In this document: positions 1 to 64,000 of the stretch, in pieces | Numbering within the stretch: position 1 is the first letter of the stretch | How the letters are laid out: the number at the start of each line of letters is the position of its first letter | DNA from: Escherichia phage W70 | Direction: 5' to 3' (one strand) | Length of the DNA: 64,000 nt | Sequence record: OP778610 | Notes under the pieces: model-generated | Seen by the model: the letters and a program-made list of their open reading frames with translations, nothing else | The model's database searches: none | What the model was told of the DNA's origin: nothing | Translations under genes and position numbers: made by a program

Positions 1-892
1 GGTTTCAGGGATAGGCAACATTGATCAAGTCATCACCGATGATATCCGTGCTGGTAAAGTGACTTCCGGTAACACTGTTATCACTCGCACTGTCGGGTCT
101 AATGACCCTGCTCTTGAAGTTCGTGGACCAGGTGAGATTCAGGGCGACCTTAATGTAACCGGAACTGTAACTGGTAACATCGACCTTAGCTCTCAGGACG
201 TTAACGTTGCTTCTATGACCTCAACGGGAACAATAAATGCCCTTTCCATTGAGTCTCGTACATCGGTAATTGGATTATCTGGTACATTCGGTGAAGATTA
301 TGAAGGTGCACCTACATACGGGATAACTTCTCTTTCCGGCGCAAACATCAACAAGAACCTTCGAGTTGGTGGAAACCTGACTGTTGTTGGTAACATCTCT
401 GGCAATATCGACTTGTCTGGAAAGGCGATCGAGCCTGCATCTTTGTCTACCACGACAGCTACGTTAACGACGGCGAACATAACAGACCTGACTGTAACTG
501 GTCAGTTTAATATCCCGACTGTACCGTTAAATGTTCAATCCCTTAGTTCTGAAAACGCTATTTCCGCAAGCAAGTTCAGCACCACACCAAAAGAAGTAAG
601 CACCACCTCTTCTTCTTATATCCCAGACGGCTCAACGAGCATATATAACGTAAACGTTATAAATGATGTTGAAGTGAAAGCGCCGATTGGCCTGTTGAGT
701 TCAGGAAAAGGTGAGTCAGTATTCCTCTTCTTTGAACAGGATGGTACTGGTGGACATGCGGTAACATTCGGATCGGAGTTTGTTGTGCACGGTACTGAAA
801 CCATCAACACAGATGCAAACACTGTATCGGTAGTTAACATGGTTTATCGTGGCAAAGGCCCATTGATTGACGTATTCATCACTCGTCGCTAA
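1..892 (+). CDS. tail fibre-like protein, 5' end outside window
   Basis: Frame open from window edge to stop at 890-892; Thr/Ser/Gly/Asn-rich, repeated GNIDLS segments; terminator follows. Confidence 0.55.
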   Translation, partial: VSGIGNIDQVITDDIRAGKVTSGNTVITRTVGSNDPALEVRGPGEIQGDLNVTGTVTGNIDLSSQDVNVASMTSTGTINALSIESRTSVIGLSGTFGEDYEGAPTYGITSLSGANINKNLRVGGNLTVVGNISGNIDLSGKAIEPASLSTTTATLTTANITDLTVTGQFNIPTVPLNVQSLSSENAISASKFSTTPKEVSTTSSSYIPDGSTSIYNVNVINDVEVKAPIGLLSSGKGESVFLFFEQDGTGGHAVTFGSEFVVHGTETINTDANTVSVVNMVYRGKGPLIDVFITRR

Positions 893-893
893 T

Positions 894-920
894 AGAGGCC
901 CTTCGGGGCCTTTTCTTTTT
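894..920 (+). terminator. intrinsic terminator
   Basis: GC stem gaggccc-ttcg-gggcc followed by T-run, directly after stop. Confidence 0.7.
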
Positions 921-931
921 AGGAGGACAAC

Positions 932-2167
932 ATGATCCCTTTTCCAATTATTAATTTCGGTGGCGGTGTTCCACTACCTGTAGGCGTTACAATCAAGTAT
1001 GCAGTAAGTACCAGCACCGGAAATATTTTTATTCTGCTTACCAATGGGCATCTATATGTAACCGGATCTAATTATCTAAACGGGCTTGGTAAAACAGGGA
1101 CCACAAATAATGCAACTTCGGGATGGTCACTTACTAACACAGGTGTTGAAGAAGTTTATGAGGTAGGAACAGAAAGTACACTGTACGGCGGTGTGTGGGT
1201 TAAGAAAAATAATAACCACTATGAATATATCTCTGCCGTAGTCTTTCCCACTGTTGACACAACTCTCCAAAACAGTTGGAACGTCTTGCCTGAATCCGCA
1301 TACATCGTTGATGGTGTAAATATCTTATCTTCAGCAATACAAATAGCCAGATCATACGCGATCCAACCCGACGGCACTGTTTACAGACTGCTTCCAGAGG
1401 GGCCGCAAGTAGCTTGGCCTGAAAAAACAAAATACCTGTATTTTGCAAACTATAATGCCATTCGTGTCGAGGTGGATGGGACTTTAAAATACCGAGGCGA
1501 CAATGGTGTAGATCAAGTGGCAGGCACTTCTGCCGGAACAACATTATCAACTTGGACAACCATCGGGGATTCTTCTGTAAGGTATATTAGGGCAAAATGT
1601 GCTCGTGGTCAAGTGGCTAACACGAGTGGCGGTTCAGGTGCTCAATCTATTGTACTTGTTGTTGCACAGAGGGAAGATGGGTCATGGGATGCAGTTGGAT
1701 CGACAGCAAGAGCAGGGATAAACTCAACCAACGTCCTCGGTCCTAATTTAGCACCTATGACAAGCATACCTGCGGGGGTTGAAGTTTATGTCACTAACCA
1801 GGTCAGTTATACAAACGCAAGTGTGGGAACAAGGGGAGCATTGCAAGTGTTCATCTCCGATAGGGTTAATGGCATCTATCAATCAACGGGTGGACAAGGT
1901 GGATACACCTATTCTTTATTTAGGAATCTTTCTATAACCACTAATGCAACATCTTTCGATAATATATCTGAAGATATTATAAACGATGGTGGTATCCTTC
2001 ACATGACGGGTTCATTATCCGATACTTTCAAAGTGATTGTTAGTGGTAATGGTAATCTTTACTGGACAGGGAGAGGATATTCAGGGGCTATGTACCCTGC
2101 TGACTTTACGGCCTCTAATACGATAGCTCAGAAGTTTAACTTGGAAGGTATAGTTATTCCAGCATAA
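932..2167 (+). CDS. RCC1-like repeat protein, probable fibre or receptor-binding component
   Basis: AGGAGG RBS 6 nt upstream; repeats such as LYVTGSNYLNGLGKTG and LYWTGRGYSG. Confidence 0.55.
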   Translation: MIPFPIINFGGGVPLPVGVTIKYAVSTSTGNIFILLTNGHLYVTGSNYLNGLGKTGTTNNATSGWSLTNTGVEEVYEVGTESTLYGGVWVKKNNNHYEYISAVVFPTVDTTLQNSWNVLPESAYIVDGVNILSSAIQIARSYAIQPDGTVYRLLPEGPQVAWPEKTKYLYFANYNAIRVEVDGTLKYRGDNGVDQVAGTSAGTTLSTWTTIGDSSVRYIRAKCARGQVANTSGGSGAQSIVLVVAQREDGSWDAVGSTARAGINSTNVLGPNLAPMTSIPAGVEVYVTNQVSYTNASVGTRGALQVFISDRVNGIYQSTGGQGGYTYSLFRNLSITTNATSFDNISEDIINDGGILHMTGSLSDTFKVIVSGNGNLYWTGRGYSGAMYPADFTASNTIAQKFNLEGIVIPA

Positions 2168-2170
2168 AGA

Positions 2171-2201
2171 AAAGGCGCTCAAATGAGCGCCTTTATTTTT
2201 A
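2171..2201. terminator. bidirectional intrinsic terminator
   Basis: Hairpin aggcgctc-aaat-gagcgcct flanked by T-runs on both strands, between convergent genes. Confidence 0.7.
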
Positions 2202-2215
2202 TCTAAATTTTACGA

Positions 2216-3391
2216 TCAAAACGGAATATCGTCGTCAAAATCCATATCATCTACAGACATATTTACATGTCCTTCAATATCAGGGGTAGGTGAATCTTCT
2301 GCTGACGGAGTTAACTGCGGTTCCGGCTCAGGTTTCTTTTCCTCTTGCTTAGGAGTTGAAGCACCGTTACGGATCTTATCTTCCAATTGACAGATGAATC
2401 GGAAATTCTCTTCAGTCTTAGCAATAAAGGTTTCGATATTGTCACGACCCCAACGGGCAGAAAGAATGCCACACTGGCCTAAACGAGCACCGAAAGAGTA
2501 ATCATCCATAGATTTAAACTCTTCACGCAGTTTTGCTTTGATCGAATCCATCGCTGCAAGAACTTGTTCTACGATCACACCCTGATTTGCAATAGTTTCA
2601 TCAGGGAACATTGCATCGGTAATAGATAGTGCATTACCTAAACGAATAGGTAGATCATCTTTACCTTTACCTGAACGTGATCCTGTTCCAGTACTTGCAC
2701 CTTTTGGACCGTAAGCTTTAAAGCCTGTAACCGTACCATCATCTGAACGAACACCTGCAATACGACCACCTTCTGTAATCTGACCCGTCTGTTCATCAGT
2801 GAGGTTTACAGTAACTTCTGTGCCGTCTTCCAGCTTAACAACTACCTTATTGCCTTCGATAGATGTGATATCACCATAAATCTTCTTAGCTGCACCACCA
2901 GACGGCTTTTGCTGCTGTTGGGAACCACTTGATTGCTGCTGTTGCTGACGAGGCTCACGAGCACCGGATGCGTCAGTAATCTTGATACGTGCTTTCTTAC
3001 CTTCTGTAGAAGAACCTTGACTACCATCTTGTTTGGTATAGGTCTTGATAACAACAGGTAAACGAATTTTCATACCCTCTTTAAGATCGGTGTAACCACC
3101 TTCAGGATTTTTAATCTGGAACTGATTCTCATACTTCAGATTTTTAACTTCACCCTCACCAAAAGAAATCCATGCTTGATCTTCACCTTCTTTAAGAAGA
3201 ACCGCATAGCGGTGGGTATTGTTAATGCTTTTCTGCTGACCAGTATTCTTGTCTTTGAAGGTAGTCACTCGTGGGCTACCATCTTCATTAATACGTTTGA
3301 TCATGATACGTTCAATCGTACCTGCTGCAATGTTTACTGTGGTATCGGAAACAGCATCGTATACAGCATTGATAACTTTAACTTCAGACAT
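2216..3391 (-). CDS. single-stranded DNA-binding protein candidate with host-SSB-type C-terminal tip
   Basis: C-terminus DDMDFDDDIPF matches the bacterial SSB tail; Gln/Gly-rich linker (QQQQQSSGSQQQQ); sits in replication array. Confidence 0.55.
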   Translation of the reverse strand: MSEVKVINAVYDAVSDTTVNIAAGTIERIMIKRINEDGSPRVTTFKDKNTGQQKSINNTHRYAVLLKEGEDQAWISFGEGEVKNLKYENQFQIKNPEGGYTDLKEGMKIRLPVVIKTYTKQDGSQGSSTEGKKARIKITDASGAREPRQQQQQSSGSQQQQKPSGGAAKKIYGDITSIEGNKVVVKLEDGTEVTVNLTDEQTGQITEGGRIAGVRSDDGTVTGFKAYGPKGASTGTGSRSGKGKDDLPIRLGNALSITDAMFPDETIANQGVIVEQVLAAMDSIKAKLREEFKSMDDYSFGARLGQCGILSARWGRDNIETFIAKTEENFRFICQLEDKIRNGASTPKQEEKKPEPEPQLTPSAEDSPTPDIEGHVNMSVDDMDFDDDIPF

Positions 3392-3474
3392 TTAAATCTC
3401 CTTTAACTATTGAACACACCACTTAAGGCCGAGAAACTATATTACAACTAACTTATTTGAATTGCAAACAACTT

Positions 3475-3855
3475 TTAGAGATAAACTCGCTTAACTTTTT
3501 CATGAACATTATCAAACAAAGTGTTGATCATCTGCAAGTCTTTAATAAGTTCTTCCGTAAATTGTTCTTCTTTGTGAGCAAACACACGAGAACGGTCAAT
3601 GTTTACAGGATCTGAACTTTGGTCGCCTGACAGATCGAAAATGTCGATACCGATACGAGCACGGCCTTTTTCAATCTTGTTGTTTTCATCAATACCGAAG
3701 ACACTCATGATTTGCATTTCACGATCTTCTTCACTGTTTGTGTAAATGATCGTCGTATTCAAATTCTTAACACCATCGTAAATGTGAATGTTACGTGTCG
3801 CAGAGATAGGAATCCAATCAGCAACCAAATAATCTTTACCGTCGAAAATACTCAT
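3475..3855 (-). CDS. hypothetical protein
   Basis: 126-aa ORF in co-directional array; no motif recognised. Confidence 0.5.
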   Translation of the reverse strand: MSIFDGKDYLVADWIPISATRNIHIYDGVKNLNTTIIYTNSEEDREMQIMSVFGIDENNKIEKGRARIGIDIFDLSGDQSSDPVNIDRSRVFAHKEEQFTEELIKDLQMINTLFDNVHEKVKRVYL

Positions 3856-3909
3856 CTTCTTTCCTCTTTTGTTTAAGTGGGGCCATTATGCCCCACACTT
3901 AACTTTCTG

Positions 3910-4482
3910 TCAAGGACGTTTCGGTGGACTAACGACACCTTTTTTAGATAAAGGTAATTCGTCTGCATCTTTTCCACGGAGAGATTCTAACCACTCATCT
4001 AAAGATAGAGGTACTTTGCCAACACCCTTGGACCATACAGATAAGCAATACAGGTCGTATGCAGATGGGCCAGCATCACCCTTGTCACCATACGGCCCTT
4101 TTAAACTCGCCAACCAATCCTTTTCATTCAGTGGGATAGTGCCTGGATCTTCTTGTCGAAGAACTCTTAGGTATGTTTCATAAGCAGACTCTCCACGGGG
4201 ACCCATTGGACCAGGTAAACCTTGCGGTCCCTTTGCATAGTCTAAATATGCAGACTTTGAACCATCATTGACCACTGAAACTTTATACAATGACCAAGCC
4301 AACAGAACTATCCAACAAGCAAACAATGCAAGCGGGTAAGGGATCATTGAAGTAAAGAATGACAGGGCTAAAATTACAACCTTGTTCTTGTGATCACGAC
4401 GGAAAGCGATGATCACAGGGGCTAACCAGATAGCAAAGATAACCCACGCAGATAAGATAAACAACCAACTAATGTATTCCAT
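3910..4482 (-). CDS. membrane protein with collagen-like G-X-Y triplets
   Basis: Hydrophobic N-terminal half (at least two TM-like stretches); GPQGLPGPMGPRGES and GPYGDKGDAGPS triplets. Confidence 0.55.
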   Translation of the reverse strand: MEYISWLFILSAWVIFAIWLAPVIIAFRRDHKNKVVILALSFFTSMIPYPLALFACWIVLLAWSLYKVSVVNDGSKSAYLDYAKGPQGLPGPMGPRGESAYETYLRVLRQEDPGTIPLNEKDWLASLKGPYGDKGDAGPSAYDLYCLSVWSKGVGKVPLSLDEWLESLRGKDADELPLSKKGVVSPPKRP

Positions 4483-4670
4483 TAAGCCTCCTCAGTATCG
4501 TCTTTAAAGTAATCTAACATCCAACTCTCTACAGGTTTCGCATAGTAACCCGTTCGCCCTTTCTTTTGGAACTCCATAACAATTTCATTTGCAATACCTT
4601 TTGTGATTGCGATCCCGATCAGTGCACCACCAGGCCCCATTACTGCATGTGAACTAAGATCATTACTCAT
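4482..4670 (-). CDS. hypothetical protein
   Basis: 62-aa ORF, start overlaps upstream stop. Confidence 0.4.
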   Translation of the reverse strand: MSNDLSSHAVMGPGGALIGIAITKGIANEIVMEFQKKGRTGYYAKPVESWMLDYFKDDTEEA

Positions 4671-4962
4671 TTTTAACCCCCTTCATTTTATCTCTTAAAC
4701 TTTGAGCATCCCACGTATAACCTGAGGAGATACCTTTTTCACGTTCACTATCTTTGAACTTGCAAATTACAGATTTTGCTTCACCATCAACAACAACCGC
4801 ATAACTGTTGTAGTAATTGTGTTGCTTCTTGCAAAATTCGTGTAACTCCTTGACCTCTATTGGCATCAGAGAAGGTAGATTTTTGTATCGCTTTGTCTGA
4901 TCATCTTCACCCTCTCCGCAACCAACAAGAAGAAGTATACATAAAATGATTAACCTTTTCAA
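4663..4962 (-). CDS. putative lipoprotein
   Basis: N-terminus KRLIILCILLLVGC resembles a lipobox signal; TTG start in track. Confidence 0.5.
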   Translation of the reverse strand: MKRLIILCILLLVGCGEGEDDQTKRYKNLPSLMPIEVKELHEFCKKQHNYYNSYAVVVDGEAKSVICKFKDSEREKGISSGYTWDAQSLRDKMKGVKNE

Positions 4963-5112
4963 TAGCTACCCCCAAAATATTTTGTAGTCTCTACTGCAAA
5001 TATTGTCCCAAGTATGAACCATGTCGCACTTAGCACGTTGAAAGGTAAAAACCTCGATCCTGCAAGAGAAACCATAATAAAAAACGTTACAAAAATCTCT
5101 GGAGGAATCATC
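4963..5112 (-). CDS. small hydrophobic peptide (48 aa)
   Basis: ATG overlaps upstream stop (ATGA); two hydrophobic stretches; below ORF-track cutoff. Confidence 0.3.
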
Positions 5113-5512
5113 ATTGTTTGATAGTCCCTTTGGCGATCATCTCGTCAAGTTCATCTTCCGCACGACACATGATTTGGTAGATAGTTTCTGGATTGTTTAA
5201 GAATTCTGTGTACTTCTTGATACGACAAACTAAACGTGCACGAACTTTACGCTCACGGGCCACATGATTAAAGTAATGTCCCTTTTGTCTGTAGACCCAA
5301 GCATAATATACAGTTTTTGCTCTCTGGCGATCAGAACCTAAACGTTCAGCTAATTCTGTGTACGGGTCATTGTTGGTTGGACCAAACAAAAATATTTCTG
5401 CAAAACTTTCCTTCATGATACGAGCTTCTTCATCCGTAACTCGCGGACATTCTTCAGAACCGTAACGTGGGGTTTTAGTGGCATTTGGCTTCTTAGGGTA
5501 TACTTTACGCAT
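5111..5512 (-). CDS. hypothetical basic protein
   Basis: 133-aa ORF, Arg/Lys-rich. Confidence 0.5.
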   Translation of the reverse strand: MRKVYPKKPNATKTPRYGSEECPRVTDEEARIMKESFAEIFLFGPTNNDPYTELAERLGSDRQRAKTVYYAWVYRQKGHYFNHVARERKVRARLVCRIKKYTEFLNNPETIYQIMCRAEDELDEMIAKGTIKQ

Positions 5513-5579
5513 TTCATCACTCCTCTAATTAAAACTCTTACTCCCGATGTGAGGAGCCTTTCGGCCCCTCCCTTAAATA

Positions 5580-6188
5580 TCAATCACAACTGCTTGAAGA
5601 ACTGCTACTGCTACTATCCGAAGAATAACTATCGTAAGATGATGAGCTATCATACGAACTTGATCGACTTGGAGAACAGTAAGAACTTGAACTACTTGTA
5701 CGATCTTCACTGGATGACATTACGGCAGCATACGTTGCCACACCACCTAAAGCTGCCACCTGAGGATCAACCTGGCTAGTCCCGTACCCGTTTGGGGAGT
5801 CGCTCATCTTACGTGGTGCTGCCCGACGTGCCTGATCAATATACTGTCGCTTTGCCTTCGGCGGTAATTTCTTACCTTGAGCATAGGACGGTAATTCAAC
5901 GCCCTTCAGTTGTTCATCCAAGGACTTAGGCGGTGTAGCCTGAGCTTTTGGGCGTTCAATTGAGATATCTACAACCTTCATTGTTTTATCTTTAAGGTTT
6001 ACCCCTACCAACGCTTCATTTTCCTTTAGTGGTTCTTCTAAAGATCGTGTTTCAACTGGACTGAATTTAACGCTTGCAGTTTCTTGACGTTGTTCAGCTT
6101 GCTTTGCGATATACTTATCGATCGCCGCAGTTTCTACTTCCAGAGGAATAAATAATGATTTTACCCAAGCAACAAACTTCTTGATCAT
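5580..6188 (-). CDS. hypothetical protein with Ser-rich C-terminal tail
   Basis: C-terminal 50 aa almost entirely Ser/Tyr/Asp. Confidence 0.5.
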   Translation of the reverse strand: MIKKFVAWVKSLFIPLEVETAAIDKYIAKQAEQRQETASVKFSPVETRSLEEPLKENEALVGVNLKDKTMKVVDISIERPKAQATPPKSLDEQLKGVELPSYAQGKKLPPKAKRQYIDQARRAAPRKMSDSPNGYGTSQVDPQVAALGGVATYAAVMSSSEDRTSSSSSYCSPSRSSSYDSSSSYDSYSSDSSSSSSSSSCD

Positions 6189-6409
6189 ACTCTTTCTCCT
6201 TTTTCATCAATAACGATTAATGGCTCAATAACTAAAAGGCGCTGCTTCATAAGACTTTTTATAGTCTCATCGATATCAGATAGAAGAATATCTTTTTGAC
6301 TTTCTATCCAATTACGTGCTGCCTTTTCTGAAACAAATGCAATACCTTCTTGACCAATATCCCATTCACAGAATACTTTATACACCATCATCTTCTCCCT
6401 TGTCAACAT
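6185..6409 (-). CDS. hypothetical protein
   Basis: 74-aa ORF. Confidence 0.4.
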   Translation of the reverse strand: MLTREKMMVYKVFCEWDIGQEGIAFVSEKAARNWIESQKDILLSDIDETIKSLMKQRLLVIEPLIVIDEKGERV

Positions 6410-6695
6410 TTTTCGGATTAAGTTTCTTTTCTGCGGCCTTCAAAATAATATCCAGCTTTTCAATTTCCTTATGTAAAGGCTCAGATAATAACTTCTCACC
6501 AAAAAGCCAGAATTTCTTCATGCCTTTCTTAACGCACTTTCCCATAAAGCCCGCGAGGTCTTCTAGTCGCCAAGCAATAAAACTAAATATTGCAGCTAAA
6601 AGGTGAATCAAGGCCAGTAGTAAACGATGCGGGTTTAGTACAGCAAGGCACAGGATCATAAAGATTATTTTAGTAAAACCCCAAATAATTTTCAT
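6378..6695 (-). CDS. hypothetical membrane protein
   Basis: Hydrophobic N-terminus; start uncertain. Confidence 0.35.
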   Translation of the reverse strand: MKIIWGFTKIIFMILCLAVLNPHRLLLALIHLLAAIFSFIAWRLEDLAGFMGKCVKKGMKKFWLFGEKLLSEPLHKEIEKLDIILKAAEKKLNPKNVDKGEDDGV

Positions 6696-7078
6696 TCGTA
6701 ATTGATCTCCACTTTAACAATTTTACCAGTTTTATCATTGAATACTTCAATGTCATAGTATTCAACAACGCCTTCATCATCAAAAGAACTTTTTTGTTTG
6801 CAAGGTGATACCCAAAAACCGTGGATTACTGCCTCCTCCAGTCCGTCGGTATGTGATACAACACTCAATGTTGGGTAAGGGACCATAATAGGTTTTACCT
6901 CACCACAACCACACGTACAGCAAAATACTTCATCTTCTTCCAGTTGGTACAGTCGCTTTTCTGGAACAAAGGTCAGATGCGCCAAAGGATATTTAGAGAC
7001 GATGGCATTAATATAAGGTTTTCCTGCCAAGCTGTCAATAAATTCATTAAACTCTTTTCTATTTTTTGATAAGCTCAT
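6692..7078 (-). CDS. hypothetical Cys-cluster protein
   Basis: CCTCGCGE cysteine cluster. Confidence 0.45.
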   Translation of the reverse strand: MSLSKNRKEFNEFIDSLAGKPYINAIVSKYPLAHLTFVPEKRLYQLEEDEVFCCTCGCGEVKPIMVPYPTLSVVSHTDGLEEAVIHGFWVSPCKQKSSFDDEGVVEYYDIEVFNDKTGKIVKVEINYE

Positions 7079-7311
7079 CGAGTACCTCCAAAAATATTTA
7101 AAGCTTTAGAATAATCAATGTGACCTGGAACAGTGTGGGCCTCTTGTACAAGGCATTGCCGACAAATACGTGACACAACTGTTGTCTTGATCTCTTCTGT
7201 ATCGTAGAAGCGAGACATTACCTTTGTAACTTGATTGCATTGAGTAATAACAAAATCGTGTTTACAACTTGGTTTGTTTTCTTCAGTTTCTTTCTTTTTA
7301 AAAGGCCACAT
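7075..7311 (-). CDS. hypothetical Cys-rich protein
   Basis: CKHDF...CNQ...CRQC pattern. Confidence 0.4.
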   Translation of the reverse strand: MWPFKKKETEENKPSCKHDFVITQCNQVTKVMSRFYDTEEIKTTVVSRICRQCLVQEAHTVPGHIDYSKALNIFGGTR

Positions 7312-7319
7312 GGTGACTC

Positions 7320-7502
7320 CTATTCTTCAACTATTTCGTATTCATCTTTCAAGAGCATAAATTGATAGCCCTTGCCCTTATTCGCAATAATAGTACCAGA
7401 CGCGCTCTCTTTTGTCACGAAAAGAATTGAATCTTTTTGGACACCGTAATACTTAAGTTGCTCAAGCAGTTTGGTCTTTGATTCTAAGATTTTGACTTTC
7501 AT
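7320..7502 (-). CDS. hypothetical protein
   Basis: 60-aa ORF. Confidence 0.35.
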   Translation of the reverse strand: MKVKILESKTKLLEQLKYYGVQKDSILFVTKESASGTIIANKGKGYQFMLLKDEYEIVEE

Positions 7503-7597
7503 TAGATATCAATTACTACGATTTCAAGCATTGAGTTTTCAACAGCTTCCTTATGTTTTGCTGAGTAAAATTTCATTTAATTATCCTCTCTGCCAGT

Positions 7598-7864
7598 TTA
7601 TAATTTTTCTTTGCCTAAAGTAAGACTAATTTCGAAAGTTTTTGTGATAACTTTATCGTCTTTGTCGAAGAAATCAAATTGGACATAACTCTCGGTCGAA
7701 CTGACAACCAGACCTACAGAGACAGTCCCTTCTGGTACGAGAGCCTTATATTCTTCTTTTAGCACAACGTCGTAAAAATACAACGCTCCACAATAAACTT
7801 CATCCCAACCATCAAAAGATTCGATGAAAGCTTTTTCAATACCAACTAAAGTATTTTCTGACAT
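7598..7864 (-). CDS. hypothetical protein
   Basis: 88-aa ORF. Confidence 0.4.
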   Translation of the reverse strand: MSENTLVGIEKAFIESFDGWDEVYCGALYFYDVVLKEEYKALVPEGTVSVGLVVSSTESYVQFDFFDKDDKVITKTFEISLTLGKEKL

Positions 7865-7887
7865 TATATTATCCTCTTCGTTTCAAG

Positions 7888-8154
7888 TTAGATATAGTCT
7901 ACACCAGCTTGTTCCAACAAGTCAAGCCTTAATTTAAGTTCTTTTTCACGATAGTCGGAAACAAGTTTATCCTTTTTCTTTTCTTCTTCGTCGAACTGTT
8001 CGAGTGGAAGAATACGAATAATGTGCTCTGCCTTCATGTAGGACGTTGATCCGATAAGCTGAACATTACCATTTGGTAACAATCGACCCTTGATCACCCG
8101 ATAACGAGGGAACAAGTCATATTTAACAATCGCGGTAACTGCTAGATTACTCAT
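7888..8154 (-). CDS. hypothetical protein
   Basis: 88-aa ORF. Confidence 0.4.
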   Translation of the reverse strand: MSNLAVTAIVKYDLFPRYRVIKGRLLPNGNVQLIGSTSYMKAEHIIRILPLEQFDEEEKKKDKLVSDYREKELKLRLDLLEQAGVDYI

Positions 8155-8524
8155 GTGTATTCTCCATATCGCGAATTCGATCTTCTACCCAACCACGACG
8201 ATAAATGTTGAGGTAAGATTTACCTTTTGAACCATGATGGGCATATTCGTCAAAATCAAAATCAAAAGGCGTCTCGGTGTTAAGACCCGCATCAAAGAAT
8301 TGATTCTTCATTTCGAATTGCACTTTCATGTCTGGATCATTTTTACCTAAAAATGAAGACAAATTAAAACAAAGGCCAGCACCTCGGTAAAAAGCCCCAT
8401 CTTTTGGTGCACCGATATCTAACCATTTTTTATATTCTCGGTAGAAATTCAGAAGTTGCGGACTGCTTTTCATTTTGTTCTCCTCATTTGTTTTGATAGG
8501 ACTACTATAACATAGTCCTATCAA
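8147..8524 (-). CDS. hypothetical protein, paralog of 17859-18155
   Basis: Shares WLD-GAP...GLC...FxDAGL...PFD pattern with 17859-18155. Confidence 0.5.
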   Translation of the reverse strand: MIGLCYSSPIKTNEENKMKSSPQLLNFYREYKKWLDIGAPKDGAFYRGAGLCFNLSSFLGKNDPDMKVQFEMKNQFFDAGLNTETPFDFDFDEYAHHGSKGKSYLNIYRRGWVEDRIRDMENTHE

Positions 8525-8606
8525 CTTGTATACTATTTAATTAAAGATTTTATGAATGCTTGGTAGGACCCTTCTTTAAATACTCATCTGGATAATAAAA
8601 ATCATC

Positions 8607-8984
8607 CTATACTCCAAATGTGGATTTGATTTCAGCAATAACCTCATGCACATTGTTTTCGTTTACTTCAAATGTGTAGGACGTTGGTTTAAGGAACGTC
8701 TGAGGTGAAACATTAACAAAGAATTCAAATTCATCATTAAAAATTTCAAAGTATTTTCCAGGTGTTGATTCTTGGCTTTTGAAAACAGTACCATCTTCCA
8801 TAGTAACAGAAGAAACAGATTTTTCACCAAGGGTGTATGTTTTTAGCTCGTCAACAACGAAACTGGGGCCGTGGCGACGGAGTATTTCAACCATAGTTCG
8901 GTTAGCTCCACAAATACCAGTACGATTAATAAATAACTCTTCACACCGAGGATTGAGAATATAAGTTTTTCCTACTTGCATCAT
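8607..8984 (-). CDS. small-protein family member 1 of 3 (tandem)
   Basis: Starts M-QVGKTY-LNP, HGP-F-V core; similar to the two adjacent genes. Confidence 0.55.
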   Translation of the reverse strand: MMQVGKTYILNPRCEELFINRTGICGANRTMVEILRRHGPSFVVDELKTYTLGEKSVSSVTMEDGTVFKSQESTPGKYFEIFNDEFEFFVNVSPQTFLKPTSYTFEVNENNVHEVIAEIKSTFGV

Positions 8985-8994
8985 TACAATCTCC

Positions 8995-9354
8995 TTATGC
9001 TAAGTTAAATGTGGATTTGATCAGGTCAATAACCTCTTGTGCGTTGCTCTCCGACACAGATACCTGAATAATTTTAAGGTCGCTGACCTCTTCAAAGTAT
9101 TCGAACTCAGATTCACGAAGTTCAAAGTACATTGCCCCACAGCCCACACTGAATGAATCACACCCTACAGCACCATCTTCTGTTGTGATGTTATTAACAT
9201 ACTCATCACCTTCGATCATGCTCATGTTGTTAACAATAAATCGTGGCCCGTGCTCATCCAGAAAAGAAACAATCTCGTGATTGTAACTTGGGTCAGCCTG
9301 AATAAATTCTTCTACGAGTTTTGGATTAAGTTTATAAGTTTTTCCGACTTCCAT
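8995..9354 (-). CDS. small-protein family member 2 of 3
   Basis: MEVGKTYKLNP...HGPRFIVNN...LIKSTFNLA. Confidence 0.55.
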   Translation of the reverse strand: MEVGKTYKLNPKLVEEFIQADPSYNHEIVSFLDEHGPRFIVNNMSMIEGDEYVNNITTEDGAVGCDSFSVGCGAMYFELRESEFEYFEEVSDLKIIQVSVSESNAQEVIDLIKSTFNLA

Positions 9355-9365
9355 CTTTGTTCTCC

Positions 9366-9740
9366 TTACGCCAGGTTAAAGGTAGCTTTAATCAAATCTA
9401 AAGTTTCTTGTGCATTACTACGAGAGACGGCAACCTGAATAATAACAGGGTCTTCATCTTCCCCGACTTCTTTGAAGAAGGGAAATTCACTCTCTGCAAG
9501 TTCAAAGTATACACACTTGTTACCTTCGCAGTCGTGAAAAACGTCACTACCTAAAGTACCATCTTCAAATATGACATTGTTAACATATGCAACATTATCA
9601 TAGAAGTGGGTGGTGTTGACAACAAATTTAGGACCGTGCTTATAAATAAGGTCAACCAATTCTTGATTGTAGCTAGGGTCCATATTGATAAAAGCTTTTT
9701 CTAAGTCTTTATTAAGAATGTAAGTTTTTCCGATTTCCAT
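9366..9740 (-). CDS. small-protein family member 3 of 3
   Basis: Internal start MEIGKTYILNK with GAGGAG RBS; ends LIKATFNLA. Confidence 0.55.
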   Translation of the reverse strand: MEIGKTYILNKDLEKAFINMDPSYNQELVDLIYKHGPKFVVNTTHFYDNVAYVNNVIFEDGTLGSDVFHDCEGNKCVYFELAESEFPFFKEVGEDEDPVIIQVAVSRSNAQETLDLIKATFNLA

Positions 9741-9807
9741 CTTTGCTCTCCTCTTCAGTTGATGGATACATCTTAGTTGATATAGACATGTCTTGTCAAT
9801 AACTTTT

Positions 9808-9843
9808 TGCACATAAAAGAAAACCACCCTTCGGGGTGGTTTA
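9808..9843 (-). terminator. intrinsic terminator
   Basis: Minus-strand stem aaaccacccc-gaag-ggtggttt then T-run, downstream of polymerase exon 2. Confidence 0.6.
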
Positions 9844-9848
9844 AATTA

Positions 9849-10148
9849 CTAGTGGCACGCCCCCCAGTTCATCCCTGTGAGGTATTCACCTGTTATGTGG
9901 ACAGGAGATTTCATCATTCGTGCTGCTTGCTCTACACAACGAACAACCATCTCTCCAACTGGACAATACATGATCGTGTAGATTCCATTCTCATCAGGAT
10001 CACACTTAAACTTCCCTTCTTTCACACAATGACCATCCAAGATCATTTTCTTAGCCAAGCAAGCTTCTACAAATTTCTTCGCGTCAGCTTCGTTGTCAAA
10101 GGTCCAGGTCTTCTTGAACTTGTGCGGTACTTCAAGCTGGTATTCATC
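9849..10148 (-). CDS. DNA polymerase (family A), exon 2
   Basis: DEYQLEV completes motif C when joined to exon 1 (YYH|DE); C-terminus NWGACH like Pol I/T7 ...H terminus. Confidence 0.65.
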   Translation of the reverse strand, partial: DEYQLEVPHKFKKTWTFDNEADAKKFVEACLAKKMILDGHCVKEGKFKCDPDENGIYTIMYCPVGEMVVRCVEQAARMMKSPVHITGEYLTGMNWGACH

Positions 10149-10920
10149 CAAAAGTTTAACGAGGTCGTTACTCTCGCCCACATCATTACATGTTGCCATA
10201 CGTTTTCACATATGGATCGGACTATATCACCATCCTTTTCAGGATGCTCCCCATTTCGACGGCACTTGCTCGCCTACGCCTCTCGGCTAGTCTCTGAACG
10301 TTAGGACCATGTGTAGTCACAAGAGATGTGTGTCCAGTTTTTACGGATTTTTATGGACCTTACCACGTTGTAAGGATAACCCATATCCCGAATCTGTGCA
10401 CTTCCATAACCTTGCCCCAGGAAGTTGCAAATCTCTCTAACCTCTTCTTCGGTAACTATACTTCTGGCGTTATCAACCCCTGTTGCTGAACGACATTTAT
10501 CAGCAAAGGTTTTCTTGATATTTCCACCACGAGTTGTCCATTGGAGGTTTGAATAGTGGTTATTCCTTTTGTCAGGCCACTTATGATCAACCTCCGGCAA
10601 ACCTTCAGGGTTTGGTACAAAACACTCTGCCACCAAAACGTGAACAGCCTTTGTAGTCGTCCTTTTGTTGAGATACAGACTTACAATAAGATACCCACGT
10701 CCATTATCAACTGCCGCCATTGGTTTCCCTCGACGACCTATAATGGTCCCGTCTTCATAAACCTTGTAACCGAAATAATCTTTATATTCCACATGATCCT
10801 CTTCGCTGCTGATTAACATAGTCTCATACTAACTCACACTTGAATTAATATCAACCTTAGTCTTCCAGCAATTAAAGGAGTTTTCGATGTGAGTTACCTC
10901 ACAAAGCCACAATGTTACTT
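10149..10920 (-). mobile_element. group I intron in DNA polymerase gene, HNH-ORF-containing
   Basis: In-frame stop right after exon 1; core elements GACTAGCCGAGAGGCGTAG and GATATAGTCC on minus strand; ends in G before exon 2. Confidence 0.65.
10301..10819 (-). CDS. HNH homing endonuclease (intron-encoded)
   Basis: LPEVDHKWPDKRNNHYSNLQWTT HNH-type motif; lies inside intron. Confidence 0.7.
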   Translation of the reverse strand: MLISSEEDHVEYKDYFGYKVYEDGTIIGRRGKPMAAVDNGRGYLIVSLYLNKRTTTKAVHVLVAECFVPNPEGLPEVDHKWPDKRNNHYSNLQWTTRGGNIKKTFADKCRSATGVDNARSIVTEEEVREICNFLGQGYGSAQIRDMGYPYNVVRSIKIRKNWTHISCDYTWS

Positions 10921-13251
10921 ATGGTAATAGATAATACGTCTAACGCCTTCATCATACCAACCTTTCTTAACCAACTGCCAGTGCAGGAGGATACCCACCA
11001 AGTCAAACAGTGCAGCACCACCATTCTGCTGATAAGCATTAAGCAATGAGTGTTTGGAACGAGTGTAGATCTTACGTCCATCAAGACCGTAGATGAATCG
11101 CTTACCGTTAGCTTCCCAAAACTTCTCTAGTGCTTCTTTACGACCTTTCAAGCCGATGTTGCTATCCCAGAATGCGTCGATTACTGCCTGGGCCTTCTCA
11201 AGAGTGATCCCCAGCATTGATGCAATCTTCGCTGCCTGTGCCCCGTACATAATTCCGTATGTCACACCTTTACCTTCACCACGAGAAACCTTCTTCCCTG
11301 CCGCTTTGGTATACGCTTCTGCGTTTCGGGAGTGAGCATCTCCAGATTCCATGATACGAAGATAAGCACCGCCATCGAAATCATAAGCGCCCCATGCTGC
11401 GATCATACCTTCTAGGTTTGAACCGTCGATACCTACCTGATATTTACCCTCAGAGGCTCTGAATAGTTCACGCATCTCTTTACCGAGAAGAACTTTCTCA
11501 TCCGGCTTAGGTACGTTTGCTACGATCGTATGCTTACGACGACCTGTGTTAGTTATTCCACTATAACGGGCCGGAAGTTTACCGTCAACTCGTAGACGTG
11601 GATGGTTAAGCCATCCGGTATCAACCTTCTCTTCTTTCAGCGGGTCAAGAACAGATCGTCGGTTACGTAAAGACAGCCATTTAACAATCTGTTTAGCCAT
11701 TTCACCATCTACTCGCTCAAGGTTAGGGCAAAGACCCTGTTGATCCTTAAGTTGTGGAGATGTAGGTAATGCACGAGCTTTCTTACGGAAAAACTTGAAC
11801 ATCTTTTCTTTATCTGACCACTGCTTAGGTGTGATCGCCAAGCTTTTCAGAATCAGATCACGATACTCCGTCTGATCCAAATCTTCAATGTATTGACGAA
11901 CAATCAGATCAACTTCACTATCGGGACGTTGTTTCTTGAACTGATCTTTAGTTGCATCCTTTGTACGCCAAATTGTTGGGACCCATCCTGCATCACGGAT
12001 CAGGAACTTCTTAACGTCGTCCTGGTTACCAATACGCATCGGAATCATAATGTCCGGCATCTTTTGTTCTTTGATATCCATCAAAGCACGAGCCATATCT
12101 TCCGGCGGCAAAGGAACAAGCCCTTGCTGCTTAACGTTTTGTGCACGGATAAAATCACCCATTTTGGATTCGTCCTCTACACCGTGTTCAACACAATACT
12201 TGATCGCGGCAGCAGTAAGAGATCCGTCAGCCTTAAACGGCTTACTTGGTGCACCTTTAAATTCCAAGGCTTCCCAATTGATATTATAACCTAACTTCTC
12301 TAACCATTTCCAACCTGTACCGGAAAGAGATCCATCACCCTTGAAAGGTTTGGATGGGAATGTCGGTTGTGCTGATTTCGACATCTCTTTCTTCGGCAAC
12401 TTAGGTTCAACCTCTAACTCAATGTCAGTCATCATCTTATCGATACGATCACGAAGCTTGAGTGCTTTTTCTTCATCAAATGAAACACCCTGAATTTCTT
12501 GCTCAATCATCAGGTAGTCAGTCAACATACCTCGACGCAGGGCATTCTTCCAGTTGATCATTTTATACTTCTTCTGATCTTTGTCTGTTTCATCCTTAAA
12601 CATGAAGCGTTTATCATCCGGCATGGATTCACAGGAGATCTCTTTCATCAGAGCATCCCACACCATTTCGTTGATAATTACGTCTTCAATAATACGATCG
12701 CAATACTTCCAAAGTGGAAGGCCACGCCAATCTTCAATCGCCACTTTCTGGTTAGCTACTCGCATACCCCAAGCTTCAAGCCCGTGTGGCCCTACAGGCT
12801 TCATTTTACCTGTGACGGGGTTCTTTACCATCTCAGGACAACCGCGAGGCAGAGGGCGATCTGGATACAATGTACGGGACATTGAAAGTGTATCGAAGAT
12901 GGTTACTTGTTTACCATTGATCGTCCCCATGCAACCAGGGTCTGCAAACATATCGTAAGTTGTTCCTAGCATCTTCTTAAACAACTGGAGGTCATAGCCG
13001 AAGATGTTGTGGATAGCAACTGCTTTAGGCTCGGTAACGAACCATTCGTTTAATTCTTCAAGGGTGCGGATCTTGAAGTTTTTACCTTTAGATTGGATAA
13101 ATTTAACAGCTTGATCGTAACCTTCTCGCTGTGGATCAAGAAAGATGTTCCAGTTATCTTTTTTGTACTCTTTAAACAAGATGCAGTGGATTAGATCAAC
13201 TTCTGTCAACAGACCATTAGCTTCCGCATCTCCAATAAATAAGCCTTTCAT
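10921..13251 (-). CDS. DNA polymerase (family A), exon 1
   Basis: N-terminal FIGDAEANG 3'-5' exo motif; KKVSRGEGKGVTYGIMYGAQAAKIA resembles motif B; ORF stops one codon after ...YYH. Confidence 0.75.
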
Positions 13252-13288
13252 TTTTTCTCCTTCTTTTAAACTCCAACTAGACTAAAAC

Positions 13289-13325
13289 AAAGCCTAGCCG
13301 GAGGTATGACCCTTCGGCTAGGTTA
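13289..13325 (-). terminator. possible intrinsic terminator
   Basis: Stem cctagccg...cggctagg followed by T-rich run on minus strand. Confidence 0.35.
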
Positions 13326-13417
13326 TCAAAAGTGTCGGTATCCTTCATCAACAAAATAAAGTATTACCAAGATGGCAAACACGACACCCAAGAATATTAA
13401 TCCTAGTGAAGTTGGCA

Positions 13418-13693
13418 TCAGTCTTCTATTACCTCAAATTCATCATTAAAAGCTACGATAGTTTCACCGTAGCCCATGTTTAATCGGGCAGTTGTAGGTT
13501 TGCCATTCCTAGATAGATAGTACACCCTCGCTTCGTAAATGTCACCAACTTTTACACCGTAAGCCTGTAGGTCTTTGTTATTGATATCTTTATTTTCAGC
13601 ATTGATTATTCGAACACTGCTGATCTCTGAGTATACAGAATTATCTTTCATCAGTATTTTTCCTCTGGACGGAAAACTCCACGGCAAGCCCAC
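13418..13693 (-). CDS. hypothetical protein
   Basis: 91-aa ORF. Confidence 0.4.
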   Translation of the reverse strand: MGLPWSFPSRGKILMKDNSVYSEISSVRIINAENKDINNKDLQAYGVKVGDIYEARVYYLSRNGKPTTARLNMGYGETIVAFNDEFEVIED

Positions 13694-13941
13694 ATACTTG
13701 CTTCTTTGAGGCGATCTTTAGCCTTAGATAAGCAATCAGATGCAAAAAGCACGGAATCTAGATCCCCTTCGGGAATCGAAGAGTCATTAGCCAGTCGATT
13801 ATATTCCTCAATAATCTCGTCTTCTAATGCTTTTAAAATAAGACCTAAACGAATTTCAGCATCTTTAATGGCATTCACCTTACCGATTTTTTCATCGGTG
13901 TGTGGTTTGTAGCCCTTAATGTCATCAATAGCCATTACCAA
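13651..13941 (-). CDS. hypothetical protein
   Basis: 96-aa ORF. Confidence 0.4.
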   Translation of the reverse strand: MVMAIDDIKGYKPHTDEKIGKVNAIKDAEIRLGLILKALEDEIIEEYNRLANDSSIPEGDLDSVLFASDCLSKAKDRLKEASMWACRGVFRPEEKY

Positions 13942-14423
13942 TCCTCTTCTGTTTGTTCATACTCGGAAGGGGTGATGAAGTAATTCTGCCCCCGCTTGCA
14001 CTGGTTGAAAGTCCCAACATACCAAGTACCGATATCCATGTTGATGAAAGTTTCTTCTTGAACAAAGATCAGATCAGTAAGATTATTGTCTGATCGTTGG
14101 GTCGCTAACAAAATATGCTCAAAATCTGCTAATGTTATGTTGTAACAGAAACCATCTTCGTCCTCCATAACTGCAACAACAGAGCTACGCCCTTGGGTGA
14201 ATTGACGAAACTGTAAACGTAAATGACGATGTTCATGTTCATTCGTCTTCACCTTTTTCCGATTTTCGAAATATTCTTCGGAATAATTTGGATGCTTTAA
14301 TTTCAGCTTTTCGATCTCTTCGGTAGAAAGAGCATCCTTATCCCAACCAGTAAACCATTTACCGTTATCATTAAATACCGCAGGGTATTTACGCTTACTC
14401 AAATCTTTAAACATTTGAATCAT
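13935..14423 (-). CDS. hypothetical protein
   Basis: 162-aa ORF. Confidence 0.5.
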   Translation of the reverse strand: MIQMFKDLSKRKYPAVFNDNGKWFTGWDKDALSTEEIEKLKLKHPNYSEEYFENRKKVKTNEHEHRHLRLQFRQFTQGRSSVVAVMEDEDGFCYNITLADFEHILLATQRSDNNLTDLIFVQEETFINMDIGTWYVGTFNQCKRGQNYFITPSEYEQTEEDW

Positions 14424-14733
14424 CTCCTTCAGCTAGGCTACGAATATACTTGAAAATTTCTTCATGATCATTACCAAATGCAACATATCCCTTTTCAGCA
14501 TCAAGTCCATAATTATGCTCTATTTTCTCTAAAAAGCAATTTCCGTAAGTAATTTTTTCAACCAGGGGATCGGATTCTGAAAAACCCAACCCAAAAGCTT
14601 TCCAGTGCTCACGTTTAAGCTCCACGTATTCCCACGGTTTATCTCCATCGTGGAATAACACAAGGGTGTCTTGATCTTTCTTTTCTACATTGACATGACC
14701 ATAAAATCCACTGGGCGATTTGTTAAATTTCAT
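14407..14733 (-). CDS. hypothetical protein
   Basis: Internal start chosen to limit overlap with upstream gene. Confidence 0.4.
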   Translation of the reverse strand: MKFNKSPSGFYGHVNVEKKDQDTLVLFHDGDKPWEYVELKREHWKAFGLGFSESDPLVEKITYGNCFLEKIEHNYGLDAEKGYVAFGNDHEEIFKYIRSLAEGDDSNV

Positions 14734-15055
14734 AATCTTCTCCGTAAATATCTTTAATTTTTGAACTGAGGTATCCAGGATCGCAGCCATCATACCACAC
14801 TTCTACGAAAACCTTTTGGGAATCTTTGATGATCTTTGCCCCGACTCTTTCAATCCCCTTGAAGAAAGATTGTAAGATGTAATCATCTAACACGTTTACT
14901 CCATAAGCATCGTGGAGGGATTTTTCATCGTGAACATACACAACCATCTTACCATCATACGTAACTTGAATGCAAGGGTCATCTTCCCAAGTAATAGCCG
15001 GAGAATCCGGCTCAAGCTTTGCAATAACACCAATAGTCAATCGGTTGTCACTCAC
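14723..15055 (-). CDS. hypothetical protein
   Basis: 110-aa ORF. Confidence 0.45.
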   Translation of the reverse strand: MSDNRLTIGVIAKLEPDSPAITWEDDPCIQVTYDGKMVVYVHDEKSLHDAYGVNVLDDYILQSFFKGIERVGAKIIKDSQKVFVEVWYDGCDPGYLSSKIKDIYGEDYEI

Positions 15056-16269
15056 TCTTTACCCCCTGCGATGCGTAACATTTGGATAGTTTTCTCCAGT
15101 TCTTTACGAGGTTTGGCAACTAAACGACGTTCGTGTCGCTTCAGGAAGCCTTCTAAGAACTCTAACGGTTTAAAGGATAACACTTCCTGTACTGATTCGT
15201 CAACAGCATACTCTTTCTGGACCATACGATAAACCGGATTTTTTACAGTTACAGGAGTATAACCCTTACTGATCGCCATTTGGGTAACAACACGCTTCTT
15301 GCCATCGGTCCATGAGTCATCGATCGGGAAAGAATCTTTACCGTATTTTTCAGAGAATAACTTAACTGCTGTTTTTGTCAAGTCATCCTGATCTTCTTGT
15401 GTTCGACTTTGACCCCAATAATAACCACCAGAGGTCTTAGCACGACGTTCCGAGAACAAAGCAAGGTCATCGTACTGCTCAAGAGCTAAACGCGCCAGAA
15501 GCTCGATATCGTCGCTTTCTGACAGCAGTCGGTTTGCTTCGTACTTAACTTCAAAAGTATTTGCACTATCACGATCACGGTCAAGGGTGAAAGCTTCTGG
15601 CTTGAAGTCGTAATCGAATTTAAAATTACCTGGAACACGAGTAACGAACAGTCCATTTACAAACAGGTTGCAGTCACCGCCTGTGATAGATCCATCCTCT
15701 TCTTCATTTTGGTATTCGTCCGCAGCATTATACAGTTTAGTATAAGCTTTGCCGCGATCATTCTGAATAACGACTGTACGTTCAGTGGTTGGCGCATAGT
15801 TATTCATAATTTCAGACATAGCACAATGAGGGATGTTTTCAATGATCACAGTTACAGTATTTGAATCACGGCCTGACAAAGCCTTTTCATGGATATCTAC
15901 CGCCAAAATATTCTGTTCGTATACTGTATCATAAACCATATTTGGAATCCAAAGATCATTACCATTTTCGATAACAATGTCTGCACCTTCACGAACAAGC
16001 ACCAGAAGACCTACTTTCAGACCTTCACCAAACTTACCGATCTTGCTGTCATCATCACGTTTGGTTGAAACACCCATCAAAAGGCCGGAAACGGGAACAA
16101 CACCGCCACGAGAGATGATTGTGATCTTACCTTGATTACTATCATCTTTACTAAAATAAATATTGAAATCTTCTGTATCGATAGCATTTTGCATTAGTTC
16201 ACGAGCACCTTGCCACCATGACCAGTGACTGACGTAATTTTCAGTGATGCTCAATTTAATCTGTTTCAT
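15052..16269 (-). CDS. GHKL-family ATPase-like protein
   Basis: N-box-like RELMQNAIDT and G2-box-like GKFGEGLKVG near N-terminus; start overlaps upstream stop. Confidence 0.5.
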   Translation of the reverse strand: MKQIKLSITENYVSHWSWWQGARELMQNAIDTEDFNIYFSKDDSNQGKITIISRGGVVPVSGLLMGVSTKRDDDSKIGKFGEGLKVGLLVLVREGADIVIENGNDLWIPNMVYDTVYEQNILAVDIHEKALSGRDSNTVTVIIENIPHCAMSEIMNNYAPTTERTVVIQNDRGKAYTKLYNAADEYQNEEEDGSITGGDCNLFVNGLFVTRVPGNFKFDYDFKPEAFTLDRDRDSANTFEVKYEANRLLSESDDIELLARLALEQYDDLALFSERRAKTSGGYYWGQSRTQEDQDDLTKTAVKLFSEKYGKDSFPIDDSWTDGKKRVVTQMAISKGYTPVTVKNPVYRMVQKEYAVDESVQEVLSFKPLEFLEGFLKRHERRLVAKPRKELEKTIQMLRIAGGKE

Positions 16270-16281
16270 TTATTTGCCCTC

Positions 16282-16998
16282 TTATTTGTTGTATTGATAA
16301 ATTGCTTCAGCCAAGCCCCGTGGGGTTAATGACCGGATCATCTTAGTTCTTGCTGACTTACCACCCAACTTATTCTGCTGATCTGACCAACCAGGTGCAA
16401 CAGGAACCGGAGAGGTTTTTGGAATTATAAACCCATTCCCTGTCCAAAGTCCAGTCTTTTTAGGATAAGCATCCCGTGGTTTAATGTACTGAGGAAAATA
16501 AGGGTTAACATCATTTACCGGAAGATAACCACCATATTCCCAAGGGTTGAAATATACCGTAGGCTTTCGCCATTGTCCAGCTAAAACACTAACGGGGTTC
16601 TCGATCATGTAAGGACAATCAAAAACAAATTCCGCAAGCCAAGCTGCAATCTTTGCAGTTCTTACCGCCTTGATCTGGAAGAAAGGATCTTTTGCTTTCT
16701 TTGATGCAAAGTGACGCGAACCACTGACAGCCATATCAGTACATGGAGGGTAGGCAAGGATCAGGTCCGGTGATGGCAATCCTAAGTTCTCTACATTCTC
16801 CATCCATTCAATATCGATAAAAGCGTTAACGTAAGTGATGTTGGGATGAATTTCCTTTACACCTTCATAATCCCCGTGATCAGCATCGTCATAGTTGAAG
16901 CAGTAGCATTTGTGCCCTGCTTTTGCCCAAGGAAGAACATCAATACCTGAACCAGAAAAGAGACTCCAGATAATCTTTTTATTCATCGTAGCATCCAA
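16282..16998 (-). CDS. minimal DNA (cytosine-5)-methyltransferase-like protein
   Basis: Motif I LFSGSG; motif IV PPCT-DMAVSG (PC catalytic dyad, Thr in place of Gln); motif VI ENP; only 238 aa. Confidence 0.5.
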   Translation of the reverse strand: MDATMNKKIIWSLFSGSGIDVLPWAKAGHKCYCFNYDDADHGDYEGVKEIHPNITYVNAFIDIEWMENVENLGLPSPDLILAYPPCTDMAVSGSRHFASKKAKDPFFQIKAVRTAKIAAWLAEFVFDCPYMIENPVSVLAGQWRKPTVYFNPWEYGGYLPVNDVNPYFPQYIKPRDAYPKKTGLWTGNGFIIPKTSPVPVAPGWSDQQNKLGGKSARTKMIRSLTPRGLAEAIYQYNK

Positions 16999-17291
16999 AT
17001 AGTGGTTAATTTACAAATACACCAGAAAATCCCGATCAGTGTAGCCAGAGTAATAACACAAGTCAATGCTATAGGTAAGAATATTGTCATAATCACTGCA
17101 AAGACTGAAATACCTACGCTTGCAATAAGATCCGGTACGAAATAGTGAAATGGATCTCTTGCCTTTTTAATGTTGTCCCATGTTATTACTACGGAGCTAA
17201 GGACGAGCCAGAATAAAAAGTACAAAATGCAAGGAAATAAAGTCATGTGTGACTTAACCATATCAAACCACATGTTGTAGAATTCAATCAT
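16983..17291 (-). CDS. small membrane protein
   Basis: Three hydrophobic stretches. Confidence 0.45.
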   Translation of the reverse strand: MIEFYNMWFDMVKSHMTLFPCILYFLFWLVLSSVVITWDNIKKARDPFHYFVPDLIASVGISVFAVIMTIFLPIALTCVITLATLIGIFWCICKLTTIWMLR

Positions 17292-17611
17292 TCAGTTTTC
17301 CTCGGTACAGATGCAATAACAGCCTTTTCGACGAGACATACAATAAATCTCCCAATCCCTGCCAAAAGGAGAGCAAAGACTGTAAAAGGCAACCCATAAA
17401 TAAGAACCAAAATCATCAATCCAAAACAAGCGGAAAACAGGACTTCTGTGCCTAGCCACATTTTGGAGTAATTGATATAATTATGTCGCAATTTTAAAAA
17501 CAGTCCAGCAATAGAGCCTACAGAAAATATACCAATCAACCAAGGTGCAGTTACAAATGAACGACTGAACCCTTCCCAAAAAACAAAAACATTAATGATT
17601 GCTTCGATCAT
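17288..17611 (-). CDS. small membrane protein
   Basis: Hydrophobic throughout. Confidence 0.45.
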   Translation of the reverse strand: MIEAIINVFVFWEGFSRSFVTAPWLIGIFSVGSIAGLFLKLRHNYINYSKMWLGTEVLFSACFGLMILVLIYGLPFTVFALLLAGIGRFIVCLVEKAVIASVPRKTE

Positions 17612-17862
17612 AAACCATACCTCGCTTCATATAAGAATTCATCAAGATCTTTACTGTCGTCGGAACCTTCTACTGTCAATGGCATCAGGTGTTCTTTGAA
17701 ATAATAGCAAAGACTGCCGGAACTCGTTTCTACTAAACAGGTTGTTTTACAAACCATTTTAACCTTTACCGATAGTCCCGCATCTTCGTGACTGTGGACC
17801 ATTGCAAGACAACCATCATAAAGCTTATCTTCGTAAGGTAAGCAAGGATCTGGATTTTTCAT
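17608..17862 (-). CDS. hypothetical protein
   Basis: 84-aa ORF. Confidence 0.4.
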   Translation of the reverse strand: MKNPDPCLPYEDKLYDGCLAMVHSHEDAGLSVKVKMVCKTTCLVETSSGSLCYYFKEHLMPLTVEGSDDSKDLDEFLYEARYGL

Positions 17863-18155
17863 CGTGAACTTTCCTCCTCTGCATGTTTACGTACCCAAGC
17901 TACACGGGCCGGATTGAGGTGTTTCTTAGTGTCTTTATGATATGTATACCGACCTTTATCAAAAGGGAACTCGCAGCACAGTCCAGCGTCGGTAAACTGT
18001 TGTTGCATCTCTTCAGACAAATCAAAATTATAGTCCGGCCAATGGTCCAGTGAGTAACATAACCCCTTACGACGATTAAACGGATCGCGGTCAGGTGCGC
18101 CTTCGTCAAGCCACGCGGCATAGGCTTTATAGAATGCTTTAAGTTGCTCGCTCAT
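17859..18155 (-). CDS. hypothetical protein, paralog of 8147-8524
   Basis: AWLDEGAP...GLCYSL...FTDAGL...FPFD. Confidence 0.5.
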   Translation of the reverse strand: MSEQLKAFYKAYAAWLDEGAPDRDPFNRRKGLCYSLDHWPDYNFDLSEEMQQQFTDAGLCCEFPFDKGRYTYHKDTKKHLNPARVAWVRKHAEEESSR

Positions 18156-18551
18156 TTATTTCTCCTCTGCATATGCAATCTTAGTCATGTAGTCAATACA
18201 ATCATATTGAACATTGTGGCTATTAAAAACAGCCTTGCCTTTGTAAATAACTTCCCAATAATTAATACTTTCAATTTCGGAAAGGTAGGCAACACACTCC
18301 CCCTTCGGATTAATAAGTTCAACCTGCTCAGTTTCTCGTAATTTCCAACCAGTAGGCAACTGAACAACTTGTTCCTTAAAAATCACAATATTGTCACGGT
18401 AACCCGTTGCCCTTTTAAATGCTCGGAGTAATTCTTTGTATTCACGATATTTCACATAAAGGCCGTCCTCTGATTTTTCCATACGGGCTTCATTGATATT
18501 GCAATTACCATCCATATCTCCAACCAGGTCATAACGATATACAGGTTTCAT
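18156..18551 (-). CDS. hypothetical protein
   Basis: 131-aa ORF. Confidence 0.5.
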   Translation of the reverse strand: MKPVYRYDLVGDMDGNCNINEARMEKSEDGLYVKYREYKELLRAFKRATGYRDNIVIFKEQVVQLPTGWKLRETEQVELINPKGECVAYLSEIESINYWEVIYKGKAVFNSHNVQYDCIDYMTKIAYAEEK

Positions 18552-18760
18552 TTTTTAACTTTCTCCTTTTTCTCAGGTTTTACATCGCAAACTTTTTGTT
18601 GATAACTGATCGGTGTTACATAACGCCACGTCTTTTTAAGGTTCTCAACGAGGATTCTCATTTGTTCCTCATCAGCACCCCAACCTGCGGTATGTGCTAT
18701 TTCATCAACACTCATTTGGCATTTAACGTACCATCTTGTAACTGTCTTTGATTGTATCAT
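18548..18760 (-). CDS. hypothetical protein
   Basis: 70-aa ORF. Confidence 0.4.
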   Translation of the reverse strand: MIQSKTVTRWYVKCQMSVDEIAHTAGWGADEEQMRILVENLKKTWRYVTPISYQQKVCDVKPEKKEKVKK

Positions 18761-18786
18761 TTGTGTTTCCTTGAGGTCAAGAAATT

Positions 18787-19083
18787 TTATTTAATACCAA
18801 GTTCTTTTGCACTGTAAATATCGTTACCTTCATAACCTTTGTAGTAGATCAGAATATCTTTGACAATCTCTCCTGTCGGTCCGCTCCGGCGGGTACGTGG
18901 TCGTGGTGAGTTTACCAAATAAACTTCACCACGAGTATTTATTTTTGTTGTACGGTGACCTTCGACGAAGGTCAATGTTGTATATGCAGGAACCTTGACA
19001 AGAACCTCTACCTGATCGCCAGCAGTATTCTGTTGTTCATTTGCCATATCGTCTTTAACAACAGTGGTCATAAGTTTGGTCAT
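18787..19083 (-). CDS. hypothetical protein
   Basis: 98-aa ORF. Confidence 0.45.
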   Translation of the reverse strand: MTKLMTTVVKDDMANEQQNTAGDQVEVLVKVPAYTTLTFVEGHRTTKINTRGEVYLVNSPRPRTRRSGPTGEIVKDILIYYKGYEGNDIYSAKELGIK

Positions 19084-19085
19084 TT

Positions 19086-19352
19086 TTATTCTCCTTTGTT
19101 CAGTGTGGATACGAATTCGATATAAGATTCTGCATTTCGTTTATGATAAATCTGAGGATAGCTGTCGGTTACTTTGCCGTATTTGATGTATCGCTCAAGC
19201 ATACCGACAACACCACCACCAATGGAATGCACAACAACACCTTCTTCACCAACAAAGGTAACCACTTCTACGAATGGACTGTTATCATAAGAACGATTTA
19301 CAATCAGATCGCCGACTTCAAATTCGATTTTATCATTTTGTGAGTAGTGCAT
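19086..19352 (-). CDS. hypothetical protein
   Basis: 88-aa ORF. Confidence 0.45.
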   Translation of the reverse strand: MHYSQNDKIEFEVGDLIVNRSYDNSPFVEVVTFVGEEGVVVHSIGGGVVGMLERYIKYGKVTDSYPQIYHKRNAESYIEFVSTLNKGE

Positions 19353-19414
19353 TTGTTTCTCCTTTCTGTTTGGTATGGGGGAAGTATAGGGGAGTTTAGG
19401 AGGGGTGTCAATAG

Positions 19415-19442
19415 AAAAACCGCCCGAAGGCGGTTTATTTTG
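19415..19442 (-). terminator. intrinsic terminator
   Basis: Stem aaccgcc-ttcg-ggcggtt then T-run on minus strand; same hairpin recurs at 53504. Confidence 0.65.
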
Positions 19443-19449
19443 AAAAATA

Positions 19450-19971
19450 TCAGAAAGGTGCTTCGTCGTCGAAATCTACATCTTCAACTTCCGGTACATC
19501 AGGAATGTCACCTGCGGATTCAACGATACTCTGTTGTTCCCACGTAGGTTCCTCTGAAGGTTGGTCCATTTCTTCCATAACCTTCTTGATCTCTTCCTCT
19601 TGCTCACGCAGGAAGTTATCATCCGGCTCAGGAATATCTTCCTCTTTAATATCTGAACGAGTGAGATCACTGTTTTGTTCAGACAGAGGTTGAATCTCTG
19701 CTGCTTTAGGCTTAAAGTCTGGAGAACGATGATCATCTTCTGGATGAGCGGCATACCACTCACGAAGAGTTTCATAAGGACTCTCTAAGAAGCCCTCTGG
19801 CGGTTCCAGATAATCACCCGTATCAATGTCATAGAACACAGGGAATTTACCAGCACGACCGTGTTTACGGTCATCCAGAATAACAAAGTAAGAAGTGTTA
19901 CGTTGTTTCATCGGGAGTTCTGGATCTTTGTTACGTTCAATTCCCCACATATAGTAAGTATTCTTTATGTC
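19450..19971 (-). CDS. primase-helicase (T7 gp4-like), exon 3 with acidic C-terminal tail
   Basis: GIERNKDPE...VILDDRKHGRAGKFPVFYDIDTGDYLEP parallels T7 gp4 C-terminal region; ends DVDFDDEAPF. Confidence 0.6.
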   Translation of the reverse strand, partial: DIKNTYYMWGIERNKDPELPMKQRNTSYFVILDDRKHGRAGKFPVFYDIDTGDYLEPPEGFLESPYETLREWYAAHPEDDHRSPDFKPKAAEIQPLSEQNSDLTRSDIKEEDIPEPDDNFLREQEEEIKKVMEEMDQPSEEPTWEQQSIVESAGDIPDVPEVEDVDFDDEAPF

Positions 19972-20808
19972 CAGGCTACTCGCTAGGTAGCCTCGGTGTG
20001 CTAAGACACCCGCCCATACTTTCATACAGGAACAGACTATATCATCACCTTTCGGTGCTCTCCACTTCGGAACCGCTTGGTCCCTACGCCTTTCGGCTAG
20101 TCGTTGAAGATTTTGCATATTCAGGATACATGGTCCAAGTATACAGATTGGCAATTTCTTTCCAATCCCTTTTGCTTCGGATGTTTAGAACAACCGCCCT
20201 TTTAACTTGAATGCCACTACTTTCGGCTATTCTCTTTGCAGTCCATCCCTCTGAAAGTAACTGGCATATCTTATGCACGTCGTTTTCAGAAAGTCCGGTA
20301 CTGTAATGATCTTGCCCTCTAATTGGTAATTTGTTTTCTATCGAGTGTCGAAGATTTTCCTCTTCTGTTACCCACTCAAGGTTATCTTTATGATTGTTCA
20401 ACTTATTACCGTCTTTATGATTTACCTCTGGTAAATTTAAAGGGTTTGGTATATAAGCCTTCGCGACCATCCTGTGAACATACTCAGGCTTCCGCTTACC
20501 ATTTAAGATAACATTAACAACAAAATACCCTGTACCCTTACTTAATGAATTTTTAAGGAATCTTCCTGAAAATTCACTAAAAACTTGTCCATCTTCAGTG
20601 ATAAAGTATGGACTGTTTTCTTCTATTCTTACCATAAGTCCCCTCTTTCATGGGACCAAGATCTAGAATATGCAACTTTCCTGCTGATTACCCAATCCTG
20701 TACCTTTTTAAACATTCACGCTTGCCTTTGCAGACTACGTTGTAGTGTTACAGGCTCTAAGGGCTTCCCAGCAATTCAAAGAGTTTTAGATGCGCTCTAC
20801 TGCTGTTA
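19972..20808 (-). mobile_element. group I intron in primase-helicase gene, HNH-ORF-containing
   Basis: Stop directly after exon 2; core GACTAGCCGAAAGGCGTAG and GATATAGTCTG; 3' boundary approximate. Confidence 0.6.
20084..20635 (-). CDS. HNH homing endonuclease (intron-encoded)
   Basis: LPEVNHKDGNKLNNHKDNLEWVT HNH-type motif. Confidence 0.7.
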   Translation of the reverse strand: MVRIEENSPYFITEDGQVFSEFSGRFLKNSLSKGTGYFVVNVILNGKRKPEYVHRMVAKAYIPNPLNLPEVNHKDGNKLNNHKDNLEWVTEEENLRHSIENKLPIRGQDHYSTGLSENDVHKICQLLSEGWTAKRIAESSGIQVKRAVVLNIRSKRDWKEIANLYTWTMYPEYAKSSTTSRKA

Positions 20809-21399
20809 ACGCATCATTGCACGGCTACCAGCAAACTGCGCTGACTGGACTTGACCACCAAATTCATGAGGCTTGCCAGATTCAGGCTTATTAAGGTGAC
20901 AGAAGCAATAATAAGTAAAGCCAAGCTCTTTTGCCAGTTTGGAGATCTCATCCGAGAATCGTTCCAGTTCCTGGTTAGCTTCAGAAGCACTCATACCTTG
21001 CACAAGACGAGTGATCGGGTCAATAAAGATATCTTCACAACCTTCTACGATCACTGCGTGACGGATAGCACCTTTCAGTTCATCCCATACTGCACGACCA
21101 TAGTTGTTATAATAGATAACACTATCACCAACTTCATCAGTAGCTTTGATCAGTTCTTCTTGCTTAAAGTATCCACGTTGACCTTCAAAAACTTCATTGC
21201 CCCAAATGTCACGGTAAGTTCCATCTTCTTGAGGAATCATTACCTTTTCGGCATTAACAAAGTCTTTATGATAACGCTTACCTGCGATCTTCTTACAAGT
21301 GATCTCGTTCTCTTCTTCAAACTTAAACACCGCAGCTTTTGACTTTTCAATACCCGTGATGTGTTCAACCATTTGGTTAAGAAGTTCAGACTTGCCCAT
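20809..21399 (-). CDS. primase-helicase, exon 2 (helicase core)
   Basis: Starts MGKS (Walker A remainder); IFIDPITRL Walker B-like; FCHLNK and QFAGSRAMM helicase motifs. Confidence 0.65.
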
Positions 21400-21688
21400 T
21401 TTCACCGTTATGTTCGACAGGGTTCGCTACTCCCTGCCCGTTCTCTTACGAACTGCTACATGTCCCCATGCAGACCAGACTATATCTTCAACCTGTTTCC
21501 AGGTGCTATGCACTTCGGACCGCTTGGCCCTACTCTACTCGATTCAAGAGTCTAGCTCTTGTCTTTCGATAGTCGTTGCTCCTTCCTTTTTCAAGGCTTG
21601 GATCAGGATTACGTGTTCTACGCTTCCCCTGAGTTCACATAGTATTTAGTCGAGGCATCTCTGCCAAGGCTGGCTAGACTTAATGTTT
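21400..21688 (-). mobile_element. group I intron in primase-helicase gene, ORF-less
   Basis: About 290 nt between exon 1 ...IGAG and exon 2 MGKS...; core GCTAGACTC and GAAGATATAGTCTGG; no ORF. Confidence 0.6.
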
Positions 21689-22624
21689 ACCAGCACCGAT
21701 GAAGTAACCTTCACCTGGACGACGACCCAAGGTAAGCTTGGTCATGGTGGGCCAAGGGAACTTCTTGCCGAGTTTAGGGATCTCATGTGCCTTTTCGCGG
21801 AACTGTGAATAAGTCGAGAAACCATCAGGCACATATTCTTTTGGCTTCATTGCAGCCCAAAACAACTGATCAGAAAGACCTTTGTTATACATATCGCAAG
21901 GGTCCATATCTTCTGGAATATCCACGACCTTCATTTGTGGAATTACAGAGTATACCGCTGCAACTGCATCTTTACCTTTCATGATCCCTTTGGCCTTCTC
22001 TGCTTCTGTCGCACGGTCAGCATCGAAAGCTACGATAATCTCTTCAAACTTACTCAGAAGCTTATAGTTATTCTTCTGTGATAAGTTTTGCACGGCATTG
22101 GATGTACCGTTAGAGATAGATACAACTGTGAAGTTTGGTTTACGAGTGGAACCATCCTTCGGTTTGTACTTCTCTGTCAATACCTGCCACAAGATTGCAG
22201 CATCGTATTCACCTTCAGTGATAAAGATCATACGTTTGGAAGACTTGTTTGCACCTTCCAGACCAAACATATCACAGGCTACAGATTGGAAACCGATAGT
22301 TGTAAAGTGCCCTTTCTGTTGCTTAGGGATCGTAAGATCACGCTTTTTAAAACCTACAACCTTACCTTCCAATGTGTACGGAAAATAATGTGCTTCTGGA
22401 GTCATACCGTCTTTAGCTGACAACTTGGTACGAATACCAAATCGTTTAGCTGTCTTTTCGTCGATACCACGCTCAGGGATACTTTTACACGGGTAAGTCA
22501 ATACATCTTCAACTGTTTCTTCCACACGAGACACACCGCCGCCATAATTACGTGCCACCGAAGCTTTAGGGTTTTTATGTCCAAACTTATAACCGCCAAA
22601 CAAACTTTCGCCAATAGTGCTCAT
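21689..22624 (-). CDS. primase-helicase, exon 1 (TOPRIM primase domain)
   Basis: TOPRIM motifs ITEGEYDA and FDADRA; ends GEGYFIGAG (start of Walker A). Confidence 0.7.
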
Positions 22625-22781
22625 TACTGCTCCTTGATCATCGTCGCCAAATAAATAGTGTTACCGTTTGAATTAATGCCTGCTGTTACAGGACCCATCA
22701 ATTTATAACCATAATCGTAATGCTTCAGTATATATTTTTGAAGAGACAACAAATTTGTATACGATAGGATCTTAATGTCCA

Positions 22782-23090
22782 TCAAAAACCCCCAGTTTCT
22801 TCATCAAATGCCTGACTTACTTGTGCATCACGAACACGTTCTTCAATACAACGATACACTACTTCATACGGGATATCAAGAGCAATTTCTTCACCATCCT
22901 CATAAACAGTGATTGAAAAAATATCTAAGTAATCTTCGGCATCCCAATCCGACTCCGCATCTGGAATACCTTTGTACATAACAACCTCTGCTTCAACAAC
23001 TACCTCTTTACCGATCGCTTTATGAAAATGTGTGAATTCGAAGTTTACTGTACGCATTTTATTTTCTCCTGATAATTTATATTTATTCAA
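22782..23090 (-). CDS. hypothetical protein
   Basis: 102-aa ORF. Confidence 0.45.
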   Translation of the reverse strand: MNKYKLSGENKMRTVNFEFTHFHKAIGKEVVVEAEVVMYKGIPDAESDWDAEDYLDIFSITVYEDGEEIALDIPYEVVYRCIEERVRDAQVSQAFDEETGGF

Positions 23091-23093
23091 TTC

Positions 23094-23285
23094 TTACTTT
23101 TTGGAAATGATATGCTCTTCACGAACTTGAAGCTTAGTTCCATCTGTCATTTCGACAAGATAAGCATTGCAAAGGATGTATTCCTGTAGCAACAAGATCT
23201 TACCATCACCTTTCTTACCGTACTTTTCGTCAACTTGGTCGAAACTTACTTCATCGTTGATTGCATATTTAAACACATTGTTCAT
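23094..23285 (-). CDS. hypothetical protein
   Basis: 63-aa ORF. Confidence 0.4.
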   Translation of the reverse strand: MNNVFKYAINDEVSFDQVDEKYGKKGDGKILLLQEYILCNAYLVEMTDGTKLQVREEHIISKK

Positions 23286-23485
23286 GCGTATTCAACCTCG
23301 CTGATCATTTCAAAACCATCATTTTGGATTAACGTTTTAACAAAGCCAATATTACCTTCTTCTATTCCTCTATGCAACCACATATACCCTTCAGCACAGT
23401 AAAGATTAACACCGTAACCTAGTTTAGCTGCCCGTTCAAAATCACCACTTTCTTTCTTAACCAAACAACGAACCATCTTTTTCAT
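23282..23485 (-). CDS. hypothetical protein
   Basis: 67-aa ORF. Confidence 0.4.
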   Translation of the reverse strand: MKKMVRCLVKKESGDFERAAKLGYGVNLYCAEGYMWLHRGIEEGNIGFVKTLIQNDGFEMISEVEYA

Positions 23486-23649
23486 CAGTCTTTCCCCTTA
23501 TGATCAGGAACAACGTGTTTATTGATTACCTTAACAAGACGTTCCCGTAATTGTTGTGTATGACCATACTTTGAAACAGTTTCCACAATCTCACCAATGT
23601 ACTTATTGAACAGATGAGGTGGAATTTTTAACTTTTCAAGTTGGTCCAT
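23485..23649 (-). CDS. hypothetical protein
   Basis: Internal Met start to avoid overlap. Confidence 0.3.
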   Translation of the reverse strand: MDQLEKLKIPPHLFNKYIGEIVETVSKYGHTQQLRERLVKVINKHVVPDHKGKD

Positions 23650-23650
23650 A

Positions 23651-23875
23651 TCAATCCTCAATAATTTCAAGCTTACCGTTAATAGTATACAGAGTTGTCG
23701 CCTTCTCTTCAACAACTTTTAACGCGTTAATGACAGAATCATAAAACTCTTCAGATTCCTTAACTTCTTGTTTGCACTTCTTGATATGGTCGGCACTAAT
23801 ATCACGAAGACTCAACAGTTGTGCACGATTAAGTACAGACAAGTCTACAGAAAAATCATCAACTTTAAAACTCAT
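23651..23875 (-). CDS. hypothetical protein
   Basis: 74-aa ORF. Confidence 0.4.
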   Translation of the reverse strand: MSFKVDDFSVDLSVLNRAQLLSLRDISADHIKKCKQEVKESEEFYDSVINALKVVEEKATTLYTINGKLEIIED

Positions 23876-23957
23876 ATTTAATCTCCTTGTTTGTGTTCAG
23901 TTACTTTATCACTTTGAGAGAAAGATGCAACAAGATTATTGCATCTTTTTTAATTAT

Positions 23958-25316
23958 TTACTGATTGTTGAAAATGCTCGGGAACTTCTCGTGATAGAAG
24001 TCTACAACATCCTGATCAACGATGATATCTTTTACTCGCAGACGCTTCATCAGGCGAAGACCTTCTACGGATGTGGCACGAGATAGCATGACGTAGGCTT
24101 GCCCAGGTGTAAAAGTACCAAAACCAAGATCAATATTTACTTTACCCAAGGTAAGACCCTGCGCTTTATGACCCGTGATCGCATAGCCTAACTTAAATGG
24201 GTACTGGATATACTCACCGATAGATTTATCGACAAGAACAGTTTTTTCAACCATCTTCTTGATCGTCTTTTTGGTTCCGTCAGGCATATCCACCTCTTCC
24301 TCTTCAAGCATCATCTTTTTCTCAGGTACTTGAGCAACGTTGTTCCATGTTGCAGGGCCGATTGGAACCATCTTGCCATCGATATCTACAACAACAAATG
24401 TTTTTGCGATACGACGAACAATACCGACTGTACCGTTGACATAATCAGGCACTTTCTTCTTCTGATCATTGTCGTTAACAACAATCATTACTTTAAGACC
24501 TTCCTTGAGAAAGAGTTTTTCATTAACTGGACGTTCAACAAACTCACCAGTGATACGGGCATTGAATTCATGCTGTTCAGCATTAATCTTTGCGTACTCT
24601 TTGTTGTTGATCTCTTCTGCCAGCTTGTTTGTGGTAGTTAAAGTTACTGCCCCGTCAAGTGGACGACCAAAGCAACGCTGGTTAAAGAAGTTAACAGCAT
24701 CAGGGATGTTTTTCCCGATACGAATATTGTTCAGGTGTTCTGCAAACACTGGATCACTTTGGCGATGAACTTTAGGAAGATAAGCATAGGTCAGATTCAA
24801 AGATTCCCAAGTTTCACACCCAAAAGGAATTTCTTTCCCGTGCAGTTCACGGAACAAAGGAACCTCTTCTTTCTTAAGTACAGGCTTGATCTGGAAGCCG
24901 TCACCAAACATGATGATCTGGAGTCCACCAAAAGGCTTATCGGATTTACGATGGTGGCGAAGTTTCATATCGATTTCTTTCAGTTTGTCACTTCGAGTCA
25001 TACCGATCTCATCGAACACGATACCATCGAGTGCATCAGATGCCATAAGCATAGCTGCCTTTTTAGATTTTGCCTTATAATCCTCGGAAGTTGTGACACC
25101 AAAGGTTAAACCAAACGCTTTATGAGTCGTAACACCACGGATGTTTAATGATGCCACGCCTGTTGGACCAACAAACAGAAAACTATCAGCAAAGAAGTCA
25201 CGCAGTGCTGCGATCATCATACTTTTACCACTACCACCAGGTCCGGTGATAAAAACGTTTTCCCCATTCATGATTGCTTGCATTGCCGCTTCGTTACCGA
25301 TCACTGTCTTAGTCAT
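23958..25316 (-). CDS. Dda/RecD-like superfamily-1 DNA helicase
   Basis: Walker A GPGGSGKS, Walker B IVFDEIGM, GDGFQIKPV motif. Confidence 0.75.
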   Translation of the reverse strand: MTKTVIGNEAAMQAIMNGENVFITGPGGSGKSMMIAALRDFFADSFLFVGPTGVASLNIRGVTTHKAFGLTFGVTTSEDYKAKSKKAAMLMASDALDGIVFDEIGMTRSDKLKEIDMKLRHHRKSDKPFGGLQIIMFGDGFQIKPVLKKEEVPLFRELHGKEIPFGCETWESLNLTYAYLPKVHRQSDPVFAEHLNNIRIGKNIPDAVNFFNQRCFGRPLDGAVTLTTTNKLAEEINNKEYAKINAEQHEFNARITGEFVERPVNEKLFLKEGLKVMIVVNDNDQKKKVPDYVNGTVGIVRRIAKTFVVVDIDGKMVPIGPATWNNVAQVPEKKMMLEEEEVDMPDGTKKTIKKMVEKTVLVDKSIGEYIQYPFKLGYAITGHKAQGLTLGKVNIDLGFGTFTPGQAYVMLSRATSVEGLRLMKRLRVKDIIVDQDVVDFYHEKFPSIFNNQ

Positions 25317-25506
25317 TATTTAGTTCCTCATATTCGTATGGGTAGATTTGATACTCTTTGTTGTCTTTTAGTGCGACGGCTGTAACACTTTCAACGTAAA
25401 AATCATCATCATAGTGTATTTCCTCAATTACGAGAATATCACCTTTCTTTGGATGATCATCACGATCACTGAAATCATTTAATAGCTTTATTTTTACGTT
25501 TTTCAT
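25309..25506 (-). CDS. hypothetical protein
   Basis: 65-aa ORF. Confidence 0.4.
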   Translation of the reverse strand: MKNVKIKLLNDFSDRDDHPKKGDILVIEEIHYDDDFYVESVTAVALKDNKEYQIYPYEYEELNND

Positions 25507-25687
25507 ACAACATCTCCGCTGCTACAAGTGATAAGATCATTGCCATATACATCACAATAGAGGTCACACTGATTTGAATGAATAGTTCATCAGTAACATG
25601 ATTGAAGTAAACATTCTTTACATATCGAACCCCTATAAGCCAAAATGCCATCACCACAGCAAATGTTAGTATCATACGTTTTATCAT
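25475..25687 (-). CDS. small two-TM membrane protein (holin-like candidate)
   Basis: Two hydrophobic segments, charged C-terminus; immediately downstream of hydrolase gene. Confidence 0.35.
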   Translation of the reverse strand: MIKRMILTFAVVMAFWLIGVRYVKNVYFNHVTDELFIQISVTSIVMYMAMILSLVAAEMLYEKRKNKAIK

Positions 25688-26199
25688 TTCTTCTTCTCCT
25701 CTTTGTCTTTATAAAAGATGTGATTTTCTATGGTTACTGTTCTTTTTAGAAGTTTACGCCAAACGGGTTTAACCTTCTTCGTATGATAATACAGAGATCC
25801 ATATGTCGGGTCAAACCTTTTGTACAAAATCTCGTTATTTTTTAGCTTATGTACGAATTTTGATATACTAAGAGCACCCTCCCAAGAATCTTTATCTGTT
25901 ATATTATAGGAAGATTTGGTTAGTGTCCACGAGAACTGAGAGGCTTGATACACAACACCCTTCATAGTGGTTGGGAACTTATCATGCTTCATACGATTCA
26001 TAGTTACGAATGCAACAGCCATTTGACCATTGACCGTTTCTCCTCTCGCTTCCATATAAACATTGCAAGCTAAGGCATTAATAGAGTTATCCTTTTTAGT
26101 GCATTTGTGGATAACTTTCTGTGCTCTCTCTTTGGCATAAGTAACGCCTGGTGCCAGAGACAGAGTACAAATAAAACTATATAATACTAATTTCTTCAT
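25684..26199 (-). CDS. secreted cell-wall hydrolase (SleB/Hydrolase_2-like)
   Basis: Signal peptide MKKLVLYSFICTLSLAPGVTYA; NVYMEARGE...AVAFVTMNR motif. Confidence 0.55.
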   Translation of the reverse strand: MKKLVLYSFICTLSLAPGVTYAKERAQKVIHKCTKKDNSINALACNVYMEARGETVNGQMAVAFVTMNRMKHDKFPTTMKGVVYQASQFSWTLTKSSYNITDKDSWEGALSISKFVHKLKNNEILYKRFDPTYGSLYYHTKKVKPVWRKLLKRTVTIENHIFYKDKEEKKK

Positions 26200-26245
26200 T
26201 TTCCCTCCAATTGAGGACCCAGCTTATCACTGGGTCGCTCTCTTG

Positions 26246-26632
26246 TCAACTACCTTCTGTATGCTTTTTAATTTGGTCAGCGATCCCTTTCCATAGGCCG
26301 TTAAGGAAAGGGTTGCTTGTGATTACCTCGCCTAACCAGGGGCCGTACAGGCGATATACGTAGTCATCTGTGATCGCATAGATACTTCCATCCCGTACAG
26401 CCAGTCCACGCACAAGAGATGTTGTTACACGACGGCCTGCGAATCCAGTTTTTTGATATTCAACTTCTGTATTCTCAATATAACCGACCAAATTCACAAG
26501 GTTTTGTGTCCCATCAATTGTAAAACCACACTTATTTTCAAGATCTTCTGAAATAGTGCTGATCCCTTCTAGTGAGAAGTTGCCACCGAACTTTAGGCCA
26601 TACTTAGCTGCAAGTTTATCGTGCGCTGTCAT
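26246..26632 (-). CDS. hypothetical protein
   Basis: 128-aa ORF. Confidence 0.5.
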   Translation of the reverse strand: MTAHDKLAAKYGLKFGGNFSLEGISTISEDLENKCGFTIDGTQNLVNLVGYIENTEVEYQKTGFAGRRVTTSLVRGLAVRDGSIYAITDDYVYRLYGPWLGEVITSNPFLNGLWKGIADQIKKHTEGS

Positions 26633-26823
26633 TTTACACTTTCCTTGATCAGTTGTTCAAAAGTTTCAACGGTCTGTGTGACATGTGCTGTACTTCCATC
26701 ACGGAAGACAACAACGGTACTTTCTTCCCCAAAATGATTACCTTCACGAAAGAGAAGAATCTCTTCTACTCGTAGTGCAACTTTAAGACCACCTTCACCT
26801 GCCAGATTTGCTTTTACGAACAT
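26629..26823 (-). CDS. hypothetical protein
   Basis: 64-aa ORF. Confidence 0.4.
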   Translation of the reverse strand: MFVKANLAGEGGLKVALRVEEILLFREGNHFGEESTVVVFRDGSTAHVTQTVETFEQLIKESVK

Positions 26824-27014
26824 TATAAACCTCCCATGCTACGAAGAATAACATCTTTCATACGAATAAGGATTTCATTCTTATCCACTTCAGGAAAAAT
26901 TTCAACTAGTTTAATAAGTAAACTTCTTCCACTTTTGTACTCACCTGATCTTGCAAGGTGCAGGACAGTTCTTGCAAACTCTAACTCATCTAGAGGTACT
27001 TTTCCTTCAACCAT
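26823..27014 (-). CDS. hypothetical protein
   Basis: 63-aa ORF. Confidence 0.4.
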   Translation of the reverse strand: MVEGKVPLDELEFARTVLHLARSGEYKSGRSLLIKLVEIFPEVDKNEILIRMKDVILRSMGGL

Positions 27015-27259
27015 TCCGCAGCCTCCTTTAAGTTATCAAACACCTTATAAGCAACGCCTGTGTATTCTGAATCCCAATCATCACTTGGATCATAATCCTC
27101 GTTAATTTCTTCCACATCCACATGATACTTACCTTCATAGTCTTTTTCAACAAGAATACGAAGATCGTGGTAGACAGAAGCTTCAATCTGATCGGCTATT
27201 TTGTCAAAGTAATCTCGATCTGTCATATCATACCCCGCAGCGTTGGAGGAAAGCCTCAC
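26990..27259 (-). CDS. hypothetical acidic protein
   Basis: 89-aa ORF. Confidence 0.4.
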   Translation of the reverse strand: MRLSSNAAGYDMTDRDYFDKIADQIEASVYHDLRILVEKDYEGKYHVDVEEINEDYDPSDDWDSEYTGVAYKVFDNLKEAAEWLKEKYL

Positions 27260-27479
27260 AGATACATAAGAAATCTTCCCTTTCTATATTTTTGATATCC
27301 ATACCAATCTCTTTGAACAGTTTGGGAAGATCAAGAACCTTTGCGTCCTTGTGCAACTTAAAATAACCATCCTTGTCATAAGGGATCTTTTCAAGAAAGA
27401 GAATATCTGGATTATCAGAGCCTTTTGTTTTTGTTGCTAAGTAATCATAAATATCTTCACGAGGTACTGGCTTCTTCAT
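27228..27479 (-). CDS. hypothetical protein
   Basis: 83-aa ORF. Confidence 0.4.
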   Translation of the reverse strand: MKKPVPREDIYDYLATKTKGSDNPDILFLEKIPYDKDGYFKLHKDAKVLDLPKLFKEIGMDIKNIEREDFLCICEAFLQRCGV

Positions 27480-27480
27480 A

Positions 27481-27912
27481 TTATTCTCCTGTTAAATTTA
27501 ACTTGTCGCCTTTCCGCATTTCAAGAAAGGCTTTCAGATCTCCAAACTTGGTTTCAGCAAATGCAGAACCTGCCGGAGCTTTGTTATAATCCCAGTTATC
27601 TTTGGCCTCGTCAATATCACCATGTAGGTTCGTGAACTCATTTTTGAACTCGCGCACAGACCACTTGACAGAACGATGACGAGTAGGGATATAGTTGGAA
27701 ACAGAGGCATAACTAAGTCGCTTCTGAACCTCATCAATAATACCCTTTACCTTCAACTCGAACAACTTCCGAAACACGGGGTGGATAAGGTCGTCAGGGG
27801 CATCTACATACACACGAGTAAGCCCAGGGTGGTGATTGAAGCTGACCTCAATCTTGTTGCGACTCTTACCTTCCCGTACTGTTACCATATATTTACCGAT
27901 TTCAAATTTCAT
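27481..27912 (-). CDS. hypothetical protein
   Basis: 143-aa ORF. Confidence 0.5.
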   Translation of the reverse strand: MKFEIGKYMVTVREGKSRNKIEVSFNHHPGLTRVYVDAPDDLIHPVFRKLFELKVKGIIDEVQKRLSYASVSNYIPTRHRSVKWSVREFKNEFTNLHGDIDEAKDNWDYNKAPAGSAFAETKFGDLKAFLEMRKGDKLNLTGE

Positions 27913-27955
27913 CTATAAAGCCCTCTCTGTTTCCAATGAGGGCAGAATACATGAC

Positions 27956-28150
27956 TTACTCTACCGAGTCAACCGTTTCAACAAAGATAATCTTACCATA
28001 TTTCAGCTTTCGACGGTTGTCACCTTTGTGGGTGTGGACCACAGGGTTAAATGACCCAATATCATTGCAGTGTTTCCAGCCAGAACGGGTAGAAAACTGC
28101 TTAACGATAGCCGAAAAGTCTTCCGGCTTTAACTCAATCATATGCTCCAT
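27956..28150 (-). CDS. hypothetical protein
   Basis: 64-aa ORF. Confidence 0.4.
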   Translation of the reverse strand: MEHMIELKPEDFSAIVKQFSTRSGWKHCNDIGSFNPVVHTHKGDNRRKLKYGKIIFVETVDSVE

Positions 28151-28188
28151 TACATCTCCTTTCGTGGTAAACTTCTTTACAAGATTAT

Positions 28189-28584
28189 TTACTCGTCAAC
28201 AACTTTCCAACTCCAAAGATAACCATCTTTAGGCATAGTTGAACCTTTAACAAATACGGTTGCGTTATAAAGATCATCTTCGTTCGGCAAATCTTCTAAA
28301 AGTTTAAACTCAATATTGTTATACTCATTATAGATAATTTGTGCACGAAGTCTCTTTCCTACTCGGACAGAACTAGTTTCTGATCGAATACATTCAATAA
28401 GGTAGCCCTTTTCATAAGAAACTTCTTCACGAGATACCTTATAAACCCTAACCAATGCAGGAAATTCTTTTTGTATTTTCAAAGCTGTATGCTGCGCTTC
28501 TTGTTCACTATCATAGCCTTTGAAAAATTTAAAAACTTCACCTTCCCACTTGATCCAGACTTCATATTCTTTTTCCATATTCAC
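28189..28584 (-). CDS. hypothetical protein
   Basis: 131-aa ORF. Confidence 0.5.
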   Translation of the reverse strand: MNMEKEYEVWIKWEGEVFKFFKGYDSEQEAQHTALKIQKEFPALVRVYKVSREEVSYEKGYLIECIRSETSSVRVGKRLRAQIIYNEYNNIEFKLLEDLPNEDDLYNATVFVKGSTMPKDGYLWSWKVVDE

Positions 28585-28587
28585 CTC

Positions 28588-28905
28588 TTAAGAAATAAGT
28601 TGGATTTTTGGACCTTTTTCTTTTTCTGCTTGACGCAGGCGATCACGAACATACAGTTCGATATCAGTTGGTCGCCACAATTCAACGATGACCACATCAA
28701 AACGATTTTCGTGAGCACCAGGTTGTTTATTCATGTGACTTGCCATCAGGTCTGCACTCTCTTGATCAGCAAATACAGCTTTCGCTACGATTGTTTTACC
28801 GTCTTCAGTTTGTCCCATACTCATGCTCGGGATGTTGTGACCTGCATCATTATCACGAATGGCAAACACAAGGGTAGTTTCAGCATTTTTCAGAAAGTCA
28901 GTCAT
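28588..28905 (-). CDS. hypothetical protein
   Basis: 105-aa ORF. Confidence 0.45.
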   Translation of the reverse strand: MTDFLKNAETTLVFAIRDNDAGHNIPSMSMGQTEDGKTIVAKAVFADQESADLMASHMNKQPGAHENRFDVVIVELWRPTDIELYVRDRLRQAEKEKGPKIQLIS

Positions 28906-29119
28906 TAATAATCTCCACGTCAGAATTGATATCAGTTTTATAAAAAAGTCCCAGAGTTTCTGCGACCTCTATGAAAACAGCATCTCCAGATACAACAGCA
29001 TCAGAAGTTGCGTATACTTTATTATAAATCGGTTGTCCTGTAAAGTCCCGATCGACAATATATTTAAACTTTTGGCCTTTCTTTACATCACGGGCCTTGA
29101 TCAGTTTAACATTAATCAT
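28898..29119 (-). CDS. hypothetical protein
   Basis: 73-aa ORF. Confidence 0.4.
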   Translation of the reverse strand: MINVKLIKARDVKKGQKFKYIVDRDFTGQPIYNKVYATSDAVVSGDAVFIEVAETLGLFYKTDINSDVEIIND

Positions 29120-29807
29120 CGGTACTCCCTATTTGTAATGGTACAATACCTAAAGCTTCCAAGCCTGCCTCTACAACCTTACGATTTACAGAAGCTTCGA
29201 ACTCTGCTTGTGCTTTCGCCTTAACAACCTCGGAGTTTTCCTTAAACACGTTGATCGCATGTTGAGTGATATCCGGCAGCTTTGAATGAACACGAGTGAT
29301 CTTATTCTTAAGTTCAGTCAATTCTTTCTTTGTTGCCTTACCTTTCTCAATAAGTTGCTGGACTTCAATTACGGCTTCCAGATGGTCCTTTAAAAGATCT
29401 TTTAAGTCTTTATCCACGTTCAAGCCGATCATGTCAGAACTATTTTGTTGTCCCTCAATGCCAGGAACATATCCATCGCCCTTGATATATCTTAATGTAA
29501 TTGGTACGCCTTGTCCACTATGAGATGCAACTAACTCTGCCCATTGGTAAGATGTTAATTCAATCTCAATGATACGAGAGTTTCGTGACGTATAATAAGA
29601 CGGCAAACCATAAGAGATCTCCTGGTATGCGGTATCAATACGTAAACAAACACGTTGATTGTGGGTAGTATCTGATCCGAACATTTCCACATTCCCACCA
29701 GTTGGGTGAGTGATTGATGCCAACCCATAAGCTGGATGTGTCTGGATTACACGTTCAAATACCCCAGCTTCAGACAATTTTACTTCGGGCTTCATTACGT
29801 TTCTCAT
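29112..29807 (-). CDS. hypothetical protein
   Basis: 231-aa ORF. Confidence 0.5.
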   Translation of the reverse strand: MRNVMKPEVKLSEAGVFERVIQTHPAYGLASITHPTGGNVEMFGSDTTHNQRVCLRIDTAYQEISYGLPSYYTSRNSRIIEIELTSYQWAELVASHSGQGVPITLRYIKGDGYVPGIEGQQNSSDMIGLNVDKDLKDLLKDHLEAVIEVQQLIEKGKATKKELTELKNKITRVHSKLPDITQHAINVFKENSEVVKAKAQAEFEASVNRKVVEAGLEALGIVPLQIGSTDD

Positions 29808-29815
29808 AAAATCCC

Positions 29816-30016
29816 CTATTTTATTTTTACAATGTGTTTAGAAGTTCTTCGGATTCTTTGGGTCCTTGTCCAAGTTGGGTCAACATACTCTATTTCTGCC
29901 AGACCCTTACTCGGGATGATTCTGGTGATAATACCCTTAAATATAGTTTTACGATCGTCATATGTAAAAGCTACTTTGTCACCAACTTTGATCTCTGTAC
30001 CCATTAAATCTTTCAA
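29816..30016 (-). CDS. hypothetical protein
   Basis: 66-aa ORF. Confidence 0.4.
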   Translation of the reverse strand: MKDLMGTEIKVGDKVAFTYDDRKTIFKGIITRIIPSKGLAEIEYVDPTWTRTQRIRRTSKHIVKIK

Positions 30017-30020
30017 ATCA

Positions 30021-30245
30021 TCAACCCCGTCTTTCTTTCAATTCCTGTAAGAACAACTCATCAGCAAGATTATTTAAACTTTCTGCCAGATTGCGAGCTT
30101 GTTCACGAGTGACACGAATACCAACAGAATCACAACCTTCGCGATCACAATAGTCAATACCGATTAGGATTTTACCTTTTTCAGTTGAAGGCGTAATATT
30201 AATTTCTGCCTGATAATCTACGCCAATGTCCTGGAATGTCATCAT
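30021..30245 (-). CDS. hypothetical protein
   Basis: 74-aa ORF. Confidence 0.4.
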   Translation of the reverse strand: MMTFQDIGVDYQAEINITPSTEKGKILIGIDYCDREGCDSVGIRVTREQARNLAESLNNLADELFLQELKERRG

Positions 30246-30399
30246 TTTGTGTATACCTCTTGTATTTCTGCGATTAATGTTTCAGAGGAACTGGCAATCT
30301 CTGCTCGGACTTCCTCTGCTTTTTCTTTGTCTTCAAATAAGGTTGGATGAATTTGAGCATCCTCTCCACAATACAGACACAGTATAGCATAATACTTCA

Positions 30400-30762
30400 T
30401 TACTCGTTACCTTTTTCTTCTTCATGCGGTTTAACAATAATCTCTTCAATAATCTTAGGGTCAATGCTTTTAGTATACATAAAAGTATAAAGCGCCGTTT
30501 TCAAAGATGCACGTTTACCATAGTAATGATCTGTGATGCCATTCTGTTTTGACAGTTTATGAATCTCCACTATTTTACTTTCAACTTCTTCGTTGGAGAT
30601 CTCTATATACTCGACTGCTGACATGCGTTCGATAAATATTGCATTAAGACCGTATAACTTGGCATCTCGCTCCACGTACTCTTTAAATCGCTGCCACTCT
30701 ACCTCATCTTTGATAAGGTCTGCGATCTTAAAGATTACTGGATGTTTGTGTGATTCAGTCAT
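30400..30762 (-). CDS. hypothetical protein
   Basis: 120-aa ORF. Confidence 0.5.
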   Translation of the reverse strand: MTESHKHPVIFKIADLIKDEVEWQRFKEYVERDAKLYGLNAIFIERMSAVEYIEISNEEVESKIVEIHKLSKQNGITDHYYGKRASLKTALYTFMYTKSIDPKIIEEIIVKPHEEEKGNE

Positions 30763-30817
30763 TTATTTCTCCTCGTTTGTTTTGATAGGGTCATATTACA
30801 TGACCCTTGATATAGTG

Positions 30818-31075
30818 TCAACTAAAAATTAAAGAAACAACGTGGTAAATTACTTGAGGGACGATGATCAGGAAGTACAGATCAACAAATCCCGAGAGAA
30901 AGTGATAAGCCTTCAGCTTTGTACGTTTACCTTTGTAAAAATCATAGATGATTTTGAAATATTTATAAAGATTCCTTAAAAGTCCAAAACCGATCAACCC
31001 CAATCCCGTAAGAACCACAACAAACAATGAAAACTGCACGTCCGCACTAAAAACACCAATAATAAGATCTAACAT
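30818..31075 (-). CDS. small membrane protein
   Basis: Two hydrophobic stretches. Confidence 0.45.
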   Translation of the reverse strand: MLDLIIGVFSADVQFSLFVVVLTGLGLIGFGLLRNLYKYFKIIYDFYKGKRTKLKAYHFLSGFVDLYFLIIVPQVIYHVVSLIFS

Positions 31076-31350
31076 TAAATTTCCTCCAAATCAGACTCTA
31101 CAATATAGATACCTGGTGAAACTCTATAAGCCCAAGTGTTAAAAGTACAAGAATACATAATTCCTTTTACTCTGTAAGTTTTATTTGCAAACTGGCTCAC
31201 AGGGTTAGTGACTTTCACCATTGTGTCACTTGCAAACTTTGGCATACCATGCTGTGAAATTGCTTCACGATCAATCTTATAAACATCTCTCCCAAAGAAC
31301 TTTTCCAGTGGGCAAAGATTATTCTCAAAATCAGTACCCATAGTCAACAT
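31075..31350 (-). CDS. hypothetical protein
   Basis: 91-aa ORF. Confidence 0.4.
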   Translation of the reverse strand: MLTMGTDFENNLCPLEKFFGRDVYKIDREAISQHGMPKFASDTMVKVTNPVSQFANKTYRVKGIMYSCTFNTWAYRVSPGIYIVESDLEEI

Positions 31351-31597
31351 TTCCTGTAATTACCGAAGTGCTTTTGGTTGTCTTGCCATTTGAAGTCTGA
31401 ACATGAGTATCTGCATGAGGGCAATATACTACATTTAGATTCACATGACTCGGACCAGATTCAAGACGATAAATCTTACAACCTGCCTTTTCCATTTCTT
31501 GTGGCAAAACATAACCGAAAGTCTTATCGACAGCCGACTTTTGATCACAACCAGAAATGAAACACAGCATAAAAATCGCAGCAATAATCTTTTTCAT
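31331..31597 (-). CDS. putative lipoprotein
   Basis: N-terminus MKKIIAAIFMLCFISGC (lipobox-like). Confidence 0.55.
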   Translation of the reverse strand: MKKIIAAIFMLCFISGCDQKSAVDKTFGYVLPQEMEKAGCKIYRLESGPSHVNLNVVYCPHADTHVQTSNGKTTKSTSVITGNVDYGY

Positions 31598-31944
31598 TTT
31601 ACCTCCATCATAAACACTTTAACTTTTCGTATCTCTAATCTTACTTTATTAGAGCCTTGAAGTCTATTTCTTTTTTCAACCGCATCATTAATATCACCAT
31701 AAAAGTAGTGATCCTTGCCTATTGTCGGTATTCCATTACCGCCTTGCATAGCCAGTGTATACATTTCCTTTCCACCTTGCAACCCTTTTGATACCTTTTC
31801 TTCAAAATATTTATTGAATTGGGTTGGTGAGGTATCAATCTTTGCATCTTCTTCCCATCCCATAACTTTATCCCAAAAACGGTCAATCTTGTCAAGAACT
31901 TTATTACTAATCTTTTTAATCTTCTTCAACATAATCTTCCCCAT
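31594..31944 (-). CDS. hypothetical protein
   Basis: 116-aa ORF. Confidence 0.45.
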   Translation of the reverse strand: MGKIMLKKIKKISNKVLDKIDRFWDKVMGWEEDAKIDTSPTQFNKYFEEKVSKGLQGGKEMYTLAMQGGNGIPTIGKDHYFYGDINDAVEKRNRLQGSNKVRLEIRKVKVFMMEVK

Positions 31945-32404
31945 TATTTATTTGGATACCGAAACGATTTTCGTTAGTGGAAAAGAAACCATTTTCCATG
32001 CGGCGAATCTCTTCTTTCATCACTTCCTGCATCGTTAATTTAAGGATTTCTTTGTTTAATTTTGGCTTAACTTCATGAAGCTTGTCAAGAAGTTTTTCCA
32101 TTTCTTCTTTTACTTTTTCTTCCTCATTTTCTATTTCTAATTGGTCCATCGCATCTTTGCAAACACAGCAATGACCTATTACTCTTAAAATGTGGTTTTG
32201 TATAGGTAATGCTTTTCTACCACAATAACCACAAAGAATAGAACCACCAGAGTTTCGGGCATCCACTGTCAATGTAGGTTTGGCCCCTTTTGCCTGAGAA
32301 TGCCAAGTCTTTTTGCCTTGGTAATCATACATAAAGAATTCATAGGATCTCTCATCAACGTGATCTTCGAGCATATGTAAAGTTCGTGTATTGAAATGTT
32401 TCAT
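31916..32404 (-). CDS. hypothetical zinc-ribbon protein
   Basis: CGYCG...HCCVC cysteine pairs. Confidence 0.5.
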   Translation of the reverse strand: MKHFNTRTLHMLEDHVDERSYEFFMYDYQGKKTWHSQAKGAKPTLTVDARNSGGSILCGYCGRKALPIQNHILRVIGHCCVCKDAMDQLEIENEEEKVKEEMEKLLDKLHEVKPKLNKEILKLTMQEVMKEEIRRMENGFFSTNENRFGIQINNGEDYVEED

Positions 32405-32526
32405 CTTTAAACCTCTCGTCGTTTGTATGAGCTAACTATACGAGAACTTGAGAGGAAGATCAATACTTGATTTGCATTTTATTTTCATTATACTGTGCAC
32501 ATCTAAAACGAGAAGGAGTGTAATAA
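32405..32526. promoter_or_regulatory. divergent promoter region
   Basis: AT-rich 120-bp gap between divergent gene arrays; TTGATT...TATACT-like elements; GGAG RBS before 32527. Confidence 0.4.
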
Positions 32527-33090
32527 ATGAGTCAAGATAAAGAGTTAGCCATTGCAATATCGACAGCAGCTTCTGCACACGTTAACCAGGTAGATAAAGG
32601 AGGGAATATCTACATCCTTCATCCTTTACAGGTGATGCAGACACTGCAACAAAAAGGAAGAGAGGATTTAATGGCAGCAGGTGTTTTGCACGACGTGATT
32701 GAAGACACTAATCTCACTATGGTAGATCTCTTTAGAATGGGTATTTCAGAAAGAACTCTGGAGATTGTCGATGCAGTAACAAAGAAACGTAAGCAATCTT
32801 CATCTGATTACCTAGAGGGGATTTTAGAGAGTGAGGGTGCTTGTCATGTTAAGCTTGCGGATCTTAAACACAACTTAGATATTCTGCGAACTTGTAGCAC
32901 CACAGAAAAAGACTTGCAACGGGTCAGGAAGTATGTAACAATGCACTTGTTGATTACGGAGATGGTTGATTGGTATGAAAGTATCGGAAGGTATCTCGAT
33001 TATTGTGATTCTTTTGCCTATTCTAGCTATCTCGACGAACGTAAAGAATTTGTTCAGAAACTTATTAAAAAATGGAAGGAGTTTAAATGA
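32527..33090 (+). CDS. small alarmone hydrolase (SpoT/Mesh1-type HD-domain (p)ppGpp hydrolase)
   Basis: IYILHPLQV and AAGVLHDVIEDT motifs; 187 aa single-domain. Confidence 0.7.
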   Translation: MSQDKELAIAISTAASAHVNQVDKGGNIYILHPLQVMQTLQQKGREDLMAAGVLHDVIEDTNLTMVDLFRMGISERTLEIVDAVTKKRKQSSSDYLEGILESEGACHVKLADLKHNLDILRTCSTTEKDLQRVRKYVTMHLLITEMVDWYESIGRYLDYCDSFAYSSYLDERKEFVQKLIKKWKEFK

Positions 33091-33620
33091 AAAAGGTATT
33101 GAGTATTGAGCCGTTCACAACAACATACTTTGACGATTTGGAACGTCATGGTGATTATGGGGTACAAGACGCTGATGGTTGGAAAGAATTCCCTGAAGAA
33201 ACAAAAGGTGACATTACAAAGCTCGGTTGTAAGATCAATGGTGAAGAACCGAAAGGTGTTTACACCATGTTTTCTTTCCTTGAAGCTATGAATCCAACAT
33301 ACAAGGGGGATAGACAATTCGGTTTTTCTTTTGCATCATTCCTTACTTGCAGTTGTGGTCACGGGGGTTGTGCAGGCTATCATGATAATGTGGTTATTCG
33401 ACGTAAAAAGAACACGGTGATGGTCGTAGGGAAAAAGGAAGATGGTTACAACGAAGGTGTTGTATTGACAGGGGAGTCTGTTGTATACTTCGATAAAGAG
33501 CAATGGGACAGCGTTCTGGACCACTACCTTAAACTCTTTAAAGAAAATCCAGATGGTGTTTTTGAAGATACAGGTTTTATGTTCACTGGTCGTTGGGGGA
33601 CTAAAAATTTTTCAAAATAA
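33087..33620 (+). CDS. hypothetical Cys-rich protein
   Basis: Start overlaps hydrolase stop; CSCGHGGCAGYHD cluster. Confidence 0.5.
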   Translation: MKKVLSIEPFTTTYFDDLERHGDYGVQDADGWKEFPEETKGDITKLGCKINGEEPKGVYTMFSFLEAMNPTYKGDRQFGFSFASFLTCSCGHGGCAGYHDNVVIRRKKNTVMVVGKKEDGYNEGVVLTGESVVYFDKEQWDSVLDHYLKLFKENPDGVFEDTGFMFTGRWGTKNFSK

Positions 33621-33690
33621 CTTAAAAACTGGTTGACTTAAGAAATAGAAAAGATATACTTATCACATCAAAAACAAGAGGAGATATAAA

Positions 33691-34920
33691 ATGCAAGCAA
33701 CTTATCAACGTATGGACCAAACCATGTTCAAAAAACGTATCAGTATCCGTGATATGGAACCACTGATCCGTCTGGGCGCTTCCATCGGTAAGACCGTGTT
33801 CTTTTTTGGTGGTGCAGGTCTTGGTAAGTCTGAAAAAGTAAAACAGATCGCGGACTCTATGTTCCCACATCGTGTAGGCAATAACCTGTGTGATGTTCGT
33901 CTGTCTGATAAAGAGCCACAAGATATTGCAGGCATTCCGATTCCGATCTCTTATCCAGATCCAAAGACTGGTGAAGAAGTTACCCGTACTGTATATGCTG
34001 TTCCAAACTTCTGGCCTACCGATCCTGATTGGGAAGGTATCGTGTTCCTGGATGAACTGCCGAACGCACCATTGGGTACTCAGCACTCTGCATATCAGGT
34101 TATTCTTGATCACGTTGCAGGTGAGCATAAGTTCCCGAAAGGTACTGTGTTTGTAGGTGCGGGTAACCGTGATACTGATGGAGCAGGGACAACATCTATG
34201 CCTGGTCCACTGGTTAACCGTATGATCATCGCCGAGGTTGATTATAATCTGGATGTGTGGATCGAAGATTATGCGATTCCGTTCCGTCTGCATCCGAACA
34301 TTATTGGTTTCTTGAAGCAGTTTCCAGAGCATTTCTATACTGGTGACGTAGAAAACCGAAGCACTCCGGTTTATTCATCTCCTCGTCAATGGAAAACAGC
34401 ATCTGACATTCTGTATAAGTACGATGCTGGCGAGATTAATGAATTTATCGCAGAGGTTGCCCTGGCAGGTACAGTTGGTGAAGGCTTGGAAGTACAGATC
34501 CTTGCTTACCATTTACGTGCTAAAGAACTTCCTCCGATTGAAGATATCTTTAGTGGTGCAGTTAAAGAACATAAACTTGATCGCAGTAAGAACGACCTTG
34601 TTTACGTACTGGCACAAACTGGTCTGCGTCGTATGGAAGATGAAGTTATGGATAACGATATGACTGATGATAAGTTCCTTGAACGTGCAGGTAACTTCCT
34701 TACGTTCATGTACAATAACTATTATGCAAACAACAAGGATACGATGATTGCTTTGATCTTGGGCGTGTTCCGTGGTCCAAACGATAAGCCATCTATCCTG
34801 ACTGTTAACCCGAAACGTCAGAAAATGATTCCGCTCATGCGTAAAAGTTGCCCGACTGTTTCTGCCGCAGTTATGGAATACATGACTCGCTATGGTCAAC
34901 TGATTAAAGAATTCGAATAA
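33691..34920 (+). CDS. MoxR-like AAA+ ATPase
   Basis: Walker A GGAGLGKS, Walker B VFLDELPNA, GAGNRDTDG. Confidence 0.65.
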   Translation: MQATYQRMDQTMFKKRISIRDMEPLIRLGASIGKTVFFFGGAGLGKSEKVKQIADSMFPHRVGNNLCDVRLSDKEPQDIAGIPIPISYPDPKTGEEVTRTVYAVPNFWPTDPDWEGIVFLDELPNAPLGTQHSAYQVILDHVAGEHKFPKGTVFVGAGNRDTDGAGTTSMPGPLVNRMIIAEVDYNLDVWIEDYAIPFRLHPNIIGFLKQFPEHFYTGDVENRSTPVYSSPRQWKTASDILYKYDAGEINEFIAEVALAGTVGEGLEVQILAYHLRAKELPPIEDIFSGAVKEHKLDRSKNDLVYVLAQTGLRRMEDEVMDNDMTDDKFLERAGNFLTFMYNNYYANNKDTMIALILGVFRGPNDKPSILTVNPKRQKMIPLMRKSCPTVSAAVMEYMTRYGQLIKEFE

Positions 34921-35000
34921 TCTCTTGACAACGAAAAACAGTTAACTTAATATAAGGGCATCTCGAAAGAGGTGTCCTTTTTTAATTTGGAGAAAATGAA

Positions 35001-36539
35001 ATGGCAAAACTTACGATTGAAGAAAGCAATATGATTGAAATGCAAGTCTCTGAAGCAGAGCGTATCATCGAGGCTGCTAGTCTACAACTGATGCGGTTTA
35101 AGCCCTTCTACGGGGTAATGCTTTCTTCTATGCCTGTTAAAAAGGCGACGGAGTGGTGTAGTACAATGGCGACTGATGGACGTAACCTGTATTACCATCC
35201 AGAGTTCGTTGCAGGTATGACAGAAGAACGTAAAAAATTGGTACTTGATCGACTTTCCAAAACTGAGAAAGATCCTAAAAAGCTGAAAGAGTCCACTGAG
35301 TTTATTAATGTCTTCTATCGTCGCAAGACTGCCCGTGAGCTTGCTCTTATTCTTGAGCACGAATGTGATCATGTGATCTCTGATCATGCCTCTCGTGGTA
35401 AAGGATTTAATCATGAACTTTACAACATTGCGGCTGACCATCGTATCAATACAACGGCTGTGCTTATTCACCAAAAAGGGGATGAGTTAGGTAAAGCATG
35501 GTTCCCTGCCGGAGAGAGAACAGTATTTGATAAGAATGCTGAGTTTGGATTTATGGCCTGGTCTTACTGTGATTTCCGATTCAAAGATATGTATACTGAG
35601 CAGATCTATGAAATCCTGAATAAAGAGCAAGATGATAAAGAAAAATCCAAAGGACAAGGTTCTGGTTCTGGAAGTGGAGAGGGTGATGGTGAAGAGGGTG
35701 ATCAAGGTCGTAAAGGTGTTGATCAGCACATGGACCAGAACGGCGATCCAGAAGATTCAGAAGGCGATAGTGTCGAAGATGCGTTAGGAATCGACCGTAA
35801 AGCGAAGCCTAAGCAAACAGCAGAGGAACGCCAGTATAACGATGGGGTTATGCGTCGAGCCATTGAGAATGCCGTACAGGCAGCAGGAAGCGGTGCGCCG
35901 GAAGATGCTCGTCGTTTTGTAGAAGCAGCAGGTAAACCAAAGATTAACTATCTTCGTTTGTTGCGTAAAACTATTGAACGTCTGTTTAAAGATGATGTAT
36001 CATATCGTCGTTTGTCACGCCGTAGTCACTCGTTAACTCGAACTCTTCGTAGTTCTGGTTACTTGTCTGGACGACAGACGATTGGTTTACCATCGAAGAA
36101 CAAACAGAAGACTATTCGTGCGGGTGTCTTCTTCGACGTATCGGGATCATTTAACGATGATCTATTGCGTCCAACAATGCGTGAGATTCGTGGATTATGT
36201 AATCTTTACGACGAATTTGAGGTCACGATGGCTTGCTGGTCAACAAAGGTTGGTAACATCGAGACGTATACGAAAAGAAACGTTGGTGAGATTGCTGACT
36301 ATAAGATCAAAACGACATTTGGTACGGATGTTTCTTGTGTGTTTGAAGCATTAGATGAAATGGAAGACCCTATGGATCAGATCATCATCTATACTGACGG
36401 TTACTTTGCTGATGTATCCCAAAAGAAAGATTGGGCCAAAAAGTATGGTAAGAATGTTCTTTGGATCATCCTGGGCCGTGGGTCTTCGTTCACCCCACCT
36501 TTCGGCAAGGCAATTGATTTTGACAAGTATCTTAAATAA
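35001..36539 (+). CDS. putative metallopeptidase-vWA domain protein
   Basis: HExxH in ILEHECDHV; acidic Gly/Ser linker; C-terminal FFDVSGSFNDD MIDAS-like motif. Confidence 0.6.
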   Translation: MAKLTIEESNMIEMQVSEAERIIEAASLQLMRFKPFYGVMLSSMPVKKATEWCSTMATDGRNLYYHPEFVAGMTEERKKLVLDRLSKTEKDPKKLKESTEFINVFYRRKTARELALILEHECDHVISDHASRGKGFNHELYNIAADHRINTTAVLIHQKGDELGKAWFPAGERTVFDKNAEFGFMAWSYCDFRFKDMYTEQIYEILNKEQDDKEKSKGQGSGSGSGEGDGEEGDQGRKGVDQHMDQNGDPEDSEGDSVEDALGIDRKAKPKQTAEERQYNDGVMRRAIENAVQAAGSGAPEDARRFVEAAGKPKINYLRLLRKTIERLFKDDVSYRRLSRRSHSLTRTLRSSGYLSGRQTIGLPSKNKQKTIRAGVFFDVSGSFNDDLLRPTMREIRGLCNLYDEFEVTMACWSTKVGNIETYTKRNVGEIADYKIKTTFGTDVSCVFEALDEMEDPMDQIIIYTDGYFADVSQKKDWAKKYGKNVLWIILGRGSSFTPPFGKAIDFDKYLK

Positions 36540-36548
36540 GGAGGGTCT

Positions 36549-36920
36549 TTGAGCGAGTATACTTACAAGTTGTCAGTTGGTAGGCGTGGTGTGGTTATGA
36601 CTATCAACATGATTAATGAGAGTGCGGAGGCTGTGAAGTGGTGGGCCTCCACCTTTAATGGGAAAGGTTTTACTTTATCGCGTCATAAGATTGAATCAGG
36701 AAAGCCGATAGATCTTGTCAAGGAGGACACTTTCTTGTATCCTGATCGTATCAGTGATGAAGACATTGATTTCCTGTCTGCCACGGTTGGTAGTTTGTTG
36801 GATGAAGAGCCGGATATTATAAGGTTGCTCTCTTTGCTTACGGCAATGTGGTCAGCAGGTCATGACGAGGAAAGTATGCACACGATGGTAAGGAATACGT
36901 TGAGACGTTGGTCTAAGTAA
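36549..36920 (+). CDS. hypothetical protein
   Basis: 123-aa ORF. Confidence 0.45.
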   Translation: MSEYTYKLSVGRRGVVMTINMINESAEAVKWWASTFNGKGFTLSRHKIESGKPIDLVKEDTFLYPDRISDEDIDFLSATVGSLLDEEPDIIRLLSLLTAMWSAGHDEESMHTMVRNTLRRWSK

Positions 36921-37240
36921 CAACATTTCCTTTATGCCCGTTTAGGCATACAATACTATATTAGATGATAAACCCCTCAACCTGCTCGGTTGCTTCGACG
37001 GGGTTTATATATCTATTAAAAAATTAACCACACTCACATTCGTTCGGTACTTAATTTTTTAAGTCCCCACAAAATTGTGTTGACACCACAATAGAACACA
37101 TGTAGAGTTAACAACAGAAGGAAAGTTACTTGGATAAGTTTTACGTATACTGTCTAACATTGGGATTGATACTCTTGATCGTTGGATCAATAGGTAAAGT
37201 TTTACTCAATAGTTTTGGAATTTATTAAGAGGAGATCGTA

Positions 37241-37483
37241 ATGAGAGTACGTCAACATCGTGGTACACTGATTGAGAGTTTGAAGACTGTTAAACAGATC
37301 GATAGTACAAAACAGGCTCTTGTGGATCATATCAATAAAGAGTTAGGTAAACCGTTTAACTTCTCTGTTGATTCGATCAGTATTGTGGAAAAGGGAGTTG
37401 ATGAGCGTATCAACTGGAACAACCATCTGATCCTGATTGATGGTTTTGGTGTATTTGGTTATTGTGATCAACATCCTGTTTAA
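37241..37483 (+). CDS. hypothetical protein
   Basis: GAGGAG RBS upstream. Confidence 0.5.
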   Translation: MRVRQHRGTLIESLKTVKQIDSTKQALVDHINKELGKPFNFSVDSISIVEKGVDERINWNNHLILIDGFGVFGYCDQHPV

Positions 37484-37603
37484 GAGGTGGTTATGGGTAT
37501 TAAATGGTGGTTGTTTGTAGTTCCTGCAAATGATAATGCAGGTGGTGATGGTAAACGTGCAGTCGCACAAACCTATGTCTATGGTCGTCGTTGAGGAGTT
37601 ATT

Positions 37604-38011
37604 ATGGATGCTTTTTTGAGTATGGTGTTTGCACTGACAGTGGTTGATTGGGTATTTATCGGTATCTATTTGCTGTGTATTCCTTTTGTGGTCTGGTTCT
37701 ACATTGACCTTTTGGCAGGTACTGGCAAGGTAAGTGGGATGGACTACTTCATGTTTATTGTTGTGATCCTGATGGGGCCTTTAGCTTTGTTGTCTTTCCT
37801 TATTGCAAACATTGTGGTAAGAGGGGGCGCTATCAAACAAGCCATTCTTTTAAAGGTGAGTGGAACTGATATCGGTAAGAAGATCATTGTCTGGAACATT
37901 ACACGTAAGCTTAAGAAGACTGATACCAAATGGGTTAATCCTTTAGAGCGAGCCGTTCAGAAACGTCACAAAGTCTTAATAGGGAGAAAACATGGGAAAT
38001 GCAATCCGTAA
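37604..38011 (+). CDS. membrane protein
   Basis: Three hydrophobic segments. Confidence 0.5.
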   Translation: MDAFLSMVFALTVVDWVFIGIYLLCIPFVVWFYIDLLAGTGKVSGMDYFMFIVVILMGPLALLSFLIANIVVRGGAIKQAILLKVSGTDIGKKIIVWNITRKLKKTDTKWVNPLERAVQKRHKVLIGRKHGKCNP

Positions 38012-38152
38012 AATCAAGTGGAAGTTTTGGGAATACGCGCTGGTTGTTGCTGGATATCTTTTCGGATACGGTCATGAAGTGTACTATGGTGTGAAGCATA
38101 ATCGAAACATGGCGTACTTCGCGTGGAAGTTTCCAGAGCGTAAGGAAAAGAA

Positions 38153-38674
38153 ATGAAAGTCACAGAAAGCTTAGTTAAAAAGGTTCGAATAGAAGAACTC
38201 CAGGAAGAAAGACTCGACCCTATCGAGGTTATCATTGAGAACTACGAGAATGGCAGAGGTAAGCTTATAGTCACCTCAAGTGGCAAGTCTTGGGTAGGCC
38301 AATGGAATGCAATGGGAGGTAGTGTAGAGTCCTTCATCCAACGTGTAGATAATGACTACCTTATCGGATGTATGGGTCGAGCGCCTAAATTTATTGAAGA
38401 TAAGGATGAAGATCCTGTTTTCATTAAGAAGATGATCTTGAAGTATCGTCGGAATGATTCGATAACCGAAGAAAAGGCGAGAAGGGCTTGGGATTATATA
38501 GATACATATTCCCCTGATCGTGATGATATCTTTTATTGGGTTCCTTTTGCGCTTCAACCCCTGAAGGAGTTGGAAGAGCCTTGGTATCTTGACTGGCCTA
38601 CAAAAGTCAATACGGAGTATGTACACCAAAGTAAGATCCTAGATATTGTTCGTAAAGCAATAAGGCCAAATTAA
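38153..38674 (+). CDS. hypothetical protein
   Basis: 173-aa ORF. Confidence 0.5.
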   Translation: MKVTESLVKKVRIEELQEERLDPIEVIIENYENGRGKLIVTSSGKSWVGQWNAMGGSVESFIQRVDNDYLIGCMGRAPKFIEDKDEDPVFIKKMILKYRRNDSITEEKARRAWDYIDTYSPDRDDIFYWVPFALQPLKELEEPWYLDWPTKVNTEYVHQSKILDIVRKAIRPN

Positions 38675-38745
38675 TAACGAGAAGGGGTTGACGAGAGTCG
38701 CCCCTTGAGTTAAACTTCAGTTATCAAAACAAAGAGGAGAAAGAA

Positions 38746-39369
38746 ATGGCTATATATGCAAAACTGAAAGAAAGTAAGAAAAGTTATTTTATTTCGATGG
38801 ACCCATCTAACCGACGTATGATTGAAAATCATGGTGATCGATTCATTGTTCGACCTTCTGAGAATAACGATTCTTACTTACGTCCGGTGGGTCCACGTAT
38901 TGAGGGTCAGTTCTTAACATCCCGAGATATCGAAGAGTATTTTACATTCTTTCCTGAATGGTCAGCAGAGTCAGCAGAATACATCGTTAACTTGGCGATC
39001 CCGCAGGGTCAAGTGTCTATTGATGATCAGTATCTGTTGGGTGATTTAACTGGGGACTATAGAATTAAAACAAGCCACCCGAATATGTGGCGACTGTATA
39101 ACAACTCTACTAACCCTGATGATTATGTCCTAATCAAGCAGAGTAATTTGGAGAAATATTTTACCTTGCAAGAAGACTCCTTAAAGAAAGCACTGAAGAA
39201 GTTTGACAATTACACCCCTGCACCTGTAGAAAAAGAACAGGAAGTTGTAGATACGGATGTTTTTGAAGTGAACATTAAGCGCACAGTCAGGGTTAAGGAT
39301 GCGGAAGTCACAGAGGACAATCTGGATCAATTCATTGCACAGCTTACTAAACTGGTTAAAGGAGAATAA
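38746..39369 (+). CDS. hypothetical protein
   Basis: GAGGAG RBS; 207 aa. Confidence 0.55.
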   Translation: MAIYAKLKESKKSYFISMDPSNRRMIENHGDRFIVRPSENNDSYLRPVGPRIEGQFLTSRDIEEYFTFFPEWSAESAEYIVNLAIPQGQVSIDDQYLLGDLTGDYRIKTSHPNMWRLYNNSTNPDDYVLIKQSNLEKYFTLQEDSLKKALKKFDNYTPAPVEKEQEVVDTDVFEVNIKRTVRVKDAEVTEDNLDQFIAQLTKLVKGE

Positions 39370-39372
39370 AAG

Positions 39373-39687
39373 ATGATTATCGATGAAAGAACGCAAGTAG
39401 TTATTGACAAGACTTTCAGTGTACGTAAAAGTATCATTGCAGACATTAGTCTTGAGCGTATCACCGAGGAGGGTATTGATACTTCTGTAAACTACCCATT
39501 GGTGGAAGAAGACTTCTTACGTAAAATTATGAAGCAAAGTTTTACCGATCATGTGCAGGTAGAAACTAACGAAGAGATGTGGTTAGTCTTTAAACTATCT
39601 GCCGATACTGATCACGAACAAGAATTCAATGCGGCATTGGCATGGATTCTTAAATACTGTAATGACAATGATCTGGAGGTGATGTAA
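39373..39687 (+). CDS. hypothetical acidic protein
   Basis: 104-aa ORF. Confidence 0.5.
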   Translation: MIIDERTQVVIDKTFSVRKSIIADISLERITEEGIDTSVNYPLVEEDFLRKIMKQSFTDHVQVETNEEMWLVFKLSADTDHEQEFNAALAWILKYCNDNDLEVM

Positions 39688-39914
39688 TGCACAAGCTTCC
39701 AAAGAACTTTCGATTCTATCGTGATCTGAAATTAAAGTCTGTACTGTTTGTCGAGAATTTAGAGTTAGAGGAGTTTTATGGTTTTGAATGGTACAAAGGG
39801 GATATGGGAGAGATGAACTTAGAGAATGTTCTCAAATTTTGGGGCAATGATGATGGGGAAGGATACAGCCCCACACCAAAACACGAGCTTTCCCTTGTTG
39901 AGATCAGACAGTAA
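39687..39914 (+). CDS. hypothetical protein
   Basis: Start overlaps upstream stop. Confidence 0.45.
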   Translation: MHKLPKNFRFYRDLKLKSVLFVENLELEEFYGFEWYKGDMGEMNLENVLKFWGNDDGEGYSPTPKHELSLVEIRQ

Positions 39915-40019
39915 CAAAAGAAGGGGCCTAAACAGGCCCCTGTAAGCATAAACAAGCACAAGACGATAAATGACCTTACCAAAGATAAAAGGTCCTCACA
40001 AACGCATACAGGAGCTTAC

Positions 40020-40838
40020 ATGGCCTATCGTAAATTTGACCCACTAATCATTTATGAAGTTGTCCCAATGAGTGTCTCCAATCCTCATGGTTTGCAATCA
40101 CCTACTCCACTTGACCATAAGACAATGATCAGGAATGCAGAGTACACCTTAAGAGATCTTGAGAACGAAGAGATTGAAAGTGCTGTGCATGGATTGAAAG
40201 ACCTGATCCGTGAACTTGATACGGATGATTCTGTTCAAGAATATATTGAAAAGTCAGAGGCGCTAATCACGAAGTTTCATGAGTACCGCACTAAGGTATC
40301 GCGTATTCTTGATGAAGCTTTTGATCCTTCATCAAAAGACCCGATAAATGATGACAAGGCAATAACCTTACTCAGCCAAATAGCTGACGCTACTGACAGC
40401 ATGGACCCTGGTTTTGTAAGGGCTGATCATACCTGTGTAGATCAGTTTCCTTTAGCCTATCTTAAATCCAAAAAAGCATTCGGTAGTCTGGCTTTTGTCT
40501 GGGAGTATGAGAAAGATTCCCTTACTCGTTACATCAATCGGGTAGGTAAGAAAGATACTTCAGTTACGTTAAATATCTTTTGTGATGGTTCCTTGATGGT
40601 CCATAACAACTGGACAAAAGAGAGCATCCTCTTTGGTAAAGAAAGAGATCAGAAATTTAAACTAGTAAACTATATCCGTTTCGCAACAGAGGATAGTAAA
40701 ATGGGTAAGTCATTTAAAGAGGAGGACTTTAAAACTTTCTTTGAGGATTGGCTTTCCCCAACAGAAGAAGAGATCCAACTCTTCAAGGCTGTGAATGGGG
40801 ATGTTTCATTTGACCTGTACACACTCTTTAACGAGTGA
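40020..40838 (+). CDS. hypothetical protein
   Basis: 272-aa ORF. Confidence 0.55.
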   Translation: MAYRKFDPLIIYEVVPMSVSNPHGLQSPTPLDHKTMIRNAEYTLRDLENEEIESAVHGLKDLIRELDTDDSVQEYIEKSEALITKFHEYRTKVSRILDEAFDPSSKDPINDDKAITLLSQIADATDSMDPGFVRADHTCVDQFPLAYLKSKKAFGSLAFVWEYEKDSLTRYINRVGKKDTSVTLNIFCDGSLMVHNNWTKESILFGKERDQKFKLVNYIRFATEDSKMGKSFKEEDFKTFFEDWLSPTEEEIQLFKAVNGDVSFDLYTLFNE

Positions 40839-41136
40839 TATTTGTTTGCTAAAACAAATTCAGATTTCAGATCCAAAATCTATTTGAGATATTTCCCTGT
40901 GATATTTGTTTCATGGGGAATTTTCAGATTTCAATTTGAAATTCTATTTGAGATAAATTTAAGACTCTTGCCACCGTGTCACATCCATACTGTTTCATTC
41001 CTGCATACCCCGCACCACTAGATCAACTAAGCTGATGCCTCGCTTACAGACACACCCTTCAGATTCAATACGTTACTGCTCCAGTATACATACGATACAA
41101 AGCAAACATACGACACTCATGACCAGAATAATTTGA

Positions 41137-41303
41137 GAACTTGAGAGGTTTTTCATTTTTGAGATCGTAACCTGAAAACTGTGCACGAGAACTTGAGAGG
41201 TTTTTCGATACAGAGATTAGGAACTTGAGAGGTTTTTCATTTTTAAGTTTGCATTTGAAATTGAGAACTTGAGCTACAGGCCAGATACTTGAGGGGTTTT
41301 TCA
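41137..41303. repeat. direct-repeat (iteron-like) array, consensus GAACTTGAGAGGTTTTTCA
   Basis: Copies at 41137, 41189, 41221, partial 41265, variant 41285; irregular spacing. Confidence 0.7.
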
Positions 41304-41666
41304 AATTTCAGTTTCATTTCAAAATTGGAAAATTTTTTATATCCACAAAAATATAGGGCTTGTCAAGGTCTTTGATAAGAAATTTTCAGGAGGTGAGAAT
41401 TATTCTCATTTGCAGAATAACGGGCAGGGGTGGTGATTGCTTCGTGAAACCGTCCTCATCACCATGAATATATAATAGCACCGTTTTTGATTAGAAAGCA
41501 ACAACATTTTAAAAATATTTTTCGGTAAATTTTGGCCGAGCCACCGGCGATCCACCTTACAACCTGGCGGCGATGCCTGGTATGTTAGCCCCGCCTTTAC
41601 GCCGTGGGGATGGCGATTGTTTTCCTATGTAAGCATTATGGCCCCCTGGCGGGGCCGTTGTCAAGA

Positions 41667-41933
41667 TTATTTTTTGTTTTCTTGCCAGGCCAGGACACCT
41701 AACCAAAAAATAGGATAACCGCGTTTATCTTTTGGTATGTTGCTTTCCCCGCCACCGCCTTGCATCCATTCTACGCCACTGTTAAACATTTCAAGCTGAT
41801 AAAGGTCGGTTATCTTTGTATCCTTAAGGTTAAGGATTGTTTCAACCTTTAAGCCTGTTGCACTCGCCACTTGGTGGACCGTTCCACCTTGCCATTTTAA
41901 AGCGTGCATGAGGTGTAGTGTAGTAGTTGTCAT
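41667..41933 (-). CDS. hypothetical protein
   Basis: Isolated minus-strand ORF. Confidence 0.4.
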   Translation of the reverse strand: MTTTTLHLMHALKWQGGTVHQVASATGLKVETILNLKDTKITDLYQLEMFNSGVEWMQGGGGESNIPKDKRGYPIFWLGVLAWQENKK

Positions 41934-42043
41934 GTTGTGTTGCCCTTTCTTTTGTTGTGCGCCCTGGTTGTCGCGGTAAAAAGACTATAAATGATCTTCC
42001 TTTATATAGCAAGGAAAAAGAAATTAAAAAAGATTAAAAATAA

Positions 42044-42072
42044 TGTTGACGTAGTGAATCTGGTAGCGTAGT
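42044..42072 (+). promoter_or_regulatory. sigma70-like promoter
   Basis: TTGACG, 17-bp spacer, TAGTAT. Confidence 0.5.
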
Positions 42073-42131
42073 ATTCATCTCATCGAACGGCGACATGCCA
42101 ACAAGTAAACAAATAAAAGGGCAACAACAAA

Positions 42132-42317
42132 ATGAATAAAAGAATTACAAACGTAAATCCTGGCGAACGTTTCCAACATGAGGGGCATTTGCACACTGTA
42201 GTAAGCAACAAAGAGCATACTGTAAGAGTAAATAGAAATATCTTGCAACTTCGCGATCGTTTTGGTATCGTACAGACTTACACTTTCGAAGCAAATAAAA
42301 CAGTTAAAACTTTCTGA
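42132..42317 (+). CDS. hypothetical protein
   Basis: 61-aa ORF. Confidence 0.45.
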   Translation: MNKRITNVNPGERFQHEGHLHTVVSNKEHTVRVNRNILQLRDRFGIVQTYTFEANKTVKTF

Positions 42318-42328
42318 GGATTTTTAAA

Positions 42329-42664
42329 ATGGCACTAGTCACTAAGTATTTCATTGAAGGCCAGCAAGCGGCGCAACAAGGTTACAGCCGTGTTACTCGT
42401 TACAAGAAAGAAGAAAACAAGATTGAATTTTTCAAGGGTTACGATAGTGTAAACCGTGATGCAATGGTCCTACGCTTCGAATCCGATCCAGTGGGCAAGC
42501 CTGTTACCTCTTACCAGGCATCACCGCAGATTGTTTATGTTGGTACTGTTAAAGAATGTAACGACAAGTTAATCACTTTGAAGCAGGCCGATCGTGCGGG
42601 TTACTTTGTTGTTTACACTGCTGACGGTAAGCCTTACCAGTACGAAAGCAAATATTTTAAATAA
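42329..42664 (+). CDS. hypothetical protein
   Basis: 111-aa ORF. Confidence 0.5.
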   Translation: MALVTKYFIEGQQAAQQGYSRVTRYKKEENKIEFFKGYDSVNRDAMVLRFESDPVGKPVTSYQASPQIVYVGTVKECNDKLITLKQADRAGYFVVYTADGKPYQYESKYFK

Positions 42665-42672
42665 AAAGTATT

Positions 42673-42727
42673 GACAGAAAGAAAGAAGTAAATTAAATTA
42701 TACCACGTAACGCCGCAATCGTGCGGC
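42673..42727 (+). promoter_or_regulatory. promoter plus 5' hairpin cassette
   Basis: TTGACA, 17-bp spacer, TAAATT; hairpin gccgca-atcg-tgcggc. Confidence 0.5.
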
Positions 42728-42754
42728 AATAAAAACTGATAGGAATTGAACAAA

Positions 42755-42967
42755 ATGGCTAAAATCATCATTAAAAAATCCCGTGTATCTTCTGTTGCTC
42801 GCGTCGAAATGGTAAACACTATGCCAGGTTACCGGACTCGCGAGGAAGCCCGAAGCGTTGCAAAACAGATTAAAGCCCGTGGCTTAACTGTAAGTGCACC
42901 GACCAAAACACAAGAAGGATGGAAGGTATCTATTAAATCCGGTACACTGTCGATCAATAAACACTAA
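42755..42967 (+). CDS. hypothetical basic protein
   Basis: ATG at 42755 preferred over TTG at 42746. Confidence 0.45.
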   Translation: MAKIIIKKSRVSSVARVEMVNTMPGYRTREEARSVAKQIKARGLTVSAPTKTQEGWKVSIKSGTLSINKH

Positions 42968-43030
42968 TAGCCAAAACATTAACGGGGCAACTTTGCCCCT
43001 CACTAAATAACATTATCCAGGAGTATTAAC

Positions 43031-43189
43031 ATGACTAGCCAAAACACTAACATTGAAAAAATCAACATTACTAAAGAGCGTAAAGCATGGAATGAAACAT
43101 TAAATCTGAAAGGTAAGAAGCTGAATAAAACTAAACGCGATCGCAGTACAAAGCGGGCCTTTTGTGAATTTACAGCGGATCAAGAATGA
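43031..43189 (+). CDS. small ORF (52 aa)
   Basis: AGGAG RBS 7 nt upstream; overlaps next start; below ORF-track cutoff. Confidence 0.35.
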   Translation: MTSQNTNIEKINITKERKAWNETLNLKGKKLNKTKRDRSTKRAFCEFTADQE

Positions 43190-43485
43190 TGATTAAAGTT
43201 ATTGCACTTACTGCCTTATTGTGTATACCATTTTTGGCGCACGGTACTAAGTTTTACGGTGCTAACTTGATAGATTGTAAAGCTCATATGCTGGACCATG
43301 AAACAGGCAACAAATTTGTTAAGCCTTTCCAGATCAATCCGGCGGTGTTTACTGACGGTGTTTTATATCAGGAAGGTAAAGCCAGTACGCTGATAATCCA
43401 TTACGATCCAGCGACAAAGAAAGGTAGTTTATCAATCCAGGTTGAAGGCGCGGAAGAGTTTTCAGGTAAAATAATCTGCAATTAA
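43186..43485 (+). CDS. secreted or periplasmic protein
   Basis: N-terminal signal-like MIKVIALTALLCIPFLAHG. Confidence 0.5.
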   Translation: MMIKVIALTALLCIPFLAHGTKFYGANLIDCKAHMLDHETGNKFVKPFQINPAVFTDGVLYQEGKASTLIIHYDPATKKGSLSIQVEGAEEFSGKIICN

Positions 43486-43545
43486 TATGTTAAGGCCCGC
43501 CATTGTGCGGGCCTTTCTTTTATGAAAATAATTTTGAAAATGTTG

Positions 43546-43614
43546 TTGACAGCACCGATTAAAAGCGTATGATGTATTACATCAGGACGGGGAACCAAAC
43601 AAGTAACTCCCCGT
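43546..43614 (+). promoter_or_regulatory. promoter plus hairpin with no downstream ORF
   Basis: TTGACA then -10-like, hairpin acgggga...tccccgt; no start codon before next promoter. Confidence 0.35.
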
Positions 43615-43663
43615 TAAGTAGTCCAGGAGTAAGACATACGAAAACCTCCCCTGATAAAATAGT

Positions 43664-43722
43664 TTGACAATAGTTTTTAGTACTGTATAATACATTACAT
43701 CAAGGGGAGAATAGTTCTCCCC
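43664..43722 (+). promoter_or_regulatory. promoter plus 5' hairpin cassette
   Basis: TTGACA, 16 bp, TATAAT, hairpin GGGGAGAA-tag-TTCTCCCC. Confidence 0.6.
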
Positions 43723-43742
43723 ACATCAAAGGAATCAAAACA

Positions 43743-43970
43743 ATGGCTATCGTAATCACTCGCGTATCTGGTACAGTTGGCAATGCGGCAGTAGTAGCGG
43801 TTATCACTAATAAGAAAGGTGCGGAACTACATTTTGCAATGTATAACTGGTCAGTTGATGAGTTTGGTCAGTACGCTAGTGTAGAATACATTGAAACCTA
43901 TCAAGTGCCGTCGATTAGTTTAACTGATTTGGGCGTTGAGCGTATCCTTTGCCTGGATGAATTAAATTAA
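43743..43970 (+). CDS. hypothetical protein
   Basis: 75-aa ORF after cassette. Confidence 0.5.
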   Translation: MAIVITRVSGTVGNAAVVAVITNKKGAELHFAMYNWSVDEFGQYASVEYIETYQVPSISLTDLGVERILCLDELN

Positions 43971-43977
43971 AAAAGTA

Positions 43978-44038
43978 CTTGCAAAGTAAAACGAATAACG
44001 TATAATACATTACATCAAGGGGAGAAATGATTCTCCCC
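43978..44038 (+). promoter_or_regulatory. promoter plus 5' hairpin cassette
   Basis: TTGCAA, 17 bp, TATAAT, hairpin GGGGAGAA-atga-TTCTCCCC. Confidence 0.55.
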
Positions 44039-44055
44039 ACTAAGAGGAAACTAAG

Positions 44056-44196
44056 ATGAAAACTTGCCAGTGTGGTAAAAAGTCTATTGCTGGTCTGCGT
44101 CGCGGTGTTGCTTTATGCCAGTATCATTACAATAGTCAAGTATGGGGTAAAACGTGGGCTGACCAGGTTGAAGCAGCAAAGAAAGCAAAAAAGTAA
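44056..44196 (+). CDS. small Cys-containing ORF (46 aa)
   Basis: Follows cassette; CQCG...CQYH; below track cutoff. Confidence 0.35.
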   Translation: MKTCQCGKKSIAGLRRGVALCQYHYNSQVWGKTWADQVEAAKKAKK

Positions 44197-44253
44197 TTGA
44201 CAGCAGGAAGAAAAAGAGTAAACTGTATTACGTAGGGCGGCAATAGCGCCGCC
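44197..44253 (+). promoter_or_regulatory. promoter plus 5' hairpin cassette
   Basis: TTGACA, TAAACT, hairpin GGGCGGC-aata-GCGCCGCC. Confidence 0.5.
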
Positions 44254-44274
44254 ACATCAAAGAGAGAAATCAAA

Positions 44275-44493
44275 ATGGCTAATATCCGCACACTGTTAAA
44301 AAATGCAAAAGAAGTTTTATTTTCTGACGATGAATATTTTAATCGCAATATCAAAGGCGTTCGGAACATTAAGGATATAAAGGAATTATTTGGAATCAAA
44401 GGTAACGTATATCGTAAAGGATTGCACGGTAATAATTTTGAATATAAGTTGGCTGATAGTGATTATAATTTTACACTGACCATCATTAGTTGA
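44275..44493 (+). CDS. hypothetical protein
   Basis: 72-aa ORF. Confidence 0.45.
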   Translation: MANIRTLLKNAKEVLFSDDEYFNRNIKGVRNIKDIKELFGIKGNVYRKGLHGNNFEYKLADSDYNFTLTIIS

Positions 44494-44512
44494 AAGTTTT
44501 AATCTAGCGCTA

Positions 44513-44541
44513 TTGACTTAAGCCGATAGTGCTGGCATAAT
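44513..44541 (+). promoter_or_regulatory. sigma70-like promoter (no hairpin)
   Basis: TTGACT, 17 bp, CATAAT. Confidence 0.5.
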
Positions 44542-44573
44542 AACTTTTATCAAGAACATCAAAGGAAAGTAAA

Positions 44574-44786
44574 ATGGCTATCATTACTAAAATCAAAGTA
44601 AACAAAACACTGGTTAAGCTGGAAGAAGTGAAAGCAGGTTATAAAGTATCTTGGTGTGGCATGTATCGGATGTTCACAGATATAGACGATGCAATCAATT
44701 ACTACACTAACACGATTAAAAACTTTGTTCGTGCTGATGTGATTATTGCAGTGGAAGCACATAAAGCATCGAAAGAAAGTAAGTAA
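44574..44786 (+). CDS. hypothetical protein
   Basis: 70-aa ORF. Confidence 0.45.
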   Translation: MAIITKIKVNKTLVKLEEVKAGYKVSWCGMYRMFTDIDDAINYYTNTIKNFVRADVIIAVEAHKASKESK

Positions 44787-44805
44787 AATTATTACCACAG
44801 TACTA

Positions 44806-44834
44806 TTGACAACTACTGATAGTACTGACATAAT
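44806..44834 (+). promoter_or_regulatory. sigma70-like promoter (no hairpin)
   Basis: TTGACA, 17 bp, CATAAT; near-duplicate of 44513 promoter. Confidence 0.5.
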
Positions 44835-44879
44835 AACTTTTATTAAGTACTACAAATCAAACAAAGAGAGAATACAATC

Positions 44880-45119
44880 ATGGCTAACAACAAAACTTTT
44901 AACGGTCACAAAAACAAAACTCATTGGAATGTTTCCTTGTGGATTAATAACGATGCATCACTGTATCGACTGGCTAATGATTTCATCGTCGCTAACACTA
45001 ATCGTAACGATGCGGCCCGTCATATGATGTTATTTTTAGAACAAACCGGACAACATAAAACACCGGACGGATTCAAGTATAGTACTACTGCAATCCGTGC
45101 CGCGATGGTTGGGATGTAA
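44880..45119 (+). CDS. hypothetical protein
   Basis: 79-aa ORF. Confidence 0.45.
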   Translation: MANNKTFNGHKNKTHWNVSLWINNDASLYRLANDFIVANTNRNDAARHMMLFLEQTGQHKTPDGFKYSTTAIRAAMVGM

Positions 45120-45176
45120 TATTCAGTACTGAATCAATGGCGGGGAATAGTTCCCGCCTTTACTGAGGATTATCTA

Positions 45177-45461
45177 ATGAGCAAAGTAATTAATAGTAAA
45201 GTACTGAGTAAAACATTAACACTCACTGAGTGCACCAATGGCTTTTGGCTATACGATTCTACCCGTGGCATGAATATAGCTATGCAAGCGAAATCAGAGG
45301 AGGCTGCATTTGTTGAAGCCCTGGGATACTATCAGAGACGTCTACAGGAAGTAGAAAACAATTACACCAGCCTTAAAGCGAAAGTAGACCATTTCATCGG
45401 GCAAGTGGTAGAAGATGATGAGGATGGTCACTATTGCGAACGCTGCGGATCTTACAGCTAA
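45177..45461 (+). CDS. hypothetical protein
   Basis: Preceded by hairpin GGCGGGGAA-tag-TTCCCGCC at 45139-45158. Confidence 0.45.
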   Translation: MSKVINSKVLSKTLTLTECTNGFWLYDSTRGMNIAMQAKSEEAAFVEALGYYQRRLQEVENNYTSLKAKVDHFIGQVVEDDEDGHYCERCGSYS

Positions 45462-45469
45462 AAAAGTAG

Positions 45470-45527
45470 TTGACACAAAGAAACAAAACAAGTAAATTAA
45501 TCACATCAGGCGGGGAATGGACCCGCT
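45470..45527 (+). promoter_or_regulatory. promoter plus 5' hairpin cassette
   Basis: AAAAGTAGTTGACA, 17 bp, TAAATT, hairpin GGCGGGGAATGGACCCGC. Confidence 0.6.
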
Positions 45528-45548
45528 AAAAGAGAAGAGAGAAATCAA

Positions 45549-45881
45549 ATGAGCTTTTTATCTATCGTACAGACTAACTTTGAAAATGATTTCATTGCTC
45601 AAGCTATCAACATCGACAAAGGTATCCCAAATATCAATTTTGGTTACAATAGCGGTGGTTATGAAAGATACCAGTATTTTGTAACTGACGATGGAAGTGT
45701 TTTAGGTATCAATACAGTGATGGCTAATATCCAAAACATTAATTTCAATGATCCCGATGAGCGCTCATTTTATATCGTCGGTATCCAGGTAAACTATGAA
45801 GATGATACGTTAACCGATGATTACACAGGTGAAGTATTAGAAAGTGTTTACGGTGATGAATCAGAAGAAGAAGAAGAATAA
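45549..45881 (+). CDS. hypothetical acidic protein
   Basis: C-terminus SEEEEE. Confidence 0.45.
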   Translation: MSFLSIVQTNFENDFIAQAINIDKGIPNINFGYNSGGYERYQYFVTDDGSVLGINTVMANIQNINFNDPDERSFYIVGIQVNYEDDTLTDDYTGEVLESVYGDESEEEEE

Positions 45882-45896
45882 GATTAGAAAAAGTAG

Positions 45897-45955
45897 TTGA
45901 CGGAAAGAGTATAAAGAAGTAAGATAATTAACGAATAGGGGGAAACATCTTCCCC
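45897..45955 (+). promoter_or_regulatory. promoter plus 5' hairpin cassette
   Basis: AAAAGTAGTTGACG, 17 bp, TAAGAT, hairpin GGGGGAA-acatc-TTCCCCC. Confidence 0.55.
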
Positions 45956-45980
45956 CATAAACAAAAAGAGAGATTGAAAA

Positions 45981-46163
45981 ATGACAGAACTGATTGCAAC
46001 TACAAAGATCGAAGGCGTTAACGATGTTACTTTGTCCTATGATCCTTCTACTCTGGTTTATGTTGTGAAATATGGCAGAATGATCGCAGAACTTGATTGC
46101 ATTGATGAGGCTTTCGAAAAATATTTCGAACTTATCAATATTGCTTATGATGACTACCGTTAA
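45981..46163 (+). CDS. hypothetical protein
   Basis: 60-aa ORF. Confidence 0.4.
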   Translation: MTELIATTKIEGVNDVTLSYDPSTLVYVVKYGRMIAELDCIDEAFEKYFELINIAYDDYR

Positions 46164-46193
46164 TATACAACGTAAAAATAGAAAGGTGATAAA

Positions 46194-46403
46194 ATGATCA
46201 ATGAAAAAACAATCAATGATGTTCGCGAGGAAGTTTTAGCCGTTGCTGTAGAATCGGGTGCACGTCAGGCATTTTGGAAAGCTACTGATCTTTACCCCGA
46301 GCAAGCCGAAAATATTCTTAATCAGGTCAGCGTTAAACTTGAACAAATAGGCAAACTGAAAACAAGTGAGCGCCTCGACCAAATCATTAAAGAAAGTTTT
46401 TGA
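46194..46403 (+). CDS. hypothetical protein
   Basis: 69-aa ORF. Confidence 0.4.
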   Translation: MINEKTINDVREEVLAVAVESGARQAFWKATDLYPEQAENILNQVSVKLEQIGKLKTSERLDQIIKESF

Positions 46404-46441
46404 TTGACTTTTAACATTGCCCCTATTAGTATTCAGGGGCA
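46404..46441 (+). promoter_or_regulatory. sigma70-like promoter with overlapping hairpin
   Basis: TTGACT, 17 bp, TAGTAT; inverted repeat GCCCCT...AGGGGC. Confidence 0.45.
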
Positions 46442-46467
46442 AGATTAAAAGAAACAAGGACACAAAG

Positions 46468-46779
46468 ATGAACGATATTGTTAGCATTATAGGTTTACTG
46501 GGCGTAGGCTACGTCGCCACATCAATTACAATGAGTTACTTCAATAAAAGGCGTGATAAAATGTTTTGTTACTTTGAATACCGTTACCGTGGTAAGGTTG
46601 GATCATCCCGTGACTATGGTCCGATGTTAGAGATTGATGCGGTTGGCGCTATGCAGTATCGCCAGTCACTAGGGGCTGAAATAATTTTTGAAGTGTACCG
46701 CAGTACAGAAGAAGAGATCCACGACATTATTGACGAGCGTCAATATTACCACGAACAACAAACTAAACGCAGGGCTTAA
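46468..46779 (+). CDS. membrane-anchored protein
   Basis: ATG at 46468 with hydrophobic N-terminus IVSIIGLLGVGYVATSI. Confidence 0.45.
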   Translation: MNDIVSIIGLLGVGYVATSITMSYFNKRRDKMFCYFEYRYRGKVGSSRDYGPMLEIDAVGAMQYRQSLGAEIIFEVYRSTEEEIHDIIDERQYYHEQQTKRRA

Positions 46780-46966
46780 CATATGACTAATACAAACCGA
46801 CAAAAAATCATCAAAACTAAAAAACTTGATTTCAATACTTATCAAGAATGCAAGAAGAAAGTAAAAGATAAGCGAGAGAACAAGCGGCACGAATGGATAA
46901 GCAATACAATCGATCTTTAATATCAACCTAAGCCCACTATGTGGGCTTTTCTTATGGAGAACAGAC

Positions 46967-47194
46967 ATGATTAATATTCTTTCACTTACAGAAGTGATCC
47001 GCTTCCTCAAAAACAACGCCCTGGGAACGTCTATAACGTATCTAATCCCGCAAGGTAAGGATTATGCCAGCGTTACACGTTCAATCACTGCTACGGCTTC
47101 CAGAGAAGAAATAAAGGTCAGCGTAAGCCAATTGTTGATTGTTGATCCGTCATCTTGCGAGACTATCCAGGCAGTAAAGATAATTAGAAAATAA
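46967..47194 (+). CDS. hypothetical protein
   Basis: Terminator-like hairpin agcccac-tatg-tgggct precedes. Confidence 0.4.
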   Translation: MINILSLTEVIRFLKNNALGTSITYLIPQGKDYASVTRSITATASREEIKVSVSQLLIVDPSSCETIQAVKIIRK

Positions 47195-47279
47195 TTTAAA
47201 AAACTTCTTGCATCCATTATTGAGAAGATGTACATTAGTTTCATCAAGACGAGATGATGACAATCAAAAGGTGATTACT

Positions 47280-47573
47280 ATGTTATACGAAGTTTTTGCG
47301 GGATTTTGTTTTTATGGTGCTGCCGCCGTTCGCCAATGTGATGATTATGTAGTTGAGTCATTCGATGATCCTTTGGCGTGTGAGATTGTTACTACGGCGT
47401 ATGAGCAAGATCGCCGTTGGATTAATCCGGCCTGTATCGCATCGCCTGAGGTTGAACCTATGCCGGAAGGTGAGGAATTAACAGAGGAAGACTTGCAAGA
47501 AGTAAAAGAAGTTATGAGCTACATGATTGATAATCTGGACGCTGAAAACTTACAACGGGCTTTGCAAAAATAA
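47280..47573 (+). CDS. hypothetical acidic protein
   Basis: ATG at 47280 within listed ORF 47208-47573. Confidence 0.4.
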   Translation: MLYEVFAGFCFYGAAAVRQCDDYVVESFDDPLACEIVTTAYEQDRRWINPACIASPEVEPMPEGEELTEEDLQEVKEVMSYMIDNLDAENLQRALQK

Positions 47574-47586
47574 TTTGAAAAAGTAG

Positions 47587-47643
47587 TTGACTCAAAGAAG
47601 CAAAACAAGTAAATTATTCACATCAGGCGGGGAATGGCCCCGC
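47587..47643 (+). promoter_or_regulatory. promoter plus 5' hairpin cassette
   Basis: AAAAGTAGTTGACT, 17 bp, TAAATT, hairpin GGCGGGGAATGGCCCCGC; near-duplicate of 45470 cassette. Confidence 0.6.
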
Positions 47644-47659
47644 TAAACAAAAAGAGATT

Positions 47660-48040
47660 ATGAAAATGGCTAAAAATACTAACGTTTGTGATTACGCTAA
47701 CCTGGTTACTCTGAATGCAGATTCTAAAATTAAACTAAGCGAGGTTGAAGCTATTCATATTCTGGCCCGTCGTTGGTTCCAACAATCATACGGCAATACT
47801 TATTTCTCTTTAAGTGTAGACGTGGAGATCGCTGGTAAATTGGTTCAAGTGGTTAGCGTGCCGTTCCAATATGGTTATGGTGATCATTTCGATACCGTGG
47901 CACTAGAAGAATTTAGCAAGGTTATCAACATGGAAGGCAAGGAGTTTTCACGCGGTAGCTATCTATCCCGTTTTTGCCGTGACAACAATATCCCTGTTTA
48001 TTCGAACGCCGTTGATGTTAAACGCAAAAAAGATATGTAA
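47660..48040 (+). CDS. hypothetical protein
   Basis: 126-aa ORF. Confidence 0.5.
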   Translation: MKMAKNTNVCDYANLVTLNADSKIKLSEVEAIHILARRWFQQSYGNTYFSLSVDVEIAGKLVQVVSVPFQYGYGDHFDTVALEEFSKVINMEGKEFSRGSYLSRFCRDNNIPVYSNAVDVKRKKDM

Positions 48041-48046
48041 TTATTA

Positions 48047-48106
48047 TTGACAGTACAAAGAAAACGAGTAAACTGTATTACATAGAAAGCGGGAACACTT
48101 CCCGCT
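48047..48106 (+). promoter_or_regulatory. promoter plus 5' hairpin cassette
   Basis: TTGACA, 16 bp, TAAACT, hairpin AGCGGGAA-cac-TTCCCGCT. Confidence 0.55.
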
Positions 48107-48127
48107 TATATTCTAGGAGTAAGAGAA

Positions 48128-48481
48128 ATGATCGAACAAATCAAAACTACGACGGCTAATGTAACGGGAACGGTAGCACACTTTACTAGTGATGAATCGC
48201 GGGGCGTTCCCTATTGTGCTGTACATGTAAACACTGAGGGTAACTACTGGTTTACGGTTTACGGATCATATTCATTTGGACGGCCAGGGCATCAAAAAAT
48301 TCTGGATAAAGTACAACCAACGGGTAAAAATATTACCGCTGAGATGTTTAATAAATCACTTGCAAAGTTAAAAGCACTGAAAGATTTTGGCTTTAAAGAT
48401 CTAGTTATCAAACGTGATGAAAAATTCCGCTTCCGTAATGATCTGGCAAATCGCTACTATGAAATCTATGAAGCACTTTAA
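48128..48481 (+). CDS. hypothetical protein
   Basis: 117-aa ORF. Confidence 0.5.
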   Translation: MIEQIKTTTANVTGTVAHFTSDESRGVPYCAVHVNTEGNYWFTVYGSYSFGRPGHQKILDKVQPTGKNITAEMFNKSLAKLKALKDFGFKDLVIKRDEKFRFRNDLANRYYEIYEAL

Positions 48482-48484
48482 TAA

Positions 48485-58543: not shown

Positions 58544-58724
58544 AAGTCATAAATGCTTGATCAACCATATCTTTCCACTCAGGGTAGAGAGCACAAATCA
58601 TGATGTAGACCTCTTCATCAATGTCTTCACACTCCTCCATTTCCAAATACTCTACCACAGGTATGGGCAGAAGGCAATTTATTTCTTTACCCCTGAATTT
58701 CAGACCCTTAACTAATTTTAGCAT
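58509..58724 (-). CDS. hypothetical protein
   Basis: 71-aa ORF. Confidence 0.4.
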   Translation of the reverse strand: MLKLVKGLKFRGKEINCLLPIPVVEYLEMEECEDIDEEVYIMICALYPEWKDMVDQAFMTFGGWCNESSDR

Positions 58725-58725
58725 A

Positions 58726-58965
58726 TCAATCCTTAATCACGTAGAATCCTGATTCGTTCATCAGGACAAAGGACTTGCCGAAGAAATCCTTACGATTATC
58801 CAAAACAAGGTAGAATCTTCGCTCAGACGAGAGGTGATGTGGGTCAGCCATATAGCTTACCCTCGCCGTCATGCCCTTATTCTTCCCTCTTGTGATCCTT
58901 ACCCTTGTACCATTCTCATATTTAATATCCACCGAACCTCCATCGCAACTCTTTATGAATCTCAT
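58726..58965 (-). CDS. hypothetical protein
   Basis: 79-aa ORF. Confidence 0.4.
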   Translation of the reverse strand: MRFIKSCDGGSVDIKYENGTRVRITRGKNKGMTARVSYMADPHHLSSERRFYLVLDNRKDFFGKSFVLMNESGFYVIKD

Positions 58966-59425
58966 CCAACCCTGGTTTCAGTTTTGGAAGATCTCTTATA
59001 AACTCAGGATAGAGGACATTAACGAAGTCAATCTCATCATCTGTGGGTTTTTGAATATCTTCGAAATACTCGTCAAGATTGAATATCTGCCAATCCTTAC
59101 ACCCTGCCTTTCGGACACCCATGAAGATTTCATTGTTACAGGTAGCCATCCAGGAGATCCTAGATCCTTTACCATTCGCATTCGGCAATGTTGAAACACA
59201 GAAGCGTGGTACTTCCTGAACCTTAAAACCCTCGTCATAGTATCCACGACCACGTTGAAATTTAAACTTGGTCTTTCCCACTCTTTGACTAATCTTCATA
59301 TCTCGGCGAAAGCTGTGGTCCCCCGTATAGATCAGTTGACGAAGACACTGAGTATATCTGATCTTTTTCCAATTCCAATCTCGAATGAGTATTTCATAGA
59401 CTTCCTTAAATGCTTCATACGCCAT
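58922..59425 (-). CDS. hypothetical protein
   Basis: 167-aa ORF. Confidence 0.5.
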   Translation of the reverse strand: MAYEAFKEVYEILIRDWNWKKIRYTQCLRQLIYTGDHSFRRDMKISQRVGKTKFKFQRGRGYYDEGFKVQEVPRFCVSTLPNANGKGSRISWMATCNNEIFMGVRKAGCKDWQIFNLDEYFEDIQKPTDDEIDFVNVLYPEFIRDLPKLKPGLDEIHKELRWRFGGY

Positions 59426-59654
59426 CGGAGGATTCCTTATCTAGAGCACCAACAATCTCGAACTTTGCTACGCCTAAAACAACCACATGACCCAAGGATT
59501 GTACACCTGTCCACGGAGTACCATTCCTCTTAGGTCGCTTACCAGTTACATCGCAGAAATCATTCCGCATTTCTGTTGCATCAAACAACTCGCCTTTCGG
59601 AAAAACATCTTTGAAGTCAGCGATCACGTTAAGACATTTCAGTTTCATATTCAA
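59415..59654 (-). CDS. hypothetical protein
   Basis: 79-aa ORF. Confidence 0.4.
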   Translation of the reverse strand: MNMKLKCLNVIADFKDVFPKGELFDATEMRNDFCDVTGKRPKRNGTPWTGVQSLGHVVVLGVAKFEIVGALDKESSDGV

Positions 59655-59991
59655 ACACTCCTCTCTCTAATCTTTGTTTGGCAAGTAACTCCCTTTGTGC
59701 TCTAAGTGGCATCCTGAAAAATATCACAACATTCTCCAAATCCGCTGCCCGTTTTTTAAGCCCTTTGGTGAATTTACCTTCCCGCTTAATTGCATCATAT
59801 ATACCCCTGTACTCCTCTTCAATGGAGTTGTCTTCAAATATCTGGTTGGATACCATACTATCAATCTCCATACCGAGAGCTTCAAAGCTATACCAGTCTA
59901 CATGTTCTTCTGTAACAGGACCTCTTTCTTTGTACACTTGTCCAGTTATTTCATTAACTACGATCGTTGTCATTGGAGTATCTCCTTGCAT
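59629..59991 (-). CDS. hypothetical protein
   Basis: 120-aa ORF. Confidence 0.45.
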   Translation of the reverse strand: MQGDTPMTTIVVNEITGQVYKERGPVTEEHVDWYSFEALGMEIDSMVSNQIFEDNSIEEEYRGIYDAIKREGKFTKGLKKRAADLENVVIFFRMPLRAQRELLAKQRLERGVFEYETEMS

Positions 59992-60298
59992 TATACGGCA
60001 TCCTGAAAAAGTTTAAAAGGTTGTAGATAGCAGCAACCCTCTCTCTTACCTTTTCGTCAGAGAAACAATCAGGACCTTCGCTGCAAAGTTTAAAATCTAT
60101 ATCTTCCCACTCAGCGACCACAGATTCGTCTTCGAAAACTCCCTTTTCAAACATCATTCGAATCTCCATCTCCATACCCTTGAAGATTGTAAAAGTAACA
60201 TCTTCAGGATCAAGGTATGATACATTGTCTATAAAGAGGCCCCTTTCGGGATAAATGACCATATGCAAAATAATCCTCCTGTGTCCAATATAATCCAC
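59954..60298 (-). CDS. hypothetical acidic protein
   Basis: 114-aa ORF. Confidence 0.45.
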   Translation of the reverse strand: MDYIGHRRIILHMVIYPERGLFIDNVSYLDPEDVTFTIFKGMEMEIRMMFEKGVFEDESVVAEWEDIDFKLCSEGPDCFSDEKVRERVAAIYNLLNFFRMPYNARRYSNDNDRS

Positions 60299-60386
60299 CC
60301 AGAAGCGATTTTGACGAGGTTTTCTTAAGATAATGATAAATCACCTTACCTCGTCGTAGACCTCGTTAGAATCGTTCTGAGAGCGT

Positions 60387-60719
60387 TTAAGCCATACCGA
60401 GCAAATTCATCTCTTTTAACAGGCCTTCCAAGGTAGCATTAAACAACACTGGCTTACCTTCCTCCAGCTTATTGAAGAAGATTTCATGAGTCTCATTGTC
60501 TATCTTCGCCATCTCTTTTACCACTTCTTCTGACAAAAAGATATCGCTACCTCTTAACCCAGGGAACATTAAGAGGATTGCCGTTTTTGAATCAGTTGCC
60601 CAACCCTTTCCACCATCCAGACTGAATACCTTGATCATCATTTTACTCCAAATTAGCCAGTGCAGTTCGGACTTCAAGAAGAGTTGCCTCTCTTGACTCA
60701 TTTCTTTCCGAGAAATCAC
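60387..60719 (-). CDS. hypothetical protein
   Basis: 110-aa ORF. Confidence 0.4.
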   Translation of the reverse strand: MISRKEMSQERQLFLKSELHWLIWSKMMIKVFSLDGGKGWATDSKTAILLMFPGLRGSDIFLSEEVVKEMAKIDNETHEIFFNKLEEGKPVLFNATLEGLLKEMNLLGMA

Positions 60720-60939
60720 GAATTATCATCTTGTACTTCATTTCTTCTTCAGTACGGAGAATCTTCTGTTCGATCAACTTGTAAACTTTGTCCGCTCTTT
60801 CTGGAAACAACGCTGCAAAGAGATTCCAGTCTTCCAATCGACCTTCGTAAGACTCTCCAGAGGTAAAGTACCGATCTCTTTCGATGCTGTCAACAAAATA
60901 ATAACCGAATTCACCATAACGCCAAGTTTCATTTTTCAT
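60643..60939 (-). CDS. hypothetical protein, family with 61101-61340
   Basis: YFTSGESYEGRLEDWNLFAALFPERADKV. Confidence 0.45.
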   Translation of the reverse strand: MKNETWRYGEFGYYFVDSIERDRYFTSGESYEGRLEDWNLFAALFPERADKVYKLIEQKILRTEEEMKYKMIIRDFSERNESREATLLEVRTALANLE

Positions 60940-61098
60940 TTGATGTACCGCGCCGCAGCAGTGCCGATAAGGAATCCAGCAGGAACTGCGACGATGATAG
61001 CTTCAACCATTTTCAGGTCCGCTGCAACACAAGCTGCACCAACAACAACAGAACCAGCCCAGATAGCAATTACACGTTTCAAAAATTTAGTATTCATT
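60940..61098 (-). CDS. small membrane peptide (53 aa)
   Basis: Hydrophobic; below track cutoff. Confidence 0.3.
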
Positions 61099-61100
61099 CG

Positions 61101-61340
61101 TTAGTCTCCTGATTTTGTTAAGTTTTCTTTTATTTTTACGTATTCAATTAAAGAGTTTGCAAGTTCACCATCGATTTTCTCACAAACCATTAGTATCTCT
61201 CTTACCTTTTCGGGATGAACAGACTCATAAAAGTTCCAATCCTCTGTTCTTCCTTCTGGAGTTTTAGAAGTGAAGTATTCTTCTCTGTCTTGCTCCGGTA
61301 AGAGATAATATACAAGATTCAGCCTTTTATCGTCAAGCAC
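61101..61340 (-). CDS. hypothetical protein, family with 60643-60939
   Basis: YFTSKTPEGRTEDWNFYESVHPEKV. Confidence 0.45.
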   Translation of the reverse strand: MLDDKRLNLVYYLLPEQDREEYFTSKTPEGRTEDWNFYESVHPEKVREILMVCEKIDGELANSLIEYVKIKENLTKSGD

Positions 61341-61349
61341 TTTATCACC

Positions 61350-61724
61350 TTATTCGTAAAAAAGTTTATCCGCTTGCTCATTCAACCAACCCTGGCGAAA
61401 AGCCCCCTTGAGTACCTCTGCCCACTTCGGATTTGCTGCCTCTAAGAGAAGAATTTCTTCTTTCTCTATGTTCATAGGATCAGCAAAGAAATCCAAAATC
61501 TGTTCATTAAATATACCCTCTATCAAGATCCCTTTATATTTCAACGTCAAACGTTTTGTCATAAAACCTTGAGATAACAAAGCCTCCTCCACATCGAGTT
61601 TCGTAGTTGGAGGGTTTGGAAAAGGAAAGCCCGTCATAGGTGTTGGCGATGCACCTGTCTTCACAAAGGTATTCCCTCCAGTATTATTGAAGAAACCTTT
61701 CGCATTTTTATCATAAAGCGACAT
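61350..61724 (-). CDS. hypothetical protein
   Basis: 124-aa ORF. Confidence 0.45.
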   Translation of the reverse strand: MSLYDKNAKGFFNNTGGNTFVKTGASPTPMTGFPFPNPPTTKLDVEEALLSQGFMTKRLTLKYKGILIEGIFNEQILDFFADPMNIEKEEILLLEAANPKWAEVLKGAFRQGWLNEQADKLFYE

Positions 61725-61727
61725 ATT

Positions 61728-62165
61728 TCATACCCCCTCTTGAATTTTTATCTCTGCCTCGTCCAAAGCTTCACCCATTGCAAGGATATACCTTGAAATT
61801 TCAGGAAACAACGCTTCAAACATCTCTATCTCTTCTTCAAGTATATCCGTTGGATCGAGGAAATACTCTTCAAGGACTATCCGCTTTGTCCCACTCTTGT
61901 TGCCATAAGTAACAAAAACGAAACGATCAGGTTTGCCAATAGAATCTTTGGAGGTTCTCCATTGGAAAAGATGCCTGTTTGAACTTATGTTTATCCTTTT
62001 GTCAGCCTTGTCCAGCGGGATTCTAAAACTTACGGATGTTGACATTCCTTCGGATTGAGTCCATTTTTCACTCTTCTTAAAAATATTGTTCCGGTATCTG
62101 TTTTTACCTAAGGCATTAAAAGTCCACTGCCTGCTCAATCTCTCGATTATCTCTTTAGTTTTCAA
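61728..62165 (-). CDS. hypothetical protein
   Basis: 145-aa ORF. Confidence 0.45.
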   Translation of the reverse strand: MKTKEIIERLSRQWTFNALGKNRYRNNIFKKSEKWTQSEGMSTSVSFRIPLDKADKRINISSNRHLFQWRTSKDSIGKPDRFVFVTYGNKSGTKRIVLEEYFLDPTDILEEEIEMFEALFPEISRYILAMGEALDEAEIKIQEGV

Positions 62166-62683
62166 AACGGTATGTCCTCGTCAACAATAAATTTTATAGC
62201 ATTCTTTACAGCCGCTTTATTCAGATGTTGAACACGCTGGAAGAACATTAGGTTCAAGTCAAGAAGAATATCATCATCTCCGTACAACGCCGTGAAAAGA
62301 TCAAGCTCTTCATCTGTCGGATGCGTGGGATTCTCAAATAAGCCCTCAAACACCACCTGGGCCTCATTTCTTTTAGCCAGCGTGGTTGAGTCTCGATAGA
62401 TATTTAATACCGTGTGTACATCATCTACGCTTAGGATTTTGACACATTCCAGATCTCCTGTGTCACCATCGAGATAAAGAGTGATCGCAGGAGTTGACCA
62501 ATTTGATTCACTTATTGCATAAACGTAGATGCTTTTGCGATTACCAACTGCAATAGACTCTTCAATTTTCTTTTCTGCCGCCTTAAAGAAAGGTTGGTGT
62601 TTGATCCAATGCTCCCAACCAATCCAACGAGCACCCTTACCATACGCATTCAGCACATGATTCTCAATGTTACGTTTACTCAT
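62162..62683 (-). CDS. hypothetical protein with SSB-tail-like C-terminus
   Basis: Ends IVDEDIPF, close to bacterial SSB tip DDDIPF. Confidence 0.5.
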   Translation of the reverse strand: MSKRNIENHVLNAYGKGARWIGWEHWIKHQPFFKAAEKKIEESIAVGNRKSIYVYAISESNWSTPAITLYLDGDTGDLECVKILSVDDVHTVLNIYRDSTTLAKRNEAQVVFEGLFENPTHPTDEELDLFTALYGDDDILLDLNLMFFQRVQHLNKAAVKNAIKFIVDEDIPF

Positions 62684-62695
62684 TTAAAACCCCCA

Positions 62696-62730
62696 TAAAA
62701 GAAAAGCCAGCCACCTTTCGGTGACTGGCC
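62696..62730 (-). terminator. intrinsic terminator
   Basis: Minus-strand stem gccagtcacc-gaaa-ggtggctggc then T-run. Confidence 0.55.
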
Positions 62731-62735
62731 TAGAG

Positions 62736-63203
62736 TTAGCTACTAATCACCACGAATGCAGTAACTATAGCATACAGAAATCCAATTGCAACAAAAATTA
62801 TCATAATGGGGTCAGAGGTTACTCGCTTAAGTTTTCCTAAGAAAGTTGATCGGTATTTGTGTTCCTTCTCCATTTTGTTTATCAAAATGATGAAAGAGTT
62901 GATATGAATATCTTCAGCACTCTCTGCAAAAGGTGTGTACTTGAACGTACCTTCTGTATTTGCAACAAAGCTGCGATGATACTTTTTACCGTCATAACTT
63001 TCTATAAGAAGACCATCCTTTGTCACCCGATAACTGACTGAACGGAACTTGTCATAAAAAACGTATGCCCTGAATCCATCTTGATCGGGAACAGCCTTTC
63101 TGACGTAGCCGTCAAAAAACTCCAATCTCTTTCCAGAATTCAGTTCCAAGTTGTCAGCTAACATAGGGAGTTGACTTACGTATGTAAAGTACATAATGAT
63201 CAT
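62736..63203 (-). CDS. membrane-anchored protein
   Basis: C-terminal hydrophobic segment IMIIFVAIGFLYAIVTAFVVI. Confidence 0.45.
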   Translation of the reverse strand: MIIMYFTYVSQLPMLADNLELNSGKRLEFFDGYVRKAVPDQDGFRAYVFYDKFRSVSYRVTKDGLLIESYDGKKYHRSFVANTEGTFKYTPFAESAEDIHINSFIILINKMEKEHKYRSTFLGKLKRVTSDPIMIIFVAIGFLYAIVTAFVVISS

Positions 63204-63395
63204 CCTTCCACTAAGCTGAAATCATTTTATCATATTATGAAAAAATACAACAGCGAAGATCGGTCATGAACACTATGTTGTTAATTTTTACAACAGGACT
63301 CCAAAAAAGTATTTAAATCACTTAAATCGATTTTAATACATAGAAAATACCTATGGACCAGATCTGACCCATAGGCTATACCTTAATGTGAAATT

Positions 63396-63992
63396 TTATT
63401 CATTTCCCCGATATTTTTGAATTGCGATCGAAGTCCTTGGTTCAGCCAGTCCAGTTCCATATGCATACCATTTGCCAGTGAGTGTTTTTCGAGCACCGTA
63501 GGACCCAATCTCCATGTCGTCACAATAAACATCGTAACCGATCGGGGTCTTAACTAAAAAGAGTACATTACGAGGAATCCCTAAGAGGGTAAACATCGAT
63601 ATGGCATCTTTTGCGATCTCGTGAGAAATCTTCTCTGCATTCTTTTTACTGGTTGCACTTCTAAACAGTTCCATCTTTAAGAAGATATTGAAATGAATAT
63701 CATCAAGAACCATCTCATCACGGAAGCATGGGGTCACAGCCATCCAACTGCCATCTTCCAACTTCCCTTCTTTGTCGAGTTGGAGGAATGATTGCTCTGC
63801 GGAAGCCACTGCATATTTCCCGTTCTGGACAATTCGAAGATCAGTAACATCTTCGGGGCATGTATGGTCCATAGCATCATCATCCACATAGCTTGGGACA
63901 ACCTTATCATTGAAACCTTTACATTTCCACCAACTGTGGGCATCAATAAACAATGTGAAGTCGATGTTTGACATTTTAGCCTCGCTTACCAT
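63396..63992 (-). CDS. hypothetical protein
   Basis: 198-aa ORF; start near window edge. Confidence 0.45.
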   Translation of the reverse strand: MVSEAKMSNIDFTLFIDAHSWWKCKGFNDKVVPSYVDDDAMDHTCPEDVTDLRIVQNGKYAVASAEQSFLQLDKEGKLEDGSWMAVTPCFRDEMVLDDIHFNIFLKMELFRSATSKKNAEKISHEIAKDAISMFTLLGIPRNVLFLVKTPIGYDVYCDDMEIGSYGARKTLTGKWYAYGTGLAEPRTSIAIQKYRGNE

Positions 63993-64000
63993 TCTGGAAT

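What the first reader, a model, noticed from the sequence alone, without database searches (positions are those of the whole stretch)
2216..3391. SSB-like protein carrying the exact host SSB C-terminal tip
The 391-aa protein ends ...DDMDFDDDIPF. The terminal DDDIPF is the conserved protein-interaction tip of bacterial SSB. A phage protein with this tip could recruit, or compete for, host SSB-binding factors. Its N-terminal region is not obviously a canonical OB-fold by eye.
Basis: partly seen in the sequence, partly recalled or inferred. Interest (0 to 1): 0.6.

Follow-up and report, generated by a model that had tools for sequence, protein, structure and literature searches.

The report
Phage ssDNA-binding protein with host SSB tail
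This gene most likely encodes the phage's own single-stranded-DNA-binding protein, built on an unannotated fold family but ending in the same nine residues as E. coli SSB, and the phage's primase-helicase carries a similar tail, so the tail looks like a shared docking tag of the replication machinery.

Summary
A 391-aa ORF on the minus strand (2216..3391) ends in MDFDDDIPF, identical to the last nine residues of E. coli K-12 SSB. The window comes from a Septuagintavirus (Vequintavirinae) coliphage close to A73.

The protein matches no Pfam or NCBIfam family, only PHROG 4477 ("unknown function"). AlphaFold2 predicts:
- an N-terminal OB fold (pLDDT 91.5);
- a second small OB-like barrel;
- a five-helix domain;
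- a disordered acidic tail.

Structure searches return almost only nucleic-acid-binding OB folds (SSB, RPA, PriB, LEF-3).

The family has at least 207 cluster representatives. Of 237 sequences, 185 end in an acidic [ILV]-P-[FW] tip, although the tail before it is unconserved.

The gene closes a T7-like replication module (family A polymerase, gp4-like primase-helicase). No other SSB was detected.

The primase-helicase also ends in DFDDEAPF, and that tail is conserved in relatives. This parallels T7 gp2.5 and gp4.

My reading is that this is the phage's replicative SSB, of non-canonical architecture, and that its tip recruits partners. Whether the partners are the phage polymerase, host SSB clients or both is untested.

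It is a new variant of a known kind and moderately interesting.

The parts
2216..3391 (-). Complete gene for the 391-aa SSB-like protein (stop codon 2216-2218). It equals A73_119 and belongs to PHROG 4477.
   Evidence: ORF list; 100% identity to A73 over the gene; PHROG 4477 at E=1.4e-80 over the full length.
2957..3391 (-). N-terminal OB-fold domain, aa 1-145 (11 strands). Conserved basic and aromatic residues: K32, R33, H60, F77, K83, Y87, Q92, K94, K132.
2888..2956 (-). Q/S-rich disordered linker 1, aa 146-168 (EPRQQQQQSSGSQQQQKPSGGAA).
   Evidence: pLDDT <50 for residues 151-165; sequence.
2708..2887 (-). Second, small five-stranded barrel, aa 169-228, with the order b1-b2-b3-helix-b4-b5 (OB-like). 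Absent from the short (about 260-300 aa) family members.
2657..2707 (-). G/S/K-rich disordered linker 2, aa 229-245.
   Evidence: pLDDT <50 for residues 232-243.
2366..2656 (-). Five-helix domain, aa 246-342, the most widely conserved module of the family (motifs KKD..G.E.GHA.N.A and SDYD.GA.VG.AVLNA in relatives). Function unknown; oligomerisation or partner binding is a guess.
   Evidence: AF2 pLDDT 85-97. It is the best-matching stretch in most of the roughly 130 short-form representatives. It alone matches the Aeromonas phage proteins. No PDB or Pfam sequence match.
2219..2365 (-). Disordered acidic C-terminal tail, aa 343-391 (3 K/R against 14 D/E).
   Evidence: pLDDT <50 for residues 345-376; composition; unconserved except for the tip.
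2219..2245 (-). Tip MDFDDDIPF, aa 383-391, identical to the last nine residues of E. coli SSB.
   Evidence: Family conservation: D384, P390 and F391 invariant; F385, D386, D388 and I389 at 90% or more; census.
3398..3403 (-). Shine-Dalgarno sequence AAGGAG, 6 nt before the ATG.
   Evidence: Read directly from the sequence.
2171..2194 (.). Bidirectional intrinsic terminator between the SSB-like gene and the convergent structural gene 932..2167(+).
   Evidence: Terminator scan: 10-bp stem with 6 GC pairs and T-runs on both strands.
19453..19482 (-). Related feature: the C-terminal tail DVDFDDEAPF of the gp4-like primase-helicase (last exon 19450..about 19958). It is an SSB-tip-like acidic tail ending in PF.
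   Evidence: Among 28 homologues found, 24 end in an acidic stretch followed by [APCV]-P-F. Further examples in SSBI34, Kashira and ChuuTotoro. PHROG 239 primase/helicase, with Toprim and DnaB_C domains.
9849..13251 (-). Candidate phage partner: a family A DNA polymerase. The main ORF is 10915..13251, an HNH endonuclease ORF lies at 10301..10819, and the polymerase C-terminal piece is at 9849..10199.
   Evidence: Pfam DNA_pol_A above threshold; PHROG 17 and 8888 DNA polymerase. Its role as tail receptor is inferred only by analogy with T7.
62165..62185 (-). Possible third tip: the 173-aa protein of unknown function (62162..62683, PHROG 12009) ends in VDEDIPF.
   Evidence: The tip is NOT conserved in the Certrevirus homologues, which end ...FFPMKDK or ...VFWEP. 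Its significance is uncertain.

Best explanation
This is the phage's replicative single-stranded-DNA-binding protein, the functional counterpart of T7 gp2.5 or T4 gp32. It belongs to an unannotated protein family (PHROG 4477).

Proposed mechanism:
- The N-terminal OB fold binds ssDNA exposed at the phage replication fork. The second small OB-like barrel may help, but that is less certain.
- The helical domain mediates self-association or partner contacts (a guess).
- The long disordered acidic tail ends in a docking peptide, MDFDDDIPF, that recruits replication and repair proteins to SSB-coated DNA. As in other SSBs, the tail probably also folds back on the DNA-binding site when no DNA is bound.
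- The phage's gp4-like primase-helicase carries a related conserved tail (...DFDDEAPF), so the two tails most likely dock on a common receptor.
- By analogy with T7, the first candidate receptor is the phage family A DNA polymerase.
- Because the tip is identical to the host's, host SSB clients (chi subunit, PriA, RecQ, ExoI and others) are a second candidate set that is not exclusive of the first.

Shown here: the ORF, the tip identity, tip conservation, predicted folds, genomic context and the helicase tail.

Inferred: ssDNA binding, the role of the tail and the identity of the partners.
For: (1) Predicted OB folds:
- The N-domain model has pLDDT 91.5 and pTM 0.81.
- Foldseek of the whole model is dominated by bacterial and mitochondrial SSB and PriB, with E from 1e-3 to 3e-2 and probability 0.85-1.0.

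(2) SSB-type layout. The protein has folded domains, then a disordered acidic linker, then a tip at the extreme C-terminus.

(3) Selection on the tip. It is nearly invariant in a family that has diverged to 30% identity or less. Of 237 sequences, 185 carry the tip at the C-terminus.

(4) Genomic context:
- It is the last gene of the leftward replication module, which holds a family A polymerase and a Toprim+DnaB_C primase-helicase.
- The same position, after the polymerase and convergent with a tail fibre gene, is seen in a distant Aeromonas phage short form.
- In rV5-like phage CM1 it lies next to endonuclease VII.
- In a distant metagenomic contig it follows a DnaB_C helicase.

(5) No other SSB was found. 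phmmer searches with E. coli SSB, epsilon34 SSB, T7 gp2.5 and T4 gp32 against all ORFs of A73 and the window gave no hit.

(6) The T7 parallel:
- T7 gp2.5 ends ...EEADEDGDF and gp4 ends ...TDWSNDTDF.
- The gp2.5 tail contacts a basic patch on T7 polymerase (PMC12339929).
- Here the SSB-like protein and the primase-helicase both end in acidic ...PF tails, and this is conserved in relatives.

(7) Expression signals. There is a strong ribosome-binding site, as expected for an abundant protein.

(8) Existing annotation. Several GenBank records already label homologues as SSB: JLBYU08, ESCO25/37, BME3, vB_Ec-G1 and Eryne.
Against: - There are no experimental data for any family member, and I found no paper on the family.
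- No sequence homology to any characterised SSB is detectable. hhalign gives about 1% probability against the E. coli SSB OB domain and 0.2% against gp2.5.
- OB folds also occur in proteins that do not bind DNA.
- The second barrel and the helical domain are net acidic, so they may not contact DNA.
- The phmmer check for other SSBs has limited sensitivity.
- About 8% of family members carry a 15-residue extension after IPF. That extension would remove the free terminal carboxylate that solved SSB-tip complexes use, so the tip cannot work in the canonical way in all members.
Confidence: 0.7

Rival explanations
1. Host-takeover decoy. The protein's main job is not to coat phage ssDNA. It presents many copies of the host SSB tip, so that it titrates or redirects host SSB-client proteins (chi/Pol III, PriA, RecQ, RecJ, ExoI, Ung, RNase HI). 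This would shut down host replication and repair, or steal those enzymes for the phage.
For: The nine terminal residues are identical to host SSB. The phage has its own polymerase and primase-helicase, so it could afford to cripple host replication. T7 gp2.5, which serves a phage-internal partner, does not copy the host tip.
Against: Canonical phage-encoded SSBs that are true SSBs also keep host-type tips, for example epsilon34 gp35. Two predicted OB folds and the replication-module position fit a real SSB. A pure decoy would not need about 340 residues of conserved folded domains. The primase-helicase tail (...DFDDEAPF and variants such as ...DWDDQPPF and ...DDDSCPF) resembles the tip without copying the host sequence, which argues for a phage-internal receptor.
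Confidence: 0.12
2. A replisome or recombination accessory factor rather than the bulk SSB. It could be a helicase loader or mediator (like T4 gp59 or UvsY) or an annealing-type protein. It would use its OB folds to recognise forks or ssDNA, and its tail to dock onto the same receptor as the helicase.
Against: No other SSB candidate was found in the genome, and a phage with its own T7-like replisome normally encodes one. The layout of OB fold, disordered acidic linker and tip is the hallmark of SSBs. Family members are the only proteins in these phages that any annotator has called SSB.
Confidence: 0.13
3. The tip is a chance or recently captured fragment of host ssb with no function of its own.
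For: 25 of the last 30 nt are identical to E. coli ssb.
Against: All five differences are synonymous, and similarity ends immediately upstream of the tip. The tip is conserved across at least 200 divergent cluster representatives while the adjacent tail is not.
Confidence: 0.01

Closest known systems
Bacterial SSB (E. coli Ssb, Pfam PF00436) and canonical phage-encoded SSBs of that family (e.g. Salmonella phage epsilon34 gp35)
   Same: Both have an OB fold, then a disordered linker, then an acidic tip at the extreme C-terminus. The last nine residues are identical to E. coli SSB. SSB, PriB and mitochondrial SSB structures dominate the Foldseek hits.
   Different: There is no detectable sequence homology in the folded part: no PF00436 hit, and hhalign probability is about 1%. 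This protein has two barrels plus a 100-residue helical domain and is 391 aa long, against about 170-180 aa. Its oligomeric state is unknown.
Bacteriophage T7 gp2.5 (with gp4 primase-helicase and gp5 polymerase)
   Same: The replisome type is the same: a family A polymerase and a Toprim+DnaB_C primase-helicase. In both systems the SSB and the helicase end in acidic tails with a C-terminal Phe. In T7 the gp2.5 tail contacts a basic patch on the polymerase (PMC12339929).
   Different: There is no sequence similarity (hhalign probability 0.2%), and gp2.5 is not among the top structural hits. The tip here is the host-type DDDIPF rather than DGDF. There are additional domains.
Phage HK620 SSB with its partner Sak4
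   Same: It is a phage SSB whose last six residues (NDYPPF, resembling DDDIPF) are required to recruit a phage-encoded partner to SSB-coated ssDNA (PMC5928155). This is a precedent for a host-like tip that serves a phage protein.
   Different: HK620 SSB is described as a distant homologue of canonical SSB and as a tetramer. The present family is not detectably related, and no Sak4-type partner was identified here.
Multi-OB SSBs: eukaryotic/archaeal RPA, Deinococcus-Thermus SSB, baculovirus LEF-3
   Different: The scores are only at general fold level and sequence identity is 8-15%. None of these proteins carries a bacterial SSB-type tip.

Membership tests
Canonical bacterial/phage SSB family (Pfam PF00436) | Sequence match to the SSB OB-domain profile | tested here: not met
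   No PF00436 hit even at E<=1. phmmer and profile searches against PDB match SSB only through the tail. hhalign against the E. coli SSB OB domain gives 0.9% probability.
Canonical bacterial/phage SSB family (Pfam PF00436) | OB fold of the SSB/PriB type | tested here: inconclusive
Canonical bacterial/phage SSB family (Pfam PF00436) | Acidic C-terminal tip (D-D-D-I-P-F) at the free C-terminus, after a disordered linker | tested here: met
   MDFDDDIPF followed by the stop codon. The tail has pLDDT <50 and is strongly acidic.
Canonical bacterial/phage SSB family (Pfam PF00436) | High-affinity, sequence-independent ssDNA binding; homotetramer | not testable with these tools
   This needs EMSA or fluorescence titration and SEC-MALS.
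T7 gp2.5-like SSB family | Sequence or close structural similarity to gp2.5 | tested here: not met
T7 gp2.5-like SSB family | Acidic tail with a terminal aromatic residue, shared with the cognate primase-helicase in a family A polymerase replisome | tested here: met
   SSB-like protein ends ...DFDDDIPF and primase-helicase ends ...DFDDEAPF. The helicase tail is conserved in 24 of 28 homologues. PolA, Toprim and DnaB_C are present.
PHROG 4477 (phage protein family, unknown function) | Full-length profile match | tested here: met
   E=1.4e-80, residues 4-391 against profile positions 1-393. 96 of 97 short-form relatives also match.
SSB-tip (SSB-Ct) docking peptide that binds host SSB-client proteins | Physical, tip-dependent binding to chi, PriA, RecQ, ExoI and similar proteins | not testable with these tools
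   Only the sequence identity of the tip is shown.

The most novel reading that the evidence does not exclude
The acidic ...[ILVA]-P-F tip is a shared address label used by several proteins of this phage lineage: the SSB, the primase-helicase and, in Septuagintaviruses, a 173-aa protein ending in DEDIPF. Because it copies the host SSB tip exactly, it would plug the whole phage replisome into the host's SSB-client network, or out-compete host SSB for that network. The recurrent 15-residue cap (A-P-[IV]-G-L-Q-Y-x-x-H-A-I-x-x-L) that follows the tip would be a mobile module that masks or re-addresses it. The cap occurs in about 8% of family members, in canonical P22-like phage SSBs and in some primase-helicases.
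Probability: 0.2. Interest if true: 0.75.

Novelty: new variant of a known kind. Interest (0 to 1): 0.5.

Why it matters
- **Annotation.** If correct, a core replication function can be assigned to a large, currently unannotated phage protein family (PHROG 4477). The family has at least 207 representatives at 50% identity and is present in Vequintavirinae, phi92-like and phAPEC8-like phages, Aeromonas Plateaulakevirus and many metagenomic phages. Several of these groups are being developed for therapy.
- **Evolution of the tip.** The bacterial SSB tip can sit on an OB scaffold with no detectable sequence relationship to SSB. The interaction peptide has therefore been kept or acquired independently of the DNA-binding domain.
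- **A testable model.** The phage primase-helicase carries a related conserved tail. This extends the T7 idea of competing acidic tails on one receptor to a much larger phage group, and it can be tested directly.
- **Defence relevance.** Phage SSBs are known triggers of bacterial defence systems such as retrons and AbpAB (cited). Knowing which protein is the SSB in these phages is therefore useful in practice.

Tried and rejected
- **Sequence-family assignment.** Pfam, NCBIfam, PHROGs and PDB searches with the single sequence and with two family profiles gave only PHROG 4477 and tail-only matches to SSB.
- **Profile-profile comparison.** hhalign against the E. coli SSB OB domain and against T7 gp2.5 found nothing.
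- **Recent capture of the host ssb 3' end.** Rejected. Similarity is confined to the nine tip codons, and all differences are synonymous.
- **The 15-residue extension as a by-product of a homing endonuclease inserted downstream.** In rV5-like CM1 the next gene is endonuclease VII and overlaps the extension. I rejected this as a general explanation, because SSBI34 has the extension with no downstream endonuclease and the motif is conserved at protein level in unrelated proteins.
- **Co-occurrence of the extension on the SSB and the helicase of the same phage.** Not found. In SSBI34 and Kashira the SSB is capped and the helicase is uncapped.
- **The 173-aa protein's DEDIPF tip as a conserved third client.** It is not conserved in the Certrevirus homologues, so I list it only as noticed in passing.
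- **Literature.** Six full-text searches or reads found no experimental work on this family.
- **Window identity.** I first assumed the window was phage A73. It is not identical throughout.

Full report
**1. Observation**

The window holds a 391-aa ORF at exactly 2216..3391, on the minus strand. It starts with ATG at 3391 and ends ...NMSVDDMDFDDDIPF.
- A strong Shine-Dalgarno sequence (AAGGAG, 3398-3403) precedes the start codon.
- A bidirectional stem-loop terminator (2171-2194) separates the gene from the convergent structural gene 932..2167(+).
- The gene is 100% identical to A73_119 ('hypothetical protein') of Escherichia phage A73, a 142-kb Vequintavirinae myovirus of the proposed genus Septuagintavirus (PMC11370258). 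That paper does not mention an SSB.
- The window is not A73 throughout. Positions 1-15391 are 99.98% identical to A73. The middle is about 95% identical with indels, and the region is 4,687 bp shorter. It is probably phage W70 or a close relative.

**2. The tip**

E. coli K-12 SSB, read from NC_000913.3, ends ...NEPPMDFDDDIPF. The last nine residues of the phage protein are identical to it (also the PDB 1eqq alignment).
- At the DNA level, 25 of the last 30 nt are identical.
- All five differences are synonymous third positions, and similarity stops upstream of the tip.
- The pattern is therefore selection on the peptide, not recent capture of host DNA.

**3. The family**

A search of the 5.8-billion-protein collection gave 97 homologues at 28-99% identity. 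An exhaustive profile search of 1.84 billion cluster representatives gave 207 proteins at E<=1e-3, of which 139 were at E<=1e-10.

Of the 237 sequences in hand:
- 185 end in an acidic [ILVMAC]-P-[FW] tip (DDDIPF 79, DEDIPF 12, DDDVPF 9, DDDLPF 6);
- 19 carry the tip followed by a conserved extension of about 15 residues;
- 5 carry the tip plus one residue;
- the remaining 28 are fragments, or end in other sequences, some of them acidic with a terminal Phe.

In the alignment, D384, P390 and F391 are invariant, and F385, D386, D388 and I389 are conserved at 90% or more. The roughly 40 residues before them are not conserved.

The family matches no Pfam-A or NCBIfam model, only PHROG 4477, 'unknown function'.

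A minority of GenBank records label homologues as SSB: JLBYU08, ESCO25/37, BME3, vB_Ec-G1 and Eryne. I found no experimental paper on the family.

**4. Anatomy**

AlphaFold2 with a 45-sequence alignment gave mean pLDDT 79, with four well-defined parts:

| Residues | Predicted part |
|---|---|
| 1-145 | Eleven-stranded beta domain |
| 146-168 | Disordered Q/S-rich linker |
| 169-228 | Small five-stranded barrel, order b1-b2-b3-helix-b4-b5 |
| 229-245 | Disordered linker |
| 246-342 | Five-helix domain |
| 343-391 | Disordered acidic tail (3 K/R against 14 D/E) |

Structure searches:
- The N-domain modelled alone reaches pLDDT 91.5 and pTM 0.81.
- Foldseek against the PDB is dominated by bacterial and mitochondrial SSB and PriB, with E from 1e-3 to 3e-2.

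Sequence-level links to canonical SSB or to T7 gp2.5 are absent.

The short family members (about 260-300 aa) lack the middle barrel. They consist of the N-terminal OB fold, the helical domain and the tail. One example is the 256-aa protein of Aeromonas phage phiA009, which ends ...ELDWDDSIPF.

**5. Context**

The gene is the last of the long leftward module that holds the replication genes.
- The module has a family A DNA polymerase (10915..13251). It is interrupted by an HNH endonuclease ORF, with a C-terminal piece at 9849..10199.
- It also has a T7 gp4/Twinkle-type primase-helicase with Toprim and DnaB_C domains.
- The same placement, downstream of the polymerase and convergent with a tail fibre gene, is found in the distant Aeromonas phage.
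- In rV5-like phage CM1 the next gene is endonuclease VII.
- In a distant metagenomic contig the homologue follows a DnaB_C helicase.
- phmmer searches with E. coli SSB, epsilon34 SSB, T7 gp2.5 and T4 gp32 against every ORF of at least 60 aa in A73 and the window found nothing. No other SSB is therefore detectable, within the limited sensitivity of that test.

**6. A second tail**

Scanning all ORFs for similar ends showed that the primase-helicase ends in ...PEVEDVDFDDEAPF (19453-19482, minus strand).
- Among 28 homologues of its C-terminal part, 24 end in an acidic stretch followed by [APCV]-P-F. Examples are DWDDNAPF, EWDDEAPF, DWDDDPPF and DDMDDDECPF.
- Three further phages agree.
- In a distant contig the helicase ends ...FIDQEFEEF and the SSB-like protein ends ...EFDDDIPW.

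This reproduces the T7 arrangement. There gp2.5 (...EEADEDGDF) and gp4 (...TDWSNDTDF) both end in acidic tails with a terminal Phe, and the gp2.5 tail contacts a basic patch on the polymerase (PMC12339929). That the gp4 tail uses the same polymerase sites is from my own knowledge of the T7 literature.

**7. Interpretation**

The most economical reading is that this is the replicative SSB of a T7-like replisome. It is built on an OB scaffold with no detectable sequence relationship to known SSBs, and its tip is a docking peptide.

The receptor is not identified.
- The helicase tail argues for a phage-internal receptor, with the polymerase as first candidate.
- The exact identity to the host tip keeps host SSB clients in play.
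- Canonical phage SSBs also keep host-type tips (epsilon34 gp35). HK620 SSB uses its host-like tip to recruit a phage protein, Sak4 (PMC5928155). Tip identity alone therefore does not discriminate between the two.

I put 0.7 on 'replicative SSB with a tip-mediated recruitment function'. I put about 0.12 on a pure host-interactome decoy, about 0.13 on a non-SSB accessory factor and about 0.01 on chance.

**8. Unexplained**

Nineteen family members carry a conserved cap after IPF, with consensus A-P-[IV]-G-L-Q-Y-x-x-H-A-I-[YH]-x-[LI].

The same cap follows the tip in other proteins:
- canonical SSBs of P22-like and lambdoid phages, such as epsilon34 (...MDFDDDIPFAPVTLPFPRHAIHAI);
- the primase-helicase of Klebsiella phage Seu621 (...DDDTPFAPIGLQYAKHAIYVI);
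- an annotated AAA ATPase.

The cap is not linked to a downstream endonuclease, and it does not co-occur on the SSB and the helicase of one phage. A capped tip lacks the free Phe carboxylate that solved SSB-tip complexes use (my own knowledge). The cap therefore either masks the tip, is removed, or is a second docking motif.

**9. Comparison and novelty**

The protein works like an SSB of the gp2.5 or E. coli SSB kind. It fails the sequence-membership tests for both families, and it passes only the tests for the tip and the replisome context.

Phage SSBs with acidic tips, including host-like ones, are well known. What is new is the scaffold (OB, OB-like barrel, helical domain), the size of the unannotated family, and the matching conserved tail on the primase-helicase.

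I rate it a new variant of a known kind, with interest 0.5.

Noticed in passing
window 21456-21721 (-), and 19959-20804: The primase-helicase gene is interrupted here, whereas in A73 it is one continuous 681-aa gene (A73_82). There is a 266-nt group I intron (Rfam RF00028, 70.4 bits, E=8e-16). There is also a second 845-bp insertion that carries an HNH endonuclease ORF (20084..20635); it is probably a second intron with a homing endonuclease. The gene pieces lie at 21680..22624, 20806..21405 and 19450..about 19958.
   Followed up: partly
window 9849-13251 (-): The family A DNA polymerase gene is also split. The main ORF is 10915..13251, an HNH endonuclease ORF lies at 10301..10819, and a 116-aa polymerase C-terminal piece lies at 9849..10199. 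The layout is the same in A73 (A73_98, A73_99, A73_100).
   Followed up: partly
window 62162-62683 (-): A 173-aa protein of unknown function (PHROG 12009) ends in ...KFIVDEDIPF, a third SSB-tip-like end in this phage. The tip is present in all five Septuagintavirus-like genomes but absent from the Certrevirus homologues, which are about 35% identical.
   Followed up: yes
L008 (SSBI34) 1394-2593; L009 (CM1) 1322-2593; L010 (epsilon34) 1069-1575; L018 (Seu621) 1-766: A conserved 15-residue cap follows the IPF tip, with consensus A-P-[IV]-G-L-Q-Y-x-x-H-A-I-x-x-[LI]. It occurs in about 8% of this family, in canonical SSBs of P22-like and lambdoid phages, in a Klebsiella phage primase-helicase and in an AAA ATPase. 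It behaves as a modular motif of unknown function that removes the free C-terminal Phe.
   Followed up: partly
whole window compared with OP778609.1: The window is not phage A73 throughout. Positions 1-15391 are 99.98% identical, 15001-48375 are about 95% identical with several indels, and 50755-64000 are 99.5-100% identical. The region is a net 4,687 bp shorter. The pattern is mosaic, consistent with phage W70 (137,323 bp) or a recombinant relative.
   Followed up: partly
window 3475-3855 (-) and 3885-3913 (-): The gene immediately upstream of the SSB-like gene encodes a DUF7325 protein (Pfam E=1.1e-27). It is preceded by a near-consensus sigma-70-type promoter, TTGACA-17-CATAAT. The two genes may form a host-RNA-polymerase-transcribed unit.
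   Followed up: no
phage records MG065690, MG065654, MG065677, MG065647 and similar: Records named 'Campylobacter phage' (A135, C15, A13b, D# and others) carry rV5-like homologues with the same identity values as the E. coli rV5-like phages. The host labels look doubtful.
   Followed up: no

What the first reader, a model, noticed from the sequence alone, without database searches (positions are those of the whole stretch)
3910..4962. Membrane protein with collagen-like triplets followed by a lipoprotein
A protein with a strongly hydrophobic N-terminal half and two G-X-Y collagen-like runs is followed by a short ORF and a lipobox-type lipoprotein. Early-region membrane and lipoprotein pairs in lytic phages often mediate superinfection exclusion or envelope remodelling; collagen-like triplets in such a protein are unusual.
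Basis: inference. Interest (0 to 1): 0.5.

Follow-up and report, generated by a model that had tools for sequence, protein, structure and literature searches.

The report
Imm-like membrane protein with collagen stalk
A lytic E. coli phage carries a distant relative of phage T4's "immunity" membrane protein (which stops a second phage from injecting its DNA). This relative has a collagen-like, tail-fibre-type stalk ending in a conserved peptide and is made together with a lipoprotein, an arrangement not described for this kind of protein.

Summary
The window is Escherichia phage A73 (Vequintavirinae), and all three ORFs lie on the minus strand, so they are transcribed as lipoprotein (4962..4663), 62-aa ORF (4670..4482), then 190-aa membrane protein (4482..3910).

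- **Membrane domain.** Residues 1-67 are a remote homologue of the T4 Imm superinfection-immunity domain (PF14373). The arginine needed for T4 exclusion is conserved.
- **C-terminal part.** It is tail-fibre-shaft-like: two G-X-Y runs, each followed by a "SAYE...WLxSLKG" module. It ends in a peptide, GKDADE(I/L)PLSKxGV, found only in this family.
- **Family.** About 42 protein clusters, all in Certrevirus/Septuagintavirus-type phages. They keep the membrane domain, an in-frame G-X-Y run of 4-13 triplets and the tail, and carry 0, 1 or 2 modules.
- **Neighbours.** A lipoprotein gene with three conserved cysteines and a ~50-aa membrane-protein gene sit just upstream, with overlapping stop and start codons. 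The two lineages that lack the lipoprotein have also lost the acidic part of the tail.

Most likely this is an early-expressed, probably trimeric Imm-type block to DNA entry that works with the lipoprotein. Function and topology are inferred, not shown. I class it as a new variant of a known kind, of moderate interest.

The parts
4959..5114 (-). 51-aa small membrane protein (two hydrophobic segments), first gene of the conserved cassette. Its TGA stop overlaps the lipoprotein TTG start (TTGA).
   Evidence: ORF. phrog_22594, E 1.8e-12. Homologues sit directly upstream of the lipoprotein or Imm-like gene in CR3 (unannotated, L003:2529-2681), L012, L013 and L014, with a 42-aa membrane ORF at that position in L011.
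4663..4962 (-). 99-aa lipoprotein precursor. Signal peptide aa 1-14, lipobox LLVGC, lipidated Cys15 (nt 4918-4920). Mature domain of 85 aa with conserved Cys44 and Cys67 (probable disulfide).
4482..4670 (-). 62-aa ORF with no family match, found only in the A73 clade and one relative. Overlaps the lipoprotein stop by 8 nt and the next gene's start (TAATG).
   Evidence: No Pfam, PHROG, PADLOC or credible NCBIfam match. A 67-aa homologue with shared GPGG...G(K/R)TGYY..P.E.WM.D motifs is at L012:3782-3985.
3910..4482 (-). 190-aa Imm-like membrane protein with a collagen-like, tail-fibre-type C-terminal extension (whole gene, stop codon included). Strong Shine-Dalgarno GAGGAGG lies 5 nt before the ATG.
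4282..4482 (-). Imm-type membrane domain, aa 1-67. Predicted helices 2-19, 21-28, 34-45 and 50-65. Basic loop RRDHKNK (aa 28-34). P22, A26 and R29 align with T4 Imm P26, A30 and R33.
   Evidence: hhalign against T4 Imm: 83.5% probability, E 8.3e-6. PF14373 at 18.8 bits for this protein, below the 27.9 cutoff, but 17 of 28 members hit it, best E 3.8e-6. phrog_1039 'immunity to superinfection', E 8.9e-6. AF2 pLDDT above 90 over aa 1-66. Foldseek hit to the Aeromonas phage Imm protein, probability 0.95.
4186..4230 (-). First G-X-Y run, aa 85-99 (5 triplets).
4099..4188 (-). First tail-fibre-type module, aa 99-128: SAYETYLRVLRQEDPGTIPLNEKDWLASLK (helix-loop-helix in the model).
   Evidence: PHROG tail-fibre families phrog_19976, phrog_15437 and phrog_4440.
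4063..4098 (-). Second G-X-Y run, aa 129-140 (4 triplets).
3976..4065 (-). Second tail-fibre-type module, aa 140-169: SAYDLYCLSVWSKGVGKVPLSLDEWLESLR.
3913..3975 (-). Family-specific C-terminal tail, aa 170-190: GKDADELPLSKKGVVSPPKRP. This is the most conserved stretch of the protein.
   Evidence: Invariant G170, D172, A173, P177, G182 and V183, with E175, L178 and S179 in at least 90% of 28 sequences. The motif occurs only in this family among 250 retrieved proteins. It is lost where the lipoprotein gene is absent.
3877..3913 (-). Promoter-like site TTGACA-17-CATAAT (11 of 12 matches) overlapping a GC-rich hairpin (3877-3896), just after the gene's stop. It may be the boundary with, or a start site for, the next gene (DUF7325, 3855..3475).
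   Evidence: This is a consensus match only, and promoter-like sites were not enriched over shuffles.

Best explanation
The 190-aa gene encodes an inner-membrane protein of the T4 Imm (superinfection immunity, PF14373) type. It is expressed from the replication-gene block of a lytic Vequintavirinae phage, together with a small membrane protein and a lipoprotein.

- **Membrane domain and its target.** By analogy with T4 Imm, the four-helix membrane domain would bind the membrane-inserting part of the tape-measure protein of a second, related phage. That would stop formation of the DNA channel in the inner membrane. T4 Imm binds the tape-measure protein gp29 and needs R33 (bioRxiv 10.64898/2026.03.06.709160).
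- **C-terminal extension.** The new element is the extension after the membrane domain: a collagen-like G-X-Y stalk, here interrupted by two tail-fibre-shaft modules. It most likely makes the protein a trimer and projects from the periplasmic face of the membrane. The stalk ends in a conserved 20-residue peptide whose acidic part most likely contacts the co-translated lipoprotein.

Shown: gene structure and overlaps, the homology, G-X-Y frame conservation, family-specific tail, and loss of the tail's acidic motif together with loss of the lipoprotein gene.

Inferred: trimerisation, periplasmic location of the stalk, contact with the lipoprotein, and exclusion of superinfecting phage.
For: **Homology to T4 Imm.**
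- hhalign of the family profile against T4 Imm gives 83.5% probability, E 8.3e-6, over 61 columns.
- T4 Imm itself scores 58 bits on PF14373, and 17 of 28 family members hit PF14373, best E 3.8e-6.
- phrog_1039 'immunity to superinfection' matches at E 8.9e-6.
- Foldseek finds the Aeromonas phage Imm protein at probability 0.95.
- UniRef names the CR8 and PBES02 homologues 'Superinfection immunity protein'.
- T4 R33, needed for exclusion, aligns with the nearly invariant R29.

**Membrane domain.** AF2 models aa 1-66 at pLDDT above 90 as four helices.

**Collagen-like stalk.**
- In 34 of 34 module-free clusters the G-X-Y run is uninterrupted over 4-13 triplets. Length changes only in whole triplets.
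- 10 of 28 members hit Pfam Collagen.

**Tail-fibre character of the modules.**
- An exhaustive search found 375 hits. Most are proteins of 400-2800 aa with up to 17 matching stretches to aa 64-175.
- One of these carries a phage tail tip domain.
- The RSF1 tail fibre shows the same alternation of G-X-Y runs and modules.

**Link to the lipoprotein.**
- The genes overlap.
- The two loci without a lipoprotein gene (L011, L013) have both lost DADE(I/L), while all eight inspected loci with an intact motif have the lipoprotein.

**Topology hints.** The loop RRDHKNK is strongly basic and the flank after the last helix is not. The T4 Imm N-terminus is periplasmic.

**Context.** The genes lie in the block with the DNA polymerase genes, as T4 imm lies beside gene 43. 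The protein is not among the 28 virion proteins of the sister phage W70.
Against: - No experiment on any member of this family was found.
- The A73 protein is below the Pfam cutoff for PF14373 (18.8 against 27.9 bits) and matches only the first 26 of 42 profile positions. A 6-residue insertion lies in the loop where T4 has W50, so the T4 contact residue W50 is not conserved.
- PF14373 is a small hydrophobic domain and only T4 Imm has been studied, so function may not transfer.
- Topology is open. The last hydrophobic stretch (aa 35-66) is broken by a Pro-rich turn. It could be a re-entrant hairpin, which would put the stalk in the cytoplasm.
- The modules and tail are modelled at pLDDT of about 50.
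- The lipoprotein/tail co-variation rests on two loss events (Fisher p about 0.016, ignoring phylogeny).
Confidence: 0.5

Rival explanations
1. A membrane tether with a cytoplasmic stalk. The N-terminal helix spans the membrane, helices 3 and 4 form a re-entrant hairpin, and the collagen-like stalk and conserved tail face the cytoplasm. There the acidic I-P-L motif would recruit a cytoplasmic phage or host protein to the membrane, for instance replication or recombination factors.
For: - The second hydrophobic stretch is 32 residues long, with a non-helical Pro-rich turn at aa 46-49 in a high-confidence model. This suits a hairpin as well as a kinked single span.
- In T4 Imm the equivalent loop faces the tape-measure protein. 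This would fit a hairpin tip.
- Tail-fibre-type modules normally fold in the cytoplasm.
- The motif DADE-I-P-L loosely resembles the SSB tip DDD-I-P-F. The neighbouring 391-aa protein ends in MDFDDDIPF.
- The genes lie among replication genes.
Against: - The motif is internal, whereas SSB-tip recognition needs the free C-terminal carboxylate (established knowledge).
- A basic loop followed by a hydrophobic stretch is the standard signal-anchor arrangement that exports what follows.
- The tail co-varies with a periplasmic lipoprotein.
- The same long-loop module type occurs in proteins with an N-terminal signal-anchor (P0179 and P0231).
Confidence: 0.15
2. Envelope protection or lysis timing rather than a block to DNA entry. 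The cassette would stabilise the infected cell's envelope against damage by secondary adsorption (lysis from without), or feed into lysis control. T4 imm and sp mutants are reported to affect these processes.
For: [quoted passage not shown]
- The cassette combines three envelope proteins.
- The +2 residue after the lipidated Cys is Asp in 19 of 35 lipoprotein clusters. By the established +2 sorting rule this keeps a lipoprotein in the inner membrane.
Against: No lysis genes are nearby. Endolysin, holin candidate and spanins of Certrevirus lie elsewhere (PMC7344957). No sequence or fold similarity to T4 Sp, or to any other solved protein, was found.
Confidence: 0.15
3. A spanin-like pair: an inner-membrane protein with a periplasmic rod plus a lipoprotein that together bridge the envelope and disrupt the outer membrane at lysis.
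For: The general layout fits: a membrane-anchored protein with a rod-like extension and an adjacent, translationally coupled lipoprotein.
Against: - Certrevirus, rV5 and PVP-SE1 already have an Rz/Rz1 pair next to the terminase gene.
- Gene order here is lipoprotein first.
- The membrane part is a multi-helix Imm domain, not a single type II anchor.
- The lipoprotein is a globular 80-85 aa domain, often with Asp at +2, not a short Pro-rich outer-membrane lipoprotein.
- Stalks of 4 triplets are too short to cross the periplasm.
- Two lineages lack the lipoprotein.
Confidence: 0.04
4. A virion or fibre-assembly component: a membrane-bound scaffold or chaperone that nucleates trimerisation of the phage's own collagen-like fibres.
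For: - The phage's own fibre proteins carry very long G-X-Y runs, and A73_145 has two SAYE-type modules. A73_145 is 41% identical to the membrane protein over 49 aa.
- PHROG matches include 'tail assembly protein' and 'tail fiber protein' families.
Against: - The protein is not among the 28 virion proteins of phage W70.
- The gene sits in the replication block on the opposite strand to the structural genes.
- Most family members have no module at all.
- There is no nucleotide similarity to the fibre genes.
- The conserved tail is absent from all fibre-like proteins.
Confidence: 0.06

Closest known systems
Phage T4 Imm (immunity to superinfection; Pfam PF14373 Imm_superinfect)
   Same: Small inner-membrane domain with the same helix pattern and the P-x3-A-x2-R signature. 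T4 P26, A30 and R33 correspond to A73 P22, A26 and R29. The gene belongs to a lytic myovirus and lies in the early or replication region.
   Different: T4 Imm is 83 aa with a short hydrophilic tail. The A73 protein has 123 extra residues: G-X-Y runs, two tail-fibre-type modules and a conserved peptide. It also has a 6-residue insertion with a conserved Pro in the loop where T4 has the functional W50. It is genetically coupled to a lipoprotein and a ~50-aa membrane protein. The A73 protein alone does not reach the Pfam cutoff.
Collagen-like shaft repeats of phage tail fibres (G-X-Y runs alternating with 'SAYExAV..G..G....WLxSLKG' modules, as in the Ralstonia phage RSF1 tail fibre and A73's own A73_145)
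   Same: The same alternation of G-X-Y runs and ~25-32 aa helix-loop-helix modules. There are hundreds of matches to long fibre proteins.
   Different: The unit here is fused to a membrane domain and has only two modules, of a long-loop subtype (...P(L/M)xxx(D/E)WL...). There is no receptor-binding or tail-attachment domain, and the protein was not detected in virions.
T5 Llp, phi80/T1 Cor and T4 Sp (periplasmic or lipoprotein superinfection-exclusion factors)
   Same: A small exported phage protein with a conserved cysteine pair, made by a lytic phage alongside other envelope proteins. This is a possible functional parallel to the T4 Imm plus Sp pair.
Two-component spanins (Rz/Rz1)
   Same: A membrane protein with a rod-like extension plus a lipoprotein, encoded by overlapping genes.
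   Different: The order, anchor type, lipoprotein type, genomic position and dispensability of the lipoprotein all differ. The lineage has a separate Rz/Rz1 pair.

Membership tests
Pfam PF14373 Imm_superinfect (T4 Imm family) | Score at or above the Pfam gathering cutoff (27.9 bits) | tested here: not met
   The A73 protein scores 18.8 bits, E 0.0015, with aa 18-43 matching profile positions 1-26 of 42. Within the family, 17 of 28 members match at E of 0.01 or better, best 3.8e-6. Five clusters carry a precomputed PF14373 hit.
Pfam PF14373 Imm_superinfect (T4 Imm family) | Profile-level homology to T4 Imm itself across the membrane domain | tested here: met
   hhalign of A3 against T4 Imm gives 83.5% probability, E 8.3e-6, over 61 columns. 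Foldseek hits the Aeromonas phage Imm protein at probability 0.95 with 31% identity.
Pfam PF14373 Imm_superinfect (T4 Imm family) | Residues shown to matter for T4 exclusion (R33, W50) | tested here: inconclusive
   R33 aligns with R29, which is conserved in at least 90% of members. W50 falls beside a 6-residue insertion and aligns with a variable position.
Pfam PF14373 Imm_superinfect (T4 Imm family) | Blocks DNA entry of superinfecting phage and binds the tape-measure protein | not testable with these tools
   This needs plating and DNA-entry assays and a pull-down with A73_134.
Collagen-like triple-helix protein (Pfam PF01391) | Uninterrupted (G-X-Y)n with the frame kept across homologues | tested here: met
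   The A73 protein has runs of 5 and 4 triplets. All 34 module-free clusters have 4-13 uninterrupted triplets, and length varies only in whole triplets.
Collagen-like triple-helix protein (Pfam PF01391) | Pfam gathering cutoff (27.2 bits) | tested here: not met
   The A73 protein scores 14.7 bits. 10 of 28 members match, best E 6.5e-8.
Collagen-like triple-helix protein (Pfam PF01391) | Forms a trimer with a triple helix | not testable with these tools
   Only a monomer model could be made, and the stalk has pLDDT of about 50.
Bacterial lipoprotein (signal peptidase II substrate) | Basic n-region, hydrophobic core, lipobox [LVI][ASTVI][GAS]C | tested here: met
   The precursor begins MKRLIILCILLLVGC. 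G14 and C15 are invariant in 35 clusters.
Bacterial lipoprotein (signal peptidase II substrate) | Sorting signal at +2 (Asp means inner-membrane retention) | tested here: inconclusive
   The +2 residue is D in 19 clusters, N in 10, G in 3 (including A73) and other in 3 of 35. Gly at +2 in A73 is ambiguous.
Known exclusion lipoproteins and periplasmic factors (T5 Llp, Cor, T4 Sp) | Sequence or fold similarity | tested here: not met
Two-component spanin (Rz/Rz1) | Single N-terminal type II anchor, i-spanin gene before o-spanin gene, short Pro-rich outer-membrane lipoprotein, lysis context | tested here: not met
   The membrane part is a four-helix domain. The lipoprotein gene comes first, and its product is a globular 85-aa mature domain. 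The lineage's Rz/Rz1 pair sits next to terminase.
Phage tail fibre protein | Virion component with attachment and receptor-binding domains | tested here: not met
   Only the shaft repeat is shared. The protein is absent from the W70 virion proteome, and its gene lies in the replication block.

The most novel reading that the evidence does not exclude
A three-part exclusion device at the inner membrane. Three Imm-type domains would be held together by a collagen triple helix taken from tail-fibre shafts, matching the three- or six-fold symmetry of an incoming tail tip and tape-measure protein. A lipoprotein that grips the conserved C-terminal peptide would cap the stalk, and a ~50-aa membrane protein would assist. 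This would be a new architecture for blocking phage genome entry, and a non-virion use of a collagen-like fibre module in a phage.
Probability: 0.25. Interest if true: 0.65.

Novelty: new variant of a known kind. Interest (0 to 1): 0.45.

Why it matters
The mechanism of T4 Imm is only now being worked out. A 2026 preprint reports that it binds the tape-measure protein.

This family offers a natural variant of Imm with:
- an added oligomerisation stalk of variable length (4-13 triplets, 0-2 modules);
- a short, nearly invariant peptide;
- a co-varying lipoprotein partner.

These features give clear handles for experiments on how Imm-type proteins meet the incoming tail. The family would also give a function to a conserved four-gene cassette that GenBank annotates only as 'hypothetical' in Certrevirus and Septuagintavirus phages. 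Some of these phages are being studied for biocontrol and therapy, where exclusion between cocktail members matters.

It also shows a tail-fibre shaft module reused outside the virion.

Tried and rejected
**Hypotheses rejected**
- Spanin pair. The lineage's Rz/Rz1 genes are elsewhere, and order, anchor and lipoprotein type do not fit.
- Virion or fibre component. The protein is not in the W70 virion proteome and its gene is on the other strand, in the replication block.
- Recent copy of the phage's own fibre gene. A73_145 shares 41% aa identity over 49 aa but no nucleotide similarity.
- Llp-, Cor- or Sp-like lipoprotein. No sequence or fold match was found.
- Known defence-system protein. PADLOC found nothing.
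- Weak Pfam hits dsrm and Ibs_toxin for the lipoprotein, and NCBIfam Lcl adhesin and StkG. All are far below cutoff and were dismissed.

**Searches that gave nothing useful**
- PDB sequence searches with the C-terminal half, with the family profile and with T4 Imm returned nothing useful.
- The AlphaFold database library was not available for fold search.
- The 1993 paper on T4 Imm topology (PMC237878) is not held, and no other held paper states where the T4 Imm C-terminus lies. Topology therefore could not be settled from the literature.
- The single-sequence homologue search found only near-identical proteins. The family appeared only with a profile.
Full report
**Where the window comes from.** Region 3400-5600 is 100% identical to Escherichia phage A73 (OP778609.1, 142 kb, Vequintavirinae, genus Septuagintavirus). 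Window position 1 is about record position 32000. Four sister phages share the region at 93-96% identity.

**Checking the observation.**
- The coordinates match three minus-strand ORFs exactly: 4962..4663 (99 aa), 4670..4482 (62 aa) and 4482..3910 (190 aa). All are annotated 'hypothetical protein'.
- Transcription therefore runs lipoprotein, then short ORF, then membrane protein.
- A fourth ORF, 5114..4959 (51 aa, two hydrophobic segments), belongs to the same string.
- Each stop overlaps the next start (TTGA at 4959-4962, 8 nt at 4663-4670, TAATG at 4482), which suggests translational coupling.
- The 190-aa protein is hydrophobic over aa 1-66. It has G-X-Y runs at aa 85-99 (5 triplets) and 129-140 (4 triplets).
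- Two such runs arose in 5e-5 of shuffles of the C-terminal 120 residues.
- The lipoprotein begins MKRLIILCILLLVGC.

**The membrane domain is Imm-like.**
- Pfam gives a sub-threshold hit to Imm_superinfect: 18.8 bits against a cutoff of 27.9, with aa 18-43 on profile positions 1-26 of 42.
- PHROGs gives phrog_15593 (E 1.6e-21, unknown function) and phrog_1039 'immunity to superinfection' (E 8.9e-6).
- I built the family from related phage loci and a profile search, then aligned 28 members (A3).
- 17 of the 28 hit PF14373, best E 3.8e-6.
- T4 Imm, taken from NC_000866, scores 58 bits on that model.
- hhalign of the family profile against T4 Imm gives 83.5% probability, E 8.3e-6, over 61 columns.
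- In that alignment T4 P26, A30 and R33 match A73 P22, A26 and R29. P22 is invariant in the family, and A26 and R29 are present in at least 90% of members.
- A 2026 preprint reports that T4 Imm binds the tape-measure protein gp29. It also reports that R33A and W50A weaken exclusion and that the N-terminus faces the periplasm (10.64898/2026.03.06.709160).
- T4 W50 has no conserved counterpart here. The family has a 6-residue insertion with a conserved Pro at that loop.
- AlphaFold2 models aa 1-66 at pLDDT above 90, with helices 2-19, 21-28, 34-45 and 50-65.
- Foldseek against viral models finds an annotated Aeromonas phage superinfection immunity protein (probability 0.95, 31% identity).

**The C-terminal part is a tail-fibre shaft unit plus a private tail.**
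- Each G-X-Y run is followed by a module: SAYETYLRVLRQEDPGTIPLNEKDWLASLK and SAYDLYCLSVWSKGVGKVPLSLDEWLESLR.
- tblastn and PHROGs match this part to tail fibre proteins of many unrelated phages.
- An exhaustive HMMER search of 1.8 billion representatives gave 375 hits. Most are proteins of 400-2800 aa with up to 17 matching stretches to aa 64-175. One of them ends in a phage tail tip domain.
- The Ralstonia phage RSF1 tail fibre shows the same alternation of G-X-Y runs and 'SAYExAVxxGFxGxxxxWLxSLKG' units.
- The model gives each module two short helices at low confidence, as expected for a monomer model of a trimeric fibre piece.
- The last 21 residues, GKDADELPLSKKGVVSPPKRP, are the best conserved part of the whole family. 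The motif D-A-D-E-(I/L)-P-(L/I)-S occurs in none of the fibre-like proteins retrieved.

**The family.**
- About 42 clusters plus two more from the exhaustive search.
- Among sequenced phages the family occurs only in 28 records of Septuagintavirus, Certrevirus and SSBI34-type phages. These infect Escherichia, Cronobacter, Pectobacterium, Enterobacter, Klebsiella, Pantoea and Salmonella.
- All members have the Imm-like domain, a short hydrophobic strand-like stretch, a G-X-Y run and the tail.
- In the 34 clusters without modules, the run is uninterrupted and 4-13 triplets long. Length has therefore changed only in whole triplets. This is what selection for a triple helix predicts, and I infer a trimer.
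- Seven clusters carry one module. Only the A73 clade carries two.

**The neighbours.**
- In every locus inspected, a ~50-aa two-segment membrane protein gene lies upstream. This includes an unannotated one in CR3.
- The lipoprotein gene lies between that gene and the Imm-like gene, usually overlapping the Imm-like gene by 4-8 nt.
- The lipoprotein family has 35 clusters. G14, C15 and C44 are invariant and C67 is present in at least 90%. An exported domain with a probable disulfide fits this pattern.
- The residue after the lipidated Cys is Asp in 19 clusters, Asn in 10 and Gly in 3 (A73 among them) of 35. By the established +2 rule, Asp keeps a lipoprotein in the inner membrane. Gly is ambiguous.
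- The 62-aa ORF has a 67-aa homologue at the same place in a relative that carries one module (L012), so it is a real gene. No family matched it.

**A co-variation.**
- Two lineages lack the lipoprotein gene at the locus: L011 (protein P0042) and L013 (protein P0191). In both, the small membrane gene abuts the Imm-like gene.
- Both have lost the acidic DADE(I/L) part of the tail while keeping P-L-S-K-x-G.
- The membrane domain in L013 is close to that in L014, which has both the lipoprotein and the full motif.
- All eight inspected loci with an intact motif have the lipoprotein.
- Counting loci naively gives Fisher p of about 0.016. Phylogeny is ignored and there are only two loss events.
- I read this as modest evidence that the tail contacts the lipoprotein, and therefore that the stalk is periplasmic.

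**Topology.**
- The loop RRDHKNK is strongly basic, and the flank after the last helix is neutral or acidic. The N-terminus of T4 Imm is periplasmic.
- The simplest model is N-terminus out, loop in, C-terminus out. The second hydrophobic stretch would then act as a signal-anchor.
- That stretch is 32 residues long with a Pro-rich break, so a re-entrant hairpin with a cytoplasmic stalk cannot be excluded.
- I could not obtain the 1993 topology paper. I put the periplasmic model at roughly two in three.

**Context and rivals.**
- The cassette lies near the end of the minus-strand block that holds the DNA polymerase genes. The block is closed by a bidirectional terminator at 2171-2194. T4 imm also lies next to its polymerase gene.
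- The protein is not among the 28 virion proteins of sister phage W70 (PMC11370258).
- Certrevirus, rV5 and PVP-SE1 have an Rz/Rz1 spanin pair next to terminase (PMC7344957). A spanin role here is therefore unlikely, and the anatomy does not fit one either.
- A73's own fibre proteins contain very long G-X-Y runs, and A73_145 has two SAYE-type modules. A73_145 shows 41% identity over 49 aa to the membrane protein but no nucleotide similarity, so this is not a recent internal copy.
- No PADLOC family matches.

**Literature.** Searches found no description of this architecture or cassette. The Septuagintavirus and Certrevirus papers do not discuss these genes. UniRef automatically names two Certrevirus homologues 'Superinfection immunity protein'.

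**Verdict.**
- The thing is best described as an Imm-family membrane protein with a collagen-like, tail-fibre-type stalk and a conserved lipoprotein-linked peptide. This makes it a new variant of a known kind.

Noticed in passing
window 2216..3391 (-): The 391-aa protein that ends the operon finishes with ...DMDFDDDIPF, the same nine residues as the C-terminal tip of E. coli SSB. It also has a Gln/Ser-rich linker. No Pfam SSB domain was found (only a weak Myosin_N hit) and it is annotated hypothetical. It may be a divergent phage SSB or a mimic of the SSB tail.
   Followed up: partly
window 2171..2194 (both strands): A perfect 10-bp GC-rich hairpin with T-runs on both sides lies between the convergent genes A73_120 (+) and the 391-aa gene (-). 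It looks like a bidirectional terminator separating the structural and replication blocks.
   Followed up: no
window 4099..4188 and 3976..4065 (-); also proteins P0109 and P0110: The SAYE...WLxSLKG module gives weak hits to Pfam PF04328 (Sel_put) and NCBIfam KCU-star selenoprotein. Repeat-rich fibre proteins even pass the Pfam cutoff by summed score. This may be a distant relationship or a convergent helix-loop-helix. No Pfam model describes the fibre module itself.
   Followed up: partly
OP778609.1 7003-10803 (A73_145) and 11517-13100 (A73_143), outside the window (locus L015): The phage's own fibre proteins are extremely collagen-rich. A73_145 has nine G-X-Y runs of up to 23 triplets. A73_143 has runs of 51 and 48 triplets. 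A73_145 also has two SAYE-type modules. Its W70 homologue had the highest spectrum count in the virion proteome.
   Followed up: partly
L003:2529-2681 (Cronobacter phage CR3): An unannotated 50-aa membrane ORF, homologous to window 4959..5114, fills the 'gap' between CR3_040 and CR3_039. The same gene is annotated in DU_PP_I (p042).
   Followed up: yes
window 5580..6188 (-): A 202-aa protein has a C-terminal third that is almost pure Ser, with Tyr, Asp and Cys (…SSSSSYCSPSRSSSYDSSSSYDSYSSDSSSSSSSSSCD). No family matched.
   Followed up: no
window 3913..3975 (-): The conserved tail motif D-A-D-E-(I/L)-P-L loosely resembles the SSB tip D-D-D-I-P-F carried by the gene two positions downstream. 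The motif is internal, so classical SSB-tip recognition is unlikely. The resemblance matters only if the stalk turns out to be cytoplasmic.
   Followed up: no
proteins P0179 and P0231 (metagenomic): These small proteins have an N-terminal signal-anchor followed by the same long-loop subtype of the SAYE module (SAYELYVENVPEGETPMTEVEWLESLKG). So this module subtype is also used in membrane-anchored, probably surface-exposed proteins outside the Imm-like family.
   Followed up: no

Follow-up and report, generated by a model that had tools for sequence, protein, structure and literature searches.

The closest described relative of the genes treated here is frd.2 of bacteriophage T4. Its product is made early and is predicted to carry an LSm-like N-terminal barrel, being grouped in one family with the T4 proteins GoF and MotB.1; phages with an amber mutation in the gene plate normally (PMC12152347). 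FRD2, the family named for it, is compact and phage-only; frd.2 is nonetheless important for fitness in a genome-wide knock-down (CRISPRi-ART) screen of T4, in which it was the sole "Fit" gene without a known function (PMC11879866). Our search of the literature on FRD2 and PF03197 returned unrelated papers and a Pfam count in Entamoeba only, and newer literature on GoF and MotB.1 added nothing. A second described system which bears on this locus is the promoter/stem-loop (PeSL) cassette of T4-type phages; these cassettes mediate modular shuffling, and their early-promoter consensus is TTTACW-17 nt-TAYWAT (PMC4122927).

Here, we describe an array of FRD2-family genes in a window of 64,000 nucleotides (the whole stretch of DNA that was analyzed). 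In the list of open reading frames, the array appears as three minus-strand ORFs lying back to back between positions 8607 and 9740 (P1, P2, and P3), and candidate regulatory signals flank it on both sides. In the order in which the minus strand is read, the features are as follows.

9821 to 9842, minus strand: terminator-like hairpin, AAACCACCCCGAAGGGTGGTTT, followed by a T-run; found by a terminator scan, and predicted to close the DNA polymerase transcription unit upstream of the array.
9770 to 9799, minus strand: sigma-70-type promoter-like site, TTGACA-18 nt-TAAGAT, with 10 of 12 consensus matches, ca. 30 nt upstream of the P1 start.
9366 to 9740, minus strand: P1, an FRD2-family protein of 124 aa from its ATG (Pfam PF03197, E 1.3e-18, 67.9 bits).
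8995 to 9354, minus strand: P2, the duplicate partner of P1, an FRD2-family protein of 119 aa (Pfam PF03197, E 3.3e-20, 73.0 bits).
8607 to 8984, minus strand: P3, an FRD2-family protein of 125 aa belonging to an "HGPSF" subfamily held in common with T-even phages (Pfam PF03197, E 3.2e-20, 73.1 bits).
8467 to 8551, minus strand: putative T4-type promoter/stem-loop (PeSL-like) cassette of 85 nt, recognized from its consensus, its hairpin, and its DNA identity to T-even phages.

The earlier note had read this region as three consecutive, related genes of about 120 aa, and that reading holds: the products are 124, 119, and 125 aa long, and every pair is matched by blastp (E 2e-36 to 4e-13). P1 and P2 are 54% identical (E 2e-36); P3 is 38% identical to P2 (E 6e-14) and 36% identical to P1 (E 4e-13), all in pairwise blastp with a nominal database of 1e9 residues. 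The likeness is not a matter of a few chance residues, since 35 columns of the three-way alignment are invariant (including GKTY-LN, HGP-F-V, EDG, and YFE..EF..F) and the real pairs score 69 to 125 bits, against a maximum of 23.5 bits among residue shuffles (100 per pair). The same blocks can also be seen in the DNA, as direct repeats spaced 373 to 391 nt apart with 65 to 76% identity. The genes are separated by gaps of only 11 nt (P1-P2) and 10 nt (P2-P3), and each is preceded by an AGGAG-type Shine-Dalgarno sequence. Of the blocks that were thought to be common to all three proteins, those at the start (GKTY-LN) and in the middle (HGP-F-V) are indeed so, but the terminal block LIK-TFNLA occurs in P1 and P2 only, the end of P3 being EIKSTFGV.

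One gene call required correction. In GenBank, the counterpart of P1 (A73_101) begins with a GTG at 9827, which makes it 153 aa, or 29 codons longer than our P1. The 29-codon extension (9741 to 9827, minus strand) has no counterpart in any homologue and overlaps both the terminator-like hairpin and the promoter-like site. We rejected the GTG start because the family alignment and the annotations of four sister phages fit the ATG at 9740, which is the likely start of a 124-aa protein.

As to family membership, all three proteins cover positions 2 to 95 of the 96 in the PF03197 profile, above the gathering threshold of 29 bits, and match PHROG 622 over their full length (E 1e-20 to 2.5e-23). They also align end to end with T4 Frd.2 in an alignment of 41 sequences. 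On these profile matches, we regard P1 to P3 as true, diverged homologues within the named family FRD2 (PF03197/PHROG 622). Seven residues (Y7, N25, F39, E85, F89, N109, and F121) are invariant over 30 family representatives; the positions conserved family wide consist mainly of the hydrophobic core together with Asn and Glu, and none is basic. In all family members examined, the pI lies between 4.1 and 5.3 and the net charge between -4 and -19. No relative of solved structure emerged when PDB sequences were searched with a profile. Elsewhere in the window, a 207-aa ORF (38746 to 39369, plus strand) appears to be a distant member of the FRD2 superfamily, the fourth in the window. It is matched by hmmsearch in two stretches (E 3.7e-7) and by hhalign with 93% probability over the N-terminal barrel only; it resembles "long" forms of 225 to 254 aa (P0035 and P0037) and was found by tblastn in the five A73-group genomes only.

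Escherichia phage A73 (OP778609, Vequintavirinae, 142 kb) has an array and flanks that are 100% identical to those described here. Identity between the window and A73 is 98.5% over the first 25 kb of the window but only 94% for one distant ORF. The array region is matched at 93 to 97% by four sister phages (A7_1, A5-4, UPEC06, and vB_EcoM-LTH01). By these comparisons the window is a phage of the A73 group (Vequintavirinae, rV5-like), not necessarily A73 itself. The three FRD2 genes lie directly downstream of the DNA polymerase gene in all five A73-group genomes, with their ORFs intact. In Certrevirus (PBES 02 and CB7), the nearest genus of the Vequintavirinae, the DNA polymerase gene is followed by unrelated small genes.

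When 50,697 phage records were searched by tblastn, FRD2 matches were found in 488 to 506 of them, nearly all T4-like phages of ca. 165 to 175 kb whose hosts are Escherichia, Shigella, Yersinia, Salmonella, and their relatives, and whose identity to the array proteins is below 60%. Close copies were found only in the five Vequintavirinae records of the A73 group, at three places each. The count of 546 FRD2 places in 488 records implies that about 10% of the T-even records have two places, a single copy being usual. Taken together, these matches depict a family centered on T-even phages and present also in a single small clade of rV5-like phages that infect the same host. Searched exhaustively with a profile, 1.84 billion representatives yielded just 39 clusters at E<=1e-3, several of them spurious; candidate multi-FRD2 giants among these (P0014, P0033, P0039, and others, 445 to 6096 aa) were rejected as spurious matches to cadherin- or Ig-repeat proteins. 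A search for related loci with the P1/P2 alignment yielded two T4-like IMG/VR loci and no further arrays, and a word-index protein search with P2 recovered only its own cluster, the index being too coarse for FRD2.

The surroundings of the array are themselves variable. A5-4 and A7_1 have extra small ORFs which are absent from the window (locus L002, positions 2633 to 2875 and 4024 to 4975; locus L006, positions 3855 to 5380); in A5-4, one such ORF separates P3 from the next gene, and between P1 and the polymerase gene there are three or four. These extra ORFs mark the surroundings of the array as a probable hot spot of insertion and deletion. Upstream, the DNA polymerase gene (9849 to 13251, minus strand) is split by an insert of ca. 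772 nt (10149 to 10920) that contains an HNH homing-endonuclease ORF (10301 to 10819; phrog_59, E 2e-33). The insert region matches the Rfam group I intron model RF00028 at 10197 to 10930 with 39.7 bits (E 1.2e-7), which is below the gathering score of 50. The junction is defined by the uninterrupted polymerase of UPEC06, residues 1 to 750 of which map to 13170 to 10921 and residues 751 to 849 to 10148 to 9852; in the GenBank record of A73, the exons appear as two separate "DNA polymerase" CDS. On the other side of the array lies A73_104 (8147 to 8473, minus strand, 108 aa), which belongs to phrog_2510, a widespread family without an assigned function that has several copies per genome (up to six places per record) in phi92-like and phAPEC8-like phages and has further members in phages of Rhizobium, Erwinia, and Klebsiella.

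The element at 8467 to 8551 combines TATACA-17 nt-TATAGT (with a TG extension) and an overlapping 13-bp hairpin; its RNA fold has a z-score of -3.2, and after these come the Shine-Dalgarno sequence and the start codon of A73_104 (ATG at 8473). More than 200 T-even records carry counterparts of this cassette, at several places per genome and with 84 to 89% DNA identity; there, it either immediately precedes FRD2 genes or separates them. The coding sequence on its flanks is much less conserved (46% protein identity), and the hairpin occurs once in the 64-kb window. In its composition, this putative regulatory element agrees with the PeSL cassettes described for T4-type phages. Sigma-70-like sites as a class are not enriched in the region (5 observed versus 5.6 expected from shuffled sequence), a count that should be kept in mind when reading the site at 9770 to 9799. 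From the hairpin and the promoter-like site upstream of P1, the short intergenic gaps, and the early expression of T4 Frd.2, we infer that P1 to P3 are most likely cotranscribed and early.

All three genes appear to be maintained. Among orthologue pairs with measurable dS in the five genomes, Nei-Gojobori dN/dS was 0.04 to 0.31 for each of P1, P2, and P3, which argues that all three are kept as functional genes. The earlier note had likened the divergence of the copies to that of phage counterdefense or host-takeover factors; what the substitution rates reveal is purifying selection on all three genes, and gene-wide diversifying selection was not seen, a gene-wide ratio nevertheless being compatible with positive selection confined to a few loop residues. 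The notion that the copies are pseudogenes or decaying duplicates was likewise rejected, given these ratios and the intact ORFs in all five A73-group phages. Identical and near-identical copies are distributed among the sister phages as a mosaic (the P1 genes of A73 and A7_1 are identical, yet their P2 genes differ with a dS of 0.29), which suggests recombination within the array.

Structure prediction gave an AlphaFold2 model for P1 (pLDDT 92.1, pTM 0.70, from an alignment of 30 sequences). The model has strands at residues 6 to 9, 38 to 47, 50 to 58, 63 to 65, and 89 to 92 and helices at 11 to 20, 22 to 35, and 83 to 88, with a C-terminal helix at 107 to 120; we read it as a small barrel of a generic SH3/Tudor-like type, to which a C-terminal helix is added. 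A Foldseek search of BFVD with this model retrieved T4-like phage proteins, including GoF (E 8e-5) and T4 MotB.1 (E 9e-5). Against the PDB, Foldseek found nothing significant, the LSm domain of Edc3 being a weak match (E ~1 to 4). A specifically LSm-like fold is possible but is not supported by the model. Mapped onto these elements, conservation between the paralogues is highest in strand 1 (80%), the YFEL..EF core (50 to 69%), and the C-terminal helix (80%, P1/P2), and it is lowest in the helices (28 to 44%), the loop at 61 to 77 (18 to 29%), and the linker (0 to 45%).

How might such proteins act? Arguing from the fold class, the charge, and analogy, we tentatively favor the possibility that they are acidic, protein-binding adaptors or inhibitors, in the knowledge that this choice could well prove wrong. 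P1 to P3 would be made together early in infection, from behind the terminator-like hairpin and the sigma-70-like promoter, each with its own ribosome-binding site. Each protein would be a small, strongly acidic adaptor in two parts, in which an SH3/Tudor-like beta-barrel, carrying a two-helix insert, is joined to a C-terminal strand and helix, and its target would be a host or phage protein of transcription or RNA handling and not nucleic acid itself. The variable helices, barrel loops, and linker would then direct each paralogue to different partners or partner variants, with purifying selection keeping all three.

A counterdefense or host-takeover role is plausible for small, acidic, early proteins, and it may be that each paralogue neutralizes a different host antiphage system (or variant thereof), the array growing by gene gain. 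The setting has much that would suit such an arsenal: the region is hyperplastic, with turnover of copy number and alleles among close relatives; the family is limited to enterobacterial phages and seems to have been transferred between unrelated coliphages; and the T4 frd.2 amber mutant shows the gene to be dispensable on laboratory strains (PMC12152347). However, our searches of Pfam and PHROGs revealed no similarity to any characterized antidefense protein; P1 to P3 match FRD2 and families of unknown function there (FRD2 being the only Pfam family), and PADLOC, which models defense-side proteins, gave no meaningful match. Nor do the dN/dS values carry any gene-wide sign of an arms race, and the finding that frd.2 is a fitness gene for T4 on a laboratory host (PMC11879866) suggests a more general role. 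On balance, we consider a counterdefense arsenal rather unlikely.

[quoted passage not shown] The structural kinship to GoF and MotB.1 was reproduced by our Foldseek search, and the weak matches to the Edc3 LSm domain point in the same direction. Furthermore, GoF(D25Y) has been found to stabilize a reporter mRNA (PMC12152347). However, mRNA stabilization, the sole known phenotype in the GoF/MotB.1 group, belongs to this gain-of-function mutant of GoF, and wild-type GoF and MotB.1 were inactive in the published assay; acidity (pI 4.1 to 5.0) would also argue against RNA binding. The published RNA-related hypothesis for the superfamily, based as it is on GoF(D25Y), conflicts with a purely protein-binding model such as the adaptor model that we prefer.

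About as doubtful is a narrower proposal, by analogy with the Tudor domains of CarD, Mfd, UvrD, and PcrA, in which the barrel would dock on the beta subunit of the host RNA polymerase and redirect or inhibit transcription.

One speculative reading, to which we would attach only a small chance, concerns the three copies as a group. They could form a specificity set, in which the differing loops and helices each fit another host target or target variant (e.g., RNA polymerase, Rho, an RNase, or a defense sensor), or they could combine in one mixed oligomer, in the manner of eukaryotic LSm paralogues; in either version, the exchange of genes and modules via T4-type cassettes would allow unrelated phages to share the set. 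If this were true, the exchange between T-even and rV5-like phages would be a route by which unrelated phage families share a host-specific toolkit.

The history of the array can be addressed with more assurance. In a neighbor-joining tree of 41 FRD2 members (Kimura distances, 200 bootstraps), the P1 and P2 orthologues form a clade with 93 to 95% support, and P3 groups with the T-even HGPSF subfamily (LF82-1_a, LF82-1_b, cluster P0005, and LTH01_P3) with 90% support. P3 is 46% identical to its T-even homologues, versus 36 to 38% to P1 and P2. A clade of P1, P2, and P3, or of all Vequintavirinae members, receives 0 to 1% support in trees of the full length and of either terminal domain alone. 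The synonymous sites of P1 and P2 are saturated, which indicates that their duplication is old. We conclude from the tree that the array comprises one old local duplication (P1/P2) and a third gene, P3, from another FRD2 lineage.

In LTH01, the third slot holds a different allele, whose protein is 47% identical to the P3 of A73; at the DNA level, 90% of its 501 nt matches T-even frd.2 loci with 74 to 76% identity. On this evidence, FRD2 genes have been exchanged between T-even and A73-group phages, which have E. coli as a common host, and the gene in the third slot was exchanged for another on at least one occasion (in LTH01). The deep nodes of the tree are weak (5 to 30% bootstrap), such that any number or direction of transfers read from the tree by itself would be tentative. 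Considering the distribution of the family, transfer from T-even phages to the A73 group would be the parsimonious direction.

Exchange seems not to have been limited to whole genes. In the FRD2 family alignment (loci L003, L004, and L007 and protein P0005), a tree of the N-terminal domain retains the HGPSF group (86%), but in the C-terminal tree, a "type A" clade of LTH01_P3, LF82-1_a, P0005, and T4 Frd.2 (94%) cuts across it. P0005 is a hybrid; its C-terminal domain is identical to that of T4 Frd.2, and its N-terminal domain is only 33% identical. The discordance of the two domain trees, together with this hybrid, suggests recombination in the linker (domain shuffling), and by the same comparisons both whole-gene and half-gene replacements have occurred in FRD2. 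The T4-type cassette and the discordant domain trees thus point to recombinational shuffling of cassettes and domains.

That a single ancestral gene was copied twice in place within the phage lineage and then diverged, as the word "triplication" in the earlier note implied, is very unlikely: the adjacency, common orientation and spacing, and similar ribosome-binding sites and start regions of the genes would suit it, and duplication and divergence did apparently give rise to the P1/P2 pair, but P3 lies nearer to T-even homologues than to its neighbors, the three-way clade is virtually without bootstrap support over the full length or in either domain, and the P3 slot of LTH01 holds another allele.

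Taken as a whole, we consider our explanation of the array (its family, its composite origin, and its flanking signals) to be probable, the adaptor-like mechanism within it being less so. The locus would then document the shuffling of genes and domains between T-even and rV5-like phages beside a T4-type regulatory cassette, and it implies that FRD2 confers enough benefit to be taken up by different phage families whose common host is E. coli. With three divergent copies retained by purifying selection, a phage that is not related to T4 also offers a natural set of variants with which to find the partner of these proteins and the surfaces that confer specificity.

It remains to set the locus against the systems with which we began. 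Like P1 to P3, T4 Frd.2 belongs to a size class of 119 to 128 aa, is acidic, and is predicted to proceed from an N-terminal barrel through a linker to a C-terminal strand and helix; the motifs GK.Y, N..MV, GG/GP.F.V, DG, YFEL.E.EF..F.EV, and N..E.I.LIKK.F are common to all. However, its identity to P1 to P3 is only ca. 31 to 40%, and T4 has a single copy, located between gene 32 and frd, whereas the A73 group (Vequintavirinae) has three, downstream of the DNA polymerase gene. P1 and P2 constitute a lineage of their own without a close T-even counterpart (the best being CJ20_088, at ca. 40%). The likeness to GoF and MotB.1, members of the LSm-like superfamily (Kim et al. 2025, PMC12152347), lies in the similar predicted N-terminal small beta-barrel of P1; there is no significant sequence similarity between these two proteins and P1 to P3 (the array proteins match the PHROG of T4 goF weakly, at E 0.11), and the C-terminal parts differ.

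As with the PeSL cassettes of T4-type phages (Arbiol et al. 2010; Comeau et al. 2014, PMC4122927), the element at 8467 to 8551 appears to place an early promoter and a stem-loop between variable small genes, but it does so in a non-T4 phage, occurs once in the window, and has its stem-loop overlapping the -10 region. The nearest parallels to the array as a whole are the FRD2 pairs of T-even phages, such as the adjacent genes of LF82-1 (XUL00278 and XUL00277) and CJ20_086 and CJ20_088, which lie one gene apart. These are neighboring paralogues like those of the array and are split by the same promoter/stem-loop cassette that adjoins the array in the A73 group; P3, moreover, is 46% identical to LF82-1_b and has the same type of C terminus. 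The T-even pairs have two copies, in the interval between gene 32 and frd, and the A73 group has three. The FRD2 family itself was already known, and in other respects the locus is an unremarkable cluster of paralogous, hypothetical phage genes; what is new is the setting in the Vequintavirinae instead of the Tevenvirinae, the copy number of three, and the evidence for exchange between phage families and for the shuffling of N- and C-terminal domains.

Follow-up and report, generated by a model that had tools for sequence, protein, structure and literature searches.

Polymerase gene and exons

The window, which is the whole 64,000-nucleotide stretch of Escherichia phage W70 that was analysed (OP778610), is 99.9% identical to Escherichia phage A73 (Vequintavirinae), and its copy of the locus is called A73 in the comparisons below. 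According to the list of open reading frames (ORFs), every element of its polA gene lies on the minus strand, with two exons separated by an insert and a terminator-like hairpin directly behind the stop codon (a slash marks the splice junction throughout):

10921–13251, minus strand: PolA exon 1, codons 1–777, ending ...RRIIYYH with CAT at 10923–10921 (ORF list, Pfam, T7 gp5 alignment, UPEC06 boundary)
10149–10920, minus strand: group I (IA2-like) intron, 772 nt, 5'-AAGUAAC... to ...AAACUUUUG-3', terminal G at 10149 (UPEC06 indel, Rfam, covariation, fold)
9849–10148, minus strand: PolA exon 2, DEYQLEV...NWGACH and stop codon TAG at 9851–9849 (ORF list, UPEC06 allele, joined coding sequence, T7 alignment)
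9815–9841, minus strand: terminator-like hairpin AACCACCC-CGAA-GGGUGGUU and U-run, directly 3' of the PolA stop codon (sequence)

Exon 1 carries an Exo I-like motif, motif A and motif B, and exon 2 is the source of the catalytic Asp-Glu of motif C and of the C-terminus. The ORF list gives a frame of 778 aa at 10915–13251 that terminates in ...GVRRIIYYHK before its stop codon, as described in the original prediction, which had it end just past ...GVRRIIYYH, and a second frame at 9849–10199 that includes DEYQLEV...NWGACH. The joined coding sequence of 2631 nt is in frame and encodes exactly the 876 aa predicted for it, of which 870 match the polymerase of the related phage UPEC06; its predicted spliced junction reads ...TATTACCAT/GATGAATAC..., with the predicted junction peptide ...IIYYHDEYQLEVPHK.

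The host gene is a family A DNA polymerase with motifs A, B and C, the HDE of motif C being restored when the exons are joined. Exon 1 alone scores 42.8 bits against Pfam DNA_pol_A and reaches profile position 279, and the joined protein scores 45.7 bits (cut-off 34.3) over profile positions 113–345. The comparison with T7 gp5 that had been proposed as a check covers residues 403–658 and runs across the junction (rriiyyhdeyql opposite ymawvhdeiqv) through T7 H653-D654-E655. The motif B-like segment anticipated from the sequence, KGVTYGIMYG, aligns clearly to T7; the anticipated N-terminal 3'-5' exonuclease motif is visible (FIGDAEAN opposite T7 IVSDIEAN) but not significant alone. Weak matches to RyhB, RNAI, Gut-1 and SNORD82 at 9815–9924 are due to the terminator hairpin or to chance.

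Intron boundaries and splice sites

The limits of the insert are given by a natural intron-less allele. UPEC06 encodes an unbroken 876-aa polymerase reading ...YYH/DEYQLEV, the very junction that had been predicted, and blastn against this allele returns a single insert of exactly 772 nt at 10149–10920, in precise agreement with the limits first proposed. The boundary is fixed and cannot slide, because the flanking bases differ; the motif C codons for His and Asp lie directly on either side of the insertion point. The last base of exon 1 is T (10921) and the last base of the insert is G (10149), both as foreseen. Chance does not account for this layout. Two features lie at the 5' splice site:

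10907–10924, minus strand: P1, exon CCAU (10924–10921) and intron AA (10920–10919) paired with the guide UUGUGG (10912–10907) (Rfam alignment)
10915–10917, minus strand: UAA stop codon in frame within the P1 loop, two codons into the intron (sequence)

P1 contains a U.G wobble (U10921) at the splice site, and a P10 helix is possible between CAUU (10914–10911) and GAUG of exon 2 (10148–10145); the wobble, the terminal G and P10 are invariant in 14 of 14 orthologues, and AA(A/G)TAA is conserved in all of them. The splice-site context TAC CAT/GAT GA is kept in all nine intron-plus alleles compared, and ACCAT/GATGA in all 14 orthologues; of the eight intron-less alleles, six show synonymous variation at -1, -4 or +3. 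The UPEC06 allele reads TAC TAT CAT/GAT here, the Mydo type TAC TAC CAT/GAT and the CR3 type CAC/GAT. The 3' splice site placed by Rfam at 10197, inside P9, would add 16 residues (ATCNDVGESNDLVKLL) between the motif C His and Asp. It was rejected and 10149 accepted because the intron-less allele and the covariation of P9, P9.1 and P9.2 place the site there, 48 nt beyond the Rfam end and past the hairpins P9.1 and P9.2.

Ribozyme structure

At the Rfam gathering threshold no intron is detected at this locus, and a permissive scan is needed. The covariance-model scan put forward in the original prediction then returned a full-length match to Intron_gpI (RF00028; E 1e-6 over the whole window), though this copy, at 39.7 bits, does not reach the cut-off of 50 and the model places its 3' end at 10197. 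The low score likely reflects the 497-nt ORF insert in P6 together with the extra 3' hairpins or misplaced 3' end. Same-site orthologues pass the threshold (JEP1 73.7, VLCpiM5b 69.8, CR9 56.7 and PVP-SE1 54.4 bits), and ORF-less orthologues at the same site score 70–74 bits. Minimum free energy and centroid folds recover P1, P2, P4, P5a, P6a, P7.1, P7.2, P8, P9, P9.1 and P9.2, with z = -5.5. The elements of the 3' half are as follows:

10220–10292, minus strand: catalytic core 3' half, with the P7 5' strand GACUA at 10292–10288 (hand-corrected from the sequence) and the P7 3' strand UAGUC at 10224–10220
10278–10287, minus strand: P7.1, core 3' half
10258–10274, minus strand: P7.2, core 3' half
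10247–10252, minus strand: P3 3' strand GGGGAG, core 3' half
10231–10246, minus strand: P8, core 3' half
10158–10215, minus strand: P9 (10215–10196), P9.1 (10193–10180) and P9.2 (10178–10158), between the Rfam model end and the true 3' splice site (fold, covariation)

Covariation was assessed on 14 distinct orthologues. Alignments of the whole or ORF-trimmed intron made with MAFFT were dropped, as P3, P4 and P7 were misaligned in divergent members and homopolymer linkers slid, and the final core alignment has its variable loops swapped for fixed non-repetitive linkers. In this alignment 96.1% of cells are paired against 34–41% in slid controls, a figure biased somewhat towards the tested structure, the alignment having been hand-trimmed with fixed linkers and the structure taken from the A73 row. 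Compensatory changes occur in 37 of the 61 pairs, and none of 500 shuffles matches the observed cells paired, compensatory pairs or covariation score. The core helices P3–P8, including the P3/P7 pseudoknot, are supported by covariation (pairs with compensatory change: P3 5/6, P7 2/5, P7.2 4/6, P8 5/6), and P7.2, P9.1 and P9.2 covary. The group I nature of the insert, as originally claimed, is supported jointly by covariance model, thermodynamic fold and covariation. It is IA2-like, a subgroup assigned by structural features, namely P7.1 and P7.2 between P7 and the P3 3' strand and the peripheral P9.1 and P9.2. The primase/helicase gene holds another two group I introns, and the core strings that they were said to have in common with the polA intron are found in all three.

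These data bear on whether the gene is expressed as one polypeptide or as two. In a reading that has no splicing, the 778-aa product and a 116-aa product starting at ATG 10199 would associate after translation. Such an arrangement exists for NrdA of Aeromonas phage Aeh1, which is split by mobE and whose parts associate post-translationally. An ATG is indeed present at 10199, the GenBank entries of A73 and most relatives list two 'DNA-directed DNA polymerase' coding sequences, and one HNH insert of phage CB7 (CB7_245) is not spliced (PMC7344957). A two-part polymerase, however, would have its motif C cut between His and Asp, and 17 unrelated residues would precede the catalytic Asp-Glu. The RNA of these 17 codons makes up the P9–P9.2 hairpins, and its variation follows base pairing (covariation) and not a protein sequence; in addition, the full group I core is conserved, and the orthologous CB7 intron splices (PMC7344957). 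Expression as two associating polypeptides is accordingly regarded as highly improbable, and the spliced reading is retained.

Comparison with known introns

The closest experimental precedent is the CB7 intron with its HNH gene CB7_50, located between CB7_51 and CB7_49, the splicing of which was demonstrated by RT-PCR and Sanger sequencing (Buttimer 2020, PMC7344957). The CB7/phiTE intron belongs to the same subfamily as that of A73, occupies the identical site IIYYH/DEYQLEV and is 92.9–94.8% identical in its ribozyme parts. The CB7 intron differs from that of A73 in its length of 687 nt, in its HNH ORF, which is unrelated and encodes only 127 aa, and in an enlarged P5 region; CB7 also has a second PolA intron upstream, which A73 lacks.

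In E. coli Pol I, site 881 is presumably this same His/Asp junction (Klenow motif C His881-Asp882-Glu883). The introns of phages PhiI and W31, which infect enterobacteria, were reportedly described by Bonocora and Shub in 2004 as subgroup IA2 with an HNH ORF in P6a. Their likeness to the A73 intron is one of reported site and description, and these phages belong to the Autographiviridae whereas A73 is a myovirus of the Vequintavirinae. Both PhiI and W31 are T7-like phages whose intron is reported at site 881 of Pol I, numbered as in E. coli (PMC3428280). SPO1, SP82, Bastille and Pf-WMP3 resemble A73 in carrying group I introns with modular HNH endonucleases (the nicking enzymes I-HmuI, I-HmuII, I-BasI and I-PfoP3I) in family A polymerase genes, but their introns interrupt the fingers subdomain, at Pol I site 674 and not at 881 in motif C (PMC3428280). 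Protein identity is only 23%, and I-HmuI, the sole solved structure to match the A73 HNH product, does so by fold over 166 of 172 residues. The IA2 introns of T4 nrdB and td share with A73 the P7.1 and P7.2 elements and an ORF in a peripheral loop, and differ in host gene, endonuclease family (GIY-YIG) and peripheral elements. Nucleotides 33–58 of the A73 intron (P3 and the P4 5' strand) have a 26-nt exact match in T4-like phage DNA, which is taken to be the nrdB intron, as the records annotated there name nrdB. The polA intron is not mentioned in the retron, BASEL or rV5 genome papers.

The HNH endonuclease ORF

The HNH ORF that had been noticed within the insert lies in the loop of P6a:

10301–10819, minus strand: I-HmuI-like HNH ORF, 172 aa from ATG 10819, stop codon TAA at 10303–10301 (Pfam, phrog_59, PDB, AF2)
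10790–10800, minus strand: P6a 5' strand AGGAUCAUGUG, pairing with CACAUGGUCCU at 10303–10313 and closing a 476-nt ORF loop

HNH_3 scores 23.9 bits, 0.9 under the Pfam cut-off of 24.8, phrog_59 matches with E 1e-33, and the sole PDB sequence match is I-HmuI (1U3E, E 3.5e-5). The AF2 model (pLDDT 87.4) has 1u3e_M as its best Foldseek match (E 1.4e-7, 166 columns, TM 0.53), and the order of its secondary structures fits an N-terminal beta domain, an HNH domain and a C-terminal helical DNA-binding domain. Residues H60, H79, N91 and N100 are invariant over 34 homologue clusters; H79, N91 and N100 are invariant in 30 homologues and align with VDHK...N...N of I-HmuI. Judged by its sequence and modelled fold, the intron carries an HNH endonuclease homologue with a putative nicking and homing activity.

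The more likely start of the ORF is GTG 10792 (163 aa), which is preceded by GAGGA at 10797–10801; the 34 homologue clusters mostly begin at the GTG position. The 5' strand of P6a probably holds both the Shine-Dalgarno sequence and the start codon of the HNH gene. Predicted folds of A73, CR9 and AV124 all contain this 11-bp stem, which shows compensatory changes, and other stems occupy the equivalent position in L041, FV3 and L016.

Distribution and mobility

Among the PolA genes sampled from Vequintavirinae, about one third have an intron at the same site and about two thirds are without it. The same 772-nt insert occurs with at least 99.9% identity in three independently sequenced phages, and diverged copies are present in over 20 phage genomes as well as in metagenomes, where an 18-nt P1 pattern gave 32 matches, most of them chance and only eight of them PolA introns. 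A premature stop codon is the one feature that would suit a sequencing or assembly error or a polymerase gene that has decayed into a pseudogene; with the same insert in three independent sequences, diverged copies in over 20 phage genomes and in metagenomes, and a viable lytic phage that has PolA as its replicative polymerase, such an origin is barely credible.

Across phages, the cargo of this ribozyme varies between three HNH types, a LAGLIDADG gene placed in P7.1 and no ORF at all (JEP1, VLCpiM5b, L017, L038, L042 and L049, at the same site). This variable cargo and the patchy distribution fit a mobile element, a reading drawn from the cargo together with the absence of the intron in about two thirds of the relatives sampled. 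When A73 is compared with A5-4, the intron differs at 1 of 772 nt (0.1%) and the exons at 1.5–5.5%, so that the intron is about 15–50 times less diverged than the exons, and the identical tract reaches 48 nt beyond the intron on the upstream side and 19 nt on the downstream side. Two phages without the intron, UPEC06 and A7_1, are set apart from A73 by a cluster of seven to eight synonymous changes no more than 25 nt from the site. In Mydo, the flanks of the intron-less allele are identical to those of intron-plus relatives.

It is conceivable that the intron splices although homing through its HNH gene has ceased, the element being a vertical passenger or moved in trans by other endonucleases; the near-identity of A73, A5-4 and LTH01 would then reflect recent common ancestry or ordinary recombination. 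The persistence of ORF-less versions at the same site would suit this, and the Mydo flanks are compatible with precise loss and with an uncut target alike. Against it stand the intact HNH ORF with catalytic residues invariant across 30 homologues, the low divergence of the A73/A5-4 intron with its identical tract, and the synonymous clusters of UPEC06 and A7_1 beside the site, and the loss of homing is considered unlikely. Taken as a whole, the polymerase gene of this rV5-like coliphage is very probably interrupted in motif C by a mobile group I intron of IA2 type.

Proposed mechanism

Splicing of the A73 copy is expected by analogy with its experimentally spliced orthologue in CB7. After transcription the intron would fold, and the last exon bases CCAU would pair in P1 with the guide GUGG to give the U.G wobble at the splice site. 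The P3–P9 core would then bind guanosine for attack on the 5' splice site, the 3' splice site would be positioned by P10 together with the terminal G (10149), and exon ligation would yield an mRNA for a single 876-aa polymerase with an unbroken motif C (...YYHDEYQLEV). The UAA two codons inside the intron would halt ribosomes arriving from exon 1. In mixed infections, the HNH enzyme may nick intron-less polymerase alleles near the insertion site, as do I-HmuI, I-BasI and I-TslI, and recombinational repair may then copy the intron and short exon flanks into the nicked alleles (homing).

A further speculation, of rather low probability, extends this homing model by analogy. Beyond selfish homing, the HNH enzyme would also act as a weapon between co-infecting rV5-like phages, nicking the essential polymerase gene of intron-less rivals such as UPEC06 and A7_1; the synonymous cluster upstream of the site in these phages would represent evolved target-site immunity and not a co-conversion scar, and the ribosome-binding site and start buried in P6a would couple expression of the enzyme to intron folding. 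Interference between phages has been shown for the intron endonuclease of PhiPA3 (PMC11620839).

Significance

Phage PolA genes with an intron of this type at this position are already on record; the A73 copy is new and unannotated, and it is an ordinary phage mobile element of a well-known kind. Its main value lies in annotation, with the picture of introns and polymerases unchanged. In GenBank, A73, A5-4, LTH01, CR9 and many other Vequintavirinae have the polymerase listed as two unrelated coding sequences and a 'hypothetical protein', and the annotated exon 2 coding sequence begins 17 codons early, within the intron, the right product being a single 876-aa enzyme. At the His/Asp junction of PolA motif C, these phages offer a natural series in which one ribozyme is combined with three HNH types, LAGLIDADG or no ORF, alongside intron-less alleles, and this series is suited to studying the invasion of introns by homing endonuclease genes, co-conversion tracts and possible phage-phage interference.

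Polymerase gene and limits of the insert

The window shares 99.9% identity with Escherichia phage A73 (OP778609), a 142-kb myovirus of the Vequintavirinae whose name is also used here for the window's own intron copy. Its polymerase region contains three reading frames, the insertion site being marked ^ in junction sequences:

10915-13251, minus strand: 778-aa ORF, ending ...GVRRIIYYHK before the stop codon
10301-10819, minus strand: 172-aa HNH ORF with an HNH_3 match
9849-10199, minus strand: ORF with DEYQLEV...NWGACH

UPEC06, a relative with about 95% identity to the window in the polymerase region, has a single unbroken 876-aa polymerase gene, and when aligned with the window it falls into two collinear blocks, parted by one 772-nt insert in the window at 10149-10920, exactly the limits of the original prediction. 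Because the flanking bases differ, this boundary is fixed and cannot slide. Exon 1 ends in ...TAT TAC CAT (T at 10921), the insert runs from AAGTAAC to ...AAACTTTTG (G at 10149), and exon 2 begins GAT GAA TAC, so that the terminal T of the exon and terminal G of the intervening sequence are both as foreseen. Joining 10921 to 10148 preserves the frame and yields the anticipated YYH^DEYQLEV junction and 876-aa length, with 870 residues the same as in the UPEC06 polymerase. The proposed family A identity is borne out by Pfam DNA_pol_A (45.7 bits, cut-off 34.3), whose match reaches profile position 345 in the joined protein versus 279 in exon 1 alone, and by T7 gp5, the best solved relative (E 4e-15), whose alignment crosses the junction unbroken (rriiyyhdeyql versus ymawvhdeiqv, T7 H653-D654-E655). 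Within motif C, the insert therefore falls between the codon for His and those for the catalytic Asp-Glu pair. The motif B-like segment is likewise present (KGVTYGIMYG versus T7 KTFIYGFLYG), as is the claimed exonuclease motif, an Exo I-like FIGDAEAN near the N-terminus that resembles T7 IVSDIEAN in an alignment that is not significant alone.

In GenBank, the A73 polymerase appears as two separate 'DNA-directed DNA polymerase' CDSs on either side of a 'hypothetical protein', and the record shows no intron. The limits of A73_98 and A73_100 (OP778609) are annotation artefacts at 10149-10199 and 10915-10920 (minus strand): the exon-2 CDS begins at an ATG inside P9 and so gains 17 spurious residues (MATCNDVGESNDLVKLL), and the exon-1 CDS one spurious Lys. 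The same pattern recurs in CR9, A5-4, LTH01 and others, and some records, such as AV124, already label the intron ORF '# Phage intron'.

Directly after the polymerase stop codon lies a terminator-like hairpin (9815-9841, minus strand; AACCACCC-CGAA-GGGTGGTT and a T-run), which explains weak Rfam matches to RyhB, RNAI and Gut-1 as chance. Three tandem paralogous small ORFs follow downstream on the minus strand (9366-9827, 8995-9354, 8607-8984), with M-x-(V/I)-GKTY-x-LN at or near the start and ...IKSTF or ...IKATF at the end; A7_1 and A5-4 have other genes at this position.

Structure and class of the group I intron

At the Rfam gathering threshold the window holds a single intron, at 21456-21721, the polymerase intron scoring below it. 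With E-value thresholds, RF00028 gives a full-length match at 10197-10930 (39.7 bits, E 1e-6 for the whole window; cut-off 50), and same-site orthologues exceed that cut-off: the ORF-less introns of JEP1 (73.7 bits) and VLCpiM5b (69.8 bits), and those of CR9 (56.7 bits) and PVP-SE1 (54.4 bits). In the alignment, UUGUGG pairs in P1 with exon CCAU and intron AA, so that a U.G pair falls precisely on the 5' splice site; next come P2, P3 and P4, then a 497-nt insert within P6, and in the 3' part P7, a 32-nt insertion comprising P7.1 and P7.2, P3', P8 and P7'. The match ends at 10197, still within P9, and the intron itself continues for another 48 nt, through hairpins P9.1 and P9.2, to its true 3' splice site; splicing at 10197 would leave 16 foreign residues between the motif C His and Asp and is excluded by the intron-less allele.

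Covariation was scored on orthologues from GenBank phages, IMG/VR and metagenomes, all inserted at ...(Y/A/E)YH^DE(Y/V/A/I)Q.... The final alignment holds 14 distinct cores with variable loops removed, two caveats being that it was trimmed by hand and that the structure was taken from the A73 row (P1, P2, P3, P4, P6, P7 in a pseudoknot with P3, P7.2, P8, P9, P9.1 and P9.2). Standard pairs occupy 96.1% of 823 cells, compared with 34-41% after the partners are shifted 1-3 columns. Compensatory double changes occur at 37 of the 61 pairs, and none of 500 column shuffles matched the observed pairing or covariation score. Independently of the alignment, thermodynamic folding of the ORF-deleted A73 intron (z = -5.5) recovers P1, P2, P4, P5a, P6a, P7.1, P7.2, P8, P9, P9.1 and P9.2. 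The covariance-model match, covariation and fold together uphold the predicted group I intron.

The architecture is IA2-like, given the P7.1 and P7.2 pair and a 26-nt identity to T4-like DNA at nrdB. This stretch (10863-10888, minus strand; intron nt 33-58), covering J2/3, P3, J3/4 and the 5' strand of P4, matches T4 and many T4-like phages at every base; its counterpart is probably the nrdB intron, since records annotating the position place it in nrdB. Either this part of the IA2 core is conserved in sequence, or the identity dates from an exchange between introns.

At least two further group I introns interrupt the primase/helicase gene (phrog_239; 19453-22624, minus strand):

21683-22624, 20809-21405 and 19453-20154, minus strand: primase/helicase pieces (phrog_239)
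21456-21721, minus strand: intron without ORF (Rfam 70.4 bits)
about 20013-20806, minus strand: intron with HNH ORF 20087-20635 (Rfam 24.7 bits, E 0.006)

The HNH-bearing one has core strings in common with the polymerase intron, in keeping with the shared elements first noticed, and the two HNH proteins are paralogous (32% identity, E 2e-29).

The intron HNH gene and its expression

The HNH ORF reported within the intron is confirmed by HNH_3 and by PHROG HNH families (phrog_59, E 1e-33). The only solved structure matching its product by sequence is I-HmuI (1U3E, E 3.5e-5), the nicking HNH endonuclease from the SPO1 polymerase intron. An AlphaFold model (30 homologues, pLDDT 87) has 1u3e_M as first structure match (E 1.4e-7) over 166 aligned columns, so the entire three-part architecture is common to both proteins. 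H60, H79, N91 and N100 are unchanged among HNH homologues.

Most homologues start at the position of the A73 GTG at 10792, just behind GAGGA (10797-10801); the longer ORF merely adds an N-terminal MLISSEEDH, which is what the conserved ribozyme strands P5', P4' and P6 give when translated. An 11-bp helix, P6a (10790-10800 with 10303-10313), closes the ORF loop. One of its strands includes the probable start codon and ribosome-binding site of the HNH ORF, the other the final codons and the stop. Compensatory changes preserve P6a in CR9 and AV124, and introns with other ORFs have other stems instead. Folding of the intron may thus restrict endonuclease translation. An in-frame UAA (10915-10917), kept in all orthologues, halts exon-1 ribosomes ahead of the core.

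Distribution and mobility

Klenow motif C is His881-Asp882-Glu883, and site 881 of the T7-like phages PhiI and W31 is taken here to correspond to the His^Asp junction that the A73 intron interrupts. Group I introns of these phages lie at Pol I site 881, E. coli numbering, whereas those of SPO1, SP82, Bastille and Pf-WMP3, which carry I-HmuI-type nickases, occupy a different position in the gene from the A73 intron, namely site 674 (PMC3428280). The intron that carries HNH gene CB7_50 in Pectobacterium phage CB7, between CB7_51 and CB7_49, is an orthologue of the A73 intron: it shares the insertion site, and its ribozyme parts are 92.9% identical. Its splicing was demonstrated by Buttimer et al. 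(2020, PMC7344957) with RT-PCR and Sanger sequencing. Further upstream, the CB7 polymerase gene contains another group I intron (2446-3116 of its sequence L007; Rfam 47 bits).

At this site a single ribozyme carries varied cargo: the A73 HNH type in A73, CR9, SSE121, AV124 and L041, a second in FV3, rV5-like phages and Av-05, a third in CB7 and phiTE, a LAGLIDADG gene in PVP-SE1, placed in P7.1 rather than P6a, and no ORF in JEP1, VLCpiM5b, KP12 and several metagenome contigs. Of 201 Vequintavirinae-type PolA matches sampled at even spacing, about one third have the intron, as judged by a match ending at the insertion site, and about two thirds read through. A73 and A5-4 differ at 1 of the 772 intron positions, against 1.5-5.5% divergence in exon windows, and their identical tract reaches beyond the intron by 48 nt on the upstream side and 19 nt on the downstream side. 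Relative to A73, the intron-less phages UPEC06 and A7_1 show a cluster of 7-8 synonymous changes within 25 nt on the upstream side of the site. The junction reads TAC CAT^GAT GA in all nine intron-plus alleles compared, and of eight intron-less alleles, six carry a synonymous difference at -1 (CAC), -4 (TAT) or +3 (GAC), positions paired in P1 and P10.

An rV5-like polymerase with the same intron also occurs in MG065635-MG065690 ('Campylobacter phage' C7, C9, A112b, A147 and others), genomes of about 128-143 kb labelled as Campylobacter jejuni phages. Their sequences are almost the same as those of Escherichia Vequintavirus phages, and the stated host is probably mistaken.

In four metagenome or IMG/VR contigs (L017, L035, L042 and L049), small introns of 264-345 nt that lack an ORF and share the internal guide sequence interrupt far more divergent PolA genes at the His^Asp junction (...MIEYH^DEVQL and ...LIAYH^DEAQLE), so the site is in use well beyond the Vequintavirinae. 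Every detail of the original reading of the polymerase interruption is upheld. The intron is unannotated in A73 and of low novelty, since its lineage and class have been described. Judged from sequence, the insert is a genuine mobile group I intron, and its HNH gene encodes a predicted I-HmuI-like endonuclease. The intron's variable cargo, patchy distribution and low divergence, and the clustered changes next to its site, form the pattern that homing with short co-conversion tracts would produce.

Follow-up and report, generated by a model that had tools for sequence, protein, structure and literature searches.

The textbook IA2 group I introns of phages are those of the T4 td, nrdB and sunY genes (I-TevI, I-TevII and I-TevIII), which reside in genes of nucleotide metabolism. 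Other IA2 introns, with a P7.1-GUA-P7.2 arrangement, lie in a catalytic motif of family-A DNA polymerases, and their HNH gene starts in P6a and runs into the ribozyme core (PMC3428280). In E. coli Pol I numbering, these occupy 'site 881' in the T7-like phages PhiI and W31 (I-TslI), and site 674 in SPO1, SP82, Bastille and Pf-WMP3 (I-HmuI, I-HmuII, I-BasI and I-PfoP3I) (PMC3428280). Within the Vequintavirinae, polymerase group I introns with HNH genes are found in Certrevirus CB7, CR9 and PBES02, in Seunavirus SSE121 and in Vequintavirus (rV5/FV3/BASEL Bas51 WalterGehring), the WalterGehring record giving the polymerase as a CDS joined across a 'putative homing endonuclease'. CB7 has two polymerase introns, and HNH-bearing polymerase introns of this Certrevirus splice, as determined by RT-PCR; not every HNH-bearing insertion in such phages does so, CB7_245 being an exception (PMC7344957). 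Elsewhere in the subfamily, introns also occur in the terminase and nrd genes (PMC3606486, PMC7344957). Two ORF-less introns are the nearest relatives, outside its own site, of the core of one of those described here: that of Klebsiella phage Roth32, in the Walker A coding sequence of a DnaB-like helicase (GAGTGV/GKT, slashes in protein motifs marking the insertion point), and that of the Pseudomonas Pakpunavirus PaoP5, in motif B of a DNA polymerase rather than in a helicase.

We analysed a 64-kb window from the rV5-like (Vequintavirinae) E. coli phage W70, representing about 64 of the 137 kb of its genome. The minus strand of this window contains three group I introns, at 10149-10920 (I1), 19963-20808 (I2) and 21406-21688 (I3). 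An initial annotation had placed three minus-strand intervening sequences here, and their outer coordinates were accurate to within 1-2 bases. It had also described them as confined to replisome genes, which holds across the 64-kb window (polymerase and primase-helicase only), where the Rfam model RF00028 gave no further group I matches beyond I1, I2 and I3. One intron interrupts a family-A DNA polymerase gene and two interrupt a T7-gp4-like primase-helicase gene, each lying between codons (phase 0) and exactly within the sequence for a catalytic motif, which is HDE (motif C) in the polymerase and Walker A or H4 in the primase-helicase. They resemble the T4 introns in subgroup architecture, in an ORF looped out from a peripheral helix, in co-conversion homing and in the occurrence of ORF-less or defective variants; unlike those of W70, the T4 enzymes are GIY-YIG (I-TevI, I-TevII) or a different HNH type (I-TevIII), and the host genes belong to nucleotide metabolism instead of the replisome. 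We read I1, I2 and I3 as members of a phage intron family that is widespread, each belonging to its own site-specific lineage and none being a recent copy of another, and put the probability of this explanation as a whole at about 0.9.

I1 (772 nt) separates DNA polymerase exon 1 (10921-13251, minus strand), which ends ...RIIYYH, from exon 2 (9849-10148, minus strand), which starts DEYQLEVP.... The two exons are continuous in the intron-less alleles of A7_1 and UPEC06, I1 is a precise insertion relative to L003 and L004, and its removal leaves a continuous 876-aa ORF, while in GenBank relatives the annotated ORF (9849-10199) starts inside the intron. The insertion point falls between the H and D of the motif C HDE (YYH/DEY), aligned to VHDE of T7 DNA polymerase; this is the equivalent of residue 881 (by alignment and PMC3428280), although the host phages of the PhiI/W31 and SPO1-type introns differ from W70. 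I1 is most like the Vequintavirinae polymerase introns, sharing their junction (YYH/DE), guide sequence and P6a-loop HNH gene, with 73-75% identity across all 772 nt. No essential difference separates them; the rV5-type copy has a long, I3-like P7.1 instead of the short GCCGAGAGGC hairpin. P1 is CCAU/GUGG with a U(-1).G pair, and the terminal G is at 10149. The P6a loop carries an HNH gene (10301-10819, minus strand; 172 aa), closed by a 10-bp covarying P6a stem (AGGAUCAUGU/ACAUGGUCCU) that includes the HNH AUG and the 3' part of an upstream purine-rich (SD-like) sequence and whose 3' strand forms the last codons of the ORF, up to just before the stop codon. The P7.1/P7.2 region (GCCGAGAGGC-GUA-GGCGAGCAAGUGCCGUC) covaries, as does P7 in the SSE121 orthologue (GGCCA with UGGUC). 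Orthologues occur in CR9, SSE121 and WalterGehring; among the closest genomes, A73, A5-4 and LTH01 have I1 and the other two, A7_1 and UPEC06, lack it.

The primase-helicase gene is split into exon 1 (21689-22624), ending ...GEGYFIGAG, exon 2 (20809-21405; 199 codons) and exon 3 (19450-19962), all on the minus strand and defined by intron-less alleles and the spliced ORF; in A73 and LTH01 the gene is an intron-less 2046 nt. Removal of I2 and I3 gives a continuous 681 aa, equal to the uninterrupted A73 gene. I2 (846 nt) lies in helicase motif H4 (SRAMMR/NTYYMWGIERN), aligned to GSGALRQ/LSD of T7 gp4. It has an extended P5 and no P2; P1 is AUGCGU/GCGCAU with a U.G pair, the terminal G is at 19963, the P6a stem is UUGCAUAUUC/GAAUAUGCAA, and the covarying P7.1/P7.2 region is GCCGAAAGGC-GUA-GGGACCAAGCGGUUCC. 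Its P6a loop holds an HNH gene (20084-20635, minus strand; 183 aa) whose last ~17 codons cross P6a', P6', J6/7, P7 and P7.1, ending in the UAG of the GUAG linker. None of the five closest genomes (A73, A5-4, LTH01, A7_1 and UPEC06) contains I2, and orthologues at the same codon are present in six metagenomic phages (L031, L033, L035, L036, L030 and L049).

I3 (283 nt) interrupts the stretch that encodes the Walker A motif, or P-loop (GAG/VKMGKS), aligned to SGSGMGKS of T7 gp4, and has no ORF. P1 is GCUGGU/GCCAGC with a U.G pair, and the terminal G is at 21406. A long P7.1 (UCGA..CAAGAG/CUCUUG..UCGA) is followed by the GUAGAGUA linker and GGGCC-AAGC-GGUCC, all covarying. The minimum free energy (MFE) fold recovers the modelled P3-P6a, P7.1, P7.2, P8, P9, P9.1 and P9.2; it folds the P2 region differently from the model and misses P7, which, as a pseudoknot, RNAfold cannot predict. 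Orthologues are found in A5-4, A7_1, UPEC06 and L031, and I3 is absent from A73 and LTH01.

Structural modelling upheld a group I fold, P1 to P9 with the P3/P7 pseudoknot, and compensatory changes occur in all three introns. Only I3 (70.4 bits) exceeds the RF00028 gathering score of 50 bits; I1 (39.7 bits, E 2.7e-7) and I2 (24.7-25.3 bits, E 0.008-0.026) score below it because ORF insertions of ~480-540 nt split the core. In each intron a U precedes the 5' splice site, P1 contains a U.G pair and the last base is G, with every junction fixed as a precise insertion by the intron-less alleles of close relatives, and the guide sequences are kept in orthologues. Helices P2-P9.2 show compensatory changes in each lineage. 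Since the structures were drawn on the W70 window's own sequences, the proportion of cells paired (93.9% over 82 modelled pairs for I1, 93.5% for I3, and 96% for I2 in an ORF-less alignment with same-site orthologues) is a favoured measure. The compensatory counts are not favoured in this way: from alignments of only 4-5 sequences each, both sides change in 28 pairs of I1, 28 of I3 and 16 of I2, against no more than 4 in the slid controls. Subgroup IA2 is defined by two extra helices, P7.1 and P7.2, which lie between P7 and P3' and are connected through G-U-A (PMC3428280); I1, I2 and I3 all have this arrangement.

The two intron ORFs share the motif LPEV-H..NNH..NL.W, as initially annotated, and are predicted from sequence to be I-HmuI-like HNH homing endonucleases. 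Against Pfam HNH_3 (cut-off 24.8 bits), the I2 protein scores 34.5 bits and the I1 protein 23.9 bits, just under the cut-off and with homology to the I2 protein (E 7e-29 over 160 aa). The I2 protein matches I-HmuI (1U3E) with E 1.3e-11 and is identical to the annotated 'HNH homing endonuclease [Escherichia phage W70]'. Enzymes of the I-HmuI type nick one strand. The free-standing HNH gene that had been described as a paralogue does exist (49955-50443, plus strand; 162 aa; HNH_3 48.8 bits), but its similarity to the intron proteins is limited to the surroundings of the HNH motif (E 0.004-0.2), and it is not a close paralogue. Its C-terminal part is AP2-like (judged by eye), it lies within a stretch (49861-50557) without an A73 counterpart, and its best phage homologue is in Certrevirus phiTE/CB7 (57.5% identical). 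It is a separate mobile gene outside the intron system and only distant kin.

Among close relatives, the same sites are occupied or empty, and I1 diverges less than its flanking exons. I1 differs from the A5-4 and LTH01 copies by 1 mismatch in 772 nt, whereas the flanks differ by up to 26 per 200 nt. At the I2 junction there are 3-5 synonymous changes within 21 nt relative to each of the five relatives, beyond which the next ~300 nt are nearly identical in A73, A5-4 and UPEC06. Beside the I3 site, intron-less alleles differ from W70 at 7-13 positions per 100 nt and intron-bearing alleles at 0-8. These mismatch patterns form a co-conversion-like signature and, with the occupied and empty states of identical sites, are indirect evidence of site-specific nicking or cleavage of intron-less alleles. 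The recent spread of these introns has been from phage to phage at a given site, visible as little divergence within the intron and as clustered changes in the adjoining exon sequence.

How I3 came to be without an ORF can be read in two ways. In W70, P6a is a GAAA-capped hairpin of four base pairs, where A5-4, A7_1 and UPEC06 have a 165-aa HNH gene. Either the short hairpin is ancestral-like, the HNH gene having invaded the P6a loop of those three phages later, or the gene was recently deleted in W70; we give the former even odds. No single deletion yields CCUU-GAAA-AAGG from CCUCUCAACC...GGUUGAGAGG, and the hairpin of another phage, L049, reads CCUC-GAAA-GAGG, a compensatory pair away from that of W70, so that the short hairpin is maintained. 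The 50-nt P4'-P6-P6a-J6/7 module recurs, 98% identical, in an unrelated phage intron in IMG/VR, and the ORF-less Roth32 and PaoP5 relatives likewise have GNRA-capped P6a hairpins. Conversely, I3 and the A5-4 copy, which has the ORF, are 100% identical outside P6a, and copies with an ORF outnumber those without (three isolates and four metagenomic contigs). The HNH genes of L048 and L050 are truncated to 126 and 149 aa, showing decay still under way, of which loss would be the outcome.

The kinship of the three introns had been interpreted as recent spread within one genome, on the strength of near-identical core segments in all three. In its extended form, this would have one intron recently copied to two further W70 sites, by ectopic transposition or reverse splicing, leaving young paralogues. 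The introns are indeed related, with a common IA2 architecture (P7.1, P7.2, P9.1, P9.2 and an ORF site in P6a) and similar P9.2 loops (AGUARCGA), and I1 and I2 have homologous HNH genes and a 19-mer, GACTAGCCGARAGGCGTAG, in common. However, the near identity is confined to strings of 10-19 nt, of which only GATATAGTCY (four occurrences in the window against 0.23 expected) is present in all three; the 19-mer is found in I1 (10274-10292) and I2 (20084-20102) only, with I3 having GACTATCGAAAG... at this position. What these strings represent is core sequence common to the whole family (PMC3428280; Rfam consensus): GACUA and GAUAUAGUC, classically called the R and S elements, make up both strands of P7 together with J8/7, and GCCGARAGGC-GUA-G is the P7.1 hairpin with the IA2-defining GUA linker (PMC3428280). 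As universal elements of the IA2 core, they are no sign of recent copying.

Pairwise comparison largely refutes the young-paralogue origin, which we consider very improbable. With blastn, I1 and I2 align over 103 nt at 75%, I2 and I3 over 63 nt at 81%, and I1 and I3 show no significant match. Once the ORFs are taken out, identity among the three co-resident introns is 59-70% for the 3' domain and 38-63% for the 5' domain (38-70% overall), against 72-100% for each intron and its same-site orthologues in other, diverged phages. The I1 and I2 HNH proteins are just 32% identical, and the guide sequence and the layout of P2 and P5 are particular to each lineage and constant within it, even in diverged hosts. 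Moreover, I3 is nearer to the Roth32 helicase intron (72% and 69% in the 3' and 5' domains) than to I1 or I2, and its 3' domain is nearer to the PaoP5 polymerase intron (73%; 5' domain 55%), despite different codon positions and guide sequences. Separate site-specific lineages account for this pattern.

A further explanation would have the genes split by free-standing endonuclease genes or by relics of dead introns, with the polymerase and primase-helicase made as separate assembling polypeptides, as with mobE in the Aeromonas phage Aeh1 nrdA, a split gene whose separate polypeptides assemble. GenBank relatives do list the pieces as separate CDSs, and Certrevirus CB7 has one or more HNH insertions that did not splice (PMC7344957), but this explanation is very improbable for W70: the ribozyme core is complete, with the conserved P1 U.G, terminal G and compensatory change in every helix, I3 is precisely bounded yet has no ORF, the post-intron exon pieces lack in-frame start codons of their own at the junction, and breaks within HDE, Walker A and H4 would split the active sites.

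By analogy with the intron family, the W70 introns would be expected to splice, and those with HNH genes to encode active endonucleases. The pre-mRNA would fold to the P1-P9.2 ribozyme, exogenous guanosine would attack 3' of the U in the P1 U.G pair, and the freed exon would attack after the terminal G, joining the exons into intact polymerase and primase-helicase mRNAs. In a mixed infection, the I1 and I2 HNH enzymes would nick or cut close to the insertion site in a related phage whose allele lacks the intron, and recombinational repair would copy the intron with a short stretch of flanking exon into the empty allele (homing with co-conversion). I3 in W70 could splice but would not home on its own, because a hairpin P6a stands in place of the endonuclease gene. 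The introns are an ordinary mobile element of a known kind; the split polymerase has been annotated before, and the two primase-helicase introns, I2 and I3, are new members of that kind.

The Rfam group I intron model matched the 64-kb window in three places and no others. Only the match at 21456–21721 (70.4 bits) exceeded the gathering score; those at 10197–10930 (39.7 bits, E 2.7e-7) and 20013–20301 (∼25 bits, E 0.008–0.026) required the E-value mode, in which the 5′ half of the last was wrongly aligned because the ORF splits the core. The surrounding region (9.8–22.7 kb), in which the minus strand is the coding strand, is 95–98% identical to five E. coli Vequintavirinae phages (A73, A5-4, LTH01, A7_1 and UPEC06) and ∼78% identical to Cronobacter, Pectobacterium and Enterobacter Certrevirus phages. 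The polymerase gene is unbroken in A7_1 and UPEC06, as is the primase-helicase gene (2046 nt) in A73 and LTH01. Aligning these natural intron-less alleles to the window fixed three precise insertions, whose outer boundaries the initial annotation had placed correctly. Between the two genes, the short stretches 13659–13927, 14415–14722 and 17885–18158 are small-ORF indels, unmatched in some of these five relatives. A tRNA scan found no tRNA, and a Trp_leader match at 43437–43520 on the plus strand (28.2 bits against a gathering score of 41, E 0.14) is probably due to chance.

The polymerase intron (I1) runs on the minus strand from 10920 to 10149 (772 nt), with junctions TATTACCAT/AAGTAAC...CTTTTG/GATGAATAC. 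The primase-helicase gene holds two, also on the minus strand: I3 from 21688 to 21406 (283 nt; GGTGCTGGT/AAACATT...CATAACG/GTGAAAATG) and I2 from 20808 to 19963 (846 nt; ATGATGCGT/TAACAGC...CATAAAG/AATACTTAC). Each is directly preceded by U and ends in G, and the guide sequence of each pairs with the 5′ exon (CCAU/GUGG in I1, GCUGGU/GCCAGC in I3 and AUGCGU/GCGCAU in I2), placing the pre-intron U in a U.G pair. All three fall between codons, and joining the exons in silico gives unbroken ORFs of 876 aa for the polymerase and 681 aa for the primase-helicase, the latter matching the length of the unbroken A73 gene. Homing elements typically insert in the most conserved coding sequence. I3 splits the Walker A loop (GAG/VKMGKS, aligned to SGSGMGKS of T7 gp4), and I2 splits motif H4 (AMMR/NTYYMWGIERN, aligned to GSGALRQ/LSDTIIALERN of T7 gp4). 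I1 separates YYH from DEY, aligned to VHDE in motif C of T7 DNA polymerase, a position corresponding to ‘site 881’ in E. coli Pol I numbering, which is a reported intron site in the T7-like phages PhiI and W31 (PMC3428280).

The secondary-structure modelling proposed in the initial annotation covered P2–P9.2 of all three introns, and each model was checked against an alignment of ORF-stripped orthologues from the same site; paired cells amounted to 96% in I2, 93.9% in I1 and 93.5% in I3, with 16, 28 and 28 pairs, respectively, changed on both sides, compared with at most four in slid controls. MAFFT misaligned P9.2 of I2, a helix that covaries by eye (GGCUAC/GUAGCC, AUGAG/CUCAU, GUGAG/CUCAC and GUAAG/CUUAC). 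An unconstrained RNAfold prediction for I3 returned the modelled helices except P7, a pseudoknot beyond RNAfold prediction, and P2, which folded differently. The three introns have in common a GAAA-capped P8, a GNRA-capped P9, P9.1 and P9.2, and in all of them P7 is separated from P3′ by P7.1 and P7.2. A GUA joins these last two helices in I1 and I2, which is given as the hallmark of subgroup IA2 (PMC3428280). P2 is missing from I2, whose P5 is long and branched; P5 is of medium length in I1 and only four base pairs in I3, where P7.1 is long and in two parts.

The initial annotation had taken near-identical segments, said to be shared by all three introns, as a sign of recent spread within one genome. 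The sharing was overstated: the 10-mer GATATAGTCY is present in I1, I2 and I3, but the 19-mer GACTAGCCGARAGGCGTAG was found in only two of the three, searching for exact and two-mismatch copies. Both strings are family-wide core elements, the 10-mer comprising J8/7 and the P7 3′ strand, and the 19-mer running from the P7 5′ strand through the short P7.1 hairpin and the GUA linker to the opening G of P7.2. The pairwise intron alignments gave the idea of recent intragenomic spread no support, as blastn aligned I1 and I2 over 103 nt at 75% and I2 and I3 over 63 nt at 81%, and found no significant match between I1 and I3.

Same-site orthologues are much closer. With ORFs removed, the co-resident pairs are 59–70% identical in the 3′ domain and 38–63% in the 5′ domain, whereas the core domains of I1 are 85–95% identical to same-site copies in other phages; over its full length, I1 is 73–75% identical in Cronobacter phages CR9 and PBES02, Salmonella phage SSE121 and several Klebsiella and E. 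coli phages. I3 and the A5-4 copy differ only in the P6a loop (100% identity elsewhere), and a metagenomic copy is 72–82% identical to I3. The helicase intron of Klebsiella phage Roth32 (72/69%) is nearer to I3 than I1 or I2 are, as is the 3′ domain (73%; 5′ domain 55%) of the polymerase intron of Pseudomonas phage PaoP5. For I2, no full-length relative was found in the INPHARED set (∼50,000 phage genomes), in E. coli genomes or, by exact 31-mer, in IMG/VR; relatives surfaced only via the HNH protein, in metagenome assemblies. These are same-codon orthologues in 148–149 kb metagenomic phage genomes, with core domains 72–86% identical to I2 and HNH proteins 70–79% identical to its own. I1, I2 and I3 are three old, site-specific lineages within one large phage intron family, rather than recent duplicates of each other.

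Recent movement has been between phages, at the same site, and shows in the pattern of mismatches around the introns. I1 differs from the A5-4 and LTH01 copies by one mismatch in 772 nt, against up to 26 in flanking 200-nt bins. Each of the five relatives differs from the window by three to five synonymous changes within 21 nt of the I2 junction (positions include 19942, 19951, 19954 and 19960), and the following ∼300 nt of exon are nearly identical in A73, A5-4 and UPEC06. The exon flanks of I3 show 7–13 differences per 100 nt against intron-less alleles and 0–8 against intron-bearing ones. This is the signature that would be expected of homing with short co-conversion tracts. Of ∼45 sequenced relatives whose proteins are at least 79% identical, only UPEC06, A5-4 and A7_1 have an interrupted helicase domain, each carrying I3 with an ORF; none has I2.

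The initial annotation was right that two of the introns hold HNH ORFs (10301–10819 in I1 and 20084–20635 in I2) with one common motif. In I1, I2 and ORF-bearing copies of I3 the gene occupies the P6a terminal loop, above a closing 10-bp stem. The stem of I1 takes in the AUG of the HNH gene together with the 3′ portion of the purine-rich (SD-like) stretch upstream of it, and the 3′ strand of the stem forms the last HNH codons, up to just before the stop codon. The ORFs of I2 and of the A5-4 I3 extend through P6′, J6/7, P7 and P7.1 and terminate with the UAG of the GUAG linker; I-PfoP3I has this ORF-into-core layout too (PMC3428280). The I2 protein (183 aa), identical to an HNH homing endonuclease of Escherichia phage W70, matches the I-HmuI structure (E 1.3e-11), and it is homologous to the I1 protein over the whole length at only 32% identity; a protein-seeded search of IMG/VR returned HNH genes of only 34–54% identity. 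The kinship proposed for the HNH genes holds for this pair; the free-standing HNH gene at 49955–50443 is only distantly related and encodes a different type of HNH protein, with matches to the intron enzymes confined to the HNH motif (E 0.004–0.2), a C-terminal part that is AP2-like by eye, and a best relative of 57.5% in Certrevirus phages. The gene lies within a stretch (49861–50557) absent from A73 and has a promoter-like TTATAAT and an AAGGAGG ribosome-binding site of its own.

Intron modules (P7.1 and P4′-P6-P6a) may have been exchanged between lineages. The rV5-type I1 orthologue of phage WalterGehring (401–1242) has a long, I3-like P7.1 (GACUAUCGAAAG...CGAGUAGAGUAGG) in place of the short GCCGAGAGGC hairpin, which suggests either module exchange between intron lineages or independent expansion. 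A 50-nt stretch of I3 (AATCCTGATCCAAGCCTTGAAAAAGGAAGGAGCAACGACTAT), constituting the P4′-P6-P6a-J6/7 module, is 98% identical to ∼8461–8510 of IMGVR_UViG_3300017748_000118, an unrelated 26-kb viral contig, within an otherwise different group I intron. Both primase-helicase introns are present, each ORF-bearing, in a 149-kb metagenomic phage contig (ENA ERZ27281805 k141_564271), where the gene that follows holds a third intron (6844–7420) within DNA polymerase motif B, directly before IMYGAQAAKIA; this intron combines an I3-like 3′ domain with an HNH gene of another, zinc-finger type. In PaoP5 the same motif is interrupted by an intron without an ORF, before YGAQAGK.

The window copy of I3 is itself ORF-less, with CCUU-GAAA-AAGG at P6a; in A5-4 the corresponding strands, CCUCUCAACC and GGUUGAGAGG, enclose 458 nt with a 165-aa HNH gene. 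A simple deletion was considered as the origin, but the junction is explained neither by any one deletion nor by a direct repeat flanking it. A second phage (a Logan contig, L049), 97.4% identical across the locus, likewise has I2 and an ORF-less I3, whose hairpin (CCUC-GAAA-GAGG) differs from that of the window by a compensatory change that preserves the short stem. Two further Logan contigs (L048 and L050) have I3 copies 99% identical to that of A5-4 but with truncated HNH genes of 126 and 149 aa, which in these phages appear to be decaying. The odds between loss and gain of the I3 gene, both plausible, are about even. I3 lies 597 nt upstream of I2, and among the close relatives sampled both ORF-less copies of I3 (window and L049) adjoin I2 while all seven ORF-bearing copies occur without it. 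The two might cooperate, an ORF-less I3 being carried in the co-conversion tract of the I2 HNH cut (‘collaborative’ homing, or hitch-hiking), and I3 would then need no endonuclease of its own; we consider this unlikely.

HNH-bearing group I introns have been published for this subfamily, in the polymerase gene and elsewhere, with splicing shown by RT-PCR in Pectobacterium phage CB7 (PMC7344957), and the rV5 terminase carries introns (PMC3606486). I1 is already known in all but name, because the BASEL record of WalterGehring gives the polymerase as one CDS joined across a homing endonuclease at the I1 site (10.1101/2021.03.08.434280). Literature searches for phage primase-helicase introns gave nothing specific, and we found no account of introns at the Walker A or H4 sites of a T7-gp4-like primase-helicase. 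I2 and I3 add new members to a well-known kind of element and do not represent a new one.

In GenBank, phages of this group have the polymerase and primase-helicase entered as two to three separate proteins, some beginning within an intron. In relatives, a second polymerase piece is called from an ATG within the intron (window 9849–10199), and in A7_1 an opposite-strand ORF is annotated over the I3 HNH gene (10630–11133). For A5-4, the annotation splits polymerase exon 1 into two CDSs that overlap, A54_276 and A54_1 (3922–3925), which suggests a frameshift or a sequencing error in the record. The exact junctions allow correct joined annotation of both genes and guard phylogenies and pangenome counts against split genes and co-converted flanks. 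Among phages 95–98% identical, all three sites vary between occupied and empty, and one intron occurs with an intact, truncated or absent endonuclease gene, a natural series that can be used to study the gain, decay and loss cycle of homing endonuclease genes and the competition of co-infecting phages.
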